NCBI GenBank assembly: GCA_000004985.1 | Contig: GG738924.1 | Source of the DNA: Naegleria gruberi | Taxonomy: Eukaryota | Reading direction: 5' to 3' (one strand) | DNA length: 64,000 bases | In this document: in pieces, positions 1-64,000 of the stretch | How the letters are laid out: each line of letters opens with the position of its first letter | How positions within the stretch are numbered: position 1 is the first letter of the stretch | Position numbers and translations under genes: made by a program | The notes under the pieces: model-generated | Database searches by the model: none | Seen by the model: only the letters and a program-made list of their open reading frames with translations | What the model was told of the DNA's origin: nothing

Positions 1-1575
1 CTTGGTTCTTCTGTTAATTCTAGCGCATTCTCCAGTAGAATCGCTCGAGAATTAATTCATGACCGTGAATTCGTTCTAGAATGCATTTCAGGAGCAGGTA
101 ATTCATTAAGCTTTCTTGATTATGGTGGTTCGTCTCTAGTTAATCATAGTGATTTTGTTGATGAACTAATTGATATTCAATGTCAGTATAGTTCAGCAAT
201 GTGGACTTCTAAAGATTATTTCAATTCTCTTAATGAGGAAAGACAGTTGAGAATTATTAGAATAGATCCTGTATGCTTAGAACATTGCAAGGGCGAACTA
301 AAAAACAGTAGACAACTAGTATTGGACTATATATTACAAGATCGTAAAATTTTAGAATCGTTGAACGACGAGTTAAGAAATGACCGAGAAATAATCAGGT
401 TGGCGATAAAAGAACATTACGGAGCTCTAAAGTTTGCATCAGCGGAATTGCAAAATGATAAGTCATTGTTACAGGAAGCACTTTTATATGATACTGGTAA
501 TTATAATTATGCATCAGAAGAATTAAAAACAGATAAGGAGATACTAGAGTTTTTAATAGGTAGAGACGGATGCTACTTTGAGTATGCTCCTGAATCTTGG
601 AAAAATTCGAGAGACTTTGTTGTAAAAGCAATTAGAAATTCAATGTCAAATATATCTGACTTTTTGGGATATAGTCTGAAGGAAGATAGAGATTTAATAT
701 TAGAATACGTAAGAAGAATTGGAAGTATTGAAGAAATACCACAAGAATACAAACAAGACAGAGACATAGTATTAGAGGCTGTCCAATTAGATGGAAATAA
801 CTTGAAATACGCCAGTCATTCTCTCCAACAAGACAGAGAATTGTTAATCATTGCAGTACGAAACGGATTGAGCTTAAGAAATATCAATGAATCAGAATTA
901 GATAGAGAAATAGTTTATGAAGCTTGCAGATATGATACTCATCCTCTGAAATATGTTCCAGAAGAATACAGAGATGAGGAGGAAATAGTGCAAGCAATTG
1001 CATTCTCAGAGAATGCTTCATCTTTCGAGTACGTGTCTGAAAGATTAAGGAACAATATTGATTTTATTAGGAAGTTAACTAGGATTAATGGTTATTTGAT
1101 TCAATATATTCCAAAATATTTGCGAAATGATAGAGAAATTGCTCTAAATGCAATTCGTCATGGATGTAACTACCTATCAGAAGATTTGCAAAATGACAAG
1201 GAAACAAACAGTGGGTTGTGTAAGTCAAGGTCATTGGCTTTCTTGTTGGTTTGTTTTTCCCTTTCTAATATTCACGAAGGAAAGTATCAGAAATCAGCAA
1301 CTTCTTATTATGGAAAAAATGGAGACGCAACAATATTGTGGAGTGAAGATTTAAAGTCATGTCTATTCTATTTTGATTTGAAATGTGAAGAGGTAGTTAA
1401 GGTTGATTTAAATTCAAGCAAGTGGCTCCCTTATTGGAGTAAGGAAGAAATTCAAAAGGAATTTGCTTTTAAAACTCACCAAATGGAAAGTCATCCGAAA
1501 ATTCACTCTNNNNNNNNNNNNNNNNNNNNNNNNNNNNNNNNNNNNNNNNNNNNNNNNNNATACCTTTTAAAATAA
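1..1575 (+). CDS. DUF4116-type tandem-repeat protein, 5' partial. Frame 1 is open from base 1; the 458-aa ORF 199..1575 is its continuation. Contains N gap 1510-1559.
   Basis: About 10 repeats of a ~35-aa unit of the form (R/K)xD(R/K)E(I/V)(V/A)LxA(V/I)xxxGxAL(K/E)YASxEL(Q/K)ND. No stop upstream of the first ATG. The last ~100 aa are non-repeat, and a possible GTAAGT donor at 1220 is unresolved. Confidence 0.55.
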   Translation, partial: LGSSVNSSAFSSRIARELIHDREFVLECISGAGNSLSFLDYGGSSLVNHSDFVDELIDIQCQYSSAMWTSKDYFNSLNEERQLRIIRIDPVCLEHCKGELKNSRQLVLDYILQDRKILESLNDELRNDREIIRLAIKEHYGALKFASAELQNDKSLLQEALLYDTGNYNYASEELKTDKEILEFLIGRDGCYFEYAPESWKNSRDFVVKAIRNSMSNISDFLGYSLKEDRDLILEYVRRIGSIEEIPQEYKQDRDIVLEAVQLDGNNLKYASHSLQQDRELLIIAVRNGLSLRNINESELDREIVYEACRYDTHPLKYVPEEYRDEEEIVQAIAFSENASSFEYVSERLRNNIDFIRKLTRINGYLIQYIPKYLRNDREIALNAIRHGCNYLSEDLQNDKETNSGLCKSRSLAFLLVCFSLSNIHEGKYQKSATSYYGKNGDATILWSEDLKSCLFYFDLKCEEVVKVDLNSSKWLPYWSKEEIQKEFAFKTHQMESHPKIHSXXXXXXXXXXXXXXXXXYLLK

Positions 1576-2521
1576 TAATAGAAGAATACTCAAGCAGCAC
1601 AGCACCACTATAATTAGGGCAGGCAAGCTATTCAATAGGAGAACAGGCGATAATAATAATGTGTTTTTAATTTTCCATCAGCAAAGAAGAACCCTCACTG
1701 TGTTTGCTTTCTGTTTTGCTCCTGCGTTTTTTTTGGATCTATGATGGATGAGGAGAGTGAGACCAAACAGAGTAACACAAAGAACCGCGCAATTTTTCAT
1801 CAGCACAACCCAGCCTGCATGTCTTCTATCTTTGAATTAGAGAGTACACCAGCTTATGCCTTCTTAATAAACTTTCTTAGAGGTTTTTGCAAGGGTTGTA
1901 TGTTTCAGTGAAAGAACAATATCGAGTTCCGTGTTCTTATTATGCATTTTCGCTTGGTAATTTTCCATGACTTTCATTTACAATTTTCTGTTGTTGGTTT
2001 TCAACGTTTTCTTGGTCACCTTTTTAGTTGGTAGTGTCTCTTCAGAGAAAATCGTTGAATCTTGAGTTTTACCATTTTCAAAGGTAAAATTGAAGACAAT
2101 GAGATGGATTACAAAATTTTACTGTATAACTTTCAACAGATACATATATTTACAGATACTTTTTGGAAGAAGATTTACCATTTAAGATTTCAATGGTGAA
2201 AAAAACAGCTCATCCCATGAAGCATGTTAATGGTCGACTTCAAGATGTAAAAATTTTAAATAATACAACGAGACTGGACTGTTCAACATCATCACATGTG
2301 AAACTCTTCTCTTGGTTGACCTTTAAAACTTGTCCAATCTTCCAATACTCCTATTCAAATATTTAAATATGAGAAATTGATCAATATTCCATAGTATTCG
2401 ATGCATTGAATTTTCCACAATCTGAAAAAGACACGTTTTATTTTCCAATGATCACACAACAATATTGAAAACACGTAGTATTTCAACTAGAGCTTCAACT
2501 ACTTGAATCTATTTACAATTA

Positions 2522-5500
2522 NNNNNNNNNNNNNNNNNNNNNNNNNNNNNNNNNNNNNNNNNNNNNNNNNNNNNNNNNNNNNNNNNNNNNNNNNNNNNNN
2601 NNNNNNNNNNNNNNNNNNNNNNNNNNNNNNNNNNNNNNNNNNNNNNNNNNNNNNNNNNNNNNNNNNNNNNNNNNNNNNNNNNNNNNNNNNNNNNNNNNNN
2701 NNNNNNNNNNNNNNNNNNNNNNNNNNNNNNNNNNNNNNNNNNNNNNNNNNNNNNNNNNNNNNNNNNNNNNNNNNNNNNNNNNNNNNNNNNNNNNNNNNNN
2801 NNNNNNNNNNNNNNNNNNNNNNNNNNNNNNNNNNNNNNNNNNNNNNNNNNNNNNNNNNNNNNNNNNNNNNNNNNNNNNNNNNNNNNNNNNNNNNNNNNNN
2901 NNNNNNNNNNNNNNNNNNNNNNNNNNNNNNNNNNNNNNNNNNNNNNNNNNNNNNNNNNNNNNNNNNNNNNNNNNNNNNNNNNNNNNNNNNNNNNNNNNNN
3001 NNNNNNNNNNNNNNNNNNNNNNNNNNNNNNNNNNNNNNNNNNNNNNNNNNNNNNNNNNNNNNNNNNNNNNNNNNNNNNNNNNNNNNNNNNNNNNNNNNNN
3101 NNNNNNNNNNNNNNNNNNNNNNNNNNNNNNNNNNNNNNNNNNNNNNNNNNNNNNNNNNNNNNNNNNNNNNNNNNNNNNNNNNNNNNNNNNNNNNNNNNNN
3201 NNNNNNNNNNNNNNNNNNNNNNNNNNNNNNNNNNNNNNNNNNNNNNNNNNNNNNNNNNNNNNNNNNNNNNNNNNNNNNNNNNNNNNNNNNNNNNNNNNNN
3301 NNNNNNNNNNNNNNNNNNNNNNNNNNNNNNNNNNNNNNNNNNNNNNNNNNNNNNNNNNNNNNNNNNNNNNNNNNNNNNNNNNNNNNNNNNNNNNNNNNNN
3401 NNNNNNNNNNNNNNNNNNNNNNNNNNNNNNNNNNNNNNNNNNNNNNNNNNNNNNNNNNNNNNNNNNNNNNNNNNNNNNNNNNNNNNNNNNNNNNNNNNNN
3501 NNNNNNNNNNNNNNNNNNNNNNNNNNNNNNNNNNNNNNNNNNNNNNNNNNNNNNNNNNNNNNNNNNNNNNNNNNNNNNNNNNNNNNNNNNNNNNNNNNNN
3601 NNNNNNNNNNNNNNNNNNNNNNNNNNNNNNNNNNNNNNNNNNNNNNNNNNNNNNNNNNNNNNNNNNNNNNNNNNNNNNNNNNNNNNNNNNNNNNNNNNNN
3701 NNNNNNNNNNNNNNNNNNNNNNNNNNNNNNNNNNNNNNNNNNNNNNNNNNNNNNNNNNNNNNNNNNNNNNNNNNNNNNNNNNNNNNNNNNNNNNNNNNNN
3801 NNNNNNNNNNNNNNNNNNNNNNNNNNNNNNNNNNNNNNNNNNNNNNNNNNNNNNNNNNNNNNNNNNNNNNNNNNNNNNNNNNNNNNNNNNNNNNNNNNNN
3901 NNNNNNNNNNNNNNNNNNNNNNNNNNNNNNNNNNNNNNNNNNNNNNNNNNNNNNNNNNNNNNNNNNNNNNNNNNNNNNNNNNNNNNNNNNNNNNNNNNNN
4001 NNNNNNNNNNNNNNNNNNNNNNNNNNNNNNNNNNNNNNNNNNNNNNNNNNNNNNNNNNNNNNNNNNNNNNNNNNNNNNNNNNNNNNNNNNNNNNNNNNNN
4101 NNNNNNNNNNNNNNNNNNNNNNNNNNNNNNNNNNNNNNNNNNNNNNNNNNNNNNNNNNNNNNNNNNNNNNNNNNNNNNNNNNNNNNNNNNNNNNNNNNNN
4201 NNNNNNNNNNNNNNNNNNNNNNNNNNNNNNNNNNNNNNNNNNNNNNNNNNNNNNNNNNNNNNNNNNNNNNNNNNNNNNNNNNNNNNNNNNNNNNNNNNNN
4301 NNNNNNNNNNNNNNNNNNNNNNNNNNNNNNNNNNNNNNNNNNNNNNNNNNNNNNNNNNNNNNNNNNNNNNNNNNNNNNNNNNNNNNNNNNNNNNNNNNNN
4401 NNNNNNNNNNNNNNNNNNNNNNNNNNNNNNNNNNNNNNNNNNNNNNNNNNNNNNNNNNNNNNNNNNNNNNNNNNNNNNNNNNNNNNNNNNNNNNNNNNNN
4501 NNNNNNNNNNNNNNNNNNNNNNNNNNNNNNNNNNNNNNNNNNNNNNNNNNNNNNNNNNNNNNNNNNNNNNNNNNNNNNNNNNNNNNNNNNNNNNNNNNNN
4601 NNNNNNNNNNNNNNNNNNNNNNNNNNNNNNNNNNNNNNNNNNNNNNNNNNNNNNNNNNNNNNNNNNNNNNNNNNNNNNNNNNNNNNNNNNNNNNNNNNNN
4701 NNNNNNNNNNNNNNNNNNNNNNNNNNNNNNNNNNNNNNNNNNNNNNNNNNNNNNNNNNNNNNNNNNNNNNNNNNNNNNNNNNNNNNNNNNNNNNNNNNNN
4801 NNNNNNNNNNNNNNNNNNNNNNNNNNNNNNNNNNNNNNNNNNNNNNNNNNNNNNNNNNNNNNNNNNNNNNNNNNNNNNNNNNNNNNNNNNNNNNNNNNNN
4901 NNNNNNNNNNNNNNNNNNNNNNNNNNNNNNNNNNNNNNNNNNNNNNNNNNNNNNNNNNNNNNNNNNNNNNNNNNNNNNNNNNNNNNNNNNNNNNNNNNNN
5001 NNNNNNNNNNNNNNNNNNNNNNNNNNNNNNNNNNNNNNNNNNNNNNNNNNNNNNNNNNNNNNNNNNNNNNNNNNNNNNNNNNNNNNNNNNNNNNNNNNNN
5101 NNNNNNNNNNNNNNNNNNNNNNNNNNNNNNNNNNNNNNNNNNNNNNNNNNNNNNNNNNNNNNNNNNNNNNNNNNNNNNNNNNNNNNNNNNNNNNNNNNNN
5201 NNNNNNNNNNNNNNNNNNNNNNNNNNNNNNNNNNNNNNNNNNNNNNNNNNNNNNNNNNNNNNNNNNNNNNNNNNNNNNNNNNNNNNNNNNNNNNNNNNNN
5301 NNNNNNNNNNNNNNNNNNNNNNNNNNNNNNNNNNNNNNNNNNNNNNNNNNNNNNNNNNNNNNNNNNNNNNNNNNNNNNNNNNNNNNNNNNNNNNNNNNNN
5401 NNNNNNNNNNNNNNNNNNNNNNNNNNNNNNNNNNNNNNNNNNNNNNNNNNNNNNNNNNNNNNNNNNNNNNNNNNNNNNNNNNNNNNNNNNNNNNNNNNNN

Positions 5501-7413
5501 NNNNNNNNNNNNNNNNNNNNNNNNNNNNNNNNNNNNNNNNNNNNNNNNNNNNNNNNNNNNNNNNNNNNNNNNNNNNNNNNNNNNNNNNNNNNNNNNNNNN
5601 NNNNNNNNNNNNNNNNNNNNNNNNNNNNNNNNNNNNNNNNNNNNNNNNNNNNNNNNNNNNNNNNNNNNNNNNNNNNNNNNNNNNNNNNNNNNNNNNNNNN
5701 NNNNNNNNNNNNNNNNNNNNNNNNNNNNNNNNNNNNNNNNNNNNNNNNNNNNNNNNNNNNNNNNNNNNNNNNNNNNNNNNNNNNNNNNNNNNNNNNNNNN
5801 NNNNNNNNNNNNNNNNNNNNNNNNNNNNNNNNNNNNNNNNNNNNNNNNNNNNNNNNNNNNNNNNNNNNNNNNNNNNNNNNNNNNNNNNNNNNNNNNNNNN
5901 NNNNNNNNNNNNNNNNNNNNNNNNNNNNNNNNNNNNNNNNNNNNNNNNNNNNNNNNNNNNNNNNNNNNNNNNNNNNNNNNNNNNNNNNNNNNNNNNNNNN
6001 NNNNNNNNNNNNNNNNNNNNNNNNNNNNNNNNNNNNNNNNNNNNNNNNNNNNNNNNNNNNNNNNNNNNNNNNNNNNNNNNNNNNNNNNNNNNNNNNNNNN
6101 NNNNNNNNNNNNNNNNNNNNNNNNNNNNNNNNNNNNNNNNNNNNNNNNNNNNNNNNNNNNNNNNNNNNNNNNNNNNNNNNNNNNNNNNNNNNNNNNNNNN
6201 NNNNNNNNNNNNNNNNNNNNNNNNNNNNNNNNNNNNNNNNNNNNNNNNNNNNNNNNNNNNNNNNNNNNNNNNNNNNNNNNNNNNNNNNNNNNNNNNNNNN
6301 NNNNNNNNNNNNNNNNNNNNNNNNNNNNNNNNNNNNNNNNNNNNNNNNNNNNNNNNNNNNNNNNNNNNNNNNNNNNNNNNNNNNNNNNNNNNNNNNNNNN
6401 NNNNNNNNNNNNNNNNNNNNNNNNNNNNNNNNNNNNNNNNNNNNNNNNNNNNNNNNNNNNNNNNNNNNNNNNNNNNNNNNNNNNNNNNNNNNNNNNNNNN
6501 NNNNNNNNNNNNNNNNNNNNNNNNNNNNNNNNNNNNNNNNNNNNNNNNNNNNNNNNNNNNNNNNNNNNNNNNNNNNNNNNNNNNNNNNNNNNNNNNNNNN
6601 NNNNNNNNNNNNNNNNNNNNNNNNNNNNNNNNNNNNNNNNNNNNNNNNNNNNNNNNNNNNNNNNNNNNNNNNNNNNNNNNNNNNNNNNNNNNNNNNNNNN
6701 NNNNNNNNNNNNNNNNNNNNNNNNNNNNNNNNNNNNNNNNNNNNNNNNNNNNNNNNNNNNNNNNNNNNNNNNNNNNNNNNNNNNNNNNNNNNNNNNNNNN
6801 NNNNNNNNNNNNNNNNNNNNNNNNNNNNNNNNNNNNNNNNNNNNNNNNNNNNNNNNNNNNNNNNNNNNNNNNNNNNNNNNNNNNNNNNNNNNNNNNNNNN
6901 NNNNNNNNNNNNNNNNNNNNNNNNNNNNNNNNNNNNNNNNNNNNNNNNNNNNNNNNNNNNNNNNNNNNNNNNNNNNNNNNNNNNNNNNNNNNNNNNNNNN
7001 NNNNNNNNNNNNNNNNNNNNNNNNNNNNNNNNNNNNNNNNNNNNNNNNNNNNNNNNNNNNNNNNNNNNNNNNNNNNNNNNNNNNNNNNNNNNNNNNNNNN
7101 NNNNNNNNNNNNNNNNNNNNNNNNNNNNNNNNNNNNNNNNNNNNNNNNNNNNNNNNNNNNNNNNNNNNNNNNNNNNNNNNNNNNNNNNNNNNNNNNNNNN
7201 NNNNNNNNNNNNNNNNNNNNNNNNNNNNNNNNNNNNNNNNNNNNNNNNNNNNNNNNNNNNNNNNNNNNNNNNNNNNNNNNNNNNNNNNNNNNNNNNNNNN
7301 NNNNNNNNNNNNNNNNNNNNNNNNNNNNNNNNNNNNNNNNNNNNNNNNNNNNNNNNNNNNNNNNNNNNNNNNNNNNNNNNNNNNNNNNNNNNNNNNNNNN
7401 NNNNNNNNNNNNN
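2522..7413. other. assembly gap (N run, about 4.9 kb)
   Basis: Uninterrupted n characters. Confidence 0.99.
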
Positions 7414-7955
7414 CTTACTCACCAAGTTATTCATGCGAGATGGTGATCCAGCTCCACTTCCAGGTGAAGCACCATGTCCACCACCACCAACAGGTGATGA
7501 TGCATTAGCTCCATAACTTGATCTCTTATCTGGCGTGTTGATTGGTGAGCTAGGAAGTGGTGAATCCTGAGTTGTGCTTGTGGATTTCTTTGGTGTGGAG
7601 GTGCTATTCGTTGATTTTGCAATCTGAATGATATAGTCACATTGTGAAAACTCTTCCTGACTAATCTGTCCTCCCTCGATGCATCTCTCGCAAACTAATC
7701 TTACATTCTTGAGAATGTCTTGAACAATGGATCCCACCAGACGTGTTGGATTGTAATATTTGGAAAATGTCATTCCGTGAATTTGTTTTAACAAGGTTGT
7801 TTTGCCACTATCACCTAAGTTTCGAATAATAATTTTGTTAATCTATTTGGCTTGCATTACAACATACCTGAACCAAATAAAAGTATTTTAGCTTGATCTT
7901 GCTCTAGCATTTCGTCTAGATCGACTTCAGAACGATCACCTGTGGAGCGAAGCAT
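7414..7955 (-). CDS. G-alpha-like GTPase paralog A, 5' end: exon 1 7867-7955, 51-nt intron 7816-7866 (GTATGT..TTAG), exon 2 7414-7815 running into the gap.
   Basis: The reverse strand translates to MLRSTGDRSEVDLDEMLEQDQAKILLFGS|GDSGKTTLLKQIHGMTFSKYYNP..., i.e. P-loop GSGDSGKTT. The helical-domain start resembles G-alpha (VKQMKIIH..GYS), followed by an S/T/P/G-rich insert. The intron splits the Gly codon. Confidence 0.6.
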
Positions 7956-9118
7956 CTCTTTTTTTTGTTAGTAAATCACCCCTATAAAGGTTTAGTCCAA
8001 CTCGCATGAATAACATTTATTTTCGTTCCTCCATTGGGAAAATAGTGCCGATTTTGACATTGACCAACTTTCTAAATAAGGACTGCTTATAAAATTGTGG
8101 TTAGAAATCCATGGTTGTTAAGGTTTAGCTATTTTTCATTCGAAACTCATGGTTTCTCATTAAGAGTATTATATGGTTGCAAGTACGGAGAAAAGAAACC
8201 TTTAACATTCATGCGAAGAGCATTGGCCAATAAATATTTACACTATTTTAGCCAGTTGCATTCTGTTTGACTTTAGAATAAAATAGAGAATTTTCCAAAC
8301 GAAACTTGTAAGAACTCTGACTTTTAGTTCACAAGCTGATTTTCAATAAAAAACTGGAAAATTGACTTGAAATTTGACTAGTTCCTTAGAAATTCAAAGA
8401 AACTTGTTGAATCTGTGTGAAAATTCAAAATTTACCTGCAACTATCAAAATTTTGGTTGAGTTTTTAATACAACCATCCCATAGACACAATACAACCGAT
8501 AAATATTGTATTAAATGTGCAGAAGAATTGATGGCATTGTTGATCAATGTTGCCATTTTCGGATTGATCACTTTTAGAATATTTGTAAACTTTGATTATG
8601 ATTCTGTGTGTGAGGATATTGATGTGATTGATTGGAATATATTCCATATTATTTAATCGTGTGAGGAAATTGTCTTTCTTAAAGATTTTGCTCAATATAT
8701 CAATATTGTTTGAAAAGTTGTTAAGGGGAGCATATCTATTATATGCAGTAAGGAATGGCTTGGTCAAAACTTAAAATACCGACCATGGTAATAAACCATG
8801 AATGTTAGCCACAACCGTATGGTTATGTGTGGTTTTACCAGTGGGCATTAAGGTATGGAGAGATTTAAGCAGATGAACTTTTTACAAAAACAGCCCTGTA
8901 ATTAATATTCAAAATATCCATAAATGGGAGATTCGAAATTTTACAATTAAATTCAACATGCTTAAAAAAAATGTCCTCACATGTTCAAAACCTCTGTGCC
9001 TTACTAGTTTCTGTTATGGTTGTAGTAGCCTTGATGGAAAATCTTCAACATGTTAAGGCAGGTGATGCTTCACTAGCTTTAACCAAAATTTATAATACTG
9101 CATCATGTTCATCCGATG

Positions 9119-10080
9119 CTAATATCGTTCACTATAGATATCATGTGACGNNNNNNNNNNNNNNNNNNNNNNNNNNNNNNNNNNNNNNNNNNNNNNNNNN
9201 CATTTCCTCAACAGTTCTAAACTATCAACAAGTTCATTCTTTTCTGGATTTTCTTTTGATTTCTTATTAAACGAACTTAAATTGACTAAATATACACATA
9301 ATGTAATGTTGTGGAAGTAACCTTTCCATTTCTTTCGGCAATTTCCACCAAAATCTAATACAGAAATACAGTTAGGATATTGTTTGAGGAATTTCTCATC
9401 CATAGCTAGTTGTTGGAGTTTTGGAAATCCTTCTGTTTCACTATAGTACACTTTTCTTGTATCGACTCCTTTAGTTTCCATTCGAATACGAAGAGAATCT
9501 TCAAAATTTGGAATATTCGAAGCCTTACACAATCGATCCAACGTTGAAGAATTGAAGAAATATTCACACGAATCACTCACATTCAATTCATCCCTATACT
9601 TGTCAAAAGTTTCTTTGAAAACTAAACAATTCGTCCATAAATCAATGATCATTTCTGCCGTTTTTGGAACAAGCAAAGCTGGTGAAGATTTTGATGGAAA
9701 TGAATTCAAAGTTTTCGAATTGGTTGGTGACTGTTCCAAGTCTTTCTTGGGAGCTGATTCAATCAGTGTTTTGCAATACGAAAGGTATTGCTGATGTAAA
9801 CGAGACGAAATGGATTGAGTATTGACACACTTTTCGCAAACCTTTCGAATATTGTTTAAAATATCGTTATGAATGTATTGCATTGCAATTTGTTTTGCAT
9901 TTCCAAGTATTCTATTCATGAGCGTTGTCTTTCCACAATCATCTGAACTTTCGTTTATTGTATACGAATGTACAAGAACTTACTTGATCCCAACAAGAGA
10001 ATTTTAGGGTTCTCACTATCTAACACTGGATCTTCATCATCAAATTCAACGCCTGATAGAGCCAATGTATTCTTGAGCAT
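9119..10080 (-). CDS. G-alpha-like GTPase paralog B: exon 1 9984-10080, 41-nt intron 9943-9983 (GTAAGT..TTCAG), exon 2 from 9942 downward across N gap 9151-9200; 3' end unresolved.
   Basis: MLKNTLALSGVEFDDEDPVLDSENPKILLLGS|NDCGKTTLMNRILG.... The helical domain IIDLWTNCLVFKETFDKYRDELNVSDSCEYFFNSSTLDRL and switch I RIRMETKG match G-alpha. Switch II DVGGQ is replaced by DFGGNCRKKWKGYFHNITLCVYLVNLSSFN. Confidence 0.6.
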
Positions 10081-10437
10081 TTGGAAGAAATTGTTCTTTT
10101 TTTTTTAACAGACTAAACCCTGTCAACAGTCAGTTTCGTTACTTGAAATGAACGAGTTCAGTAAAGTTCTGCATTATCTATCCGATAAGATCTCATATTT
10201 TCAATTCAGAACTTTCATGCTTTCATATTGTTGAAATTCTTCTCCAAGATGTTGGTTCCTGCTAATGTTATTGATGAATTGAAATTTGGGTCCCACCAAA
10301 AACAAATAAGGCAGAAGGGACGTCCCATGATTAATCTACACGAATCCCAAACTCTGTTTTCTTACCCAACCCGTTGAATTTCTTAATTGCACATAAGGTG
10401 TGCACACAAACAAATAACAAAAAACGAAAACAACAAA

Positions 10438-10713
10438 ATGAATATATACGCCCACACCTTTCCATTCCATCACGATAGTGTTGAGTATTTTATAGCTGAG
10501 GAAGCCAATGCAAGAGGTATTAGTTATCACCTTGATTATGTTCTTGAGCATTTGGAAGAAAATGATCCGATGAGACAATTTATTGTTTGGGCTGTACAAA
10601 TCAAGGGATGCAGGAGTTTGTTATTTCTTGATGAAACTCCATTGAGGGAAGTGAAGGTAAAGATGGATTCTTTTGGATATCGATCCACTCAACAAGAATT
10701 GAAGCAAGATCGG
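10438..10713 (+). CDS. hypothetical ORF (MNIYAHTFPFHHDSVEYF...) ending in N gap 10714-10763
   Basis: ORF only; no recognisable motif. Confidence 0.2.
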
Positions 10714-11119
10714 NNNNNNNNNNNNNNNNNNNNNNNNNNNNNNNNNNNNNNNNNNNNNNNNNNTTAAAGTTTAACGATTTAGTTCAATAATCACAACCTG
10801 GGCACAATTTTGGTTTTGTNTTAATTACAAATTTACTCCTTAAAAAAATTAAGGGAAGAAAATGTACTATTCACTTGTTCTTCAGAGAATGACAATTTTA
10901 AGAGCCTTATTTTAGCAATTAGATCACTTGTTGCGAATCTTCCGCTCATGTGTTTACAATTACCAGAGGTTCTTTTAATGAGCAGTTGGCTATTCTTATA
11001 CTTTCATGGACAAGGTTTCGATAATACGATGAGAATTTCTTTCAAATTACGTCACGATATTGTCTTCTTTATTTAGAATGAGTTCAATAGAACAGTTTAC
11101 AACAATCCATTAAAAAAAA

Positions 11120-11782
11120 ATGAGTGATAACAAAAGATCAACTATTCACGCTCACGGAGGATCTTCATCTTCATCAAATGTTGCTTCTTCCGATCTAAAA
11201 ATTCTAAATTACAATGTCAATTTCGTCTATGCCACCAAATCCAAATTAGAATCAAATGCATTATTTGTATTTCATGCACTCTTCCGATCGGAGGCTGATG
11301 TAATTTGTCTACAGGAGACACATGCTGGATACGAAAGTGCTTTTAAACAAATTAAATGGAAGGACGTTAGAAATTTGGATCAAAATTTAAATGGAAATTT
11401 AGATGAAAAATTCAAGGAGGAACAATCATTGATTTCACTCTATCCACATTATGTTTTTTATAATCATGGTGCAGCTGGAGGGATGGCCTTTCTGAGCAAG
11501 TATGAATTTTTGGAAAATTCTCAAATAACTCTTGCGACAAATGCCAAGGATCAATATGGAAAGAAAGTTGTGGATGGGAGTTGGTTTCCAATGCATTTGA
11601 TAACAGTAAAGGTACCTGAGAAGACAACAGGAAATGTGAAACAAGTACTGTTGGTAAATGTACATTTGAGACCTCCTTTGAATGATGATGGATCTGCAAG
11701 TTTGTGGACAGCTCGAATGACAAATGTCTATCGCTTGAATGAAATCAAATATCTATACAATTATTTAGAGGGAATTGGAATT
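11120..11782 (+). CDS. endonuclease/exonuclease/phosphatase (EEP) fold protein, N-terminal 221 aa, running into the gap
   Basis: KILNYNVNF...ADVICLQETH matches EEP motifs I/II, with an N-terminal Ser-rich extension. Whether this is a cellular gene or a retroelement endonuclease is unresolved. Confidence 0.5.
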
Positions 11783-14700
11783 NNNNNNNNNNNNNNNNNN
11801 NNNNNNNNNNNNNNNNNNNNNNNNNNNNNNNNNNNNNNNNNNNNNNNNNNNNNNNNNNNNNNNNNNNNNNNNNNNNNNNNNNNNNNNNNNNNNNNNNNNN
11901 NNNNNNNNNNNNNNNNNNNNNNNNNNNNNNNNNNNNNNNNNNNNNNNNNNNNNNNNNNNNNNNNNNNNNNNNNNNNNNNNNNNNNNNNNNNNNNNNNNNN
12001 NNNNNNNNNNNNNNNNNNNNNNNNNNNNNNNNNNNNNNNNNNNNNNNNNNNNNNNNNNNNNNNNNNNNNNNNNNNNNNNNNNNNNNNNNNNNNNNNNNNN
12101 NNNNNNNNNNNNNNNNNNNNNNNNNNNNNNNNNNNNNNNNNNNNNNNNNNNNNNNNNNNNNNNNNNNNNNNNNNNNNNNNNNNNNNNNNNNNNNNNNNNN
12201 NNNNNNNNNNNNNNNNNNNNNNNNNNNNNNNNNNNNNNNNNNNNNNNNNNNNNNNNNNNNNNNNNNNNNNNNNNNNNNNNNNNNNNNNNNNNNNNNNNNN
12301 NNNNNNNNNNNNNNNNNNNNNNNNNNNNNNNNNNNNNNNNNNNNNNNNNNNNNNNNNNNNNNNNNNNNNNNNNNNNNNNNNNNNNNNNNNNNNNNNNNNN
12401 NNNNNNNNNNNNNNNNNNNNNNNNNNNNNNNNNNNNNNNNNNNNNNNNNNNNNNNNNNNNNNNNNNNNNNNNNNNNNNNNNNNNNNNNNNNNNNNNNNNN
12501 NNNNNNNNNNNNNNNNNNNNNNNNNNNNNNNNNNNNNNNNNNNNNNNNNNNNNNNNNNNNNNNNNNNNNNNNNNNNNNNNNNNNNNNNNNNNNNNNNNNN
12601 NNNNNNNNNNNNNNNNNNNNNNNNNNNNNNNNNNNNNNNNNNNNNNNNNNNNNNNNNNNNNNNNNNNNNNNNNNNNNNNNNNNNNNNNNNNNNNNNNNNN
12701 NNNNNNNNNNNNNNNNNNNNNNNNNNNNNNNNNNNNNNNNNNNNNNNNNNNNNNNNNNNNNNNNNNNNNNNNNNNNNNNNNNNNNNNNNNNNNNNNNNNN
12801 NNNNNNNNNNNNNNNNNNNNNNNNNNNNNNNNNNNNNNNNNNNNNNNNNNNNNNNNNNNNNNNNNNNNNNNNNNNNNNNNNNNNNNNNNNNNNNNNNNNN
12901 NNNNNNNNNNNNNNNNNNNNNNNNNNNNNNNNNNNNNNNNNNNNNNNNNNNNNNNNNNNNNNNNNNNNNNNNNNNNNNNNNNNNNNNNNNNNNNNNNNNN
13001 NNNNNNNNNNNNNNNNNNNNNNNNNNNNNNNNNNNNNNNNNNNNNNNNNNNNNNNNNNNNNNNNNNNNNNNNNNNNNNNNNNNNNNNNNNNNNNNNNNNN
13101 NNNNNNNNNNNNNNNNNNNNNNNNNNNNNNNNNNNNNNNNNNNNNNNNNNNNNNNNNNNNNNNNNNNNNNNNNNNNNNNNNNNNNNNNNNNNNNNNNNNN
13201 NNNNNNNNNNNNNNNNNNNNNNNNNNNNNNNNNNNNNNNNNNNNNNNNNNNNNNNNNNNNNNNNNNNNNNNNNNNNNNNNNNNNNNNNNNNNNNNNNNNN
13301 NNNNNNNNNNNNNNNNNNNNNNNNNNNNNNNNNNNNNNNNNNNNNNNNNNNNNNNNNNNNNNNNNNNNNNNNNNNNNNNNNNNNNNNNNNNNNNNNNNNN
13401 NNNNNNNNNNNNNNNNNNNNNNNNNNNNNNNNNNNNNNNNNNNNNNNNNNNNNNNNNNNNNNNNNNNNNNNNNNNNNNNNNNNNNNNNNNNNNNNNNNNN
13501 NNNNNNNNNNNNNNNNNNNNNNNNNNNNNNNNNNNNNNNNNNNNNNNNNNNNNNNNNNNNNNNNNNNNNNNNNNNNNNNNNNNNNNNNNNNNNNNNNNNN
13601 NNNNNNNNNNNNNNNNNNNNNNNNNNNNNNNNNNNNNNNNNNNNNNNNNNNNNNNNNNNNNNNNNNNNNNNNNNNNNNNNNNNNNNNNNNNNNNNNNNNN
13701 NNNNNNNNNNNNNNNNNNNNNNNNNNNNNNNNNNNNNNNNNNNNNNNNNNNNNNNNNNNNNNNNNNNNNNNNNNNNNNNNNNNNNNNNNNNNNNNNNNNN
13801 NNNNNNNNNNNNNNNNNNNNNNNNNNNNNNNNNNNNNNNNNNNNNNNNNNNNNNNNNNNNNNNNNNNNNNNNNNNNNNNNNNNNNNNNNNNNNNNNNNNN
13901 NNNNNNNNNNNNNNNNNNNNNNNNNNNNNNNNNNNNNNNNNNNNNNNNNNNNNNNNNNNNNNNNNNNNNNNNNNNNNNNNNNNNNNNNNNNNNNNNNNNN
14001 NNNNNNNNNNNNNNNNNNNNNNNNNNNNNNNNNNNNNNNNNNNNNNNNNNNNNNNNNNNNNNNNNNNNNNNNNNNNNNNNNNNNNNNNNNNNNNNNNNNN
14101 NNNNNNNNNNNNNNNNNNNNNNNNNNNNNNNNNNNNNNNNNNNNNNNNNNNNNNNNNNNNNNNNNNNNNNNNNNNNNNNNNNNNNNNNNNNNNNNNNNNN
14201 NNNNNNNNNNNNNNNNNNNNNNNNNNNNNNNNNNNNNNNNNNNNNNNNNNNNNNNNNNNNNNNNNNNNNNNNNNNNNNNNNNNNNNNNNNNNNNNNNNNN
14301 NNNNNNNNNNNNNNNNNNNNNNNNNNNNNNNNNNNNNNNNNNNNNNNNNNNNNNNNNNNNNNNNNNNNNNNNNNNNNNNNNNNNNNNNNNNNNNNNNNNN
14401 NNNNNNNNNNNNNNNNNNNNNNNNNNNNNNNNNNNNNNNNNNNNNNNNNNNNNNNNNNNNNNNNNNNNNNNNNNNNNNNNNNNNNNNNNNNNNNNNNNNN
14501 NNNNNNNNNNNNNNNNNNNNNNNNNNNNNNNNNNNNNNNNNNNNNNNNNNNNNNNNNNNNNNNNNNNNNNNNNNNNNNNNNNNNNNNNNNNNNNNNNNNN
14601 NNNNNNNNNNNNNNNNNNNNNNNNNNNNNNNNNNNNNNNNNNNNNNNNNNNNNNNNNNNNNNNNNNNNNNNNNNNNNNNNNNNNNNNNNNNNNNNNNNNN

Positions 14701-17296
14701 NNNNNNNNNNNNNNNNNNNNNNNNNNNNNNNNNNNNNNNNNNNNNNNNNNNNNNNNNNNNNNNNNNNNNNNNNNNNNNNNNNNNNNNNNNNNNNNNNNNN
14801 NNNNNNNNNNNNNNNNNNNNNNNNNNNNNNNNNNNNNNNNNNNNNNNNNNNNNNNNNNNNNNNNNNNNNNNNNNNNNNNNNNNNNNNNNNNNNNNNNNNN
14901 NNNNNNNNNNNNNNNNNNNNNNNNNNNNNNNNNNNNNNNNNNNNNNNNNNNNNNNNNNNNNNNNNNNNNNNNNNNNNNNNNNNNNNNNNNNNNNNNNNNN
15001 NNNNNNNNNNNNNNNNNNNNNNNNNNNNNNNNNNNNNNNNNNNNNNNNNNNNNNNNNNNNNNNNNNNNNNNNNNNNNNNNNNNNNNNNNNNNNNNNNNNN
15101 NNNNNNNNNNNNNNNNNNNNNNNNNNNNNNNNNNNNNNNNNNNNNNNNNNNNNNNNNNNNNNNNNNNNNNNNNNNNNNNNNNNNNNNNNNNNNNNNNNNN
15201 NNNNNNNNNNNNNNNNNNNNNNNNNNNNNNNNNNNNNNNNNNNNNNNNNNNNNNNNNNNNNNNNNNNNNNNNNNNNNNNNNNNNNNNNNNNNNNNNNNNN
15301 NNNNNNNNNNNNNNNNNNNNNNNNNNNNNNNNNNNNNNNNNNNNNNNNNNNNNNNNNNNNNNNNNNNNNNNNNNNNNNNNNNNNNNNNNNNNNNNNNNNN
15401 NNNNNNNNNNNNNNNNNNNNNNNNNNNNNNNNNNNNNNNNNNNNNNNNNNNNNNNNNNNNNNNNNNNNNNNNNNNNNNNNNNNNNNNNNNNNNNNNNNNN
15501 NNNNNNNNNNNNNNNNNNNNNNNNNNNNNNNNNNNNNNNNNNNNNNNNNNNNNNNNNNNNNNNNNNNNNNNNNNNNNNNNNNNNNNNNNNNNNNNNNNNN
15601 NNNNNNNNNNNNNNNNNNNNNNNNNNNNNNNNNNNNNNNNNNNNNNNNNNNNNNNNNNNNNNNNNNNNNNNNNNNNNNNNNNNNNNNNNNNNNNNNNNNN
15701 NNNNNNNNNNNNNNNNNNNNNNNNNNNNNNNNNNNNNNNNNNNNNNNNNNNNNNNNNNNNNNNNNNNNNNNNNNNNNNNNNNNNNNNNNNNNNNNNNNNN
15801 NNNNNNNNNNNNNNNNNNNNNNNNNNNNNNNNNNNNNNNNNNNNNNNNNNNNNNNNNNNNNNNNNNNNNNNNNNNNNNNNNNNNNNNNNNNNNNNNNNNN
15901 NNNNNNNNNNNNNNNNNNNNNNNNNNNNNNNNNNNNNNNNNNNNNNNNNNNNNNNNNNNNNNNNNNNNNNNNNNNNNNNNNNNNNNNNNNNNNNNNNNNN
16001 NNNNNNNNNNNNNNNNNNNNNNNNNNNNNNNNNNNNNNNNNNNNNNNNNNNNNNNNNNNNNNNNNNNNNNNNNNNNNNNNNNNNNNNNNNNNNNNNNNNN
16101 NNNNNNNNNNNNNNNNNNNNNNNNNNNNNNNNNNNNNNNNNNNNNNNNNNNNNNNNNNNNNNNNNNNNNNNNNNNNNNNNNNNNNNNNNNNNNNNNNNNN
16201 NNNNNNNNNNNNNNNNNNNNNNNNNNNNNNNNNNNNNNNNNNNNNNNNNNNNNNNNNNNNNNNNNNNNNNNNNNNNNNNNNNNNNNNNNNNNNNNNNNNN
16301 NNNNNNNNNNNNNNNNNNNNNNNNNNNNNNNNNNNNNNNNNNNNNNNNNNNNNNNNNNNNNNNNNNNNNNNNNNNNNNNNNNNNNNNNNNNNNNNNNNNN
16401 NNNNNNNNNNNNNNNNNNNNNNNNNNNNNNNNNNNNNNNNNNNNNNNNNNNNNNNNNNNNNNNNNNNNNNNNNNNNNNNNNNNNNNNNNNNNNNNNNNNN
16501 NNNNNNNNNNNNNNNNNNNNNNNNNNNNNNNNNNNNNNNNNNNNNNNNNNNNNNNNNNNNNNNNNNNNNNNNNNNNNNNNNNNNNNNNNNNNNNNNNNNN
16601 NNNNNNNNNNNNNNNNNNNNNNNNNNNNNNNNNNNNNNNNNNNNNNNNNNNNNNNNNNNNNNNNNNNNNNNNNNNNNNNNNNNNNNNNNNNNNNNNNNNN
16701 NNNNNNNNNNNNNNNNNNNNNNNNNNNNNNNNNNNNNNNNNNNNNNNNNNNNNNNNNNNNNNNNNNNNNNNNNNNNNNNNNNNNNNNNNNNNNNNNNNNN
16801 NNNNNNNNNNNNNNNNNNNNNNNNNNNNNNNNNNNNNNNNNNNNNNNNNNNNNNNNNNNNNNNNNNNNNNNNNNNNNNNNNNNNNNNNNNNNNNNNNNNN
16901 NNNNNNNNNNNNNNNNNNNNNNNNNNNNNNNNNNNNNNNNNNNNNNNNNNNNNNNNNNNNNNNNNNNNNNNNNNNNNNNNNNNNNNNNNNNNNNNNNNNN
17001 NNNNNNNNNNNNNNNNNNNNNNNNNNNNNNNNNNNNNNNNNNNNNNNNNNNNNNNNNNNNNNNNNNNNNNNNNNNNNNNNNNNNNNNNNNNNNNNNNNNN
17101 NNNNNNNNNNNNNNNNNNNNNNNNNNNNNNNNNNNNNNNNNNNNNNNNNNNNNNNNNNNNNNNNNNNNNNNNNNNNNNNNNNNNNNNNNNNNNNNNNNNN
17201 NNNNNNNNNNNNNNNNNNNNNNNNNNNNNNNNNNNNNNNNNNNNNNNNNNNNNNNNNNNNNNNNNNNNNNNNNNNNNNNNNNNNNNNNNNNNNNNN
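11783..17296. other. assembly gap (N run, about 5.5 kb)
   Basis: Uninterrupted n characters. Confidence 0.99.
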
Positions 17297-17914
17297 CATT
17301 GGTCATATTCAACAATGGATCAAATGTTTGATACCTCCTTGCATAATAAATTGGTTGACCCATCGAATTGGCTTGTCAACCAAAAGTTCAGCAATACGAG
17401 CCAAACGTGCAGAATCATAATTGTGTTTTTCCCATTGAGAAAGGAGTACGAAAGGAGTATCCTCATCAGCAGTTTGATCATTATCGTTTTTAAAGTAATA
17501 CAAACGTCTATTGAGTATATTGTATTAACATGATTATATTGTAATAGTTTGTAATGAAACATTTTAAATATAATATCCAAAGAGTACATACCTGACTTTT
17601 TCCTGTACAGTTTTAGTTGCCAATTGTTTTCTTCTGATACTATCTGGTACTCCCATTTCCACTAACATTTCATTGAAATTTCCATTGACATCATCGTCAT
17701 TCCATTGTAATTGTTGTTGGTAGGCAAGAGCATTAAAAGGTTCTCTATTAAAACCTCCATTATTACTACCACCAATGTTTGATGATGAGTGGGATGGGGA
17801 ATTATTTGGTGAGTGATGAAGCGCCGAAGATGATGAAGAAGCAGCCTGAATCGTCAGTTGCTGCGAGTGAGAGAGCGCGGAAGTACTCTTTGATGTATTC
17901 TTTTTTGGCGCCAT
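17297..17914 (-). CDS. formin (Diaphanous-type GBD/FH3 N-terminus), 5' part: exon 1 17592-17914, 84-nt intron 17508-17591, exon 2 17297-17507 continuing into the gap
   Basis: MAPKKNTSK..., followed by low complexity, then NEMLVEMGVPDSIRRKQLATKTVQEKVR|RLYYFKNDNDQTADEDTPFVLLSQWEKHNYDSARLARIAELLVDKPIRWVNQFIMQGG, the formin N-terminal signature. Intron is GTATGT...AATAG. Confidence 0.55.
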
Positions 17915-18253
17915 AATTTCAAAGAGAGAAAATTTGTAGAGTTACTGTTGTTGTTTGTAGGTGGTTTGTATCACACACTAAATTTTTAATTGATTGTTGT
18001 GTGTGAAGGGAAGGGTATGGTAGGATGAGTGGAATGGTTAGATTGATTTTTTTTAAATTTTTGTGATTTTGGATGTCGTTTGTCATGTGATTGACAAGTG
18101 AATTTGGAACCACAAAAAATTATCACCACATTACATTTAATGATTACTCAGATAAACGTGGAATGTATCATAATCGCAAATAAAATAATATGAATATGCT
18201 CTCTAATTTTATTAAGAATTTACTATGACAATTACATTTCATAATGAATGTAA

Positions 18254-18327
18254 GCAGCGATAGATCAGTTGGTTAGATCGTAAGCCTAACACGCTTAAGG
18301 TCGCGGGTTCAAGCCCCGCTCGCTGTA
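18254..18327 (+). tRNA. tRNA-Val (anticodon AAC)
   Basis: Hand-folded cloverleaf: acceptor GCAGCGA/TCGCTGT (G1-U72 wobble), D arm GATC-AGTTGGTTA-GATC, anticodon arm TAAGC-CTAACAC-GCTTA, T arm GCGGG-TTCAAGC-CCCGC, discriminator A. Confidence 0.8.
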
Positions 18328-18330
18328 TCC

Positions 18331-18334
18331 TTTT
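18331..18334 (+). terminator. Pol III T4 terminator after tRNA-Val
   Basis: TTTT 4 nt past the discriminator. Confidence 0.5.
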
Positions 18335-18726
18335 GCACAATAGTAAATTTGACTTTGGAAATGTTAGGGTGATTACAAATCATGATCACTTCATCAATGC
18401 AGTTCAGTCTCAAAATTGGCTTTTCTTGTACAAGCAAGTAAAAATAAGTGAAGAGCATTGTCTTTAGCATTTAACAGCATCTTTTAATTCATGCACCTTC
18501 TTTGAGTTTTTATTTCAACAAATTTCAAATAATAAAGAATAGTTTGTCAAAGTAAAACACTTGTGAGCTATACTCGCTGGTGTAATTTGTGGGCATCCTT
18601 GAGGATTTGGAATTAATAGCTTGGTCTATTATTCACATTCAACAGTTCTAGCAATGACTTAGAATTCAACCAGTACATTTGGAATTAAGTACCCAAACAA
18701 AAGGTGTTGGTGAACAAAAAACGTAA

Positions 18727-18815
18727 GGCGGCTTAGCACAGTGGCAGTGCATCAGTCTTGTAGGCAGAAATGCTGAGATAACTGAGGGTCGAGGGTTCAA
18801 TTCCCTCAGTCGCCT
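18727..18815 (+). tRNA. intron-containing tRNA (17-nt intron after position 37); anticodon loop CTTGTA|A gives TGT = Thr(UGU), with Tyr not fully excluded
   Basis: Acceptor GGCGGCT/AGTCGCC, D arm GCAC-AGTGGCA-GTGC, anticodon stem TCAGT...ACTGA separated by 24 nt (7-nt loop plus GGCAGAAATGCTGAGAT intron), variable GGGTC, T arm GAGGG-TTCAATT-CCCTC. A T run follows. Confidence 0.65.
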
Positions 18816-18836
18816 TTTGTTAATTGATAATCAAGT

Positions 18837-19844
18837 TTATGCTAATTTTTTTAATGTTTCTACTGATCCATCCCATGGCAATATTGAGACTACCATTCTT
18901 GAAACAATCGAAACAGCAGGTTGGAAACCTACAACATCCTTAGCCAACGAATATTGATAATCTACAATGCTATCTCCAAAACAAGTATAGAATTTCATAT
19001 TCACATCCAGACCTTTTTGATAAAATTCCACACCAATAACATCTCCCTCTTGATTATTATTTGCTCTGGAGTATTCGCACTGCCCCCTATAAGATTTAGA
19101 GTGAGAATGAACACAATATCCCACTCCATTAGAACTTTCCTTTCCGATATAATAATGGATTGCAGAGCTGGTTGAATTTCTGCTTTGATTCTCCTTATCA
19201 TCAATTCCAATAACAATTCCCCAGGCATTTGAACCTTCATTGTGATAATTTGTCAAATGAATAGCCCAGAAATATCTGAATTCTTGCATCAGTTTTTTTC
19301 CAACTATGCAAGTTTCCCAATCACCATTCAAATGTTTATGACATGAATGAAAACAATGGTCATTATTAGTAAAATCAACAGACGAATGATGAGCTTCATG
19401 CTCATAACTGTTAATATAAGAAGGAATTGATATTGGAAATCCAGATCTATCAAATGAAAAAGTCTTAAACAAGCAAACCAAGAAAAAATAGGCATTCTCT
19501 TGATGATCGTCATACACTTTACGAAACTCTTCCTCTTGCAAATAGTTCATAATTCCACTCATAGTATCCTTCTCCTTAAATTCTTTAATTTGCAATGAAA
19601 ATTCATCAAATAATTTTCTCATCACTCGTCCAACATTTAGCTCCTTCTCCGATAATTTAAATTCATCCTCCTGATGCTTAATCATTGATCGGAGAGAATT
19701 TTCCCAAACACTTGACGAAGATAAGAGAATACTTCTCAATGATCGGTTGATTTTCAATAGAGAGAATAAAGACTTTACATCCAAAAAGGAGCACACAACA
19801 TCCTCCAACACTTCTGTTGGAATTGCATTGATCAGACTTTCCAT
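18837..19844 (-). CDS. F-box / SPRY (B30.2) domain protein
   Basis: N-terminal F-box IPTEVLEDVVCSFLDVKSLFSLLKINRSLRSIL. The C-terminal half has SPRY-like blocks WGIVIGIDD...GYCVHSHS...GDVIGVEF...FQPAVSI. Confidence 0.65.
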   Translation of the reverse strand: MESLINAIPTEVLEDVVCSFLDVKSLFSLLKINRSLRSILLSSSSVWENSLRSMIKHQEDEFKLSEKELNVGRVMRKLFDEFSLQIKEFKEKDTMSGIMNYLQEEEFRKVYDDHQENAYFFLVCLFKTFSFDRSGFPISIPSYINSYEHEAHHSSVDFTNNDHCFHSCHKHLNGDWETCIVGKKLMQEFRYFWAIHLTNYHNEGSNAWGIVIGIDDKENQSRNSTSSAIHYYIGKESSNGVGYCVHSHSKSYRGQCEYSRANNNQEGDVIGVEFYQKGLDVNMKFYTCFGDSIVDYQYSLAKDVVGFQPAVSIVSRMVVSILPWDGSVETLKKLA

Positions 19845-20368
19845 TTTTTTGTAATATTGTTACTATTATTAGCACTTGTACAAGTTCATATCAATGAATA
19901 TTTGCTCAAGAGTTCTCGTATAGCCTGCTCATATCTAATTTTGAGTCCTTCCACTTTATTACTGAGCTCTTAAATGTTCCTAAGTCAGTAATTGATTACT
20001 AATAAGATTATAAGAGTAGTTCCAAATCAGTTCTTGAACTTGTTGAAATTTTCTCCCTTTCTCATCTTTTTGACAATTAATATTTGATTTGGATTGTTTC
20101 TTATCCAAATTGTAAAGCAGCTTCAATGGTGAACTGGATCAAGAGGCGAAACAATTTAATTCTTTCACATTCAAACTAAAGCTTTTCTAAAAAAAAGTTG
20201 AAGATATTTTTTTGAAGATTATGTTCAGATGGCGCAGTTTCTAAGGAATGAGATTAAATATGAAGAAAATATATGAGAATAAATCAATTCTCAATTATCA
20301 AATTAAGCTTATAATCTCCAATAGTTTAATATATTAATATTAAGTATACAATCTCTAAATTTCTAAAA

Positions 20369-21142
20369 TTACAATGTTTCTTCCGAGTCAGCAAATGCAA
20401 ATTTGCTCACAGTAAAATAGTTCAAAATTCCAACAAGAATTAATGATAAAATCCAAGCATAAGTATGCCCCACTTTGAAATATCCAACTAACATGTAATT
20501 CAAAATTGTTGAAAATACCATTGAAATTCCATAAACAAAATAAGTTCTAATCAAAGATCGCCAATATTCAGAATTTGACCTCTTTCCAAAAACAATTCTA
20601 CAATGTAATTCATATTGACACCATATCGAAAGTGAATATGACAATAACCAACACAAACTCGATTTTGTCGATTCATCCTCTGCAGTTATGAATTGATATA
20701 AAAAGTGATAAAACAAGAAGAAGATAAATGTTCCAATTATTGTAGAAACTTGAAACAAGAATACCTTTCTTCCTTCTGTCATTCTTGATGGCCCATTATT
20801 ATAAAAGAAGGAATCTACAAGAGCAGAAATATCATCGGGTGATGAAGTCGTTACTTCCTGAAGGCTTTGTGAAGTGTCTTTAATTTCCACTATTGAAGAT
20901 GACAATAATGCATCACTCTGATGATGTATTGGTGATGAAGGTGATTCACTTCGGTGATGATGAATCAAATCTTCCAAATCTTGAGGTGAAGTTACAACAC
21001 TTGAATCCTTTGAAGGAGGAAGAGAACCCACCACACTGCTACTACTGCTACCAATCACATTATTTATACCACCCCCACTAGCATTGCTATTCGTTTGCAA
21101 TAGAGAGGAAACATTGGTTCGGAGGGTTGGTGGTTGTAACAT
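20369..21142 (-). CDS. hypothetical membrane protein: S-rich N-terminus and four predicted TM helices C-terminally
   Basis: 257-aa ORF with hydrophobic stretches IIGTFIFFLFYHFLY, LLSYSLSIW, YFVYGISMVFSTILNYMLVGY and AWILSLILVGILNYF. The start lies 30 bp from the ORF1 ATG of the adjacent non-LTR element on the other strand. Confidence 0.4.
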   Translation of the reverse strand: MLQPPTLRTNVSSLLQTNSNASGGGINNVIGSSSSSVVGSLPPSKDSSVVTSPQDLEDLIHHHRSESPSSPIHHQSDALLSSSIVEIKDTSQSLQEVTTSSPDDISALVDSFFYNNGPSRMTEGRKVFLFQVSTIIGTFIFFLFYHFLYQFITAEDESTKSSLCWLLSYSLSIWCQYELHCRIVFGKRSNSEYWRSLIRTYFVYGISMVFSTILNYMLVGYFKVGHTYAWILSLILVGILNYFTVSKFAFADSEETL

Positions 21143-21172
21143 TTTTTATCAAAGCGATGGGCCTTCAAAAAA

Positions 21173-22414
21173 ATGTCTGATACGAATACCACCTTATCAA
21201 CAGAAGGTAATCACTCTCCTTCAGAAGGGATTCACTCTTCGTCGGAAGTGGAGTCAAATCATGACCGTCAAACTACACATCCTCACAGCCTCAAGGAGGC
21301 TGCGTCTACGGAACATACTAGTAATAAGTCTCTTGCTATTGACAAACAACAAGCCACAAAGAAACGGAATGCTATTAGAGAAGAGGCCAGGGACACTCCA
21401 TCAACCAATCCTACCTCCCCTGAGGTATTTGCTTCCGAAGCCTCGGGTCCAGCTGATGGCACCAGCATTATTGCTGAAGATGGTGACTCGGATCGCAATA
21501 GTGACATTTCTATGGAAGAGAGATCTATTGATAAGCTCAGACGACACCATCGTTATAACAGAGCTGTTGTGGTGTCCACTGACAATGTCAGTGCCATCCT
21601 TGACACCATTGGTATGAAGGACGACTCAATATATGGATCGAGAGTTGTTGAGAGCTTGGGTTGCATAATCCTTTTCTTCAAAAACGCCAAGTTGCTAACC
21701 TCTGCAGTTACTGCTGCATCCAGAGCCAAAATTCCAATGTTCGCTCAAACCACTAAAACAGCTTACAAATACCAAATTGGCAAAGATCTCAATGCAAGCA
21801 ACATCTCCAAGCTGGTTAAAAAACTTGGCCCTACCATAGTAACCCTCAACGTCAGTAACAGAAATGGTAGTGAATATTGGGCTATGGGAACTAGTGCTAA
21901 AATATCCACGGCAGACTCTAAAAGCTTCAAACTTTCCAAGGTCAACACAGACGAAACCATATTTAGAATTGCTTTTCCTGGTAAAGAAAAAGACCTGTAC
22001 AAGCTAGTCAGTGCTGTCAGTACCCAGTGGAAAGTACGTGTTGTCAAAGCTACCCTTAATAACAAAGTTGCCTATCTCAGTATCAACAAAAAAGAAATTA
22101 CGAACAATGTAACTGAAACTATTAAGGTCAAAAATCAAGCATTCAAAAACCTGTCCTTTTCTGCCAAGGTAGCCAAATCTATTGCTCACAGAATGGCCAA
22201 TGTGGAAACCAAAATATCAGAACTAACCACCACCATGTCCATGATCAATAAGACTGTAGCTAGATTTAAGATTAAGGACATACTTGACAGTATCTCTGAA
22301 CTTGCAGACACTGTAGCCACCATCAACACCAAACTCAACTCTCTGACTAAACCTACTGCCCAAGAACGTAAGGGTAATAGTAGTAACCGTCAGAGACGTA
22401 GAAGATCGTATTAA
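21173..22414 (+). CDS. retroelement ORF1 (413 aa; S/T-rich N-terminus, coiled-coil middle, basic tail RQRRRRSY)
   Basis: Position and composition are typical of non-LTR ORF1 proteins. It is immediately followed by ORF2. Confidence 0.55.
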   Translation: MSDTNTTLSTEGNHSPSEGIHSSSEVESNHDRQTTHPHSLKEAASTEHTSNKSLAIDKQQATKKRNAIREEARDTPSTNPTSPEVFASEASGPADGTSIIAEDGDSDRNSDISMEERSIDKLRRHHRYNRAVVVSTDNVSAILDTIGMKDDSIYGSRVVESLGCIILFFKNAKLLTSAVTAASRAKIPMFAQTTKTAYKYQIGKDLNASNISKLVKKLGPTIVTLNVSNRNGSEYWAMGTSAKISTADSKSFKLSKVNTDETIFRIAFPGKEKDLYKLVSAVSTQWKVRVVKATLNNKVAYLSINKKEITNNVTETIKVKNQAFKNLSFSAKVAKSIAHRMANVETKISELTTTMSMINKTVARFKIKDILDSISELADTVATINTKLNSLTKPTAQERKGNSSNRQRRRRSY

Positions 22415-22415
22415 T

Positions 22416-23945
22416 ATGAGCAACACTGGTTTGTCCTTCAAGTTAGCAACTGCTAACTTTGCAGGTACTGGATGGGTAAAGCAATCCCAAATGCTTTCAT
22501 TTATTGAAGACCAGTCAATACATGTACTTAATGTACAAGAAACCCATCTACCAAGCTCGGCCCTTAGTGAACACTATTGGCAAAACAAACACTTCAGATC
22601 CTTCTTTTACCCTTCCCTTGTCTTTACCTCCAACGCACCAGAGACTGACAAAGGAGCAGGCGTTGCTACAATTGTAAAACCATCCCCACTCACGAAAGTT
22701 CTTACTTTCATCGAGCATGTTGTTGGCAGAATCACTGAGCTCATTTTAGAGCATAAACAGTTGGGAGTCCTCAGAATATTTAATTGGTACGGACCTGCAA
22801 ATGACTATAACATCAACAGACAACAATTTATGATTAACACTATCAATATCCTTACACCTATCATCCAATCCTCAGTGCTTCACAATGAGAGAGTGATTAT
22901 ATTAGGTGATCTGAATGCCACAACCACAACCTACACCAAGACTTATCATGGGCCACATGAGAAACAACTTGCAGAGTTTTGCAATTCCCTTAGGCTCTTC
23001 GATATAGCACCAGCTATCAATCGCCCCTCACACCAACAACGTAACAAACAGTCACAAGGTTTCTCAAGACCGGACCATATTATATCTACACATGCTGACC
23101 ATGTAGACTGTGAGGACATTGATACACCTCATGCCCACAAATTGCTCACCATCTCATACACCTTAGCTAACAACTTTGACTTCCCAGAGAAGTTTAACAA
23201 GGTGTCTATACCAGCTACTGTCTTGTCTAGAGATTCCAAAGCCATCAATGCTACCTTTTTAACCAAAAGTCCCAAAACACTTAAAGAGGTCCAAAAAGTA
23301 TTACAAGATATCACAGTACAATATGGAAAAGTGGTTAATGATAAACCAAAGCTCATCACAAACAACAAACGAATAATCCAACTCCAAAAGTATATCTTTG
23401 AAATCAAACAACTATCTCGACACAAAAGAGTATCCAATATAACAGCTCAATTCTTAGAAGGCAACTTTAGCTCCAACAATGTAGAACTAAAACTCAAGCT
23501 AGCCAAACAAGAGCTTAACTCTTTGATTGGTACTTTATTGGCAAATAGAAAGAAAGTTTTTATGGAAAGAGTGAATAATCTTAGTTCCAAATACCCCTAT
23601 TCCTATGCATTCAGAAAGGAACTATCATGCTCTTCTATTCTTGGCATTGTCAAACACAACCACAACAAAACCATCTCTAAACACTTCGAAGACATGAGCA
23701 ATACAACACAAAAAGTCACCAAAGCCCTCCCTGACATTAACAAAAACAGGAAACTCAAGTCATGGAGACTCACTCATATCTCAGTTAAAGATTTAGGAAA
23801 AACCATCAAGAAGACTAAAAACTCCATGGCTGGCTATGACAACATCTCAGTGCCCCTTATTAAAGTGTTTCTTAAAAGAAAACCAACAATAAATAAACTA
23901 ATGGATATAAAGCTCACACTACAACTTCTACCTATTCTTAGGTAG
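22416..23945 (+). CDS. retroelement ORF2: AP-endonuclease domain plus truncated RT N-terminus (509 aa)
   Basis: EEP motifs LNVQETH, GDLNA, SDH; RT motif 0 near the C-terminus. Confidence 0.6.
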   Translation: MSNTGLSFKLATANFAGTGWVKQSQMLSFIEDQSIHVLNVQETHLPSSALSEHYWQNKHFRSFFYPSLVFTSNAPETDKGAGVATIVKPSPLTKVLTFIEHVVGRITELILEHKQLGVLRIFNWYGPANDYNINRQQFMINTINILTPIIQSSVLHNERVIILGDLNATTTTYTKTYHGPHEKQLAEFCNSLRLFDIAPAINRPSHQQRNKQSQGFSRPDHIISTHADHVDCEDIDTPHAHKLLTISYTLANNFDFPEKFNKVSIPATVLSRDSKAINATFLTKSPKTLKEVQKVLQDITVQYGKVVNDKPKLITNNKRIIQLQKYIFEIKQLSRHKRVSNITAQFLEGNFSSNNVELKLKLAKQELNSLIGTLLANRKKVFMERVNNLSSKYPYSYAFRKELSCSSILGIVKHNHNKTISKHFEDMSNTTQKVTKALPDINKNRKLKSWRLTHISVKDLGKTIKKTKNSMAGYDNISVPLIKVFLKRKPTINKLMDIKLTLQLLPILR

Positions 23946-24561
23946 TTTGTAGCCTGGTTACTGCTGTTTTTAGGCATTAAGCTTTATTCAGCAGGTCCAG
24001 AAATTAAATAAACTAATCAATACAATCATACTATGATTTCTTAACAAAAAGCAAAAACTAAACTAAATTAAAGCAATCTGACAATAAACCAAGTTGTTTT
24101 TTGGAGAAACAACTCCCATATAAAAAAACCTACTCTTGTAGGAAAAAAAAATCGGTAAAAACCAAAAAGTTAAGAATTAAAAAACCTACTCAACCGTCTT
24201 GACACTTACGAATCAAAACGAGAATGAGAAAAGAGGTATGTTCAGTACATATTGCCTTACTAATAGTAAGGGAAAGGTATCAGATACCTTCTAATCAACA
24301 TAAAGTTGATCTGTCGGTTTTAGATCACCAACAATTGGTTTTAGATCACCAATCATGATAAAAAACATCAATAAATGATGTCAAATATCAAATAATAATA
24401 CAAAGATAAAAAGATGATAACAATCATCTTTCAATAATACAAATAGAGTGAAATCTTTCAATCAATTGAGAAAATATTTGGGGATTGATTAAAAAATCAC
24501 ATCTAAAGTATTAAGGACAAAGGTTAGAACCTTTGATTTGAATAAACTAATAATAATAGAG
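23867..24561 (+). repeat. direct repeat copy 1 (695 bp; the 3' end of ORF2 plus 3' UTR). It ends at N gap 24562-24611.
   Basis: About 98% identical to 24791-25492. Differences are the poly-A length (9 versus 14) and a few SNPs. Confidence 0.85.
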
Positions 24562-24790
24562 NNNNNNNNNNNNNNNNNNNNNNNNNNNNNNNNNNNNNNN
24601 NNNNNNNNNNNTGACATTTGACTTGATTAGATGTTTCTCTGAATTAACGTAAGGTAAGTTGGAAAATGAAGCTGTTGATGTGCTGCTGGAAATGTGAGAC
24701 TCTAAATCCTGTGAAATGTTTGGTCTTTGCATTTTTTTTGAAAGGTCACAGCTAGTTGGTTTGTTTGTGGTTTTTACCCATCAGTTGATA

Positions 24791-25492
24791 TGTTTCTTAA
24801 AAGAAAACCAACAATAAATAAACTAATGGATATAAAGCTCACACTACAACTTCTACCTATTCTTAGGTAGTTTGTAGCCTGGTTACTGCTGTTTTTAGGC
24901 ATTAAGCTTTATTCAGCAGGTCCAGAAATTAAATAAACTAATCAATACAATCATACTATGATTTCTTAACAAAAAGCAAAAACTAAACTAAATTAAAGCA
25001 ATCTGACAATAAACCAAGTTGTTTTTTGGAGAAACAACTCCCATATAAAAAAACCTACTCTTGTAGGAAAAAAAAAAAAAATCGGTAAAAACTAAAAAGT
25101 TAAGAATTAAAAAACCTACTCAACCGTCTTGACACTTACGAATCAAAACGAGAATGAGAAAAGAGGTATGTTCAGTACATATTGCCTTACTAATAGTAAG
25201 GGAAAGGTATCAGATACCTTCTAATCAACATAAAGTTGATCTGTCGGTTTTAGATCACCAACAATTGGTTTTAGATCACCAATCATGATAAAAAACATCA
25301 ATAAATGATGTCAAATATCAAATAATAATACAAAGATAAAAAGATGATAACAATCATCTTTCAATAATACAAATAGAGTGAAATCTTTCAATCAATTGAG
25401 AAAATATTTGAGGATTGGTTAAAAAATCACATTCCAAAGTATTAAGGACAAAGGTTAGAACCTTTGATTTGAATAAACTAATAATAATAGAG
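24791..25492 (+). repeat. direct repeat copy 2, a 5'-truncated solo copy of the non-LTR 3' end
   Basis: Begins exactly at TGTTTCTTAAAAG and ends in ...AATAATAATAGAG, abutting the DIRS terminal repeat. Confidence 0.85.
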
Positions 25493-25610
25493 GGTGGGCA
25501 AGGGTGGGACCATAGTATGACAATTTTTTTGAGCATACTTTCTATTATTAGTTTATTCAATTGTTGTTTTCAAGAAACACTACTTTATCTCAGTAAACTT
25601 CGATAAGAAC
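25493..25610 (-). repeat. DIRS copy 1 3' terminal repeat (GGTGGGcaaGGGTGGGAC..ATGAC..TTTTTTTGAGCATAC..GATAAGAAC on the plus strand)
   Basis: 103-bp direct match to 29543-29645. A related motif recurs at 33582-33660, 39945-39965 and 41218-41233. Confidence 0.75.
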
Positions 25611-25643
25611 ATGTTTCTTAAAAGAAAACCAACAATAAATAAA

Positions 25644-27926
25644 CTAATGGATATTGTCCCGAGAAAGGAGAGTAGTAGACAAGTGGCGAGCTGCAAGAGC
25701 TTCTTGTCTTTGATAAGGTTGTAAAGATTTCACATCCTTATGTCTAGTCCCCATAATAATATCCTGAGTAGGAATTCCCTTGATAATACTCTCAGTAGTT
25801 GCACCAATACGTAAACTGTGACCAGAAACAGTGATTTCTGAATCAACAGAGAACATAGCATTCTTGATAAGTTGAGAAACATCTTCAGTGTTGAAGAAAA
25901 TATTGTCCTGCAATGAAAACAATGGTGAATCTGCTTTTTTGAAATGCTGTACAGTGTTCATGTAATCAAAAAGCAATTTCACTGGACACACTGAAGGATT
26001 TTCAAGATGCTTGTCAATAGTAATCGGCTTTTCTAGTAGAAAGAAATCTGTTTTGTGACCACTGAGATCTAATTTGATGTTACCATTTCTAAGCTTTGTA
26101 ACATAACCCCACTTGAGTCTAGCTAATTCACCTGGTCTAGCGAAAAGTCTGAAACCAATGACTAACATGGCACTAGTGAGTTTGAAAATGAAAGGATCAT
26201 AATGATCTTTTCTCTGAATGAAACCTTCAATATGATGATAGAAAATTGGATCACGTTTCAAAGCTTTTCTATCAATCAAGGACCAAATAAGAGTAATTCC
26301 TCTTTTAATCTTATCATAAGACCATGAAATTGGAAAAACTCTTCTCTCAATATTGGCCCAAAATTGAAGGGATGGTCTCAAGGCTTCAACACGAGATGTT
26401 TGACCTTGAATTGTAAGATAAGCTGCATAATACTCAATAGCATAAGGGTCATCCATTGAAATATTGAATGCAGTAATAAACCATAAGAAACCATTATAGT
26501 TTCTAGTGTAAAGTTTGAAGGTTTCTTCCTTAATCGAAACCAACATCCCTAAATCTCTGGTTTGAAGTATAAGTTTCCATCCAGATGAGCAATTATGAAC
26601 GTCGTTCCTTCGAATTTGATCCATAATTCGGATAATAGTTTGATTAAAAGCATCCTTCTTGTGATACTTTTTCTCTTCTTTAATAGCTTTAAGAGTAGAG
26701 GCCACCAAATCGAGGAGCTCCATTCTGGAATTACAAATGTCGCTATTGATCTGGATTTGATAAGATGAATGAGAGCTTGACTGATCAATCCTATTGGAGG
26801 AACACAATAACTCACTAGTTCTTTTTCCCAAAGACTTTTGAACGCGTCGTTCTCTTTCCATGAATTGAATACAAGGGTAGTTGCCGAACTCGTTGTTGCA
26901 AATCTGTCCACATGGTGTATTCCAAATTCTTGGTTGACTAATTCGATTAGTTCCTTGGTGGATCCCCAATCCATCAATCGACTCAACCTGTCTGCTAGGA
27001 AATTCTGTTTGGATGGGATGTAAATCACTTTGCAAATCCACCAATTTCTTCTCATTAGAATCTTTGAGATGTCTCTTGCTATCTTTGCGAGATCGTCTTT
27101 TGATCCATAACCCTTCTTTAGATATGCCACGGCTACCATGTTGTCTACTCTCAATTCGAAATTTGTGAAATCTGGATAAAGATTTAATTCGTCTGCTTGT
27201 TTGAAATAAAGCAGTAAGGCTCTTAGTTCCTTGACATTGATGTGCTCTTCTCCATTGAACTTTCCAACAGTAACGATTGAACCTGAGTGAATGCCGAAAC
27301 CTTGAGGTGTTGCATCTGAATTCACAATCACTGGGAGAATCCAATCCAATTCGAACGGATGACCATCGTTCTTTTGAATTAACTCCCTTAGAATCAATAA
27401 ATCCTTGAATGCGCCTTTGTGAATTTGCATTGATGCGTGCCAACCTCTTCCTGATACTACTGAAACCATGTTCTTTCGAAGACGACACATGAATGGTGAA
27501 AGGTACTTGTTGGCAATTGTTAGAAATTCCAACTTTCCTAGGAACTTGGCAACTCTCTTGCATGGAACATAAAGCCGTTTCTGGGAAGCATTGAGTAGCT
27601 CCTCTATGAATTCTAAAGCTGTAATCCTTTTGTCTTCTGGAATTTTTACCAAACCTTGATGAAAGTCTAACAAAACTCCTAGGTATTCTATTAATTGAGT
27701 TGGATTTAAACAACATTTGTCTTTTTGAATGAGGAATCCAAACTCTTCTAAATCCTTTAGAACTATATCTCTGTCTAAGATCAACTGATCTTTTGAATGA
27801 TTTACCACTAAGATATCGTCTAAATAAATGAATACCGAGATTCCTCTTACTCTCCATCTTTGAACTAAGACCTTCATTATCTTGGAGAATAATCTTGGAG
27901 CAATGTTCAGACCGAATGGTAGGCAC
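25644..27926 (-). CDS. DIRS-like tyrosine recombinase ORF (760 aa), overlapping the RT ORF in another frame
   Basis: C-terminal catalytic region ...ARPGELARLKWGY...GHSLRIGATT...TRHKDVKSLQPY (R..HxLR..Y), as in DIRS-1 ORF2. Confidence 0.7.
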   Translation of the reverse strand: MPTIRSEHCSKIILQDNEGLSSKMESKRNLGIHLFRRYLSGKSFKRSVDLRQRYSSKGFRRVWIPHSKRQMLFKSNSINRIPRSFVRLSSRFGKNSRRQKDYSFRIHRGATQCFPETALCSMQESCQVPRKVGISNNCQQVPFTIHVSSSKEHGFSSIRKRLARINANSQRRIQGFIDSKGVNSKERWSSVRIGLDSPSDCEFRCNTSRFRHSLRFNRYCWKVQWRRAHQCQGTKSLTALFQTSRRIKSLSRFHKFRIESRQHGSRGISKEGLWIKRRSRKDSKRHLKDSNEKKLVDLQSDLHPIQTEFPSRQVESIDGLGIHQGTNRISQPRIWNTPCGQICNNEFGNYPCIQFMERERRVQKSLGKRTSELLCSSNRIDQSSSHSSYQIQINSDICNSRMELLDLVASTLKAIKEEKKYHKKDAFNQTIIRIMDQIRRNDVHNCSSGWKLILQTRDLGMLVSIKEETFKLYTRNYNGFLWFITAFNISMDDPYAIEYYAAYLTIQGQTSRVEALRPSLQFWANIERRVFPISWSYDKIKRGITLIWSLIDRKALKRDPIFYHHIEGFIQRKDHYDPFIFKLTSAMLVIGFRLFARPGELARLKWGYVTKLRNGNIKLDLSGHKTDFFLLEKPITIDKHLENPSVCPVKLLFDYMNTVQHFKKADSPLFSLQDNIFFNTEDVSQLIKNAMFSVDSEITVSGHSLRIGATTESIIKGIPTQDIIMGTRHKDVKSLQPYQRQEALAARHLSTTLLSRDNIH

Positions 27927-28704
27927 TTGTAATGGTAAATCTGGCCGTTGTACCTGAATCCCAATAACTTTCGATCTGTTTCCTTCACTGGAACGTGATG
28001 ATAACCTTTCATCAAATCTATTTTGATTCCTAACATGTCTTTTGATAGAAACTTTGAGTTTTGTGAATATGATCCATTTTGAATGAGTCGTTGTTTATAC
28101 CAGCATTTATGGATCTCAAATCTAGGATTAGACGAAACTGGTCTTTGCCTTTCTTCGGAACCACGTGAATCGGATTTATGACAGTGTCCTTGTTTCCAAT
28201 TTCTATAATATTGGTTTTGAGTAAATCTGAGATTTCGCTCTTTAACCATGAATCTTCCTTTTCTGAAAAATGAGATCTTAGTGGAATATCGATCCATTTT
28301 TCTTTTTCTGAATGGATTGGAATACCCTCTCTTATCCATTCTGCAACAGTTTTGGGGAAGATTTGCCACTTTTTCCAAAACTGTTGTAATCTTCCTCCTT
28401 GGAAGGAGGGAGTGGAAGAGTCATTCTGACTTATCCTTATCTTTTCCTTGGAATTTACCACCGTTTCCTTGACCCTTATTGTTTTTCTTTTGAAACGGTT
28501 TCTTCTTAGAATACTTCTTGGTAATTCCCTTTGGACCTTGTTGCTGCTTGGTTGCTTTGTAGTAATGATATGTTGTTCTAATATTATGAAGTTCACTTTC
28601 GGCAGCAGTTTCGAAACTATTAGTAGAAATGTATCTGTTAAGGAATTCTCTACCAACATCGAAAGTGGAAACTTGTAAACCTTCTTTAAGGAAGAGGGCT
28701 TCAA
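26549..28704 (-). pseudogene. DIRS-like RT/RNase H(/methyltransferase-like) ORF split by a frameshift into 28030-28704 (224 aa) and 26549-28378 (609 aa)
   Basis: The RT N-terminal block ...IIEIGNKDTVINPIHVVPKKGKDQFRLILDLRSINAGINNDSFKMD is in one frame; ...IDLMKGYHHVPVKETDRKLLGFRYNGQIYHYKCLPFGL...FIYLDDILVV continues in another. Copy 2 has the same region in a single frame. Confidence 0.65.
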
Positions 28705-29548
28705 CTTTGCAAATCATTCTACAAAGTTCTGTAATCTCTGTCATGACTGTAAAATCAAGTGGAGAATTCAATGCATATTCCAACAATTCAATTTTGATTT
28801 GAGTTAACTCTACTAGTTTAGAATAACCAATACTGTTAATCTCATCCAATCTAATGTCTGGGGCAAACTTGGAAATCACATCCTTGTATTTAAGGAGCAA
28901 ATATTGAATTCTTCTCTTGGTCTCCTCTTGTTTACGGTCTTTAAGTATCTCGGAGGATACTGCAGAAAGTAATAAATCATCTCCAATAGATGAAGGAACA
29001 TTGTAAGAACTTCTAAGGTCTCTATAAGTTTGACGTAACCAAACTTCTGGAGATATAGCTTCTGGATTAACAAAATCATCATCTGATTCTTCTTCTCTCT
29101 CCTGAACTTTCTTAGTAAGTTCAGAGATATTTCCTGTTACGGTTCTCAAAACTCCAATCATTTCTTGCATTTGGGCTTTGATCGCCATGATATCATGTTC
29201 AGATGAACTACTGGTAAAACTATCTCTACCTGAATTGGAAGAAGACGAATTGTTTGACGAAGAGGGTGCAGTTGAAGAACTATCCAACAATGTTGAATTG
29301 CTTAGCAACGAACTGGAAACAACAGTTGAAATACCATCATATAAGGCACTGTTAGATGATGAAACTGAAGTAGATTGTTTGCGCTTATTTCTATTAGCTA
29401 CAGGTGACATGGCCTTTAACTTTCTAAGCTTCTTAGCAGCTTGTTGTTTTCTTGCTTTCACTGGTGTTGTGGGGTATTCTACTTCAACTGCTGGGAGATC
29501 TTCATCAGATGAAGAGGAGTCAATATCTTGAGGCTTCTTAGCGACCAT
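28421..29548 (-). CDS. DIRS-like ORF1 (gag-like, 375 aa)
   Basis: MVAKKPQDIDSSSSDEDLP.... The C-terminal LLEYALNSPLDFTVMTEITEL block is shared with ORF1 of copies 2 and 3. Confidence 0.65.
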   Translation of the reverse strand: MVAKKPQDIDSSSSDEDLPAVEVEYPTTPVKARKQQAAKKLRKLKAMSPVANRNKRKQSTSVSSSNSALYDGISTVVSSSLLSNSTLLDSSSTAPSSSNNSSSSNSGRDSFTSSSSEHDIMAIKAQMQEMIGVLRTVTGNISELTKKVQEREEESDDDFVNPEAISPEVWLRQTYRDLRSSYNVPSSIGDDLLLSAVSSEILKDRKQEETKRRIQYLLLKYKDVISKFAPDIRLDEINSIGYSKLVELTQIKIELLEYALNSPLDFTVMTEITELCRMICKVEALFLKEGLQVSTFDVGREFLNRYISTNSFETAAESELHNIRTTYHYYKATKQQQGPKGITKKYSKKKPFQKKNNKGQGNGGKFQGKDKDKSE

Positions 29549-29645
29549 AGTATGACGATTTTTTTGAGCATACTTTCTATTATTAGTTTATTCAATTGTT
29601 GTTTTCAAGAAACACTACTTTATCTCAGTAAACTTCGATAAGAAC
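29543..29645 (-). repeat. DIRS copy 1 5' terminal repeat; includes the ORF1 ATG (29546-29548)
   Basis: Same sequence and orientation as 25508-25610. Confidence 0.75.
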
Positions 29646-30540
29646 AGCCAGAGAATGGACCATCCCCATGTCCAAATGGGGACACTCCAGAAAGTACCAC
29701 CATTTTTCGAATAAAGTAAAAGAGGAGTGGAGAGCGAGTCTCCCTCTCGTTACTTGGTTCCAATCAGGGTTCTCCACAGGAGCAGCAGTTTGCTGCCGAT
29801 TGGTATCAAGCTTTTCGTGGTTAGTTCTTACTAGTTGCGTACCGCCATCGCTAGCCGTTGCAAATATAAAAAATGAATTTGTTGGGACGCAATTTTGTTA
29901 CGTGGCTACTTGTACAGTGATGTAAAGCTTCGGAATATTATTGAATCATATCAATTAATACAAATATCATCAACATAGACAAATAATACAGCACGTTTAC
30001 TTCAAATTTGACGCGTTTTTTGAAAGAAAATAAATTATTTAGAAAAAATTTTGTTGTTCTTCTGCTGTCAAATCCAAAATAAGCATTTCAATAGAACAAC
30101 ACCTAACCACTCGTTCTTACTCATTTCTACATATTTTTGAGAATGCTGCCACCCCAAGGGGTGTGTTAATGCGAGGATTCATAATTTGAAGTCAGATTTC
30201 AAAACTACCTTACAGCACGTTTACTTCAAGTTTGACAAGATTTGGGGAAATTAAAATTGTTTTTTTTTAAAATTTAAAGTATTTCATCTTTCAATTTTGA
30301 TTTGGCAAGTAAACTCAACTCCATTTGAAAAGAATCTGTAACGATAATATTTTATTCAACAAATGTTAATTTCTCAATGGAATTACTGCACACATACGCG
30401 CATTGAGAAAAGTGCTCTCCAGTCGAGAGGAAGGAAAATACATCCCTGTTGATGATTGATACCGACACTACCCTCAAATTTGCCATATTCGTCGTCATCA
30501 GTAGGAGTTGTCATTTTTTTTGATTGTGATATGTGATGGC
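29646..30540 (-). pseudogene. fragmented partial duplicate of the 5' exon region of the F-box/LRR gene at 30692-32358
   Basis: Piece A, 29695-29765, matches 32132-32196. Piece B, 30380-30540, is about 85% identical to 32196-32385, including the ATG and upstream CCATCACATATCA(C/T)AATCAAAAAAA. The two pieces are separated by a 615-bp insert, and DIRS copy 1 abuts at 29645. Confidence 0.55.
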
Positions 30541-30691
30541 TCATTTATTGTACTGCTGGAACGAATGTGGCTCTATTCCACCATGGAAATTCTCTCAAAC
30601 AAGTTGCATTATTCAATAGTGTCGATCTATACAATTCCATAGCGCATTCATGAAAATGTCAACAACCGAGCAAATACCTACCGATCCAACA

Positions 30692-32358
30692 CTAATGCAG
30701 ATAACCATCCTCACTATCATCACTCTCTCTATCGTCACTCTTGACATCGTCATCGATAACACGCGTCGGGATAACAACCTCCTCTGTATCATACTCCTCT
30801 GTGTCATACTCCTCTGTGTCACCCTCCTCTGTGTCATCCTCGGTCCTGATGCTACACAAACCGCATCGAATCAATTTACGGAGGTGTTTTTTTCCAGCGG
30901 TTTCGATTTCATTATCATCTAAACTGAGATATGTGATATTCTTCAGTTTAGAGAGGCATTCTGCCCCTGTATCTCCGATTCCATTATTATCTAAACTGAG
31001 GTGTGTCAGCTTATTCAATTCAGAGAGGTATTTCGCTCCATCATCTCCAATTCTGTTGTCATTCAAACCGAGGCGAGTGAGTTTCTTCAATTTAGATAGA
31101 TGTTGTGCTCCATCCTCGATTCCATTGCCATTCAAATCGAGATGAGTGAGATTGGTCAATTCAGAGAGGCTTTGTGCTCCAATAGACCCAATTTGATTGC
31201 CACTCAAATCGAGTTGAGTGAGTTTCTTCAATTTAGATAGGCGTTGTGCTCCATCATCCTCGATTCGATTGTAACCCAAATCGAGTTGAGTGAGATTCTC
31301 CAATTTACAGAGGCTTTCTGCTTTAATAGCTCCAATTAGATTACTCCTCAAATTGAGTTGGGTGAGATTGGTCAATTCACAGAGTCTTTCCGCTCCGTTG
31401 GGTCCAATTTGATTGAGACATAAATTGATTTGAGTGAGGTTCTTCAATTGAGAGAGGTGTTCTGCTCCTTTACCATTTGATTAATACTTAGATCGAGTTC
31501 AGTAAGATTCTCCAACCCACAGAGTCTTTCAGCTCCATCACCCGTGATTCGATTATTGCCCAAATTGAGTTTTTTGAGATTCTTCAATTCGGAGAGGTTG
31601 TTTACACCCTCATACCCAATTTGATTGCCACTCAAATCGAGTTCTGTGAGCTTCTTCAATCCACGGAGGCTTTTCACTCCGTTAGCCCCCAATTTAGTGA
31701 TTCTCAAATTGAGTTGAGTGAGATTGGTCAATGAGGAAATGTGTTCAGCACCAGCATCACCGATTTCATTGTTGCCCAAATTGAGTTGGGTGAGATTGGT
31801 CAATGAGGAGAGGCGCTGTGCTCCATTGGGCCCAATTCCATTGTCGAACAAATCGAGTGCTGTGAGATGGGTCAATGAGGAAACATGTTTTGCTCCATCA
31901 TTTCCGATTTCATTGTGTCCCAAATTGAGTTTTTTGAGATTGGTCAATGAAGAGAGGCCCTTCACCACGGTGGGTTTAATTTTGTTACGACACAAATCGA
32001 GTTGTGTGAGATTGACCAATTTGGTGGAAATGGTACCACATTGCTCTTCAATAAGTTCGACTCCATCGATTGTTAGAGAAAGCACCTTATCCATTTCCAA
32101 ATTGGACCGCTCTATAAAGTCTGTCCATTTTTCGAATAAAGTAAAAGAGGGGTGGAGAGCGAGTCTCCCTCTCGTTACTTGGTTCCAATTACTGCACACA
32201 TACGCGCATTGAGAAAAGTGCTCTTTAGTCGAGAGAAAGGAAAATATATCCAACAAATTTTCGTCAGGAAGGGAATTGATCCCAACACTACCAGAGCCGC
32301 GACTCGCTTTGGCACTACTCTCGGCTTTGCAGGATTTGTCGTCAGGGGGAGTTGTCAT
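30692..32358 (-). CDS. F-box / leucine-rich-repeat (RNI-like) protein, apparently disrupted by a -1 frameshift near 31445-31470 (annotated as ORFs 31444-32358 and 30692-31447)
   Basis: F-box LPDENLLDIFSFLSTKEHFSQCAYV. About 20 LRRs of the type LTxLxLxxNxIGxxGAxxL span both ORFs. Restoring one base (ATGGT to ATTGGT) reads ...LSINQIGKGAEHLSQLKNLTQINLCLNQIG. Acidic tail EDDTEEGDTEEYDTEEYDTEE. Confidence 0.6.
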
Positions 32359-32596
32359 TTTTTTTGATTATGATATGTGATGGCAAATTTGACGTGTCAC
32401 TCCCACAAGCGGGATCTATTTTTAGTTTGGTTTGAAATTTTAAAAGCGTGCTCCAAAACACCTCCCATAATTTCCGCATGATTAAAATACACCCAGTGTT
32501 CGAGACACAATGCCATCGTGGATGATATTTGTCATCTGGTGTTTATTGGAACATTATCAAATAAATGGATTAGACAAAAGTTACCAAAATCTTAGT

Positions 32597-32657
32597 AGTA
32601 CCGTTTCAGTTTTACCTAGTTGTAATAAACATCGGAAATTTATTTATGAATTTACAC
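32597..32657 (+). repeat. 61-bp segment, inverted copy at 40356-40416
   Basis: AATCTTAGTAGTACCGTTTCAGTTTTACCTAGTTGTAATAAACA(T/C)CGGAAATTTATTTATG. Each copy lies 30-40 bp from an (AT)n microsatellite. Confidence 0.7.
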
Positions 32658-32683
32658 AAAAAACTCGAGGAAGTTAAATGATC

Positions 32684-32686
<3 letters not shown>

Positions 32687-32716
<30 letters not shown>
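32687..32716. repeat. (TA)15 microsatellite
   Basis: Seen directly. Confidence 0.95.
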
Positions 32717-32718
<2 letters not shown>

Positions 32719-33581
32719 TATTTTCAACATCAATTTGTTCCAGTTAATTTTAAATCCATAGCTCTAAGAACCTCGTTAAAACCATTTGTCTTTTTCTTGT
32801 TGTTAAAGTTTTTCCTTGCTTTGATGAAGGATCTGTTAAACTCCAAAACAGTATCATCTAAAAACAATTTTTCCTCTTTGTTCACATCTAATTCAACTAA
32901 AGTATCCTTCAGCTTGTATTGTTTTCTAGCAATTGTTACATCTTGTACCTTGAAAATATCATGTTTTTAAAACCACAAAATAATAAAATAATAAATTAAG
33001 ACAAATGGATTAAAAGCTCAAGGATTGAGACACCAATTAGTGAATCAACCTTGGAACCTGCTTTAAAGGATATAAATCTTTATTTAGCAGGTCCCTAGAA
33101 ATTAAAGTCTCAAAATTATGAAAAACTTATCGATAGTTTTGAAGCTAAAGATAAGAAAAAACATAGAGTATGTGAATAAATTGTAAAACCTGTGTCTTCC
33201 ATGAAGAAACAGAAAGCTAATTGAAGGAGAAGAACTTTCCAATTTGGGATATTCGAAACTTCGAGACTAAAGTAGTCAATTTGAGTAAGAAAGTGAAAAG
33301 CAACTGCATACATTGGAAGAATCACCAAAAAGTAAATGAATAACAAATAGAAAGTCCTAAAATCACCATTAATATATAAAAATCTATATGAATTTTCTGA
33401 AACAAATGGAATGAAAAATAAAATGATTCGAATCTATTAGAAACTGTCATCCAAAAAATAAGTTAGTGAATAAATGTAAAAATTGCACATCTTGAATGTA
33501 CACAGCCGCACTCTGAAATTAGCCCACTTACTGGGTGCTAATGAGCGAAATAAAGGCTGAAAAATTGTAAATACTAATTAA

Positions 33582-34231
33582 GGGTGGGTATGGGTGGGAC
33601 TTTGCCTTAATGATGACATGATGTTGAGACTATTTTTTGAGCATAATTTTTAAAATAATATTTTAATAATTTTGTATAAAAACACACTAGTTCTTCACCA
33701 TATTCAGAACTCCCATTGTTCAATTCGTCAATAATCAATTTCAATTCATTTCTACAGGCAATAACTTCTGATGAATTGACAGATAATCCATCATAACCAT
33801 GAATGCATTTTCCCTTGTAAACTTCATTCAATTCTAACGTCTTGTTTAGCATTACAAATTTCTTATTTTTGTAATCTAAAATCTTATCTTCAGTATAATT
33901 TTTGGAATTCGCAGCCATAACCCCAAATGCAATTTCTCCAATTTCTTCGGAGAACATAGTAAAATTTTCCGTAAAAAAGTCATGAAACGTTTTGGACTTC
34001 TTCTTCCAAAATTCAAATAACAAAGATTGGAATATTTCTGCATTCCTATATAAGTTATGTTTTCCCAAAATAAATAGGTATGTTAATACATCTCTAGATA
34101 ATGAAAATTCATTCCAATTTCCAACTCTCAATGCATAATAATAACTTCTAAGGGCTGGTAAAATTGTCTCAAAAAGAATTGTAAAGTTTTTGGCAGCTAT
34201 TGTAGTAGTTCTAACCTGAATTGTAAAGTTT
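33582..34231 (-). mobile_element. retroelement remnant: a DIRS-type 3' terminal-repeat motif (33582-33660) fused to an upstream 170-210-codon ORF with no ATG, plus a 35-bp tandem duplication at 34178-34251
   Basis: On the reverse strand the ORF ends ...KNYAQKIVSTSCHH*, running through ATGCTCAAAAAATAGTCTCAACATCATGTCATCATTAAGGCAAAGTCCCACCCATACCCACCC. The protein (..FGVMAANSKNYTEDKILDYKNKKFVMLNKTLELNEVYKGKCIHGYDGLS..) is not recognisable. Confidence 0.35.
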
Positions 34232-34641
34232 TTGGCAGCTATTGTAGTAGTTCAAACACCAAGCAAAGCGAATATCTCCAACATTCGTCAAAGAGTTTCA
34301 GCAAGCAAATCTTCAACTTCTACCTACAAGTCAGGTTACATCCCAGTAACTGACAATGGTAGCTCAGCTTCACTCCCCTCTGTGGTTGACCCAACAAGCA
34401 AAACCTTGGATAACAATCAAGCTGGTTCTGAAAAGAACCTTGATGCTATTTTCAACGCCATCACTTCTTTGGGTGAGAGAATAAAGCATCTCGAAGCTGT
34501 TCCTCCTGTTCTGCAACAAGCTAATCAACTTGATGAAGACCCTGATGAGGAATCCGCTGATGAGGATTTCACTGGTAAACATTGGGGTCTAACTACTATC
34601 AAGGAGATTAGACGTAACTACGAAGTTGGTGATAGACTATC

Positions 34642-36064
34642 TGTTATAGGCGATAAAAACTCGCACGAAGACCCAGGCAGTTAAATTCGTTGGTATGAAC
34701 CTTCCAGGCGAAAAATACTTCTAGGATAGATTCCATTAAAATTATCCATCCCTAAAAGTCTGCTATATCAGGGATGGAATTAGGCCTTGCACAAATAGAA
34801 TCCAATTAGACAACACTTATCTGTTAAGGTAGGAATTATCATTAATATGATAAGTCTCATTAAACAAGCTCTATTAGCATGAATTTAGAGCCATTATGTG
34901 TAATATCTTGTTTTATGAACCTATTCAATATCTACTAGGATTTTATGAATTATCAAGTATTAAAGAAGTATATTTAATTGGTAAATAATCACAGATTAGT
35001 TTTTAAAAATTTAAAATCTCCAATTCAATGAATTTAACACAATAAATTAATGTGTGATACAAAAGTACAATGAAATTTATTATTTTGATGTTTTGACATG
35101 GTGAACATCTGGTTAGGCTGAGAACTTGCATGTTTAGAGAGAAATTTAAGATCTTTATGATCTCATCGAAATAAAACGAAATATTTGATATGGTACATCT
35201 ACAATAATACTAATAACAGTTTATTAATGTTTCAAGAAGTTTGGCTATGTACTTTTGGCATGAATCATGATATGTTATCATGAATATTCCGAAGTTGGTA
35301 AAACAACAAAATGATGAAAAACTGATAATAAATATATTGTTTATTATGTATTTGAATAGTAGTTATGAAAGACATTTTCAAAGTTGGTGAAGTACATGTT
35401 GAGTTATGGTCCATGTACATGTTGAAAATATACATGAACCTATCATCATGATAACCAATAGGAAAATGTTCGGAAGTGATTTTACCTGATGGAATCGACC
35501 ATGCTGAACAATACTAGATGAAAGTTTTCCAAATTACCATATGAATCTGGCAGTGATGATGATTTTAGTGAAAATATTGAATTTCACTAAAATATTACTA
35601 TTATCAGATTTATTTCCACAAATATTACTATTATAATGATGATAAATAACAATGATGATGGTTGGAAGTTGTTCCGATGATGGTTTACCAACTTGAATTT
35701 TTCCCAAGTGAAAATTAAATTCCAAATTTATAATCACAATCCAATAATAAAAAATACTACCAGTAATACTATTAGGATGATGTTGAGATGATGATGTGAA
35801 AGTTTGGTGGATTCATGGGGTGAAATCACTCTGAAAATCACCAAAGTGTTCCCAATGTGTGTTTGGGCTGAAATATTTTTTCTTAATGGTGGAAAATAAT
35901 GGAACGTGTATTTGTTCGGTGTTATTAATACATACAAGGCAACACCAAGAACTTTTGTCCATCAAATAAGCACCTTACTATTTTCGCATAGACATTTTAG
36001 GCTATTTTTTTTGGCCTATATATTTTTTGCCTGTTTTTCAGGCGAAAAAAGTAGCCTAGAACAT
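34642..36064. mobile_element. ~1.42-kb non-autonomous TIR (DNA-transposon-like) insertion inside ORF1 of DIRS copy 2
   Basis: The empty site is seen in copy 3 (GATAGACTATC|CGATGG). The insert ends are TGTTATAGGC...GCCTAGAACA (10-bp TIR, one mismatch), flanked by duplicated ATC/TATC. Interior is AT-rich with no ORF over 70 aa. Confidence 0.55.
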
Positions 36065-36567
36065 ATCCGATGGAGATGTCTTAAGTTTTGTCTCAGCCAA
36101 AACACTTCGTCATTACTCTTCCAATGAGGCGTTGTTGAGTAGAGTTCAAGTTTTGATGGCTCGATTTGAATCTGTCATTCACAACTCTCGTAACTATCCT
36201 CGTCTGCAAGAAATTCAATCCAAAGGCTTGCAAAAGATGATGGAAATGTTACATTTGAAGTCTAAATTACTTCAGTTTGCTCTGAGCCATCCATTAAATG
36301 TAACCAACATCATTGAAATCACTGAGTTGGTGTTTCTCCTCTCTGAGGTTGAGAAAATCTTTTTAGAAGAAGGTTTGTTCGAAAGTAACTTTGATGTTGC
36401 GAACCAATTTATTCAACCCTTCATCCAAAGCAACACGTTTGCTGATATAACAGAAAAAGCTCGTCAAAAGAAGAGAGAGAAGTCTATAGTAAAACATGCC
36501 ATCACCAGCAAGATCCAAAAACCTCTAAAGATGAAAGAAAAGTTTCAAAAACCGTCCTCTCATCAAG

Positions 36568-38553
36568 GTGGCATCCCTAACAGCTATTCAAAGCCATTCA
36601 ACAATTACAACAAGAGTGGTTCCTCTTTTCAAAAGTCAGGAGATTCCAAGCCAAAGTACAATAACAATGGTGGAGGATCTTTCAAACAAGACCTCTGACT
36701 TGGTAGGTTGCCGTCTCAACAAGTTTGTACCTCAGTGGGAGAGTTACAACTTCAACCCATTTATAGTGGATTGGATTCGAAATGGAGTCCCAATCTACTC
36801 AAATCCCACCCTTTGGAAAGAATTCAAACAAAGGAAGAATTTCTCTCCAAAGGAAACCTCTTGGATGGATCAGGAAATCCAAGATATGCTGAGTTCCAAT
36901 GTAATAGAGATTGGAAACAGTTCAACAATATTGAACCCAATAAACATTGTACCCAAGAAGGGTTCGGATCAATTTCGCTTTATTCTAGACCTAAGGAAGG
37001 TCAATTTAGGAATAAAGGACAGTTCCTTCAAGATGGACAACATTCAAAGATGTTTGAAATTTGTTCAGAAGGGAATGTGGGCAACAAAGATAGACCTGAA
37101 GAAGGGTTACTTCCACGTTCCAATCAGGGAGAAACATCGCAATCTTCTTGGATTCCGGTACAAGGACAAGATTTATCAGTTCAAATGCCTACCGTTTGGG
37201 CTAAGTCAAGCTCCCAGAAATTTCACAAAGATTATGAAAGAGTTGGTGACCAAGTGGAGAAAGAAGGGTATTCTAGTATTTATTTACATAGACGATATTT
37301 TGATTCTAAGCAACAGCAAAGAAACTACCCAACTGCTCACAGACATAGTCATGAAGGATCTGGAGACATTGGGATGGATAATCCAGAAAGAGAAAAGCGT
37401 ATTAGCACCGTGTCAACACATAGAGTTTCTCGGTCTGGAACTGGATCTCGTACTTGGCCTTGTGAAAATCCCAGTCAACAAACAATCAACAGCCTTAGAA
37501 ATGATTCAAAAATTCTTATCAGCAAACCAACGGAACAGGTTTGTAGCATGCAAGAAAGTAGCACAATTCCTCGGAAAGATGGAATTTCTAACTCTTTCAA
37601 ACCACTACTTTGCTCCCTTTCTTGCTCGTCTTCGGAAGGATATGGTGAAAGTAGTAAACGACAAATCTTGGCACGCATCAATGAGAATATTCAGAGGTGC
37701 AGCGAAGGATCTAAATATTTTGAAAGATCTGATTCAGGAAAACAGTGGAATTCCCTTCGAACTGAATTCAATGAACCCAATTCGAGTGAATTCAGATGCC
37801 TGCCCAACAGGCTATGGAATTCACGCAGAGTCAACCATTACAATTGGAAGATTCACTTCCTCAGAACACATCAATGTGAAAGAGTTAAAAACACTCCTCA
37901 TTTTCTTCACACAAGCAGATCGGTTAAACCTTTATGGTCCTGGACAAGCATTCGAAATCAGAGGCGACAATGTTACAGCAATTTCCTATATAAGGAGAGG
38001 TTACGGAGTCATAGAAGAACTCTCTCAAATTGCCAGAGACCTCTACAAGATCTTGATGAGAAGAAAATGGTGGATTTCAAAGGTGATTTACATTCCCTCA
38101 AAGGAGAACAATCTAGCAGACAGACTGAGTCGCTTAACAGAATGGAAATCATCTCAAGAACTACTGCATCTAGTTCAGACAGAATTTGGAGAACACCATG
38201 TGGACAGGTTCGCGACATCGGAATCAACCACAACAATTCAATTCAACTCATGGATAGAGAACGACACATTCTTGAATCCATGGGAACAAAATCTGATGAG
38301 TTATTGTGTTCCTCCTCTGGGTCTGATATCTCAAGCTCTAGTTCATTGCATAAAATCAGAAGCGAAAGCGACATTTGTAGTTCCAGACTGGCCCTCTTCG
38401 ATATGGTTTCCAGTCTTGCTAAAGATATCAGAAAGGATAATACCTGTTTCCCGAAAGATGCTTATAATAACGCCCTTGTCAGAGTTGCAAGACAAGTTCG
38501 AGACTTCCAATTTCCTGGTTGTTCAAGTGCATGGCAAGTTGTTCAAGCAATAA
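36568..38553 (+). CDS. DIRS-like RT/RNase H ORF of copy 2 (661 aa, uninterrupted)
   Basis: RT motifs as above. Confidence 0.65.
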   Translation: MASLTAIQSHSTITTRVVPLFKSQEIPSQSTITMVEDLSNKTSDLVGCRLNKFVPQWESYNFNPFIVDWIRNGVPIYSNPTLWKEFKQRKNFSPKETSWMDQEIQDMLSSNVIEIGNSSTILNPINIVPKKGSDQFRFILDLRKVNLGIKDSSFKMDNIQRCLKFVQKGMWATKIDLKKGYFHVPIREKHRNLLGFRYKDKIYQFKCLPFGLSQAPRNFTKIMKELVTKWRKKGILVFIYIDDILILSNSKETTQLLTDIVMKDLETLGWIIQKEKSVLAPCQHIEFLGLELDLVLGLVKIPVNKQSTALEMIQKFLSANQRNRFVACKKVAQFLGKMEFLTLSNHYFAPFLARLRKDMVKVVNDKSWHASMRIFRGAAKDLNILKDLIQENSGIPFELNSMNPIRVNSDACPTGYGIHAESTITIGRFTSSEHINVKELKTLLIFFTQADRLNLYGPGQAFEIRGDNVTAISYIRRGYGVIEELSQIARDLYKILMRRKWWISKVIYIPSKENNLADRLSRLTEWKSSQELLHLVQTEFGEHHVDRFATSESTTTIQFNSWIENDTFLNPWEQNLMSYCVPPLGLISQALVHCIKSEAKATFVVPDWPSSIWFPVLLKISERIIPVSRKMLIITPLSELQDKFETSNFLVVQVHGKLFKQ

Positions 38554-38688
38554 GGGATCTTAGTATCCTTTCATCAATAGCTGAGAAAACATTCAGAACT
38601 TATAATAGAATTTATGGTGGTTTTCTCTGGTTTATCAATGTGTTTGATCTCACCATTGATGATCCTATAGCTATTGAATATTGTTGAA

Positions 38689-40030
38689 CTGTTTCCAATC
38701 TCTATTACATTGGAACTCAGCATATCTTGGATTTCCTGATCCATCCAAGAGGTTTCCTTTGGAGAGAAATTCTTCCTTTGTTTGAATTCTTTCCAAAGGG
38801 TGGGATTTGAGTAGATTGGGACTCCATTTCGAATCCAATCCACTATAAATGGGTTGAAGTTGTAACTCTCCCACTGAGGTACAAACTTGTTGAGACGGCA
38901 ACCTACCAAGTCAGAGGTCTTGTTTGAAAGATCCTCCACCATTGTTATTGTACTTTGGCTTGGAATCTCCTGACTTTTGAAAAGAGGAACCACTCTTGTT
39001 GTAATTGTTGAATGGCTTTGAATAGCTGTTAGGGATGCCACCTTGATGAGAGGACGGTTTTTGAAACTTTTCTTTCATCTTTAGAGGTTTTTGGATCTTG
39101 CTGGTAATGGCATGCTTTACTACAGACTTCTCTCTCTTCTTTTGACGAGCTTTTTCTGTTATATCAGCAAACGTGTTGCTTTGGATGAAGGGTTGAATAA
39201 ATTGGTTCGCAACATCAAAGTTACTTTCGAATAAACCTTCTTCTAAAAAGATTTTCTCAACCTCAGAGAGGAGAAACACCAACTCAGTGATTTCAATGAT
39301 GTTGGTTACATTTAATGGATGGCTCAGAGCAAACTGAAGTAATTTAGACTTCAAATGTAACATTTCCATCATCTTTTGCAAGCCTTTGGATTGAATTTCT
39401 TGCAGACGAGGATAGTTACGAGAGTTGTGAATGACAGATTCAAATCGAGCCATCAAAACTTGAACTCTATTCAACAACGCCTCATTGGAAGAGTAATGAC
39501 GAAGTGTTTTGGCTGAGACAAAACTTAAGACATCTCCATCGGATAGTCTATCACCAACTTCGTAGTTACGTCTAATCTCCTTGATAGTAGTTAGACCCCA
39601 ATGTTTACCAGTGAAATCCTCATCAGCGGATTCCTCATCAGGGTCTTCATCAAGTTGATTAGCTTGTTGCAGAACAGGAGGAACAGCTTCGAGATGCTTT
39701 ATTCTCTCACCCAAAGAAGTGATGGCGTTGAGAATAGCATCAAGGTTCTTTTCAGAACCAGCTTGGTTGTTATCCAAGGTTTTGGATGTTGGGTCAACCA
39801 CAGAGGGGAGTGAAGCTGAGCTACCATTGTCAGTTACTGGGATGTAACCTGACTTGTAGGTAGAAGTTGAAGATTTGCTTGCTGAAACTCTTTGACGAAT
39901 GTTGGAAATATTCGCCTTGCTTGGTGTTTGAACCATTTCAATATACTTAATTTTTTTGAGCATAAAATTATTTATCAACTCAATTTTATTGTTTACAATT
40001 TGTCGTAATACTAACGTTGCATCGTTCCTC
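38689..40030 (-). mobile_element. DIRS-like element copy 3 (same subfamily as copy 2): 5' region, ORF1 (38911-39978) and the first about 150 codons of RT, truncated and joined tail-to-tail to copy 2
   Basis: ORF1 starts MVQTPSKANISNIRQ.... The RT start MASLTAIQSHS..IEIGNSSTI is identical to copy 2 up to the junction. The upstream motif ATGCTCAAAAAAATTAAGTATATTGAAATG is at 39945-39990. Confidence 0.7.
38911..39978 (-). CDS. DIRS-like ORF1 (gag-like, 355 aa) of copy 3
   Basis: Full-length version of the interrupted ORF1 of copy 2. Confidence 0.6.
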   Translation of the reverse strand: MINNFMLKKIKYIEMVQTPSKANISNIRQRVSASKSSTSTYKSGYIPVTDNGSSASLPSVVDPTSKTLDNNQAGSEKNLDAILNAITSLGERIKHLEAVPPVLQQANQLDEDPDEESADEDFTGKHWGLTTIKEIRRNYEVGDRLSDGDVLSFVSAKTLRHYSSNEALLNRVQVLMARFESVIHNSRNYPRLQEIQSKGLQKMMEMLHLKSKLLQFALSHPLNVTNIIEITELVFLLSEVEKIFLEEGLFESNFDVANQFIQPFIQSNTFADITEKARQKKREKSVVKHAITSKIQKPLKMKEKFQKPSSHQGGIPNSYSKPFNNYNKSGSSFQKSGDSKPKYNNNGGGSFKQDL

Positions 40031-40271
40031 GCAACTCTACATTGGAAGTAATAATCTTTATGGTAAATCCAAAGAAAATAAATTCAAAGAAAAAACAAAC
40101 TTTGTAAAAATATTACAAAAACACTGTTATTAGAAGTAGTAAAAGTAGAGTTATGATAGTTGTTTATTAAAACAAAGAAAAACTCTTACAACAAGAAATA
40201 GACAACTAGATTCATGGAGGTTGATGGAGTAGTTTAAAAATAAATGGAACAACTAATATCTAACATCAATT

Positions 40272-40274
<3 letters not shown>

Positions 40275-40310
<36 letters not shown>
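40275..40310. repeat. (AT)18 microsatellite
   Basis: Seen directly. Confidence 0.95.
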
Positions 40311-40312
<2 letters not shown>

Positions 40313-40335
40313 CAAATATCATCATTTGACTACTT

Positions 40336-41290
40336 TCAGCTTTTATTGTTAAAAACATAAATAAATTTCCGGTGTTTATTACAACTAGGTAAAACTGAAA
40401 CGGTACTACTAAGATTATCGTATCTAGTGGGGAACTTATGAAAATTAGGGGTTCTGCTGGCCCATTTGCTGACTTTTTCAATGGTTTCTACTGCTTTTAC
40501 TTTTTCAGCAGATTTAATGGCCTTCTCTTGTTGTTTGGAGGTGATTTGGTCAAGTGAACCTCCTGATTTGTAGCTGTTAGAGAAGTTTTCAGCTGCTTCA
40601 AAGCCATTTTTAATGCCCATTCGAATACAGACTAGATTTAACTCAGAAATATTCTGAATAAATTCAAATCCTTGAAGAATAAGCGGTAAATCAAGGGTAT
40701 CACTCTCTCTCAAACGCTTGCAGATTTGAGAGATGATAAAAGAGTTTGTTAAAAGTAAAGAATAACCTTTACTTTTAATATCTTTTATACCAGATGAATC
40801 TGGAATGGGAGTGTCTACTTCTTTTCTGAACAACAATTCAAGAGCAGCCATTCTATTCTTGAATTCCAAGTTGTCAGCGTATGGAGCATTGGCTGTTTCG
40901 AATAGAAGAGAAACAGCTTCTTCCAACGGCAAATCTTCTTTCAATGACTCACCAAACATTCTTTGGTAAGAGTTGATGACGTGGTTTTTAAACCAATCAT
41001 CTGGTTCATCAGCAACTCTTGCTCTTTTACCAGAAACCTCTTCAGATGGGTTGGACTCAAACAATTCCATCGAAGAAGCGAGAGCAGAAGCACCTTGTGA
41101 ACCAACCTTGGCGGAAGGAGTTAGAACAATGACTCGTTGCTCGCTACCTGCAGAAGGTGAGCTAAGGTCTTTCGTTTTCTTGTTGTTCTTTGGTGTAGTT
41201 GGTGTTGGGGCCATTGTGATAATTTTTTGAGCATGGAAAAATACTCAACTTATATTTTATTAAGTTTACAATGAAAACAAGTCCATTCTT
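40336..41290 (-). mobile_element. solo gag-like ORF (292 aa, 40336-41214) of a third DIRS-like subfamily, with upstream ATGCTCAAAAAATTATCACA-ATG motif; its 3' end lies in the 61-bp inverted segment
   Basis: MAPTPTTPKNNKKTKDL.... The same conserved leader motif precedes ORF1 of copies 1 and 3. No RT or YR follows. Confidence 0.45.
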
Positions 41291-41922
41291 CACTTCGCTC
41301 AGAATTAGACATTAGAGGGTGTTTGTTCATAAGTGCTAGATAGATATCGTGCAGATGGTGCATTGGGGAATCCAATAACTAGAAAAGAAGGTGATAATTG
41401 CAAGCTAGAAGAAATAGATTTCTTATCCGTATCAATTCTACGAATTATATTAGCTTTTTCTCTTGTTTCAGTTATCCAATTTGGGCAAGGATCAAACTCT
41501 TCAGAAGCAAACAAATCAGTATCCTGTCCGGAAAGAACAAGGTCCCTGGTGGTAACAAATAATTACAGGTATCCACACACATTTCTTCTACTGTTCCTTC
41601 ACATTCGTTTTCATTAGCCATTTTTCTTACTTGTTGTTCCATTTTTTAAAAGTGTTTTTTAACGAGTAATAAGCGTTTCCAATCAAGATTTAAGGCTTGC
41701 TCGAGTTTCAGTATTTATTCGATTAATGTATTCTCTCCTGATAAGAAATAAAGCAATTATTATTCACACAATAAACTCTGGACTTGCCGAAACTTGATAA
41801 ATCTAAGAGGATCAACCATTTGCTTTCAAGTATTCTAATTCATTAAATCTATGCATCCTTAGTAACTGAAAAAGTGGCTGAGGAAAATTTTCATTAAAAT
41901 AAAAATAGACCAGATCAAAAAC

Positions 41923-43011
41923 ATGGGTTGTTATGCTAAAGAGAATAGATTAACCGACCAAGAAGAAATTTTCAATGAGGGAGGAGGAGATGACGTAGCA
42001 GTTATGAAATATTTTGATATTAAGAATTCATCAATATTAGCAGCAACTATTATTTGGCAATTTTCGGATGAACATATGATGTTTTATTCGGGCGAATCTC
42101 GTGAAGAATTTCAAGATAATATGCCCCTCAATGACTTTGCCAATGAATGTATTCCATTGTGGTTACCTGACATTAGAAAGAAAGCTTTCAAAATTTGCAC
42201 TTTGAAAGAATGGTTAGATGAAGATGAAAATAATCCTCTTCATTCTTCTGGATTTCAATTTTCTCCTTCATACATAGGAAGTTCATCAATTGAGAAGGAA
42301 GGTACAATTTATTGTGCTTCAAATGATTTGTTTTCTCCTCATCAAGTAATGATGAAAGAAAAAATTAAGAGAAAGTTTGTGGAATTTTGTGCTTGTACCT
42401 CCTTTGGAAATGGATTGGATATTGAGGGAATTGATTTTTCAATGTTATGTGGAAAGATTTCGGATAACAGCTTGAAAACAGAGTTTATTGTACCATGTGC
42501 TTATAATCAAGTAGAAGAAACTCCTGTTATAGTGATTGGATACCCAACAAGACCTTCCAAGGCTCAAATTCTGAATGCTTATGAAATTCCTCCAAAAAGG
42601 AGGGCATTCGATGCTATATTCTCTTACAATTATAAAACAGCAAGTATAGGAAAGATCAAACACAGCACTAATCCCGATTTCATGTTAATTTCAAATGCGA
42701 CTTGTTTTGGAATGGAAGGTTCTGCTGTATTTTCTATAAAAGGGGAATTAATTGGAATAGTTATGAAAAGAAAGAAGATTTCAAAGTATAACATTGTTTT
42801 AAGTGTAAATCATCCAAGTTTTGTCATTGAATATTTGAGCTACCCAGGAAATGAACTTCTTTCTATGGATAGATCATTATATCTGCCTTTACTAGCTCCA
42901 TATATTGAGAAACACTTTCAACTTTTAACGAAAGCAATCGAAAACAAGTTGTTGAACGAAACTTTGAAGAAGAATGTGAAAAATGTGTTGGACATGGTTA
43001 ATATGAGATAA
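41923..43011 (+). CDS. hypothetical protein with N-terminal MGC (myristoylation/palmitoylation-type start) and a C-terminal trypsin-like (chymotrypsin-fold) peptidase-like domain
   Basis: ...PVIVIGYPTRPS...NATCFGMEGSAVFSIKGELIGIVMKR resembles the GxSGxP..G(E/K)(L/V)(I/V)GI nucleophile block of S1/S7-type serine peptidases. Confidence 0.45.
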   Translation: MGCYAKENRLTDQEEIFNEGGGDDVAVMKYFDIKNSSILAATIIWQFSDEHMMFYSGESREEFQDNMPLNDFANECIPLWLPDIRKKAFKICTLKEWLDEDENNPLHSSGFQFSPSYIGSSSIEKEGTIYCASNDLFSPHQVMMKEKIKRKFVEFCACTSFGNGLDIEGIDFSMLCGKISDNSLKTEFIVPCAYNQVEETPVIVIGYPTRPSKAQILNAYEIPPKRRAFDAIFSYNYKTASIGKIKHSTNPDFMLISNATCFGMEGSAVFSIKGELIGIVMKRKKISKYNIVLSVNHPSFVIEYLSYPGNELLSMDRSLYLPLLAPYIEKHFQLLTKAIENKLLNETLKKNVKNVLDMVNMR

Positions 43012-43099
43012 AGAGTTAAATCATTTTAAATAAATTGATGTATTAATTCTGGGTTTTTAATGGAAACCCAACATTTATTAAGTATACAGGATTGCAGAA

Positions 43100-43510
43100 T
43101 AATAGAGACATTGTAAAGATATCCATGTAATCCAAAATGTGTCCATGGTCAATGCGTTTCTGGTCAATGTATGTGCTCAAGGATGGATAGGTGAAGCTTG
43201 TAATGTTCCACTTTCTGAATGCAATCCTCAATGAGTTCATGGTAAATGTGTTTCTGGACAATGTAAGTGTAACAATGGATGGGAGCTGAGTGCAATAGTC
43301 CAGAAATCTCCTGCGCTACTCAATGTTTCCATGGTCAATGCATCCAAGGATCTTGTATGTGCCAAATTGGTTGGACTGGTGCTTCTTGCAACAGGCCAGC
43401 CTAGCCAATTTGCACCAATGGTTGTAACAATGGTCATTGTATCAATGTTCTGAAGGTTGGACAGGTGTTTCATGTAATATTCCTTTAGCTCTTAAATGCG
43501 AACCTAAATG
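43100..43510 (+). pseudogene. decayed EGF-like (tenascin-type) repeat gene fragment
   Basis: Repeated C..HG.C..G.C.C..GW.G..C units (CVHGQCVSGQCMC, CFHGQCIQGSCMCQIGWTGASCN, CTNGCNNGHC) spread over three frames with in-frame stops. Confidence 0.6.
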
Positions 43511-43661
43511 TGTAAATTTTAAAATGTATAATATTCCAACTGGAAAAATGAATTAATAAATGGTTTTTCATTATTCATTATAGCTATTCGTTTTATAAAA
43601 TTTGAGCAGTGGTTGAGAAAGTATATAAAGAGGTTTAAGGTATTAAGGAAATCATGAAGCA

Positions 43662-43734
43662 GCTGGCGTAGCTCAGTCGGTAGAGCGTTGGTCTAATAAG
43701 CCATTGGTCGCCGGTTCGATCCCGTCCGTCAGCA
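43662..43734 (+). tRNA. tRNA-Ile (anticodon AAU); T-stem and anticodon-stem each carry one mismatch
   Basis: GCTGGCG-TA-GCTC-AGTCGGTA-GAGC-G-TTGGT-CTAATAA-GCCAT-TGGTC-GCCGG-TTCGATC-CCGTC-CGTCAGC-A. A TTTT run lies at 43739-43742. Confidence 0.7.
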
Positions 43735-44440
43735 ATGATTTTATACATTACGTTTTGAATCATTAAAACATTCGCGTACTTTGACTCTCAAACAATGTTT
43801 CAAGAAAGCTTATCAACTAGCTTTACAGATTATAGGAAACACTGGTATGTGTTTTGAAGAATAATATCTGATTGAAATAATCCTCTTTTTCTAAAGTAGT
43901 TGATTCTAGTGTTTTCTTCCAAACAATTGTCCGCCAATTAACATTTACTCAAACTGGAATCTTTTAAGGTTTTTCCAAAATACTCTTAATAAAATTAACA
44001 TCTATTTCAATGGTGGACTTGCGTTTCAGAAAAAATATGAAATTGACACACAAAAAGTTTGTGAGTGAAGGTAGTGTCGATCTACCACCTTAGATTCAAC
44101 GGTGAGCGTCTATGTTCTCCCAATTAAACTATTCACCCACAAATTTATCTATTAAACACACAGATCAAGATATGATAATAAGCACTTCCAAAAATAGATT
44201 TGGTTTTGGTTTTGATTAATTTTAAATATAACTTATTGAATTTGACGCTCTATTCAGAATAGAGTTTAGTCAGTGGATTGTTTGAAATATGAGTTGATAT
44301 TTGAAAAGTAAATTAGTAAATTGAATCAGTGAAGGTTTCATTAGGGGAAATCAGATTTCCATCCAAATTTGGAACCTTACATCTAACTTTTTGAGTTTGT
44401 TCCAAATGAAAAACTATTCGAAATGGTTTAAATTAGCACC

Positions 44441-45439
44441 ATGTGTTTGAACTTTACTATCCAACAAAAAAAAATGAAAACAAATCTAATCTTTTCAATT
44501 GCAATTCTACTTTTACTTGCAATCCTCTCAGTTCAAGCAAGTGACAGCTATCAAACTAAACCTCCAGTTGTTGACAAGTATCACAAGCCAAGAATTTGTA
44601 AGAGAAAATGTTTAAAGCACAAGTGGATTAAGAAGTGTTTGAAACACAAACTCGTCGGTCAAAAGAAGGTCTGTGATCAATATGCAATTGTCGGTGCTGG
44701 CAAATGTCTCAAACATAAGAAATATTCTAAATGTGACAAGTACAGTAAGGCAACAAAGAAGTGTGTCTTGCATGCATACAAGATTGTTGGATGTGCCAAG
44801 AAGAAGTATTGGAAAGTTTGTGATTCTTATGGAACTAAGAAGATTTGTATCAAGAAGGGTTACAAGAAATTCTGTGCCAAACACAAGATTATCAACAAGT
44901 GCGTCAAGAAGGGATATAAGAAGGTCTGTAAGAAATTCAAGAAGGTTCCAATCAAGAAGTGTGAAAAGAAGAAGATTTGCGACAAGTATACTGTTGATTC
45001 CTATAATAAGAAGGTTGCCAAATGTAGATATGTTAAAAAGTGCAAGATTGTTTCATGGGCAAAGAAATGCGCCAAGTATAAGAAGGTTAAATACTGTAAG
45101 GAGAGAAAATCCATTAAGAAGTGTTGTCTCATTAAGAAGAAATTCTTCTGTGCCAAACATAAGACTATCAAGTTCTGTAAACACAAGAAGACTATTTCCA
45201 AATGTGTGAAATATAACAAGAAGAAGTATTGTGCCAAGTCAATTGTCATTCCACCAAGATGTATCAAGAAGAAGTATTATAAGAAGTGTTTGAAACGTTC
45301 AAAGGGAAAGAAGATTTGTAAGAAATTCAAATTAGTTGGTGGAAAGAAAAAGTGTTGCAAGTCAATCAAGAAGAAGATTTGTATCAAGAGAAAGACATGC
45401 AAAAAGTCATCAAAGCCAATCGTTAAACCATCCTTGTAA
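44441..45439 (+). CDS. secreted lysine/cysteine-rich repeat protein (probable start at the second Met, 44474: MKTNLIFSIAILLLLAILSVQA signal peptide)
   Basis: After the signal peptide, about 300 aa are roughly 35% Lys and 13% Cys in about 25 degenerate units (K/C)KKxCxKxKK(I/V). No His/acidic residues, no TM segment. Confidence 0.6.
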   Translation: MCLNFTIQQKKMKTNLIFSIAILLLLAILSVQASDSYQTKPPVVDKYHKPRICKRKCLKHKWIKKCLKHKLVGQKKVCDQYAIVGAGKCLKHKKYSKCDKYSKATKKCVLHAYKIVGCAKKKYWKVCDSYGTKKICIKKGYKKFCAKHKIINKCVKKGYKKVCKKFKKVPIKKCEKKKICDKYTVDSYNKKVAKCRYVKKCKIVSWAKKCAKYKKVKYCKERKSIKKCCLIKKKFFCAKHKTIKFCKHKKTISKCVKYNKKKYCAKSIVIPPRCIKKKYYKKCLKRSKGKKICKKFKLVGGKKKCCKSIKKKICIKRKTCKKSSKPIVKPSL

Positions 45440-45520
45440 ATTAATGGCATTTGCTAATACACTCTTAGTAATACGTGAGAAATATTAATAACAAAATAAA
45501 TTAAACTATTTCACTACAGT

Positions 45521-48382
45521 TTATTTAGAAACTTTGGATGACAATGAGGCAAGAGCCATTTTGGCAAGCTCTCTACACTCATTACCTCCATCATTCTCAC
45601 TAATATCCATCAACCAATCAAATACCGAATGCACCTCCACCTTCACTTCATTCAACAGAGTTTCAGATGTGCAAGAACAGAAGGAGGTATGAAGTGTATT
45701 TAGAATACTAGCTCTAAGACTATTCACTTTTTGGACATCCTTACAGTGTAGAATGAGTGTCCAACAGAATTCGATGGTATTCCTTGCCAATTCTTGTCCA
45801 ACCAATGGAGCAGGATTAGATCCACAACAATATATGAAAATTCCAATGGTGTGAATAATCTTGGAGAGAACTAAACTATCCTCACCAAACATGATGTGAA
45901 TGGTGTTAGACATTTGATTCTTTGTTCTCAGCAGCATGTAGTAGAATCGGTAGGCGTGGAGAAGAAAGTAGTTTGCCTTGGCTACCTTTTCTGTCTTTTT
46001 CTTATTTAGGGAGGAGCCCCATCTTCTAGTGTTGGCTGGATATTGAGGAGTGTAGGTGGTTTTGGAATTCTTTGTTTCGTTAGTGGAGGTTGGAGGTGTA
46101 TCTTCCTTCTTCTTTTCAGATTGAGAGATTGAAGTATTATTCGAAAGATTGAGGGCAGATTTCACAAGTACTGTCAAAATGTCAATTCTTTGAGCTTGGG
46201 TCACTTGGTTGGACCAGAATTTGTTTGTCAAGTATATTAAAACTGTTTCATCTTCAAAGTCAATAGACCTCTGATCTTGCTTATCAAATTGAAGTTCAAT
46301 TACGGATGAACATGTCTTGGTGAGAAGTGCAACCATGGCATTCATTCTATCTGTGAAATAATTATCAATGGTAGTCTCTGAACAGGTCAATAGAGCTGTA
46401 CACAAATTAACACCATTCAATTGGACCACCTTTGGATCTGCTCTTTCAATAATTGTGGTTGCATACTTGAGAGCTGCTTCAATTTTGAACATTTGATCCT
46501 TGTCTTGATCGTTGGCAAATAAAAAGTCAATTACATCCTTGATATAGTATGGTCTGTAAGGATTATTCTCGTGATCATGCTCCTCATCAGACATGTCCAA
46601 AGATTGGAGAGATTCTACTGAAGATGTATCAGAGAGATCTGCTTCTTCCTCTTCAGAGCTACTGCTCTCCTCGTCGTCATCGAGGAGTAATTGATTAGGA
46701 TTGAAAACTTTCTCCTTCTTTTTCTTATCAAGATCCTTCTTTAAATTTGATTTTGGTTCTCCAAATACATTGGGTTTCCTCTCTGAAAAATTGGTACTTG
46801 AATTCTGAATGTTAGATGTGAGCTCATCGAGACAATCCTTGTATTCTTCAAAGAGAACGAGCGGAGGTTGCTTTGGATTAATGCTCTTACTCATTTGTAG
46901 AGAAAGTAACTAGATATTGTTAAATATATATGTATGACAACTAATCAACTTACACATCCACTTTTTCTTACATAGTCAATTGAAGAATGTAATCTTTGCT
47001 GAATTCCTTCAATACAATTTTTCAAGGTATTTGAAATTTCAAACTCTTCCTTGCTCATTAGTGAAATAAGCATAGCAAGACAATACGATACATCTATTAA
47101 ATTATTCCATTATTAGAAAATGCCACATTATTAATAAAAACATACATAATTGCTGTTCCTCATTAGATTGCATAATAAAATAATGTTGTTTCCATATTGA
47201 ACTGATATAATCCGTTACTGATGAAAGGGCAATTGTTGTATTGGTACAAGCTGGTCCGATTGAATCAATTAACATCTTTACAAAAATATACTCATTCCTG
47301 TTTACAACGTGTGGTGCAAAGGCGTACTTGAAAATAAGTGCATTTGAGAATAGTTCATACCACAAAAATGATTTGAGAATCTTCTCATTGAAAAACTTGA
47401 CCAATTCTTCATACCTATCCAAACTTGGTCTACTCTTTAGAACTTTGATGATGAATGATTTTACAATATTTTCCAGTGCACTAATATTGAAACCCTTTCT
47501 ATTTTCCAATGAAGATAATACTCTGTACAATTGATGATTGGATTCTGAAAACCATTTCACAAGTATATCACAACAAATATCTCCATATCCTCTCTTGATG
47601 AATTGTAAAATGAAATTTCCAGCTATGTCAATGGAATAATTGATAATTTCCTCATCCTCAGACTCTATGGAAATTAGTGAATTGATTATGTGTGAAATAT
47701 AGATATCAGAATTGAATAGCTTTGGTAACTTCCACAATGAAGAGTTTGTTCTCATGTATTGAGATTGAGTGCTAAGCTCTCCTTTGAAAACAAGTAGATC
47801 CTCAGATGCTGATGCATGGTCCAGCAATTCTACAATTAAACTATCATTCTTTTTTGACGTAGACCCTTTCGAATCGTCTCGATTTCTATCATCACTCTTA
47901 AAATAGAGTGCACTAATCTTTTCATGAAGAGTTAAAATAATTCTAATGATGGTCTCTTGTTCAATATTGCCAGTTATTGAATTTTTCCCTCCTTCCATAC
48001 AAGATTTCACCATACTGAAATAAAAATCATTTTGTTCCATCATGGGCACCAGTAAATTATGAATAATTATTGGAAAATGCTTATGAGAAAGGACATAATC
48101 CACTAGAAAGCAAAACCTCTCCACAAAATTTGTTGCCTTTTTCTTGTACGAGTTCGACAAAATGATGTGTGGTATTATCAATTGTTTAATTTCCATATCG
48201 GAGAAGAGAGAAATGTGATCAGCAATAATTCTCACAATTTCCGAAAATGATTTTCCCTCAATTTTAAAATTACTATTTGATTCCGAGAGGAGAGAAGTAG
48301 ATGATGATGAATTCATCGAAACAACCCTTCCTAACAAATTCTTCAATTCCGAATTGATATCTTCCTTGTTGAATTGACTCAT
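45521..48382 (-). CDS. three-exon gene, 48382-47146 / 47093-46954 / 46909-45521, encoding an about 920-aa all-helical (HEAT/ARM-like) protein with an acidic Ser-rich linker; tentatively TELO2-like
   Basis: The two annotated ORFs (47102-48382 and 45521-46894) are joined in frame through a 140-nt middle exon by introns GTATGT..TTAATAG (52 nt) and GTAAGT..ATCTAG (44 nt). Linker SSSSEEEEADLSDTSSVESLQSLDMSDEEHD resembles the CK2-site cluster of Tel2. Confidence 0.5.
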
Positions 48383-48491
48383 TTTTTTAATATTAATTTT
48401 TAATTATTTAATCAATATTTCTTCAATAATTAAAAGCTTTTAATTTATTATGAAAAGAAGTACTTTTAATTCAAGTTGATTGAATAAAAGT

Positions 48492-50414
48492 TCAATTTTT
48501 ATGATTATTTCTGTGAATCTTGTGTAATTTTCTGGAAAAATCTCCAATCAAATAAAGTGAGCCAGTCACGAGAACTGAAACTTGTTGAGATTTCATATCC
48601 CACACAAAATCTAAAACTTGATTGATGCTATTGAAGATGGAAACTTTTGATTCGTCACCAGTTAATTCAATCCAAAGCTTCTTCAAGTTGTTAAGCTTTT
48701 CTGACTCGGCCTTTGACATGCCAGTTGATTTGTTTACCAAACTATTCTTTTGTGAATCGGTTGGACAGAAAATGACATAATCGAAATATTCTTTTGAGGT
48801 TGTAAGGGAAGCTAAGAGTTTTCTTGGATCTCTTACACCTGTATAGTTGAAAACAAGGACCTTCTTGTGATCTTTGGAGGATTCAGAATTTTGAGCATCT
48901 ATTCTTCTTTGGAAGGTTAGAGAGGAATTTTCTTCATTGTCACTTGAAATGTAGGAAATGTCTTCGAATTCTTGAGGAGCTTGATCATTCTTGTCAATGC
49001 ATTGAACAAACCACCTTCTACAAAGGTCCAAACTCTCATCAGTGTGAGCTCCATCAATATAGAAATCCAATCCTGGGAAGTTTACTATTTGACACCTACC
49101 TGGCCATCTAGTACTCTTCAACCCTTCAATGAAAGTTTCAGAAAGGTGGAATGGTAAAAAGTTTTTGAGTTCTTCCTTGTGAGTTGTGGTTTCATAATTG
49201 GAGTTGGCCAATGTGAGAGGAGTTTGTGAAATTGGCTCACAAACCTCTCCCTTCAAACACTGATTAAATTTGGTAAGGATATTATTTTCCTCAATAGTGC
49301 TTAAAGATACTGAAACACTTCTATTAGTCCTTTCCAAGAATGTTTTACAAAGGGCAATAGCCAATGCAGCATTCCATCTTTGATGTTCACCCTTTAGCCC
49401 AATTTCAAGCTTGTTAATGCTACCCTTCTCATTGAGAATTCTTTCATAATCCTCAATAGATGGACACATATAAAGAGGTGCGTGTGTTTGCTCTGAGGTC
49501 TTGATGAAAGAGGCCAATGCTTCCTCCTTTTGAGGGCAAGTAATACATGGAACATCCTTCTTCATAATGCCAGCCTTTTGAGCAGATATTTCAGTAATGG
49601 TTTCACCCAATAAATCCATGTGATCGTACCCAATCGATGAGATACCACACACAACTGGATCAATAATATTGGTTGCATCATATTTACCACCAATACCAAC
49701 CTCTATAATGGCTACATCAACCTTCTCGTCAATAAATGCCTTCAGTGAGACGAGAACCATCAATCGGAAATAGGTTGTCATTGGGAATGTTTGTTCAGAA
49801 GTTGTTTCCTGAGTCAATCTATCATAACAATACCAAAATGCATTTGTAAATGTTTCCTTAGAGACCAGACCACCATCAATACGTATTCTTTCTCTAATAT
49901 CAACAAGATGCGGAGAAGTGAACAATCCAGTTTTGAGACCTTGTTTTTTCAGTATATATTCACAGAATGCACAAGTACTTCCCTTTCCTTTGGTACCTGC
50001 CACGTGAATCATTTGTAATTTAGAATGATCCAATCCAATTTTATCACAATATGATTTTGTAATTTCCAAACTCAATTCATGAGCATTTGCATCATGAGGA
50101 GGAGCTTTCCTAGAGATGAGTGAATCGAGAATTTTCAATGCATTCTCATAATTCTTTTCTGTGATATGTTCTTGTGAAGCCATTTCGGAAAGTTGTGTAA
50201 TGGTATTTTGTTGATTTGAAGAGTTATTGTGATGATGAATGGAATAGAATTTGGAGTTTGGAGAAGAGTATGGAATTGTCTCTAATTTTCGGGAGAGTGT
50301 TGGTAGAGCTGTTGATGATGGTTTAATTTTCAATGATTTGCCAAATAAACCTGGAAGGAGAATAGATGATAATACACTTGAACAACAATTATTTCTCCTA
50401 ACAATAGATTTCAT
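48492..50414 (-). CDS. FPGS: folylpolyglutamate synthase (FPGS/DHFS family), with an N-terminal extension suggestive of an organellar presequence
   Basis: HVAGTKGKGST (P-loop), TSPHLVDIRERIRIDG, VAIIEVGIGGKYDATN. The second in-frame Met (MASQEH..) precedes the conserved core. Confidence 0.8.
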   Translation of the reverse strand: MKSIVRRNNCCSSVLSSILLPGLFGKSLKIKPSSTALPTLSRKLETIPYSSPNSKFYSIHHHNNSSNQQNTITQLSEMASQEHITEKNYENALKILDSLISRKAPPHDANAHELSLEITKSYCDKIGLDHSKLQMIHVAGTKGKGSTCAFCEYILKKQGLKTGLFTSPHLVDIRERIRIDGGLVSKETFTNAFWYCYDRLTQETTSEQTFPMTTYFRLMVLVSLKAFIDEKVDVAIIEVGIGGKYDATNIIDPVVCGISSIGYDHMDLLGETITEISAQKAGIMKKDVPCITCPQKEEALASFIKTSEQTHAPLYMCPSIEDYERILNEKGSINKLEIGLKGEHQRWNAALAIALCKTFLERTNRSVSVSLSTIEENNILTKFNQCLKGEVCEPISQTPLTLANSNYETTTHKEELKNFLPFHLSETFIEGLKSTRWPGRCQIVNFPGLDFYIDGAHTDESLDLCRRWFVQCIDKNDQAPQEFEDISYISSDNEENSSLTFQRRIDAQNSESSKDHKKVLVFNYTGVRDPRKLLASLTTSKEYFDYVIFCPTDSQKNSLVNKSTGMSKAESEKLNNLKKLWIELTGDESKVSIFNSINQVLDFVWDMKSQQVSVLVTGSLYLIGDFSRKLHKIHRNNHKN

Positions 50415-51171
50415 AAAGAATCTGATGATAAATTATATATTCAATGATGAGGAGGCTTTAAAATCAAAATTCTCCAATTTAATTTAAATTATCAGGATAA
50501 TATAATTATACTATTAATGGCTGCGATGATGATGATGATGTAAATTTCAAAAGTAAAATTCCATCGAGAGTTGCTGATGAACTAGTATGATCGTTCCTTT
50601 GTTTCAATTTTTTTGAAATTGTTCCTCATCAATAAGAATGGATATGAGCACATGAACGGACTTGCATACGGATTGAGTTTTCATCTTGATAGTGAATGGA
50701 AGAAGAATCTGTATTGAATAGTAGAGTCTCATCGGTGAATTTTGAAGAATATTATTGCTTCTTACAAAATATTGCACAGGTGTCTTGTTGGATTTTATTG
50801 GGTTGGACACGTCGACAGAGTTTTGTAAAGTATTAAAGTAAAGGTCTAGAGCTTAATTAGGCCTTAGGGGAGATTAATTAATTAACCCTTCTTAATTTAT
50901 CAAGGGTTTCATTCATTGAATTTTAATAATATGTATTAATAATCATAAATTTCGGAAGAAACATCATATTGATTTAAAATTATGATCATAATTGAGCAAC
51001 AAATAGAATGAAGAGATCATCACATGAAAATGTTCTCATCAAACTATTCTCTTATCATCATTTGATTTGAAACATAAAACTAGATAATAAATTTATTCAT
51101 TCCATCAGCGTCACTAGATAACCAAGAACACGTAATTTTATTTTAAAATTTAATTAAAATATTTAAATAAA

Positions 51172-52119
51172 ATGCATCAAGAACGTAATTCAGTGTTGTG
51201 GAACAATTCAAACGATCCTTTCTATAATGGTAGTGGTAGCAATGATATGTTGAGTCCATCATCTGCTGCTGGTGTATCATCTGAATATACATTCCAACCA
51301 ATTAGACATGATGATTTTTTCGGAGGAAGAGGACACTCAAGAAATCCATCATTTGATATGGTTGATGTTAATTATAATAGTGGAGGAAGTGCATCAAATA
51401 GTAGACCAACATCACCAATTGGAATTAGAAGCACATCACCATTGGTAGCAAATCAACAACAAATGAGAAAGCAAAATAGTTTGGAACCAGTCATTGATGA
51501 AGTACCTTTATTAGAAGAATTAGGAATTAACTTTACTGATATGTGGGACAGAAGTTTATTTGTTTTAAATCCATTCTCTAGGGAGAGAAGAAAGGCACTT
51601 CACTCCATGATGATTACCAACGATCCACACTATCAAAATCAACAACAACAACAACATCATCGTAATTCCTCTATGAGCAGTGAGGAATCAACTATACAAC
51701 ACCTTTTGAAAGATATGGATTTAGCCGGACCTTTGATCTTTTGTCTGGCTTTAGGATTTACACTTCTTCTCAAAGGAAAGATTCACTTTAATTATATTTA
51801 CGGAGTTGTTGTTATTGGATGTTTATCAATTTATGTTCTTTTGAATTTAATGTGTCCTCTCTCGAAGCACATTGAATTACAACATTGTATTTCTATTCTC
51901 GGATATGGTTTATTACCAATGGTTGTTCTTGGCTTGTTAACAACACTCTTACCATTCCCATATGTGAGCTTGGTGTTGAGTGCTATTGCTGTATTTTGGA
52001 GTACATATGGATCGAGTACAATGTTTGTTGCTGCTCTAGGAATGAGTCATCAGAGAATGCTTGTTTCCTATCCAATAGGATTGGTCTATGCCACTTTTGC
52101 TTTGATTACTGTCTTGTAA
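51172..52119 (+). CDS. Yip1 domain family membrane protein
   Basis: DEVPLLEELGINF motif, then five hydrophobic helices (GPLIFCLALGF..., GYGLLPMVVLGLL...). Confidence 0.65.
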   Translation: MHQERNSVLWNNSNDPFYNGSGSNDMLSPSSAAGVSSEYTFQPIRHDDFFGGRGHSRNPSFDMVDVNYNSGGSASNSRPTSPIGIRSTSPLVANQQQMRKQNSLEPVIDEVPLLEELGINFTDMWDRSLFVLNPFSRERRKALHSMMITNDPHYQNQQQQQHHRNSSMSSEESTIQHLLKDMDLAGPLIFCLALGFTLLLKGKIHFNYIYGVVVIGCLSIYVLLNLMCPLSKHIELQHCISILGYGLLPMVVLGLLTTLLPFPYVSLVLSAIAVFWSTYGSSTMFVAALGMSHQRMLVSYPIGLVYATFALITVL

Positions 52120-52378
52120 ATGCAATGACATGTTAATAAATTATTATATTAATTACATATATTATGTTGTAAAATAAGTAAATCATTGCGTGTTGTTGTA
52201 CTGTAGTTGAATCTAAAATGACTTTACTATTCCTTGTTGTTACAAAAAACTAGCCGTTTCATAAAAATTTAAATTTAATAAAAATGCAAAACCGTTACAA
52301 AAGCAATTTTTTATAAATAGACCAAACCATTCAATTTGGCTCAAACACCAAGTTAAAAAAAAACAACACAATAACAAA

Positions 52379-52795
52379 ATGGCCAGAACCAAGCAAACTG
52401 CCAGAAAGTCCACAGGTGGTAAAGCACCAAGAAAACAATTGGCTTCCAAAGCTGCTAGAAAGTCCGCCAAACAACCATCAACTGGTGGTTTGAAGAAGCC
52501 ACACAGATATAAGCCAGGTACCGTTGCCTTGAGAGAAATCAGAAAGTATCAAAAGTCCACTGAATTGTTGATCAGAAAGTTGCCATTCCAAAGATTGGTC
52601 AGAGAAATTGCTCAAGACTACAAGTCTGACTTGCGTTTCCAATCTAATGCTGTCTTGGCTTTGCAAGAAGCTTCCGAAGCCTATTTGGTTTCCTTGTTTG
52701 AAGATACCAACTTATGTGCCATCCACGCTAAGAGAGTTACTATCATGCAAAAGGATATGCAATTGGCCAAGAGAATTAGAGGTGAAAGAACTTAA
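52379..52795 (+). CDS. H3: histone H3 (138 aa; N-tail slightly longer than canonical)
   Basis: [80 protein letters not shown]...ERT. Confidence 0.95.
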
Positions 52796-53278
52796 TTCAA
52801 TTTTTGCTAACCTTTCATATGATGATGATAATTTGTGTGAGGTGAGTCCTTTTGATTGAACTAACCCCTTTATCTAAATGACCATGTGATTCCCTATTAT
52901 ATTAATTATGTGTGATGAATTAATTATTATTTATTAATGTGATTCCGAAACACAATAGTGATGGTAACGACTTATCCACAAAGTAATCATTGTATCTATT
53001 CCCAACAACAAATCCTAGGCTTCTTGTAAATATAAAAACCCCAAACTATTAATTATTTATAATTCAAAACTTGTTCTTCTCAATCTCTTGGTCTAGAATT
53101 GTTAATATCAAACAATCGAAACTGTGCAGACTATTTGCATGTTTCATATAGTTGTGGAATCATTATCAGTTTGATAACACATTCTTTAAATTTGTCCAAA
53201 TTATTATCAAATCTTTCTTATTCTTTTTAAATCAGCAGCTAGTCTTGCTATGTGAAAACCCAATAGAATGGAATTAGT

Positions 53279-55837
53279 TTATTCAGTTTTTCCAAATGTT
53301 TCAAAACTAAATGGTTGAAACAATGATCCTGTTCCTCCAAAGAATTTACCTTGGAATTCAATCCAGGTCAATCTAATGGCATGCAAGAAGGCAGACAATG
53401 ATTCCATAATTAGTAAAACTCCAATAGTCATGCCAAACCACAAGGCACACAAGAAGAAAACTCCAATACCATAATGAACTAGGATGTCTTCCAATAACGG
53501 ATACGATTCTAAACTATTTAAGAGAATACCCAATGTCATTTGCCAAAAAACTTCAGATAATTGAGCGTGAGCTAGGGAAAGAGCCCACAATCTAAGATAG
53601 GAAGCAGTGTTGGAGACAGTGTTGAGAACGTATTCGATTGTGTGGATGAGTTGTTTGATGAATAATTCAGAGAAGGGTTCAATTTCTGCGTGGTTGGTTA
53701 CTTTTGTTTCGTCTAGTTTGATTTCATGAGATTCTTCTTCACTATTCGAAAGCACTGGTTCACTTTCCAATACCTTTTTCAACTTTCTCTTTTGTTTGTA
53801 ATATTCAATCACTGGTTTTGGAATCAACAAGATTGGAACTGAAATGACAGCAATCAACAATAAAGTCAATTGAGCATAAGTTTGCTTTTTCTGAGCTTCC
53901 TCCACACTTCCACCAAAATAAAACAATGGAGGTTGAGACATCTTCCAAGGACTCAAAAAGAAATCAGTCATTGTTGGTAAAAGTTGTGGAATTTCAATAT
54001 TTACATGAGTTTCGTCTCCCCAATTTACACACCACTTGTAAACAATCATAATTGACATGTATCCGAAAGTACACCATAAAATTAACAATTCTGGAATGAA
54101 TTCAAGGAAAATATCAAGAAAATGACCAAATTGAATCATGTTAACAAGGGAGAAGAGTAATCCTGCTGTCATGTGTCCAACGCCAAAGATAATTGCCATT
54201 TTCATCTTTAAGGAGTTGTAAAATAAGAGTTTGTTTGAGGTGTGGAACCAACCAGGATCGATACCGAAAGGATAAGTTCTAGATTCGTCTTTGTGTCCAA
54301 TTCCATTTTGATCAAAATTGAAAGCAGTTGGGAAGAGGTCAACTGAGAGACCAAAACCATCATTGTATAAGAAACCAGTGTAAATGGAGAAGAGTCCCAT
54401 CAGGATGAGGATGTATCTGCCCTGGAAAATCATGGCAAGCAATTCATTATTCTCAGCAATTGGCTTTAGTCTTCTTTCGAATATAATCATGCAGAAACTA
54501 AAAATGGAAAGCAAGAGTCCATGACCAAAATCTCCAAACATGACAGAGAAGAGAAAAGGAAAGAAAATAACAGAAGCCACAGCTGGATTCATCTCCTTAT
54601 AATTTGGAATACCATACGAGTTGACAATTTGTTGGAAAACTTCAGTAAACTTGTTAGTTTCGAAAAAAGTTGGTGGAGTTTCGTCTGTGTGAATAATATC
54701 GACTAGGGTTGGAATTTCAACGTGCATTTCAAACATGGCTTGTTCCATTTCCCTTCTGACCGTTTCGACATGTCTCTCAGCAACCCAACCAAGAGCTACA
54801 ACTGAGTTTCGAATATCGTAATTGAACATGTTGAGAGTGTGATAGATTGCCTTCTCTCTGAATACATTGTTATTCCATTCACTCATGTTACTTGCAATTT
54901 CACTCAATAAGTCCAACAAACGACTTTTGGAATTCTCAATTGTCATTTCAAGTTCGCGAACTTGCTGATTAACTTTTTTGGAAGATTCTCCTGGAGTTTC
55001 ATCACTTGGAATATCATAGATGGTTGCACCCATTGCTTCACATATCTTTTTAATCTTCTCCTTTGCTGTTGAAGATCCAAAGAAAACTGTAAAAACAAGT
55101 TTGGATACAGTTTTACCTAATTTGGAATCGTAAATTGGAGAAGAAATTTCATAAAGTTTTGGAATGGCATTTCCACGAGTGCTACGATAGATAAGCATGT
55201 TAAAAGCAGACACTTTCTCACTTGGAATAACTCCTGTCAGACAACCAAGAGATGACATTTGACTTTCTCTGTTCAACATTGAGCTAGAGGCACCTGATTG
55301 AGATTCTTCACTTGCCTCACCATCCAAATTACCTGCCAATTCAATTACTTGCAGGAATTCCTCGGCCTTACTCTTTTGAGAAACTAATTGTTCAATGCCA
55401 TCTGACAGATTTCTCAATTCTGCTTCCAATTTGACAAATTCTCTTTCATATCTATCCAACAAATTAACTGAACCTTCTTGCAACTCATTTACATCACCAT
55501 TCATCTTGTCACTTTCCTCAACAAATTTGACATTTGACTTTTCCATCTCTTGCTCAAAGAATCTAATAATTCTCTCCAAGTCCTCACATCTCTTCACTTC
55601 ATTAGCATAATGTCTCTGAAACCCATTTAAATGAGATGACAAATCTTTAAACTCAACCAATCCTAATTGACCTAACCGTTCCACACTTCTGTGAGCAACT
55701 TCTCTCTGCATGGTCATTTCCAATAGAACCATCGTTTCACTTCTCCACGATGAAGCGCTGCCGTCCTTCTTGGAATTTCTATTCGAAACTAATCGAGAAA
55801 GAAAGTTTTGGCCAACACCATTTTCAGCACTGGACAT
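53279..55837 (-). CDS. vatM: V-type H+-ATPase subunit a (100/116-kDa V0 subunit)
   Basis: 852-aa single ORF. N-terminal LLEMTMQREVAHRSVERLGQLGLVEFKDL...FQRHYANEVKRCEDLER matches the Vph1/ATP6V0A signature; there are multiple C-terminal TM helices. Confidence 0.85.
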   Translation of the reverse strand: MSSAENGVGQNFLSRLVSNRNSKKDGSASSWRSETMVLLEMTMQREVAHRSVERLGQLGLVEFKDLSSHLNGFQRHYANEVKRCEDLERIIRFFEQEMEKSNVKFVEESDKMNGDVNELQEGSVNLLDRYEREFVKLEAELRNLSDGIEQLVSQKSKAEEFLQVIELAGNLDGEASEESQSGASSSMLNRESQMSSLGCLTGVIPSEKVSAFNMLIYRSTRGNAIPKLYEISSPIYDSKLGKTVSKLVFTVFFGSSTAKEKIKKICEAMGATIYDIPSDETPGESSKKVNQQVRELEMTIENSKSRLLDLLSEIASNMSEWNNNVFREKAIYHTLNMFNYDIRNSVVALGWVAERHVETVRREMEQAMFEMHVEIPTLVDIIHTDETPPTFFETNKFTEVFQQIVNSYGIPNYKEMNPAVASVIFFPFLFSVMFGDFGHGLLLSIFSFCMIIFERRLKPIAENNELLAMIFQGRYILILMGLFSIYTGFLYNDGFGLSVDLFPTAFNFDQNGIGHKDESRTYPFGIDPGWFHTSNKLLFYNSLKMKMAIIFGVGHMTAGLLFSLVNMIQFGHFLDIFLEFIPELLILWCTFGYMSIMIVYKWCVNWGDETHVNIEIPQLLPTMTDFFLSPWKMSQPPLFYFGGSVEEAQKKQTYAQLTLLLIAVISVPILLIPKPVIEYYKQKRKLKKVLESEPVLSNSEEESHEIKLDETKVTNHAEIEPFSELFIKQLIHTIEYVLNTVSNTASYLRLWALSLAHAQLSEVFWQMTLGILLNSLESYPLLEDILVHYGIGVFFLCALWFGMTIGVLLIMESLSAFLHAIRLTWIEFQGKFFGGTGSLFQPFSFETFGKTE

Positions 55838-56333
55838 TTTGTTTTGTTTTTTTCAATTTGGTTTTTGGTAATTGGTGCAAGTGCAGTGGATGTTTTAAAT
55901 TGGATGAAAAATTTAGTGGCGGGAAAATGGTTAGCTCAATGGATTGAGAATCGGGTTTATGAAATTTATTCGATAAAATACCGGTCGTAGGGAAGAGTTG
56001 TTTTTTGGGAGTTTCATTGATACCGATTCCATCAATTTACAATGGATGATTATATAAATATCTATTTTATCAAATTAAGATTTAGAATTTTTAATTTATT
56101 TAATTTTTCAAACTGTCTGACCCTTAATCATTAATAATAATATACTCCGAATTATACATGAACATGTTGATGATTAATTCCCATTCTCAATCATGGAGTG
56201 TAATGCAATTAGAATATATTTCTCAATGCTTAGGACCAATCCTGATTTCCAAATATTAACCAGAAAAACTAATTCTTAAACTTGCTAAGGATTATTGAGG
56301 AGTAATATATATTGTGTTACAAATTATTTAAAT

Positions 56334-59300
56334 TTATTCATTCTTGACGATTAAATTCTTGAAATTTCCACTCAATTGTAGAGAACGAATAGCAGAAACT
56401 ACACTCGATTGCATTGGAAGAGAACAGAGGGGAGAATCAGATTTCAAAACCCTCTCTCTTGAGAAGGATTGCAATATCTGAGAAATGTACTGATCAAGAG
56501 AATTATTGGCTAGTCCAATACTCGCAAATAAATTAAACTTTTCCTTTGACATTTCTAATTTGAGAGTTTTCTGAGATTTTGAAAGTGATCGAGAAAGTGA
56601 TTTTCTTCTCTTACTTGGTGATTGATGAGTTTCGCTTGGAAGGGCTACTGTGATGAATTTCATAGAGTTGGTGAGTGAGATGGCTGGTTCTTGAATGGAT
56701 GACTGAATGTAATCCCACAATGGCTTGATGTTTGGTTGAGAGTCAATCTTTGCCAAGTCCAAGGAAATTAGAGAATATAAATATGGGAATAATTTCTGCA
56801 GAATAATTCTATAAATTTCCATTGTCTCCTTTTCAGATAATTGACCATTCCTACTTGTTGAAAGTAAATCCAAGATTTGACAAACTGTAGAATGGAATTG
56901 GAATAATCTCTTCTCAAATAGAACTGGCTTGAAGTTATTCTCAAAAAAGACTTTGGATAACTCCTCACACAAGAATGCAAAATCACTCGCAAATGCATCG
57001 TTACTCATTGGTGATTTCTCATTGTATGACTGTTTAGCTGTAGCAGAGAAGGAATCGATATGGTGAAGCATTGTGAGAGTTTGTTTGGAATTTCTATTGG
57101 AAATGAATGGACTATGGAAGAAGTCAGTCGAATTTCTATAGATTTGCTCTGGAAGCATCAATTGCATGAGGATTTTCGGCAGCACATTACCTTGATCCAA
57201 AAGGAATTCAATCAATAATTTCATTTGTGCTGTCTCTGTATCAGTTTCATTCAAATTTTTGCTTTTCAGCGAAGGAGAAAATTGATTAAAAGCTTCAAGA
57301 ATTTCCTCGAATTCAGGATTACTGCTCTCGCTCATCAAATCATAGAGAGATCTTCTCATGACCCAGTACTTGTTCTTTGTATTACAAGATATGAGTTGGT
57401 ACAAATTTTCTAACAGAGCTGGATACAATTTTTGAGAACCAGCAATGATATTCGTTGTCTTTTCATCCAAAAAGGTCATATTCTGCTTGTTTGACAAGCT
57501 CCACTTTCCTACAATAATATCCATAAAGCACTTGTAAGTCTCCCGTATCAGAGGATGACTCTTTGTGAGTAGATGAATTCGTTTGTTAATCTTAAAGTTT
57601 CTCACCTGGTTAGAGAGTTTGTAAATCCGTCCTCTACATAGTGCTTGCAGTTGAGTGAGTTGTTCCTCATTGATATTATGTGGAATTATTGGTATAGATG
57701 GCTGAGGAGGTGTAGCAGTGATCTTTGAATCTGAAGTGATGGAACAAGTACTGCTACCGACACTTGTTGTGGAATTTGTGAGGGAAATGTTATTTACATT
57801 ATCTGATTCTTGATTCGTGATGTTATTATTTACATTGGATTCATTTTCTTCTAAATTGATCGAGGAATTATTGCAACTAGAAGTATTAACAATATTACCA
57901 ATTGTGGAAGAAGTGTGAGGTTGTTGAGAGACTTTTTCAGAGTGGAATTGTCTTCTCGTTTGAGATCCAAGAAGTATGGCCTGTACGGTTTCAATACTGT
58001 TCATGGTGCGTTCTCTTCTCATTCTATTGACCTTACCAAAGGCAGCTGTGCAAATGTAGCTCATAAATACGAGGCCCTTGGTTGACTTTTTTCTTTCCAC
58101 ATAACCTCTGAATAGAGATTGAATGACAAGAGATGATTCCTCTTGGAATTTAGCTCTATGACTCGATGAATACATGGTGAGGAAGGCAATTCTTTGTCTC
58201 TCGAGTGTAATTTCTGATACTTTCTTTGGAGTATCAAAGGTTATGCTACTACTATTGTCAATTCCAAGATTTTCCATTAATTTAATACTCTCAGCTCTCA
58301 TTCTCAAGTGTTTCTCTGAGGAATTTCTCGAATTCCAAATCAACAATTGATCAGTATTCCATTCATCATCATTTGAAGGAGTAATTGCAGAACGAGTCAA
58401 TTGACTAATCGGTATTTGAGCTAGAGTAGTTGAAACATCAGAAATGGATCTATTTCTACCTTCTCTAGATCCATAGAATTTTACAATTCCAACATTTGAT
58501 TTTCCACTTTGACTGCTTCTTCTTGGCATTTTCATCTTTTTCCCAAAAATTATTGTCAAATCTTCATCATTTGAAACTGTTGGAATTTCTTCAGGTCTAG
58601 TTTCCTCACCTCCAATCTTATTCACTTGTTTCTTGATATTCGTATTCACTTTGACGAAAATGGACGAAAATTCATCATCGGACAAATCTTGATCTAAAAA
58701 TTCATCATTAAAAGATGATTTCAAACCACCATTAGGAAGAAATGATGATAATTTCAAATCATCACCATTCTCTAACTCATCATCCTCATCTTCATCATAT
58801 AAAGATAGTGAATGATGATTATTTCCACCATTTCCTCCATTATTACAACTGTATAATCTTTCATTATATTCGAAATCATCCTCTAGTTCATCATCTTGAT
58901 CATTGAAATATTTAGGAATGAGAGAGGGATCCAATTCATCATCGTACATGTTGGAATAAACGGAAATATCACTCATATTTCTCAAATGTTTGTTAAAGTT
59001 TCGTTTTGGTGTTGTTTGTTGTTGTTCGAAAGTTAAATTTGTTGTTATTGCTGATGATGAAGCATTATAGTTGCTACTATTGTTATTAGAATGTCCTTTG
59101 AGTTTCGAATTAAAGCAAGGAGATTGATGTTGTGGTGAATCTAGCAGGAAAGGTTTCGAATAATTATTATTATCCACAGCTTTTGGAGGCATTACACTAG
59201 TACTTGATAATGGTAATGACTTGGTTTTGATGGATAATCCTAAATTATCTTCATCATCCATAAATTCGTCCAGAGTTTCGTCTATAATTTCTTCCTCATC

Positions 59301-59717
59301 ATCAGCATCAAGGAAATTTTGTTTCAATCTATTATTCGTATTGATTTTAATCATCGTGTCATCGTCATCGTCTTCATGAAAACTCTTGACACTTGTACTT
59401 TCTCCACAACTGCTTGTACTATTCGAATCTAAAACTGTTGAAGTGGATAACGAAAAATTATTATCCAAAGTTGTTGTTGTTGCTGATGAATTTGCTTGTT
59501 CTTCTTGAGAGAATCTAACTTTTAATTTGTTTGATGGAATGACTAGATGAAAGGAATCATCAGTTTCGTCTGGAGTTTCCAATAGTTTCGTATTTTCTAT
59601 CGGAAAGAATGATGATGGTTGTACCATGTTACTACTAGAGGTTGATGGAAATTGTTTAATTGTTGTTGTTTCTTCCTCTTGAAATCTCTCATATGTTTTT
59701 CTGCAGTCATCTGTCAT
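56334..59717 (-). CDS. large low-complexity protein with IQ motifs (1127 aa)
   Basis: The N-terminal two-thirds is rich in S/N/D/E. Motifs LVIQSLFRGYVERKK and LQALCRGRIYKL are IQ-like; the C-terminal 450 aa are helical and unassigned. Confidence 0.45.
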   Translation of the reverse strand: MTDDCRKTYERFQEEETTTIKQFPSTSSSNMVQPSSFFPIENTKLLETPDETDDSFHLVIPSNKLKVRFSQEEQANSSATTTTLDNNFSLSTSTVLDSNSTSSCGESTSVKSFHEDDDDDTMIKINTNNRLKQNFLDADDEEEIIDETLDEFMDDEDNLGLSIKTKSLPLSSTSVMPPKAVDNNNYSKPFLLDSPQHQSPCFNSKLKGHSNNNSSNYNASSSAITTNLTFEQQQTTPKRNFNKHLRNMSDISVYSNMYDDELDPSLIPKYFNDQDDELEDDFEYNERLYSCNNGGNGGNNHHSLSLYDEDEDDELENGDDLKLSSFLPNGGLKSSFNDEFLDQDLSDDEFSSIFVKVNTNIKKQVNKIGGEETRPEEIPTVSNDEDLTIIFGKKMKMPRRSSQSGKSNVGIVKFYGSREGRNRSISDVSTTLAQIPISQLTRSAITPSNDDEWNTDQLLIWNSRNSSEKHLRMRAESIKLMENLGIDNSSSITFDTPKKVSEITLERQRIAFLTMYSSSHRAKFQEESSLVIQSLFRGYVERKKSTKGLVFMSYICTAAFGKVNRMRRERTMNSIETVQAILLGSQTRRQFHSEKVSQQPHTSSTIGNIVNTSSCNNSSINLEENESNVNNNITNQESDNVNNISLTNSTTSVGSSTCSITSDSKITATPPQPSIPIIPHNINEEQLTQLQALCRGRIYKLSNQVRNFKINKRIHLLTKSHPLIRETYKCFMDIIVGKWSLSNKQNMTFLDEKTTNIIAGSQKLYPALLENLYQLISCNTKNKYWVMRRSLYDLMSESSNPEFEEILEAFNQFSPSLKSKNLNETDTETAQMKLLIEFLLDQGNVLPKILMQLMLPEQIYRNSTDFFHSPFISNRNSKQTLTMLHHIDSFSATAKQSYNEKSPMSNDAFASDFAFLCEELSKVFFENNFKPVLFEKRLFQFHSTVCQILDLLSTSRNGQLSEKETMEIYRIILQKLFPYLYSLISLDLAKIDSQPNIKPLWDYIQSSIQEPAISLTNSMKFITVALPSETHQSPSKRRKSLSRSLSKSQKTLKLEMSKEKFNLFASIGLANNSLDQYISQILQSFSRERVLKSDSPLCSLPMQSSVVSAIRSLQLSGNFKNLIVKNE

Positions 59718-60108
59718 TTTGGACTCTTCGATGTTTGGTGGCTGACAAATTCAAGAGGAGCGATGGCTGTTTTTTTAAAAAAGATGCCTTGGTTTATTAT
59801 CGAACGTTTCTCTCTTTGTAATACTTGATGTTGAGACTCTTTTCGAATGGAGAGTTTCGTATTTACGTTGGTTGATGATTTTTGCCTGTTCGTATGTGGA
59901 GAGTTTCGAATATTCATTTTAGCAAGTTTTCAATGTTCTAAAATCCGACTCATACTTGTTTCTTTGAAATTATTTACGGTTATTGAGAGCTAGTTGGATT
60001 GTGTTTCAATTTCGACAACTGACATTATCTCTTCTATTACTATCTTGCATGATAAATCATTTCAAATAAATTATTTGAAATATAATGATTATTCAATTAT
60101 TGACCTTT

Positions 60109-61661
60109 CTAATAAAATTGTCTAGTCTTGTTGTTCAATTCTAACCATTCCTTATACCAAGAACGATCAGGAAACACTTTCTTATTATCCTCAATAGCTT
60201 GTCTATGTTTATGACAATCAGAAATTTCATGATCTGAAGCTGGCACAGTTCCATTCTTAGTTAAAACATTCAAAGTTTTGGTGAATCCTTTAAATAGTAA
60301 TTTTGCTCTCTTTTTCCAAAATATTTCAGATAATAAATTAGTTTGGAATGGTAAATCAAAATTAGTATAGGTCACGTGAACTAATCTTGTAAATCTATCA
60401 GAAAGTCTGTAGAATAGATAGTAGCTCAGTGAATCTGCCTTGACGTGTCCTTGAGATGGCATTTCTTCTTCTGAGAAATCAGCAGTGTGTAATAGATGAA
60501 ATAAGAGATCAGTTTCTTGGATGGTGGTTGCTACAGATGACAGTTGTCGTTTTTTGACAAGTGGTAGAGATAGGTCAATACCGATTGAAAGACATTGAGT
60601 AGCATAGGAAGAATTAATTCCTTCTGAACCCAAGCCATTCAATCCACTAGGAGGTCTATAATCATGCAATTCGAAACCTTTCGTCTGAGGATCAAACGAA
60701 TTATGATTGTCAGCATCAAATAACATTGTTGACACATCTTCCAATGAAAATGGCAGATACATTACAGCTTTCAACAACTTCATTCCCTTCGATTCTCCAA
60801 AAAAGTAAGTACTGTTCGAAGAGTAACAATATAAATCTTCCCTTTCGTATATTAATTTCCAATCTGGCGTGTCTTGGGCAAGTGTGAAACCAAAGTAAAT
60901 GTGATTGTCGGTAATTAGTTGTTCTTTCAAGTCTTTTGGTTTAAATCTCAAATCGACATTGTATCCTTTGGAAATATCGTATCCAATTGATCTGGTGAAG
61001 GTTTCACCTTTGAGTTTCAGAAAGTTTCGTAATTTTTCTGAACGAACAAATCTTGGAAATTGGTCCATCTTTAAATCTAGTGAACAGATGACATAACTTT
61101 TGAGAATAAAGCATCAGGATGTAATTTTTTCATTATTGCACTTTCTAATTGCTCCAACGAAAGTTGACTATCAGAAGCAACACAAAATGAAAGTCTAGAA
61201 CTACTCTGACTACCACCTGTCAAAGTAATAAACGTATCAAGCAAATCCTCTTTAGCCAGTTTCCAATAATTCAACAGCCAACTCTGACTAGTTCCAATAT
61301 TCAACTCTTTTTCACTATGATATTCAATAAATGTTTGAATAATCTTCTCCACTCGTAAAATAACCTCATTTCTGAACAAATTCTTGTTTTGTTTGGAAGA
61401 ATTTGATGAATTCTTGAGTGAAACCTTTTCTTCATCTGCCCAGCCACCAAAAACCTCCTTCAGCACCTGTTCATACCCACTGAAATACTCAGCATAGGTA
61501 TCGAGGAAAAGTAGAGGTTCTTCATTTCTACAATCTTGAAGAAAGTCTTGAAAGATCTTTCTTGCTTCCTTGTTATCGAGAACTGCTTCATAGTCGATAA
61601 AGTAATTGGAGGGATCGAAGTGGGCTTGTGATGACATTTTTTTGTAGGTGCCATAAAACAA
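60109..61661 (-). pseudogene. RGS-domain gene, paralog of 61772-63337, interrupted by a 1-bp deletion (annotated as ORFs 61077-61661 and 60109-61068)
   Basis: Collinear with the paralog throughout. At 61068-61079 it reads CAC TAG ATT TAA AG where the paralog reads CAT TTA GAT TTA AAG, giving a stop and frame change; the downstream 319 codons remain open in the new frame. Confidence 0.55.
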
Positions 61662-61771
61662 TTAGGTAAGGCCAAACGTGATGGGAAATTTGACACTCTG
61701 CCATAAATACATTTTTGGATGGGGATTAATATGGAACAATTACATAAGTAGCCAAGTTAAGAACTAGAATG

Positions 61772-63337
61772 TTAATGCTTTAATTCTGTCCATTCGCTGT
61801 ACCACGAACGATTAGGGAAAGCCTTCTTGTTGTCCAACATGGCTTGAATGTGTTTGTGGTTGTCCTGGACTTGAATTCTTTCATGATTAGTGGCATGTAG
61901 TGTTCTGTTTTTGGTAGTAGTATTGAGCGTCTTGTTGAATCCTTTAAACAGTGCTTTGGATCTCTTTTTCCAAAATATTTTGTATAACAGATCGGTTTGA
62001 AATGGTAAATCAAAGCTACTGTAAGTTACATGTACCACTCTGGTAAGATTGTCAGCAATTCTATTGAATAAATAGTAGCTCAGTGAAGCTGCTTTCTTGA
62101 CACGAGGTGATATTGGCATTTCCTCTTCTGGAAAATCAGCAGTATGTAAAACATGTAGTAAGAGATCAGATTCTTGAATGGTGGTTGCAACAGCACATAA
62201 CTGTCGTTTTTTGATAAGTGGCAGAGAAAGATCAACACTAATAGAAAGGCATTGTGTGGCGTATGTTGATTTACTACCCTCGCTGTAATTGTTCAATCCA
62301 CTTGGTGGTCTATAGCTTTGGAGTTTGAATCCATCTTTAGTTTGAGGATCGAATGAGGTATGGTTATCTGTATTGGAAATCATTATAATAAAGTCTTCAA
62401 GTGAAAAAGGGAGATACATAATGGCTTTCAATAGCTTCATTCCCTTCGATTCTCCAAAAAAGTAGGTTGTGTTAGATGAGTAACAACATAGATCCTTTCT
62501 CCCATAAATCAACTTCCAATCGGGCGTATCCTCTGCCAATGTGAAACCAAAATAAATGTGCTTGTCTGTAATGATCTGATCTTTTAAATCTTTTGGTTTA
62601 AATCTCATATCAGCATAATATGCTGCGGAGATGTCGTATCCAATTGATCTGGTAAAGGTTTCGCCTTTGAGTTTAAGGAAATTCAGTAGCTTTTCTGAAC
62701 GGACGAACCTTGGGAATTGGTCCATCTTTAAATCTAAATGTACAGATGACAGTACTTTTGAAAACAAAGCTTCAGGATGTAATCTTCTCATAATTTCACT
62801 TTCTATCTGTTCAGTAACCAGATTATAGTAATCAGAGGAGGTACATGACAGTCTTGTTTTACCTGGTACAGTTGAATCCAGAAACACATCAATGAGGTCT
62901 TCCTTTACATCTTTCCAATAGTTTAATACTATTGTTTGACTCGTTCCAATATTCAACTCTCGTTCACTATAATGTTCTAAGAATGTATTAATAATACTTT
63001 CTGCTCTTCCAATTACTTCAACTCTGAATAAATGATTGTGTTGCTTGGAGGAATTAGATGATTGCTTCAATGAAATTATTTGATAATCTGACCAACCTCC
63101 AAAAACTTCCTTTAAAACATGTTCATAATTGTGGCAGTATTCATTATAATGGTCAAGGAAAACTAGTGGTTCTTCATCTCTATTTTCAATTAAGAATTCA
63201 TGGAATATTCTTCTTGCTTCCTTGTTATCGAGGACGGCATCATAATCAATACAGTAATTTGTAGGATCAAAGTGTTGTGACATTTTTTGTTTGGTGAGAT
63301 AAGACATAACAGTTTGACCAAAGAATAAGAATGACAC
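61772..63337 (-). CDS. RGS domain protein (N-terminal RGS, about 330-aa C-terminal domain of unknown function), 521 aa
   Basis: KEARRIFHEFLIENRDEEPLVFLDHYNEYC...LKEVFGGW fits an RGS box. It shares 60-70% identity with the neighbouring frameshifted copy. Confidence 0.6.
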   Translation of the reverse strand: MSFLFFGQTVMSYLTKQKMSQHFDPTNYCIDYDAVLDNKEARRIFHEFLIENRDEEPLVFLDHYNEYCHNYEHVLKEVFGGWSDYQIISLKQSSNSSKQHNHLFRVEVIGRAESIINTFLEHYSERELNIGTSQTIVLNYWKDVKEDLIDVFLDSTVPGKTRLSCTSSDYYNLVTEQIESEIMRRLHPEALFSKVLSSVHLDLKMDQFPRFVRSEKLLNFLKLKGETFTRSIGYDISAAYYADMRFKPKDLKDQIITDKHIYFGFTLAEDTPDWKLIYGRKDLCCYSSNTTYFFGESKGMKLLKAIMYLPFSLEDFIIMISNTDNHTSFDPQTKDGFKLQSYRPPSGLNNYSEGSKSTYATQCLSISVDLSLPLIKKRQLCAVATTIQESDLLLHVLHTADFPEEEMPISPRVKKAASLSYYLFNRIADNLTRVVHVTYSSFDLPFQTDLLYKIFWKKRSKALFKGFNKTLNTTTKNRTLHATNHERIQVQDNHKHIQAMLDNKKAFPNRSWYSEWTELKH

Positions 63338-63501
63338 ATGGTGGTGATGTAGGATTGAACGTGATTAATTTGATTTTTAGACCATAATTACAACTCAAAT
63401 CAAATTAGCATTTTAGGATCATACCAATAAAAGGAAATCAGCATGTACAAAAACAGGTTCAAAAGCTCATACATGAGCAAATTCCACAGTTGGAGTTTGA
63501 A

Positions 63502-63915
63502 TTATTCTTGCTTTTTTCTTCGAGGGTAATGCATTCGAAGGGAGAGTGCTCTTTCGTATAATTCGCTCGAAGTTTCCACAAAGCCATGACATTCATAATT
63601 GGCTGCTGCCTTGTAGAGATAGAGCATTTTGTGATATTCTGGATCTTGGAGATAACTCATGTCAGGTTGAGGATTGTCCACTCGTTTGAGCACAATGTCT
63701 GTTCTTATAATATACTTGTGTCCACTTGGGATTGGTCTTCCTTGATGCAATAGAGCATGATCGAATATTAATACTCTGCCTCTTTTAGGTTTCAAAGAAA
63801 ATTCATTAGAGAAACCTCTTTCTAGCTCCTCTCGTACCAATTCTCCCATAGAAGCAGGTTGGTGAGCTCTGAGAAAGTCTGTAGTGCCATCATCAAAATT
63901 GTCATTTAGATAAAG
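63502..63915 (-). CDS. 2OG-Fe(II) oxygenase (prolyl-4-hydroxylase-like), last exon; upstream intron 63916-63997 (GTAAGT..CATAG), remainder off-window
   Basis: ...DNFDDGTTDFLRAHQPASMGELVREELERG...RVLIFDHALLHQGRPIPSGHKYIIRTDIVLKR carries the distal His and the RxS/T of the 2OG-binding motif. Confidence 0.55.
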   Translation of the reverse strand, partial: LYLNDNFDDGTTDFLRAHQPASMGELVREELERGFSNEFSLKPKRGRVLIFDHALLHQGRPIPSGHKYIIRTDIVLKRVDNPQPDMSYLQDPEYHKMLYLYKAAANYECHGFVETSSELYERALSLRMHYPRRKKQE

Positions 63916-64000
63916 CTATGAGTATAAATCATCAGTAATTGGTAGTTATTAAATAATAATTATTATTATTACCAATAAAATATTAAAAAACACTTACAAT

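Follow-up and report, generated by a model that had tools for sequence, protein, structure and literature searches.

Introduction

What kind of switch is encoded by two neighbouring G-alpha-like genes of Naegleria gruberi? G-alpha subunits are acylated at the N-terminus and plug into receptors with their C-terminal helix, and the prenylated subunit of the heterotrimer is G-gamma. The extreme C-terminus of helix alpha5 is the element that enters the activated receptor, and the N-terminal helix is the handle for G-beta-gamma and the membrane. Gly42 and Gln204 are positions whose mutation makes G-alpha oncogenic. The mutants G42V and Q204L/Q227L are GTPase-deficient, as a change of Gly42 or of the switch II Gln slows or abolishes hydrolysis. 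The G-alphas of N. gruberi have diversified in a lineage-specific manner, and the species has 229 RGS proteins (PMC3971589). N. fowleri has 13 G-alphas, some of which are self-activating, including Nf G-alpha5 and Nf G-alpha7; its signalling is RGS-centred and receptor-poor, and Nf G-alpha1 is a slow GTPase with the P-loop variant TAQ (PMC9283941).

The window analyzed here is a stretch of 64,000 nt from N. gruberi. A sequence-only reading had described in it a same-strand pair of G-alpha-like genes, designated here as A and B, and had proposed a lineage-specific and possibly GTP-bound subfamily. In this study, we determined the gene models, the complete copies, the family membership, the nucleotide-binding residues and the termini of both genes.

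Results

Gene Models of the Pair

Every sequence feature described for the pair was present, and both genes lie on the minus strand. The features are as follows, in coordinates of the whole window.

7955, minus: start codon ATG of A
7868..7955, minus: exon 1 of A, 88 nt, encoding MLRSTGDRSEVDLDEMLEQDQAKILLFGS and the first nucleotide of the Gly30 codon; ends KILLFGS
7815..7867, minus: intron of A, 53 nt, GTATG...TTAG, phase 1, splitting the third P-loop codon
7414..7814, minus: exon 2 of A, with GDSGKTT, the start of the helical domain and an S/T/P/G-rich insert; stops at the 4,892-N gap
about 7417-7614, minus: S/T/P/G-rich insert of A, inside exon 2
10080, minus: start codon ATG of B
9984..10080, minus: exon 1 of B, 97 nt, encoding MLKNTLALSGVEFDDEDPVLDSENPKILLLGS and the first nucleotide of the Asn33 codon; ends KILLLGS
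9943..9983, minus: intron of B, 41 nt, GTAAGT...TTCAG, phase 1, homologous in position to the A intron
9201..9942, minus: exon 2 of B, with NDCGKTT, the helical domain and switch I onward; stops at the 50-N gap
9467-9490, minus: switch I of B, RIRMETKG, in exon 2
about 9374-9439, minus: beta2-beta3 insert of B, in exon 2
9341-9355, minus: DFGGN of B, in exon 2
9201-9215, minus: contig-edge indel of B, in the last ~14 nt of exon 2
2522..7413: assembly gap of 4,892 N, hiding the 3' two thirds of A
9151..9200: assembly gap of 50 N standing for about 917 nt, with the 3' third of B
8959..9150, plus: 5' end of an intervening gene, not part of the pair

The short first exons of both genes end in KILL(F/L)GS, as had been described. 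Both introns are in phase 1 and split the third P-loop codon, which reads G|GT (Gly) in A and A|AT (Asn) in B; the split codon of A corresponds to Gly42 of G-alpha-i1. The splice models were identical to the JGI/NCBI models EFC46448 (A) and EFC46447 (B). The intron length given earlier, 41-51 nt, applies to B, but the A intron is slightly longer. The product of A exon 1 is identical to the N-terminus of EFC46448. B exon 1 is kept in EFC46447 and in L001, an independent metagenome contig from a related strain. The B intron and its junction are also conserved in L001, with one difference in 41 nt and the splice sites retained.

The two genes had been called tandem neighbours, but they are not directly adjacent, as a gene on the opposite strand starts at 8959 between them. 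In L001, the product of this intervening gene is 213 aa long, is rich in Cys, and has a signal peptide and a C-terminal hydrophobic tail. A Pfam search with its product gave no match.

Complete Copies of A and B

The 3' halves had been reported as lost in N gaps. This is true of the window, but the full-length sequences are public as uncharacterised proteins. The window ORFs match exactly N. gruberi NEG-M proteins of a 196,593-bp scaffold; N. gruberi belongs to the Heterolobosea, and a dictyostelid origin was rejected on these matches. Full-length A (EFC46448, 442 aa) and B (EFC46447, 396 aa) are annotated on a 782,252-bp N. gruberi scaffold, both as "predicted protein". Window A is identical to EFC46448 over the 163 aa present, and window B differs from EFC46447 by a single residue (L111 vs M). 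The window carries a gap-broken second copy of the pair, either an allele (haplotig) or a segmental duplication. The region past the large gap, 1560-2521, was examined for the 3' end of A and contained no G-alpha ORF.

According to EFC46448, the part of A in the gap comprises switch I (SRQKTVG), a beta2-beta3 insert, DTGGQ, NKMD, TALTD and a KKKCTIM tail. The part of B in the gap comprises NKVE, the G5 region FVSLLN, helix alpha5 and a KKKNCLIM tail. The B gap, which also covers the 3' end of the intervening gene, is bridged by L001, and EFC46447 gives an identical B C-terminus. The LELLRK that precedes this gap in the window is an effect of the contig-edge indel; the true sequence is LELFEEM.

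We tested whether the unusual motifs are artefacts of base calling, assembly or the splice model, and rejected this explanation, whose probability we regard as negligible. The assembly is indeed a draft with large gaps and one clear contig-edge error. However, the P-loop, DFGGN, the intron and the junction recur in the independent L001 and in the models of the other scaffold, and every alternative splice failed to yield an open frame containing a Walker A motif.

It is very improbable that B, or the entire window copy, is a decaying non-functional duplicate. Decay would fit the change of several near-invariant catalytic positions in B, the lack of detected orthologues in other species and the fragmentation of the window copy, with its indel at the contig edge. 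However, EFC46447 and L001 each preserve the ORF of 396 codons, the two splice sites and the CaaX box, the fold of B is confidently predicted, and the indel falls within the final 14 nt of a Sanger contig, a typical place for errors. B and L001 differ by three synonymous and three non-synonymous changes; the resulting pN/pS of about 0.25 points weakly towards constraint and, with six differences, is not significant.

Family Membership and Kinship

The full-length proteins matched the Pfam G-alpha family PF00503 (gathering score 48.8 bits) at 230.1 bits for A and 199.7 bits for B, in agreement with the identification of both as G-alpha genes. With the window fragments, B scored 134.4 bits and A 38.5 bits, the latter under the cut-off. 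A sequence search of the PDB gave 293 matches at E<=0.001; the best 60 were all G-alpha, with a top E=4.5e-19, and the second-best match was 6NE6, Nf G-alpha7 (E=4.2e-17). The AF2 models (pLDDT 78.9 and pTM 0.80 for B; pLDDT 73.5 and pTM 0.72 for A) both combined a Ras-like GTPase domain with an all-helical domain that is placed between G1 and switch I. When the B model was compared with the PDB using Foldseek, the top 50 matches were all full G-alpha chains (target-normalised TM about 0.75-0.84); the G42V G-alpha-i1 structures 1AS0 and 1AS2 were among the Foldseek matches. No additional Pfam domain was found in A or B. Membership in a non-G-alpha GTPase family (Arf, Roc or Ras) was rejected; matches to these families were weak, covered parts such as the P-loop or a switch, and did not exceed 34 bits, compared with 200-230 bits for G-alpha.

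A and B grouped together in 49 of 50 bootstrap replicates of a neighbour-joining tree computed with capped distances. They also share the intron phase and codon, in line with the proposal of sister paralogues with a common architecture. They are about 31-36% identical overall. Among 1.84 billion representatives, the A-B score was 160 bits and that of the next-best match only 103 bits. The matches to full-length A were all distant G-alphas, from Anaeramoeba and others, and scored up to 104 bits. A word-indexed homologue search with the A fragment gave zero matches, the annotated protein included, and two scans of JGI metagenome contigs, with an A+B alignment and with A alone, gave no confirmed relative. 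Across the 1.84 billion representatives and the JGI metagenome contigs, no orthologue was found beyond N. gruberi-like strains. By sequence comparison, A and B are more closely related to each other than to any other protein found, both sit on long branches, and the suggestion of a lineage-specific subfamily agrees with this isolated and apparently lineage-specific pair. They probably arose by local duplication within the known lineage-specific G-alpha diversification of N. gruberi.

Nucleotide-Binding and Catalytic Residues

Residues were numbered by alignment to G-alpha-i1 and compared with those of other G-alphas, in a sample biased towards B-like sequences. The P-loops GSGDSGKTT (A) and GSNDCGKTT (B) were confirmed, and neither full-length protein has the canonical GAGESGKST. 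This canonical motif had been called near-invariant, but this does not hold for G-alphas across the eukaryotes, as it was exact in only 24 of the 109 P-loops among the nearest 148 representatives. The P-loops are non-canonical as described, but they are a mild, recurrent variant; GSGDSGKTT occurs exactly in chytrid G-alphas. Judged from its residues, A has an ordinary variant of this loop.

The Arg finger, Thr181, Asp200, Gly203, Asn269 and Lys270 are retained in both proteins. The equivalents of Arg178 and Thr181 are R228 and T231 in A, and R186 and T189 in B, where RIRMETKG was present with both residues kept, as had been read. A also retains the catalytic Gln (Q274, in DTGGQ). In B, full-length sequence included, the motif is DFGGN, and the loss of the Gln was confirmed; switch II is also two residues shorter and lacks Glu207. 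Gln204 is Q in 103 of 111 other G-alphas. At Gly42, 89 of the 101 others having a residue there carry G, and Asn was found solely in B. G4 is NKMD in A and NKVE in B, and Asp272, D in all 111 other G-alphas, is E in B alone. Ala326 (A in 96 of 109 others) is Leu in both A and B. G5 of B is degenerate, reading FVSLLN against FTCATD, with Ser/Leu/Leu/Asn for Cys/Ala/Thr/Asp. B is more degenerate than the sequence-only reading could show, with G42N, a shorter switch II, NKVE and a degenerate G5.

Two inserts were also examined. The roughly 20 extra residues noted between switch I and II of B amount to about 21. This 21-residue insert, GFPK...KQ(F/Y)P, lies in the beta2-beta3 hairpin and is common to A and B. 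The S/T/P/G-rich insert in the helical domain of A was present as described; it is disordered in the AF2 model, in which residues 101-162 have a pLDDT <50.

A may be a working GTPase switch, since its Gln, NKxD, Arg and Thr are intact. B would still bind nucleotide, as all phosphate and Mg ligands are kept, and it is probably hydrolysis-dead, because Asn replaces the Gly42 equivalent, no catalytic Gln is left and switch II falls two residues short. Without GTP hydrolysis, B would resemble Rnd/RhoH as a switch that is permanently "on" or insensitive to GAPs. As A has DTGGQ and NKMD, the idea of a GTPase-deficient subfamily would apply to B only. The Asp272-to-Glu and Ala326-to-Leu changes in B could abolish guanine binding rather than lock the protein with GTP.

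B might instead be a pseudoGTPase without guanine-nucleotide binding, serving as a membrane-tethered scaffold or decoy that sequesters, for example, the partners of A, RGS proteins or G-beta-gamma. We consider this unlikely, though it merits attention. The Glu at the NKxD Asp, the Leu at Ala326 together with the replaced G5 residues, and the shortened switch II without Glu207 would all be expected of such a protein. However, B retains GxxxxGKT, the Thr181 and Asp200 equivalents, Gly203, and the Asn and Lys of NKxD. The change from Asp to Glu is conservative, and A shares the Leu at Ala326 yet is otherwise canonical. That B has kept its ligands at only about 31-36% identity to A suggests selection for nucleotide binding.

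Termini and a Candidate Lipid Anchor

A ends in ...NDKKKCTIM and B in ...DKKKNCLIM, and the B motif is also found in the related-strain variant. Among 163 G-alpha sequences, only A and B had a polybasic run followed by C-aliphatic-aliphatic-M. Both tails match the farnesyltransferase type of CaaX motif, in which a Cys at -4 is followed by two aliphatic residues and a terminal Met, Ser, Gln or Ala and is preceded by basic residues on a flexible linker. In both, 10-12 residues extend past alpha5 and are disordered; the AF2 models have a pLDDT <50 at residues 380-396 of B and 424-442 of A. The polybasic run consists of three Lys only. The CaaX tails are known from the gene models of the other scaffold and from L001. 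They are absent from the window sequence because they lie in the assembly gaps, which is why the sequence-only reading was silent on a polybasic CaaX tail without an N-terminal acylation site.

The N-termini begin with MLR in A and MLK in B and have no Met-Gly acylation site, in contrast to the MG start of 75 of 101 others. The start codons of A and B are gene-model predictions, and the N-termini have low confidence in both AF2 models. The P-loop is preceded by 27 residues in A and 30 in B, against a sample median of 39. The N-terminal net charges, -4 and -5, were the two most acidic (median +1). A Met-Gly(-Cys) start and a basic amphipathic alpha-N helix, which bind the membrane and G-beta-gamma, are frequent, not universal, in the G-alpha family.

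K-Ras4B is anchored by a polybasic stretch and CVIM. A and B may similarly be anchored by C-terminal farnesylation and a polybasic patch, replacing the N-terminal myristoyl/palmitoyl anchor. Since both the alpha5 end and the N-terminal helix are altered, A and B probably act without classical receptor coupling. This would fit the regime of "self-activating G-alpha plus RGS" that biochemical work has shown in N. fowleri.

Alternatively, both proteins might be ordinary receptor-coupled G-alphas, in which the odd residues are tolerated drift, the Cys is unlipidated and the likeness to a Ras anchor is coincidental. G-alpha-i/o/t have a Cys at -4 (CGLF) and are not prenylated, so that a Cys at this position alone proves nothing. 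Unprenylated G-alpha-i-type tails of our sample carry it as well (CGLY, CELF), P-loops of the GSGDSGKTT type occur in other, presumably normal, G-alphas, and MG is missing in about a quarter of the sampled G-alphas. However, KKK and C-aliphatic-I-M are kept in both proteins on a disordered extension despite about 65% divergence, the N-termini are in the shortest and most acidic class of the sample, and an insert lies in the receptor-facing beta2-beta3 hairpin. B also lacks Gln204 and Gly42, unlike any normally cycling G-alpha. We regard ordinary receptor coupling as quite improbable. The account we lean towards, with more confidence than doubt, is that of two sister G-alpha paralogues, a putatively cycling A and a probably hydrolysis-dead B, both putatively farnesyl-anchored and probably lacking classical receptor coupling.

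Discussion

Rnd1-3/RhoE and RhoH are naturally GTPase-deficient, farnesylated small GTPases, and Rnd3 ends in CTVM. Like Rnd/RhoH, B is changed at the equivalents of both Gly12 and Gln61 (Gly42 to Asn, and Gln204 lost). The Lys-rich stretch and CTIM/CLIM of A and B resemble K-Ras4B CVIM and Rnd3 CTVM, and their tails form a disordered linker like the Ras hypervariable region. Neither is a Ras or Rho member, however; as G-alpha proteins, A and B possess both a helical domain and an intrinsic Arg finger. Compared with K-Ras4B, their polybasic run is limited to three Lys and prenylation is predicted.

Atypical G-alphas are known elsewhere. G-alpha-z keeps the Gln, NKxD, N-terminal acylation and receptor coupling; compared with G-alpha-z and the GTPase-deficient mutants, B naturally combines both lesions with changes in G4 and G5. 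The plant XLG1-3 are atypical G-alpha-like proteins that still signal with degenerate catalytic and nucleotide-binding residues. They carry an NLS and a Cys-rich region in a long N-terminal extension and lack a CaaX box, whereas the N-termini of A and B are unusually short. An XLG-like identity was ruled out by the architecture, the short N-termini and the absence of an extra Pfam domain.

The G-alphas of Naegleria belong to the same genus and family as A and B, and GTPase-slowing P-loop variation is documented there. Compared with them, A and B stand apart as a pair on long branches, and the changes in B extend further than a slow P-loop, since Gln204 and the NKxD Asp are missing as well. The terms myristoyl, palmitoyl, prenyl, farnesyl and lipid are absent from the N. 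fowleri paper (PMC9283941). In the literature searched, we found no farnesylated or otherwise prenylated G-alpha, although an earlier mention is possible in Anantharaman et al. 2011; no paper in the literature searched combined G-alpha, CaaX and Naegleria, or contained the locus tags NAEGRDRAFT_65415 and NAEGRDRAFT_65413 or the accessions of A and B.

More tentatively, and with slightly more doubt than confidence, A and B may represent an undescribed G-alpha design, in which the N-terminal acyl/alpha-N module has been swapped for a K-Ras-like farnesyl anchor. As the receptor-inserting end would have turned into a membrane anchor, the two proteins would work receptor-independently, as Ras-style switches. 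A would be the cycling member, and B a naturally GTP-locked or pseudoGTPase partner.

A and B are already in databases as unnamed proteins, and a K-Ras-like polybasic CaaX tail was found in no other G-alpha of the sample. The practical value of the pair is modest, since the genes are already deposited and seem to be confined to N. gruberi-like strains. If the proposed anchoring is true, a clade of CaaX-tailed G-alphas without an acylation site would mean that the G-alpha fold can be put to new use as a Ras-like switch that works independently of receptors. B would serve as a naturally occurring experiment, with changes at Gly42 and Gln204 together with unique changes in the guanine-binding motifs. 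Both proteins bear on the debate, raised by work on N. fowleri and Trichomonas, over whether G-protein signalling in early eukaryotes was driven by receptors or was self-activating and under the control of RGS proteins.

Gene structures of the pair

Two neighbouring divergent G-alpha-like genes, A and B, lie on the minus strand of the window, with the structures listed here.

Features of A and B in the window
7955..7868 (minus), A exon 1, start ATG at 7955
7867..7815 (minus), A intron, 53 nt, GTATG...TTAG
7814 to 7414 (minus), A exon 2, ending at a 4,892-N gap
10080..9984 (minus), B exon 1, start ATG at 10080
9983..9943 (minus), B intron, 41 nt, GTAAGT...TTCAG
9942 to 9201 (minus), B exon 2, ending at a 50-N gap
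9490..9467 (minus), B switch I RIRMETKG, after the helical domain
9355..9341 (minus), B DFGGN, with about 21 extra residues between RIRMETKG and DFGGN

Both introns were phase 1 and interrupted the third P-loop codon, split as G/GT (Gly) in A and A/AT (Asn) in B. The spliced products contained KILLFGSGDSGKTTLL in A and KILLLGSNDCGKTTLM in B. The short first exons and the intron splitting the same P-loop codon, described in the sequence-only reading, were confirmed on this strand. RIRMETKG, DFGGN and the roughly 20 extra residues between them were present in B, as was the S/T/P/G-rich insert of A ahead of its gap. The intron length of 41-51 nt held for B but not for A; this apart, the description was confirmed, and its interpretation was partly supported. 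The genes had been called a tandem pair, and they are near neighbours, but not strictly adjacent, since an opposite-strand gene starts between them at 8959.

This intervening gene occupies 8959-9150 (+) in the window and is full length at 2679-3320 (-) on L001, a 3,889-bp metagenome contig from a related strain that spans the B locus. Its 213-aa product has an N-terminal signal peptide, many Cys residues and a C-terminal hydrophobic tail resembling a GPI-anchor or transmembrane signal, and gave no Pfam match.

Complete copies of A and B

Several window ORFs, including V-ATPase subunit a (EFC36897), folylpolyglutamate synthase (EFC36896), a YIPF protein, histone H3 and EFC36888, were identical to proteins that N. 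gruberi NEG-M encodes on a scaffold of 196,593 bp. N. gruberi belongs to the Heterolobosea and not to the dictyostelids. When the B fragment served as query in a homology search, L001 was found to encode a B protein 97% identical to it. This contig matched the window flanks of the 50-N gap at 97.8% and 92.0% identity, and in the alignment the gap corresponded to about 917 nt of real sequence. Exon 1 and the junction were as in the window, and the intron differed by one substitution.

The L001 B protein was run with HMMER, exhaustively, against 1.84 billion representatives. The second match was a 442-aa protein whose first 163 residues were identical to spliced window A. By cluster look-up, A is EFC46448.1 (XP_002679192.1, NAEGRDRAFT_65415, D2V9E7) and B is EFC46447.1 (XP_002679191.1, NAEGRDRAFT_65413, D2V9E5; 396 aa). 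Both are labelled 'predicted protein' and lie on a different scaffold of 782,252 bp. Window B differed from EFC46447 by a single residue (L111 vs M). Given this one difference and the identity of A over 163 residues, the window carries a gap-broken second copy of A/B, which would be an alternative haplotype or the result of a recent duplication. The 3' halves are lost in N gaps within the window, as had been noted, but the full-length proteins are already public. Comparison with L001 and EFC46447 showed that the pre-gap LELLRK of B is a false ending for LELFEEM, an artefact of an indel and a substitution in the last ~14 nt at the contig edge (9201-9215, minus).

Upstream of B, L001 1-1197 did not align with the window beyond 10241 and held a tRNA-Asn (416-489) and another ORF in place of the window sequence. 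Either synteny is lost some 160 bp ahead of the B start or the window copy lies in a different context.

A and B are sister G-alpha paralogues

The full-length proteins scored 230.1 bits (A) and 199.7 bits (B) against Pfam G-alpha (cut-off 48.8 bits). Pfam matches to the Arf, Ras and Roc families were weak and partial only. Against the PDB, B matched 293 sequences at E<=0.001, of which the best 60 were all G-alpha chains, led by Selaginella GPA1 (8VGA) and N. fowleri G-alpha7 (6NE6). Models predicted with AlphaFold2 from an alignment of 13 sequences (B, pLDDT 78.9, pTM 0.80; A, pLDDT 73.5, pTM 0.72) had the expected strand/helix order and the inserted helical domain. The best 50 Foldseek matches of the B model in the PDB were all G-alpha, with a target-normalised TM of about 0.8. 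Best homology to another GTPase family, which the sequence-only reading had named as refuting its assignment, was not seen; the best matches were to G-alpha. It is nearly certain that A and B are N. gruberi G-alpha family genes, sister paralogues annotated elsewhere in the assembly.

In the HMMER search with B, A scored 160 bits with 35% identity, against 103 bits for the representative ranked next. A word-indexed search with A found no relative nearer than Anaeramoeba G-alphas (104 bits). A neighbour-joining tree of 113 single-domain G-alphas joined A and B as sisters in 49 of 50 bootstraps, on terminal branches exceeding the median length. On these sequence comparisons, A and B form an isolated sister pair. 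Derived characters common to both are an intron of phase 1 at one and the same codon, a GS(G/N)D(S/C)GKTT P-loop, Leu in G5 where G-alpha-i1 has Ala326, an insert between beta2 and beta3 in which GFPK...KQ(F/Y)P is conserved, N-termini that are short and acidic, and a C-terminal KKK-CaaX tail. G-alphas are known to have diversified in a lineage-specific way in N. gruberi, which is reported to have 229 RGS proteins (PMC3971589), and N. fowleri has 13 G-alphas (PMC9283941).

Two complete tandem G-alpha domains (~590-740 aa) were seen in P0015, P0018, P0027, P0028 and P0157, fungal and other proteins, e.g. of the chytrids Polyrhizophydium and Batrachochytrium salamandrivorans. Some of their P-loops read GSGDSGK(S/T)T or GSSDSGKST, and some lack DxGGQ.

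Nucleotide-binding and catalytic residues

GAGESGKST had been taken as near-invariant and the P-loop of the pair as unusual. The departure proved milder: among 109 P-loops from the 148 nearest G-alpha representatives, a sample biased towards B-like sequences, GAGESGKST was exact in 24, Asp replaced Glu in 26, Thr replaced the Mg-binding Ser in 13, and GSGDSGKTT occurred twice. GSGDSGKTT also recurs in named proteins of Polyrhizophydium and B. salamandrivorans. The A P-loop reads as an ordinary variant with the Walker A pattern intact. B differs: the Gly42 column held Gly in 89 of 101 aligned sequences and Ala, Ser or Pro in the remainder, and Asn, as in B, in none.

Numbering follows G-alpha-i1, with its motif positions checked. 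Lys46, Arg178, Thr181, Asp200, Gly203, Asn269 and Lys270 are retained in both proteins, as is a hydroxyl side chain at 47, where Thr replaces Ser. A also keeps Gln204 (DTGGQ) and Asp272 (NKMD), and is therefore expected to work as a GTPase. In B, Gly42 is Asn, Gln204 and Glu207 are absent, and switch II is two residues shorter, with the gap placed by HMMER both ways (DFGG--NCRKKW or DFGGN--CRKKW). Its G5 is FVSLLN (vs FTCATD), and Glu stands at Asp272, which is Asp in 111 of 111 other sequences.

G42V, Q204L and the Ras G12/Q61 substitutions cripple hydrolysis and GAP action, and Ala326 or Ala366 substitutions speed up GDP release. G-alpha-z is slow owing to P-loop changes. N. fowleri G-alpha1 is also slow owing to P-loop changes (PMC9283941). 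The proposal of a GTPase-deficient subfamily would apply to B, which lacks Gln204, but not to A, whose switch II is canonical by the same yardstick. B is probably hydrolysis-deficient. The main rival is that B has lost guanine binding completely; against this, B keeps every phosphate and Mg ligand despite about two-thirds divergence from A, which argues that nucleotide binding is retained. We infer that B would still bind nucleotide and, unable to hydrolyse GTP, would be locked in the GTP-bound state.

A pseudogene carries low weight, because the 396-codon ORF, splice sites and CaaX box of B are all intact in EFC46447 and L001. Over 825 nt, window and L001 B differed at three synonymous and three non-synonymous sites (pN/pS ~0.25), too few for significance, in a direction that suggests constraint.

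Protein ends and a candidate membrane anchor

Both full-length proteins begin ML, not MG, the start of 75 of 101 comparable G-alphas. In the same set, 27 (A) and 30 (B) residues precede the P-loop (median 39), and the N-terminal net charges of -4 (A) and -5 (B) are the two most acidic (median +1). A and B extend 10-12 residues past alpha5, in tails disordered in the AlphaFold2 models, and end ...NDKKKCTIM (A) and ...DKKKNCLIM (B, same in the L001 strain variant). Among 163 G-alpha sequences, a basic run followed by C-aliphatic-aliphatic-Met was found only in these proteins; the other Cys residues at -4 were in G-alpha-i-type CGLY and CELF and one CNRL.

Farnesyltransferase has among its classical substrates the CVIM, CIIM, CAIM and CTVM boxes of K-Ras4B, K-Ras4A, lamin B and Rnd3, and the second membrane signal of K-Ras4B is the polybasic stretch preceding its CaaX. 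The A and B tails are likewise polybasic with a CaaX-type Met end, from which lipidation is predicted. That the motif is kept across ~65% divergence argues that it is in use. Both proteins may well be farnesylated with polybasic anchoring. The extreme C-terminus of G-alpha inserts into the activated receptor, and the alpha-N helix carries lipid anchors and binds G-beta. A and B would therefore be anchored in the Ras manner, through a farnesylated C-terminal tail, and would lack classical receptor coupling. More speculatively, they might act without receptors and G-beta-gamma.

Other features of the window

Two tandem RGS-domain genes, coding for regulators of G proteins, lie at 60109-63337 (-), roughly 50 kb away from A and B. 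Copy one (61772-63337, -; 521 aa) scored 38.7 bits for RGS. Copy two was read as two ORFs, 61077-61661 (RGS 24 bits) and 60109-61068, the latter resembling the C-terminal ~300 aa of copy one. Two DIRS-like retroelements (25644-29548, -, and 34232-39978) have reverse transcriptase matches of 82-89 bits and weak Dam-like methyltransferase and tyrosine-recombinase matches. The second encodes one protein segment on both strands (36568... and 38574-39041), which suggests an inverted terminal duplication.

Endonuclease/exonuclease/phosphatase family ORFs were found at 22416-23945 (+), which looks like a non-LTR retrotransposon endonuclease, and at 11120-11782 (+), truncated by a 5,514-N gap. The 332-aa product of 44441-45439 (+) has a signal peptide, is rich in Lys and Cys and highly repetitive (KKC.. 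and CKKH-type repeats), and gave no Pfam match. An F-box and LRR_6 repeats are spread over two neighbouring ORFs on the minus strand (31444-32358 and 30692-31447), which probably belong to a single gene containing an intron or a frameshift. The protein at 199-1509 (+) is built of seven or more DUF4116 repeats (234.7 bits) and is interrupted by a 50-N gap at 1510-1559.

Prior record and biological setting

The A and B genes are already public and unnamed. In the literature searched, their identifiers were cited nowhere, and neither G-alpha with CaaX and Naegleria nor a farnesylated G-alpha was found; Anantharaman et al. 2011, the comparative study closest to the subject, lay outside that scope and may carry an earlier remark. 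The pair, narrowly distributed and already deposited, with a functional reading reached by inference, is real and unusual to specialists. Receptor-independent action of A and B would fit the Naegleria setting of self-activating G-alphas under RGS control (PMC9283941).

Follow-up and report, generated by a model that had tools for sequence, protein, structure and literature searches.

A tyrosine-recombinase retrotransposon of Naegleria gruberi with probable split direct repeats and a conserved non-coding tail

Introduction

PAT elements are tyrosine-recombinase (YR) retrotransposons that bear a methyltransferase (MT) and have repeats in the order A1-B1-A2-B2, the placement of the internal repeats being variable. 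In a nematode survey, forms intermediate between this split-direct-repeat (SDR) organisation and one with inverted terminal repeats (ITR) as well as an internal complementary region (ICR) were not observed (PMC4157794). The reverse-transcription model for SDR elements needs A1 to equal A2 and B1 to equal B2 at insertion (PMC6681497). The internal copy of DIRS-1 (ICR) was found to be essential (PMC7192593), and solo AB repeats have been reported for Ngaro (PMC8547959). Sequences of N. gruberi were nearer to DIRS1-like references in the tblastx similarity test of Piednoel et al., and the listing of its elements as DIRS1-like drew solely on similarity in pol, with their ends undescribed (PMC3266345). 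Here we analyse copy 1, an element within a 64,000-nt stretch of contig GG738924.1 of N. gruberi NEG-M (the window), for which an original prediction had proposed direct terminal repeats of about 103 bp.

Results

Copy 1 lies on the minus strand, an orientation missed in the original prediction, and we consider it, with a probability of about 0.7, to be a tyrosine-recombinase (DIRS-order) retrotransposon with split direct repeats, running for ~4.86 kb from 29646 to 24791. On that strand the order is A1 - gag - RT/(RH)/MT - YR - B1 - A2 - C-rich box - non-coding spacer - B2, so that the supposed left repeat becomes an internal 3' copy. The gag-like ORF1 of the ORF list (375 aa, 28421-29548, minus strand) has neither a Pfam domain nor a zinc knuckle; its exact protein is XP_002669635 of N. 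gruberi, whose 90% cluster comprises five N. gruberi proteins and one from L001, an independent metagenome contig 99% identical to copy 1. The pol region (26549-28704, minus strand) combines an RT with a putative Dam-like methyltransferase region, as indicated by RVT_1 and Dam Pfam matches, and is interrupted by one frameshift near 28040-28084; in L001 it is a single uninterrupted ORF of 637 aa, which tblastn finds in two frames in the window. RVT_1 exceeds the cut-off in both, with E = 5e-23 for copy 1 and 3e-26 for L001. The MT and YR matches of the copy 1 family fall under the curated Pfam cut-offs, Dam (PF05869) reaching 19.6-19.9 bits in copy 1 and L001 against 28.1, and Phage_integrase 19.9-21.9 bits against 27.1 (E = 7e-4 and 1.6e-4). 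PF05869 scores 25.9 bits in copy 2 of the window and 30.1 bits in the metagenome contig L011, is precomputed for the relatives P0006-P0008, and occupies the same pol position in all Dam-matching elements. The YR ORF (~300 aa, 25644-26546, in the orientation of pol) matches that of L001 at 98% by tblastn; relatives at ~50% identity carry PF00589, and its RPGE and HSLRIG motifs are invariant or nearly so in the protein alignment (alignment A1). A tyrosine recombinase is present rather than a DDE integrase, and a Pfam search returned no integrase domain in any ORF.

The direct repeats originally placed at 25508-25610 and 29543-29645 were recovered, A/G mismatch included, as 104-bp sequences identical at 103 positions (25508-25611 and 29543-29646; blastn, E = 2.4e-47; 99% in the repeat search), the sole difference being A at 25522 and G at 29557. 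They probably represent A1 and A2, half of a set of split direct repeat ends. A1, the 5' terminal repeat (29543-29646, minus strand), comprises a 5' extension of 30 nt in which there is a small palindrome (CTTATC..GATAAG), a stretch complementary to B, the ATGCTCAAAAAAAT leader motif and the ATGGTC of ORF1; as had been claimed, this copy runs into the gene, CAT at 29546-29548 being the minus-strand ATG of the 375-aa ORF1. The 5' boundary, TGTTCTT, is identical in L001 despite a different 5' flank. A2 (25508-25611, minus strand), identified by the repeat search and blastn, is the internal copy of this 5' end and also carries ATGGTC, the first two ORF1 codons. Its position after the YR gene had been correctly noted: it lies 33 nt past the stop (25644-25646), and GGTGGGCAAGGGTGGGAC precedes it on the plus strand.

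A second repeat set had been overlooked. B1 (25612-25654, minus strand), which repeats the 3' terminal 43 nt inside the element, is identical at 43/43 positions to B2 (24791-24833, minus strand) and to a third copy, B3 (23866-23908). It includes the final three codons of YR with the stop, terminates in ...AAGAAACA, and is identical in L001 at 4036-4078, where the element has the same 3' boundary. B1 ends at 25612 and A2 starts at 25611, the two abutting directly. We infer that B2 is the 3' end of copy 1, ~720 bp past the repeat and beyond a conserved box of the G-quadruplex type. The claim that the 103-bp repeats bound the element could thus not be upheld, the left copy being internal, with the box, a 0.66-kb spacer and the second 43-nt 3' end (24791) beyond it. 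Taken literally, as LTR-like direct terminal repeats with an element end at 25508, the claim would account for the flanking of all three coding regions by the two repeats, but it has scarcely any probability, since B1, the element's own 3' end, precedes the left repeat and recurs 0.7 kb downstream as B2, the start of ORF1 lies within the repeat and not after it, and box, spacer and B2 come after the repeat in four families. Nor is 103 bp a fixed repeat length for the family, the second copy in L001 being at least 246 nt long and extending into gag.

B1|A2 is likely to be an internal direct copy of the sequence joining B2 to A1, that is, a stored (pre-formed) circle junction. A circular-junction-like footprint had been suspected, and the left copy does abut the element's 3' sequence, which makes B1|A2 a 3'-end/5'-end junction sequence. 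The same junction, ...AAGAAACA|TGTTCTTATCG..., is found in L001 at 4078/4079; it was proposed that other copies be checked for inverted repeats, and this one is again direct. B is at the same time the reverse complement of A positions 32-65 (~33/38 columns, three indels; 0/1000 shuffles match the score), and the junction is therefore a long imperfect palindrome. The inverted complementarity between B and inner A was equalled in 0/1000 shuffles in three families. The B1-A2 region is predicted to fold into a long imperfect hairpin (z = -5.2), the junction hairpins overall giving z = -5.2 and -5.35. The description of the repeats as direct and not inverted consequently holds for the repeats themselves and is incomplete for B. 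An inverted B in several families, together with the published tblastx placement, would suit a canonical DIRS1-like element with inverted-repeat termini and B1A2 as the ICR. We consider this very unlikely, given that direct orientation and 99-100% identity link the internal copy to the termini, while the inverted match extends over only ~37 nt, with mismatches and gaps, its left arm sitting 30 nt in from the 5' end; a search of the element for inverted copies of its outer 30 nt (A positions 1-30) found none, and the published assignment was based on pol similarity and not on termini. The direct internal copy agrees with the original assignment to the PAT/Ngaro split-direct type rather than the DIRS-1 type (ITR and ICR).

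The tail between A2 and B2 begins with the C-rich box CCCACCCTTGCCCACCC (25492-25508, minus strand), of the pattern CCCACCC-N(0-6)-CCCACCC, for which the window has two matches where 0.00 are expected. Read on the plus (antisense) strand, the box is GGGTGGGCAAGGGTGGG, a G-quadruplex motif of canonical form, and the two instances are the only (G3 N1-7)x4 motifs in the 64 kb on either strand. The box sits in the loop of a hairpin (z = -5.5) that the last part of A2 is predicted to form with the beginning of the spacer. Its frame relative to the A2 ATG varies between families, and it is therefore not conserved as coding sequence. The 0.66-kb spacer C (24834-25491, minus strand) is non-coding, with no long ORFs in the ORF list and no Rfam match. 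It starts with an inverted copy of A positions 52-69 (18/18), and holds the conserved GGACCTGCTGAATAAAG (24907-24923) in a stem-loop that is predicted in three families, together with several ATTAGTTTATT motifs. The motif GGACCTGCTNAATAAAG occurs three times in the window, in tails only, against 0.00 expected, and once in the metagenome contig L008.

The tail was also found in three other families, represented by a tail-only unit of the window (33715-32962) and by the contigs L008 and L011. In these families too B is inverted relative to an inner stretch of A, though for the window unit the match is only suggestive, and the junction is again an imperfect palindrome. The order YR - B1 - A2 - C3x4 box - spacer - B2 recurs in L008 and L011/L010, and in L008 and L011, as in copy 1, A1 equals A2, B1 equals B2 and B1 is followed by A2. 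L008 has B at 72/72, the leader motif, the box GTCCCATCCCTTCCCACCCT and GGACCTGCTTAATAAAG; L011/L010 has A at 127/127, B at 53/53, the box CCCACCCCCCCACCC, a GC content of 56% and a YR just 33% identical. L008 and L011 each hold a single (G3 N1-7)x4 motif, at the corresponding box position, and the distance from A2 to B2 (box and spacer) is 675 nt in copy 1, ~340 nt in L008 and ~410 nt in L011. The unit at 32962-33715 (minus strand) comprises an A-like leader (TGGGAGTTCTG..ATGCTCAAAAAATA..ATG), the box CCCACCCATACCCACCC at 33598-33582, a spacer in which GGACCTGCTAAATAAAG lies at 33094-33078, and an end resembling B, ...TTTTAAAAACA; its rc(B') against A' is suggestive only, 29/1000 shuffles scoring equally. 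A second spacer+B unit, C-B3 (23866-24561, minus strand), is 98.6% identical to 24791-25492 and is probably a solo tail. The N gap truncates it upstream and hides any A part, and it adjoins a truncated LINE-like endonuclease ORF (22416-23945, Exo_endo_phos) that reads into B3. Both tail-only units look like solo remnants and may be independently mobile.

These units bear on another description of the locus, in which only A-int-B (4,035 bp) is mobile and the left repeat belongs to an adjacent solo or non-autonomous A-box-C-B unit of ~0.82 kb, the tandem or cointegrate having arisen from circles integrating at or beside resident junction sites, or from integrated multimers. Tail-only units do exist, a related family assembles in three runs (L003-L005) as a tail-less circle of 4,097 bp, the three assemblies being circular permutations of one another, and in L001 the B|A junction is followed by a second gag (at least 246 nt, 97% identical to the first) and not by the tail, with no box there. 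The tail is therefore not present behind every B|A junction, and head-to-tail arrays exist too. We nonetheless hold this description to be unlikely. Copy 1, L008 and L011/L010, three full or partial elements whose families are very different, all have the adjacency YR-B1-A2-box-spacer-B2; each tail bears the A and B of its own family, which argues that it was inherited with the element; the tail unit has no coding capacity; and its A and B match the neighbouring element (103/104 and 43/43), as expected if one replication cycle copied both. The tandem and split-direct-repeat descriptions formally overlap.

An assembly artefact, in which a mis-join or collapsed repeat in the draft genome created the second copy, might be suspected from the gapped scaffold and from the 98.6% identity of the two spacer+B units. 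Its probability is negligible: 25493-25700 is free of gaps, the B|A junction also occurs in the independent metagenome assembly L001, L008 and L010/L011 show the matching architecture in different samples, and the flanks of the two spacer+B units differ.

B2 is followed by unique sequence (24612-24790). An assembly gap of 50 N, missed originally, lies at 24562-24611, and there are kilobase gaps elsewhere in the scaffold. A truncated F-box/LRR paralogue forms the 5' flank of copy 1 (29647-30514). This interrupted gene is not resumed in the 3' flank of B2; copy 1 is not demonstrable as a single simple insertion. No target-site duplication was seen, the flanks of copy 1 (...CTCTGGC and TATCAACT...) sharing no duplicated stretch. 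An LTR retrotransposon was rejected as a candidate on account of the internal position of the repeat on the 3' side, the flanks devoid of duplication and the lack of an integrase match.

The leader ATGCTCAAAAAA(A/T)T has four exact minus-strand copies in the window (25523, 29558, 39950 and 41221) and a fifth with one mismatch (33631), against a chance expectation of 0.4 matches; five were reached in 0/100 shuffles. The copies at 39950 and 41221 stand before the ORF1 ATGs of other copies, and the motif, originally regarded as a wider signature, is indeed common to several families.

Discussion

Copy 1 belongs to a type of element already known, in a variant arrangement, and for it we infer a mechanism modelled on the published scheme for PAT/Ngaro elements. 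Transcription would start within A1, the conserved ATGCTCAAAAAAAT some 20 nt ahead of the ATG being a possible site, and would terminate in the tail, beyond the conserved AATAAA stem-loop, which would leave the RNA devoid of the outermost 5' and 3' sequences. The missing piece could be copied from B1A2 during reverse transcription, giving a closed circle with a complete B2|A1 junction, which the YR of the element may recombine with a target without target-site duplication. Recombination of A1 with A2, or of B1 with B2, could generate solo tail-only units such as 23866-24561 and 32962-33715, and insertion into or beside resident copies could generate head-to-tail arrays such as that of L001.

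As a long shot, it can be hypothesised that these heterolobosean-type elements represent a previously undescribed intermediate between the ITR/ICR (DIRS1-like) and split-direct-repeat (PAT-like) organisations, with the G-quadruplex-capable C3x4 box, on the antisense cDNA strand at the A2 boundary, as a putative cis-acting site at which priming, strand transfer or second-strand synthesis would take place. Direct copies of the junction occur here alongside inverted complementarity of the termini, which bears on the interconversion of ITR/ICR and SDR forms. The ends in N. gruberi being of the split-direct-repeat type, structure-based and similarity-based classifications disagree. The box, kept at one structural position across families whose YRs share only 33% identity and whose base compositions differ greatly, is a concrete and testable candidate replication signal of YR retrotransposons. 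For annotation, the non-coding tail and the solo units (~0.7-0.8 kb) would otherwise be left unassigned.

With DIRS-1, copy 1 shares an equal gene set, if its putative MT is included, termini that are in part inverted copies of each other, one side bearing an offset outer extension, and an internal copy of the joined termini near the 3' end; it differs in that this copy is direct and not complementary, hence no ICR, and in its short (~37 nt), imperfect inverted repeats. The Ngaro arrangement (A1-ORFs-B1A2B2) likewise has its internal repeats downstream of YR and shares the stored-junction logic, and solo units occur in both. However, MT is absent in Ngaro, and the elements described here have a putative Dam-like region, with a weak match in copy 1 and one above cut-off in L011; B1, A2 and B2 are all adjacent in Ngaro and in the echinoderm form of Pat1, whereas a spacer separates A2 from B2 here. 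In the manner of solo LTRs and solo AB repeats, the units at 23866-24561 and 32962-33715 look as though the two repeat copies of a single element had recombined. The likeness to PAT-like elements (Pat1, Toc3, kangaroo) extends to the coding regions (gag, RT/(RH)/MT-like and YR), to the A1...B1A2...B2 direct repeats with B1 abutting A2 and to flanks in which no target-site duplication is seen, and Toc3 in particular shares a gag without a zinc knuckle and a forward YR. Where other PAT forms have nothing or the YR gene between A2 and B2, the elements described here have a non-coding spacer of 0.33-0.66 kb at the start of which stands the conserved C3x4 box (G-quadruplex in antisense), and their B doubles as an inverted copy of inner A.

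Results

Copy 1, a DIRS-like retrotransposon on the minus strand (29646 to 24791), was originally predicted to carry a pair of direct repeats, and these are confirmed: 25508-25611 and 29543-29646 are identical at 103 of 104 positions (E = 2.4e-47), with the expected single mismatch at 25522/29557. The first part of the element, 5' to 3', is the repeat A1 (29646-29543, minus), and the predicted location of the ORF1 ATG within it also holds (CAT, 29546-29548); on the plus strand, GGTGGGCAAGGGTGGGAC precedes the left repeat, which contains a second ATGGTC. The genes, all on the minus strand, are gag (ORF1, 29548-28421), which is XP_002669635; pol, with an RVT_1 match (E = 5e-23), a weak Dam-like (methyltransferase) region and one frameshift; and a tyrosine recombinase (YR) ORF (26546-25644). 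The YR stop is included in a 43-nt 3' repeat, B1 (25654-25612, minus), immediately followed by the first base of the second 5' repeat, A2 (25611-25508, minus). Directly after A2 come a C-rich box, CCCACCCTTGCCCACCC, a non-coding spacer of 658 nt and B2 (24833-24791, minus), identical to B1 at 43/43 positions. The order of the element is therefore A1 - internal region - B1 A2 - box - spacer - B2, and the part from box to B2 is hereafter termed the tail. On the 3' side of B2, 178 unique nucleotides are followed by a gap of 50 N and then by a second spacer and B unit, which adjoins a truncated LINE-like endonuclease ORF; B3 (23908-23866, minus) is again identical to B1 (43/43). A search of Rfam with 23.5-30.7 kb of the window gave no relevant match.

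An independent copy is provided by L001, an ENA metagenome contig of 4,324 bp with 99% identity to copy 1. Its 5' flank differs, the 5' boundary (TGTTCTT...) and B are identical, and the junction ...AAGAAACA / TGTTCTTATCG... is the same as in copy 1. Past the second A, a second gag continues for 246 nt up to the contig end, 97% identical to the first and with its start codon mutated to ATA. These data indicate that the B-A junction is a feature of the family and that head-to-tail arrays exist. They also favour the main alternative, in which the mobile unit is A-internal-B and the tail is a separate unit placed head to tail. The same alternative is favoured by three Logan contigs, L003, L004 and L005 (runs ERR2815209, ERR2815274 and ERR2815266), which belong to a related family (RT identity about 47%) and are circularly permuted versions of a single 4,097-bp unit (L003 end overlap 30 nt), in which the tail, the C-rich box and the flanks are all absent; the unit would fit either tandem arrays or extrachromosomal circles in the organism concerned. 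For a relative with 77% identity in pol (P0002), 0.49 kb of contig remains 3' of YR. An N. gruberi gene model (P0066, EFC35816, 569 aa) joins gag, up to ...KKYSKKKP, straight to the C-terminal 210 aa of YR, and represents either an internally deleted copy without pol or a predicted intron spanning pol.

The separate-tail reading has to be weighed against the recurrence of the same arrangement in other families. Querying JGI metagenomes with a single YR protein yielded zero matches; when a YR alignment served as the query, six loci were obtained, and the informative ones among them were L008 and L010/L011. In L008 (YR 34% identical), the YR stop is followed by B1 (72 nt), A2 (containing CATGCTCAAAAAAAT, an ATG and about 19 codons), GTCCCATCCCTTCCCACCCT, a spacer containing GGACCTGCTTAATAAAG, and B2, identical to B1 at 72/72 positions. 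L011 and its 99.9% twin L010 (YR 33% identical, GC 56%, zinc knuckle in gag, Dam above cut-off) have the order A1 - three genes - B1 (53 nt) - 19 nt - A2 - CCCACCCCCCCACCC - spacer of about 400 nt - B2 - flank, with A2 matching A1 at 127/127 positions and B2 matching B1 at 53/53. A further family is represented within the window by a tail-only unit (33715-32962, the 33.6-kb tail) made up of a leader, an ATG, CCCACCCATACCCACCC, a spacer with GGACCTGCTAAATAAAG and the end ...TTTTAAAAACA. Given this recurrence, the tail is a conserved architectural part and no chance neighbour. The identical adjacency in copy 1, L008 and L011, each with family-specific A and B, counts against a separate tail, which we consider unlikely, although the two descriptions partly overlap. 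An ORF of 174 aa without a Pfam match (33607-34131, minus) reads into the A-like leader of the 33.6-kb tail, suggesting that this tail broke into coding sequence.

Read on the antisense strand, the box of the tail is GGGTGGG..GGGTGGG (G-rich form GGGTGGGCAAGGGTGGG). There are two instances of CCCACCC-N(0-6)-CCCACCC in the window (0.00 expected), and a scan of both strands of the 64 kb for (G3 N1-7)x4 returned the two box sites and no others; in L008 and in L011, only the homologous site was found. The families differ in the frame of the box relative to the A2 ATG (MVPPLPTLYYY* in copy 1 versus MSSLRQSPTHTHP* in the 33.6-kb tail), so it is not conserved as a peptide. Viral contigs with the box were four GC-rich phage contigs, unrelated and without DIRS genes. 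In copy 1 and L011, the box is enclosed by a strong hairpin. This hairpin is weak or absent in the 33.6-kb tail and L008, and is thus not a universal feature. The box itself is not universal across the order. L017, a distant DIRS-like locus (RT 29%, YR 28%), has 151-nt direct repeats (98%; 6187-6337 and 12554-12704) bracketing pol and YR, with about 2.1 kb from YR to the second repeat and a sense-strand G4 motif 120 nt ahead of it; no antisense G4 was found after the second repeat. L016, also among the more distant DIRS-like loci, showed no flanking repeats.

Other cis features concern the repeats and the leader. The reverse complement of B, starting at the extreme 3' end, aligns to A positions about 30-65, with a score equalled by 0/1000 shuffles in copy 1, L008 and L011 and by 29/1000 in the 33.6-kb tail. 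B is thus an inverted copy of inner A, which makes the B1-A2 junction a long, imperfect palindrome whose tip is itself a small palindrome (z = -5.2 and -5.35). The motif GGACCTGCTNAATAAAG lies about 100 nt from the 3' end, in a predicted stem-loop, in the three Naegleria-type tails and at no other site. A role of TGGTCCCACCC as a tRNA 3'-end complement (primer-binding site) is unsupported: it matches none of the window's three tRNAs, and the 33.6-kb tail lacks TGG. The leader ATGCTCAAAAAA(A/T)T has four exact and one one-mismatch occurrences in the window, all on the minus strand, against 0.4 expected by chance; as the original prediction held, it precedes other gag ORFs, in two of the four exact cases. 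The leader of the solo gag (41205-41330, minus) has blocks as in other families (the TTCTGAGCGAAGTGAAGAA palindrome and CATGCTCAAAAAATT), which places its 5' end probably near 41306; the ORF (40336-41214, minus) terminates beside a (TA)n tract at 40.3 kb.

A1 is flanked on its 5' side by the 5' fragment of a paralogue of the neighbouring F-box/LRR gene, truncated exactly at the element 5' end, and the remainder of the interrupted gene was not found 3' of B2. In the intact paralogue, CTTATTGAAG lies 12 nt past the breakpoint and matches CTTATCGAAG at the element 5' end at 9/10 positions, one case that could possibly be due to chance. The F-box/LRR region (29647-30514 and 30692-32358) includes an array of 72-nt (24-aa) tandem repeats (30898-32030). 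Near the other end, the LINE-like ORF (22416-23945, plus) has an endonuclease/exonuclease/phosphatase domain, is cut by the spacer and B unit where the RT domain should start and runs on into B3; the neighbouring 413-aa ORF (21173-22414, plus), without a Pfam match, may be LINE ORF1.

Elsewhere in the window, in the DIRS-like copy 2 (plus strand; pol at 36691-38544; region 34240-39943), YR is cut after 39 aa at 38681, and copy 2 adjoins its own 5' part repeated in inverted orientation. The arms (36064-36935 / 38674-39545, 872 nt, 99%; 34240-34641 / 39542-39943, 402 nt, 98%), with an additional 1.4 kb on the left side (34642-36063), reflect a large palindromic rearrangement or, alternatively, a mis-assembly. 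Inverted repeats of 85 nt (88%; 32579-32735 and 40251-40425), each beside a (TA)n tract, enclose a 7.8-kb block with copies 2 and 3 and the 33.6-kb tail, and may mark where a further mobile element, or an inverted duplication, ends. Direct repeats of 70-76% identity at 60109-63337 (minus; 60225-61529 versus 61879-63181, spacing about 1,655 bp) are tandem paralogous ORFs. A tRNA-Thr(TGT) predicted at 18726-18816 (plus), 400 bp downstream of a tRNA-Val, has a length of 91 nt, suggestive of an intron. The window is from N. gruberi NEG-M; among its ORFs, those for V-ATPase subunit a and for folylpolyglutamate synthetase match XP_002669641 and XP_002669640 exactly.

Discussion

DIRS-order elements of N. 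gruberi were reported in 2011 on pol similarity alone, as 7 sequences in 6 families (PMC3266345). In the literature searched, no account of their termini was found, nor of a G-quadruplex-type box in DIRS-order elements. The copy 1 family represents an established type of element in which the end architecture is a variant and the conserved box is, in that literature, undescribed; it is of moderate interest for transposon specialists. Specific results contradict an LTR-like reading of the repeats, their reading as a canonical DIRS1-like element, and their origin as an assembly artefact.

By the structural definitions of the literature, the family has a PAT-type arrangement, that of a methyltransferase-bearing YR retrotransposon with A1-B1-A2-B2 direct repeats; internal-repeat placement varies among the subgroups of such elements (PMC4157794, PMC6681497). 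In the split direct repeat model, the internal B1A2 restores the ends lacking in the sub-genomic transcript, and A1/A2 and B1/B2 are predicted to be near-identical at insertion (PMC6681497), as found here (103/104 and 43/43). The RNA would start inside A, near ATGCTCAAAAAAAT, with a predicted poly(A) site in the tail, after AATAAA; these transcript ends, like a circular intermediate, the crossover point and a function of the box, are what we infer from the sequence. In DIRS-1, the corresponding internal region is experimentally essential (PMC7192593). The internal junction copy of copy 1 is direct and not complementary, which rules out the DIRS-1 arrangement. The separation of A2 from B2 sets the family apart from Ngaro, and the Dam-like region, weak in copy 1, also argues against Ngaro. 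The tail-only units in the window correspond to what has been described as 'solo AB repeats' in Ngaro (PMC8547959).

Follow-up and report, generated by a model that had tools for sequence, protein, structure and literature searches.

A secreted, lysine-rich protein with periodic cysteines from Naegleria gruberi, a candidate extracellular structural polycation

We describe a single-exon gene of Naegleria gruberi which encodes an extremely Lys-rich protein, predicted to be secreted, with a Cys at about every ninth residue. It lies in the window, by which we mean the whole stretch of 64,000 nucleotides of contig GG738924.1 (assembly GCA_000004985.1) that was analysed. The comparative data indicate that the gene is genuine, codes for protein and evolves under purifying selection. 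Its family is uncharacterised and, judging by the database matches, is found only in Naegleria and Willaertia. As to its function, we tentatively read the product as an extracellular polycation which is cross-linked by disulfides and probably belongs to the cyst wall. The gene, its parts and its neighbours are located in the window as follows.

41923..43011, + strand: gene with weak trypsin-like peptidase similarity, upstream
43662..43734, + strand: tRNA-Ile, about 740 bp upstream of the ORF
44441..44473, + strand: in-frame upstream extension MCLNFTIQQKK, probably 5' UTR, absent from all homologues
44474..45439, + strand: CDS of the secreted Lys/Cys-rich protein, single exon, 321 codons and a TAA stop
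44474..44539, + strand: predicted signal peptide (MKTNLIFSIAILLLLAILSVQA, 22 aa), cleavage motif V-Q-A, read from the sequence
44540..44596, + strand: N-terminal tail of the mature protein, free of Cys, SDSYQTKPPVVDKYHKPRI, in which a motif scan found two motifs of the D-x-Y-x-K-P type
44597..45400, + strand: Lys-rich core with periodic Cys, 32 Cys in 268 residues, modal spacing 9 (from spacing, shuffle test, self-similarity and family columns)
44846..44959, + strand: clearest internal duplication, two units of 18-20 residues, CIKKGYKKFCAKHKIINK / CVKKGYKKVCKKFKKVPIKK, placed by eye
45401..45436, + strand: short basic C-terminal tail, KKSSKPIVKPSL, with neither a hydrophobic anchor nor a retention signal
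45521..46894, - strand: convergent TEL2-like gene (Pfam Telomere_reg-2), which ends 81 bp downstream of the ORF
Beyond the TEL2-like gene: an unknown ORF (- strand), a Mur-ligase-domain protein (- strand) and then a Yip1 gene (+ strand)

The reading frame is uninterrupted from 44441 to 45439 on the plus strand (332 aa), as the first-pass annotation of this DNA had reported, but its first codon is probably not the start of the protein. Initiation at 44441 would put 11 residues ahead of the signal peptide. Since the homologues, orthologues and paralogues alike, begin with MK and a hydrophobic segment, the most likely initiation codon is the second ATG, at 44474. The longest ORFs on the opposite strand within the gene do not exceed 90 aa, which bears out the initial view that no antisense coding repeat explains the frame. 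The +2 frame is open for 178 codons and represents an Arg/Ser-rich frameshift reading of the AAG-rich gene. Tandem Repeats Finder returned only three short, low-scoring rows and no DNA-level tandem repeat across the coding repeats, and therefore the repeats in the protein are old and diverged and do not reflect simple sequence. Both the AAG bias (73%) and GC3 (0.46) were the highest among the nine ORFs compared in the window; such codon use is compatible with high expression.

The precursor of 321 aa consists of MKTNLIFSIAILLLLAILSVQA, a hydrophobic signal-like segment as the first pass had proposed, and a mature part of 299 aa which begins with SDSY. The signal peptides of this protein and of its relatives were judged by inspection of the sequences. 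In the mature part we counted 35.5% Lys and 2.3% Arg, and the net charge is +104 (K+R-D-E), so the early estimates of about 35% Lys and a charge near +100 were accurate. The remaining composition was misjudged. Cys had been put at 13% and actually amounts to 10.0-10.7% (32 residues or 10.7% of the mature part, with only two CC pairs), and a protein said to have no acidic or aromatic content contains nine acidic residues (7 Asp and 2 Glu) as well as 19 Tyr (6.4%), 6 Phe (2.0%) and 3 Trp (1.0%), which brings the aromatics to 9.4% in total. His is represented by eight residues (2.7%), Pro makes up 2.7% and Ser 5%.

The Cys residues are spaced with a clear period. Exactly nine residues separate 14 of the 31 Cys-Cys pairs, and 22 of the gaps fall within 8-11. 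The Cys autocorrelation at lag 9 was 16, compared to 3.4 +/- 1.7 in 20,000 composition-preserving shuffles (maximum 10), with echoes at lags 18, 27 and 36. This 9-residue periodicity is far beyond chance. The consensus of the 9-mer, C-x-K-(K/H)-K-(Y/T/K/W)-(I/K/Y)-K-(K/V/F/Y), with hydrophobic or aromatic residues interspersed in each unit, is close to the KKxCxKxKK(I/V) unit described at first, while the Cys-delimited units number about 30 and not about 25. In a diagonal BLOSUM62 self-scan, offset 18 was the strongest (169, compared to a shuffle maximum of 99), followed by 27 and 9; this ungapped score was computed on the whole protein and not on 44846..44959 alone. BLASTP of the protein against itself gave no off-diagonal matches. 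KR and RK pairs are few and aperiodic, and the protein has no regularly spaced processing sites.

Evidence for constraint comes from two environmental contigs. On the first (L002) lies an orthologue that matches our gene at 80% of the nucleotides over 840 bp. In a codon alignment of 312 codons we obtained a dN of 0.15 and a dS of 1.16, thus a dN/dS of 0.13, and 30 of the 32 Cys are kept. In this copy one Gly codon is replaced by an in-frame TGA, possibly owing to a sequencing error or to inactivation of the allele. The second contig (L003), which shares 98.6% identity with the window, covers the last 180 bp of the gene. There the differences are confined to a single synonymous change, a few tail substitutions, and deletions of 9 bp and 3 bp in the C-terminal tail. 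The indels in both comparisons are in-frame. In N. gruberi itself, the C-terminal end of the 443-aa model NAEGRDRAFT_76199 (XP_002668872) shows 96% identity to the last 137 residues of our protein; the matching part corresponds to 45026-45436. Since its SAM/PB1 N-terminus has no counterpart anywhere in the window, NAEGRDRAFT_76199 is most likely a chimera in which a SAM/PB1 model is fused to the C-terminal half of the gene. This half is all that the N. gruberi reference annotation holds, and the full-length gene is unannotated there.

That missing annotation, together with the strongly biased composition and the open +2 frame, could be taken to mean that there is no gene here and that the ORF arose by chance in AAG-rich simple sequence or as a shadow of the opposite strand. 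Such an artefact is extremely improbable. There is neither a DNA tandem repeat nor an antisense ORF longer than 90 aa, and a dN/dS of 0.13 at a dS of about 1.2, indels that preserve the frame and relatives in four species are what a gene under constraint would leave; we regard the artefact as refuted by these comparative data. The composition, the shuffle test and the constraint also uphold the core of the first-pass annotation, namely that this is a genuine secreted, polycationic, Cys-periodic repeat protein.

The best database matches of the protein are Naegleria proteins, with NAEGRDRAFT_67458 matching over 88% of our protein (E = 9e-58). A search of the family profile against 1.84 billion representative proteins gave 18 matches at E<=1e-3, and a second, indexed profile search added three further family members. 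All the named members come from four species of Naegleria or Willaertia: NAEGRDRAFT_67458, _64980, _66117 and _57793, besides the chimeric NAEGRDRAFT_76199, in N. gruberi, FDP41_004030 in N. fowleri, C9374_009239 in N. lovaniensis and ABK040_005866 in Willaertia magna. The remaining members are metagenomic, and every member is annotated as a predicted or hypothetical protein. The paralogue search suggested by the first reading thus found relatives among Naegleria and Willaertia proteins, although none within the window. The original statement that the protein has no obvious homologue class still applies to characterised families, but clear uncharacterised homologues exist in these two genera. 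Neither our protein nor eight of its relatives had a credible Pfam match at E<=1, and the family profile had none among the sequences of solved structures in the PDB. In the literature searched we found neither a mention of the gene, protein or UniProt identifiers of the family nor expression, proteomic or localisation data for any member, and an RNA-seq paper on N. fowleri cysts and trophozoites, with its supplement, contained no usable identifiers for it.

The family members share an architecture. A signal-like N-terminus was present in all full-length relatives examined (P0001, P0003, P0005, P0006, P0007, P0022, P0025 and the L002 orthologue), and by inspection the signal peptide is followed by a D-(S/T/K)-Y motif in our protein and in P0001, P0003, P0005, P0006 and P0009. 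The homologues have in common GxGKC, VGGKK and D-x-Y motifs and about 32 Cys, spaced by 9-10 residues. Paralogues are 30-50% identical, and the Cys columns are near-invariant in both family alignments (A1 and A2). By our own count the mature part has 32 Cys in each of our protein, P0005, P0006 and P0025, where Cys within the predicted signal peptide (P0005) were subtracted from the tabulated totals. All tabulated members have a pI of 9.2-10.8, and most contain 8-10% Cys. Our protein exceeds all other members in Lys content and charge: it has 33% Lys, compared to 13-25% in the others, within a family range of 12.5-33%. The same Cys scaffold is kept in members, such as NAEGRDRAFT_57793, whose Lys content is 13-14% and whose acidic residues amount to 8-11%. 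Therefore, the conserved property of the family is a Cys-periodic basic scaffold and not a hyper-lysine surface.

Outside this scaffold, a Cys-free motif, (V/I/T)-D-(S/T)-Y-(K/A)-P, stands directly after the signal peptide, in our protein as SDSYQTKPPVVDKYHKP. In some members motifs of this kind are repeated in tandem at the C-terminus, as four copies of VDTYKPPKK in P0025, four of IDSYKP in P0006 of N. fowleri, and three copies each in P0016 and P0018. Our protein has only two degenerate motifs of the D-Y-K-P type, both at its N-terminus. Members of about 700 aa have, as read from their sequences, an extra N-terminal array of units of about 40 residues with four Cys each.

Structure prediction gave little guidance. 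AlphaFold2 runs with 4 and 11 sequences reached a mean pLDDT of 42 and 44, and their better-scoring stretches disagree (139-214 in one run, 51-70 and 231-290 in the other). After the signal peptide both models contain, at low confidence, beta strands and hairpins only; the one exception is a short helix at the C-terminus in the second run. Because of the low pLDDT and the disagreement between runs we judged the models unusable as evidence for a fold. A beta-rich, disulfide-stapled fold is nevertheless a plausible inference.

An extracellular structural protein is the most economical reading of these data, because the protein has a signal peptide and no anchor, the set of Cys is conserved and even in number, the family is basic, and its members carry Tyr-Lys-Pro tails. 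The even Cys count and the regular spacing would fit a fully disulfide-bonded extracellular protein. The protein would enter the ER, where its 32 Cys would form 16 disulfides and staple a beta-rich array of 9/18-residue repeats into a stiff, protease-resistant rod or sheet with a surface made almost entirely of lysine. After export it would become part of an extracellular layer, for which the cyst wall or its cement is the most plausible candidate. There, the lysine surface could hold on by charge to polyanionic polysaccharide of the wall or to other negative surfaces, and the protein might become insoluble through disulfide exchange and possibly through oxidative Tyr/Lys cross-links at the D-S/T-Y-K-P motifs of the tails. 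Naegleria and Willaertia are cyst formers, and to our knowledge the cyst wall is the only elaborate extracellular structure which these amoebae make. The sorocarps named in the first-pass annotation as a place to look presume the wrong organism; Naegleria makes cysts and not sorocarps, so that a check of sorocarp fractions is not applicable. From among its three functional ideas, the polycationic matrix or coat component appears to fit best.

Some observations speak against this reading. Pfam scans of our protein and eight relatives and the PDB profile search revealed no homology to a known wall protein or carbohydrate-binding module, the structure models are of low confidence and disagree, our protein has only two degenerate tail motifs, and a contig (L004) syntenic on the Yip1, Mur-ligase and TEL2 side lacks a family member beside TEL2. 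Known systems offer analogies. The closest analogue for a possible mode of action is the COWP group of Cryptosporidium, secreted wall proteins whose degenerate repeats place a Cys at intervals of ~10-12 residues and whose rigidity presumably comes from disulfide cross-links. The likeness lies in the Cys periodicity. COWPs, unlike our protein, are not known to be polycationic, they belong to an unrelated taxon, and we detected no sequence relation in Pfam (E<=1, which presumes that Pfam holds a model for the COWP repeats) or the PDB. A second analogy concerns the tails. Repeat proteins with Tyr-Lys-Pro motifs, such as plant PRP (PPVYK), mussel foot protein 1 (AKPSYPPTYK) and trematode eggshell precursors, use these motifs as sites of oxidative cross-linking. 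They are basic and secreted as well, and tails such as the four VDTYKPPKK copies of the paralogue look similar, but in our family the motif is confined to short tails and most of the protein is taken up by a core with periodic Cys, which those proteins lack. PRP, extensin and mussel foot protein 1 are dominated by tandem Pro-rich Tyr-Lys repeats; with 2.7% Pro, two degenerate motifs and no detected homology, our protein falls outside this class. As far as sequence comparison can tell, it is a member of neither the COWP nor the Tyr-Lys-Pro proteins. The antifreeze protein of Tenebrio, a disulfide-braced beta-helix with a 12-residue Cys repeat, offers a structural conjecture only. It resembles our protein in its very short repeats and regularly spaced Cys, and differs in its Thr-rich ice-binding face, which our protein lacks, and in the absence of sequence similarity. 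By analogy, one could imagine that each coil spans 18 residues and is braced, as in a beta-helix, through the Cys at its positions 0 and 9, which would fit the offset-18 signal.

We compared the structural reading with other roles for a secreted polycation. Naegleria is a bacterivore, and its antimicrobial peptides, the naegleriapores, come from multi-peptide precursors. A protein secreted or sent to the food cups or phagosomes might therefore bind prey and agglutinate or permeabilise negatively charged bacteria, either whole or cleaved into disulfide-containing cationic peptides, and the signal peptide, the charge of +104 and the hydrophobic or aromatic residues in each 9-mer would suit this task. 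We find it unlikely nonetheless. The few, aperiodic KR/RK pairs offer no regular sites for processing, the units are not near-identical cassettes but keep their individual identity across paralogues, and the persistence of the Cys scaffold in relatives with 13-14% Lys means that extreme charge is not a defining trait of the family. Antimicrobial peptides of the cationic, Cys-stabilised type and their precursors are likewise cationic, secreted and Cys-containing, but they form a knot of 6-8 Cys, whereas one Cys per nine residues allows no defensin-like knot within a unit, and it is the whole array of 300 aa that is conserved as a unit. For these reasons and for want of a Pfam match we rejected a defensin-like or Cys-knotted antimicrobial precursor. 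The early suggestion of concatenated antimicrobial or nucleic-acid-binding peptides fits least of all, given that there are no near-identical cassettes, that Cys positions are kept individually and that low-Lys relatives exist.

The protein could also serve trophozoites and not cysts, as an adhesive or extracellular matrix protein for attachment to the substrate, or as a surface cement. The Lys, Tyr and Cys of its composition and the Tyr-Lys-Pro tails of the paralogues recall marine adhesive proteins, and the protein is secreted and lacks an anchor. Sequence alone cannot tell such an adhesive from a cyst-wall protein, but we know of no proteinaceous adhesive trail in Naegleria and consider this role quite unlikely. 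We have still less confidence in a packaging or counter-ion protein which would condense a polyanion (acidic mucopolysaccharide, polyphosphate or nucleic acid) in secretory vesicles or outside the cell. Its charge density, with 35.5% Lys, and the secretory route would be appropriate, but a counter-ion would not need 32 Cys conserved in position, and the protein has no nuclear or organellar targeting signal and no known partner.

Some further identities were tried and rejected. Metallothioneins are small cytosolic proteins with 15-30% Cys in CxC, CC or CxxC clusters, nearly no aromatic residues and no signal peptide; our protein has 299 aa, a signal peptide, 9.4% aromatics and 10.7% Cys placed singly nine residues apart. 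The signal peptide also speaks against a protamine- or histone-like nuclear protein. For a silaffin-like biomineralisation peptide the Ser content of only 5% is too low and the protein is Cys-rich, and we know of no silica structures in Naegleria.

The genomic neighbourhood is, as expected for a eukaryote, uninformative on the function. The gene lies between a tRNA and a housekeeping gene as initially placed, with the tRNA-Ile upstream and the TEL2-like gene downstream. A tRNA-like hairpin at 44046-44154 was considered as a second tRNA and rejected, since neither ARAGORN nor Rfam called it. The TEL2-like gene had only environmental matches and none to N. gruberi at NCBI, which suggests that the reference assembly covers this region poorly; N gaps make up 10.6 kb of the window. 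In a contig of a more distant relative (L004, with a TEL2 58% identical) the Yip1, Mur-ligase and TEL2 genes are kept, and next to TEL2 there are unrelated acidic ORFs and no family member. Therefore, the copy in the window is a lineage-specific insertion or duplication. By this comparison it is evolutionarily young, and it may be dispensable.

Little is understood of the molecular basis of encystation in Naegleria (PMC8063937, 2021). In the literature searched no cyst-wall or matrix protein of Naegleria is described, and studies of the composition, proteome and transcriptome of the cyst wall do not mention this family. It is possible, though rather doubtful, that this family is the first structural component of the cyst wall of Naegleria to be identified in molecular terms and forms a new class of wall proteins, confined to Naegleria and Willaertia, with a disulfide-braced 9/18-residue beta repeat and a near-pure lysine surface.

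Our results expose an error in the N. gruberi reference annotation, where the chimeric NAEGRDRAFT_76199 hides the full-length gene. The homologue in the brain-eating N. fowleri (FDP41_004030) offers a possible diagnostic handle, and if the cyst-wall reading is true, the protein is conserved in this pathogen and could be used as a cyst marker or target. If it binds prey instead, we would be dealing with a giant polycationic effector of an unusual type. On either reading this is a protein family without a Pfam model and without a known fold. A lineage-restricted, strongly constrained secreted family of such extreme composition provides a concrete candidate for a component of the cyst wall or matrix of these amoebae.

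Seven runs of N, 10,607 N in total, interrupt the window within the region 1510..24611; two of these gaps measure 4.9 kb and 5.5 kb. The window is thus part of a scaffolded draft assembly. We observed the following additional features along it.

Additional features of the window
18254..18816, two more tRNAs, Val-AAC and Thr-TGT
44046..44154, hairpin of ~109 nt with inverted-repeat ends, between tRNA-Ile and the Lys/Cys-rich gene
45521..46894, minus strand, TEL2-like gene (Pfam Telomere_reg-2, E = 3e-18)

The reference gene model NAEGRDRAFT_76199 (XP_002668872, P0002), located on a small 39.8-kb scaffold of the N. gruberi reference, joins an N-terminus of 306 aa with SAM and PB1 domains to the C-terminal 137 aa of the Lys/Cys-rich gene. 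The Lys/Cys-rich part corresponds to 45026..45436, and no counterpart of the SAM and PB1 N-terminus was found in the window. NAEGRDRAFT_76199 is probably a chimeric annotation.

The environmental contig L002, which carries an 80%-identical orthologue, has an in-frame TGA at ~632 where the window encodes glycine. By our calculation it aligns with the GGA codon at 44804..44806; the context is KIVGCAKK in the window and KIN*CSKK in L002. Apart from this codon, the reading frame of the orthologue is intact. The TGA could be a sequencing error, the mark of a pseudogenised allele or a site of read-through.

A variant of 125 aa from a soil catalogue (P0008) was compared with the family member P0001. 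It passes directly from ...LVGKKKVCDKY to TVDSYTPKKCRY..., so that ~100 residues of P0001 are missing, and the skip is bounded by two similar KKVCD(Q/K)Y units. This could have arisen by recombination between repeats or as an assembly artefact. The long members NAEGRDRAFT_57793 (P0027), P0026 and P0021 have an extra array within their N-terminal ~400 aa, built of units of ~40 residues with the form CP-x(5-8)-C-x2-G-x(9-14)-C-x(3-4)-C. No Pfam match was obtained for this array, which appears to be another Cys-repeat module of the family that is as yet uncharacterised, the second of its kind.

The two ends of the 44046..44154 hairpin are formed by the inverted repeats TTTGTGAGTGAAGG and TTCACCCACAAA. 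Its minus strand folds with -27.4 kcal/mol (z = -3.6) and contains a T-arm-like GGTAG-ATCGACA-CTACC. Neither ARAGORN nor the Rfam tRNA models called a tRNA here, and the sole Rfam match, MIR403, was sub-threshold (22 bits vs a gathering score of 70). The hairpin could be a degenerate tRNA-derived element, the remnant of a small inverted-repeat transposon or an unknown ncRNA.

The TEL2-like gene had zero matches among the NCBI N. gruberi proteins and matched environmental contigs only, with 99% and 58% identity. Possibly the reference assembly lacks this region or leaves it unannotated. In L004, the contig of a more distant relative, the Yip1, Mur-ligase-domain and TEL2 genes are kept as one block, and 6314..7441, compared with 44400..45520 in the window, holds unrelated acidic ORFs at the place of the Lys/Cys-rich gene. 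Since L004 keeps the neighbours with these unrelated ORFs instead, the gain or loss of the window copy of the Lys/Cys-rich gene is lineage-specific.
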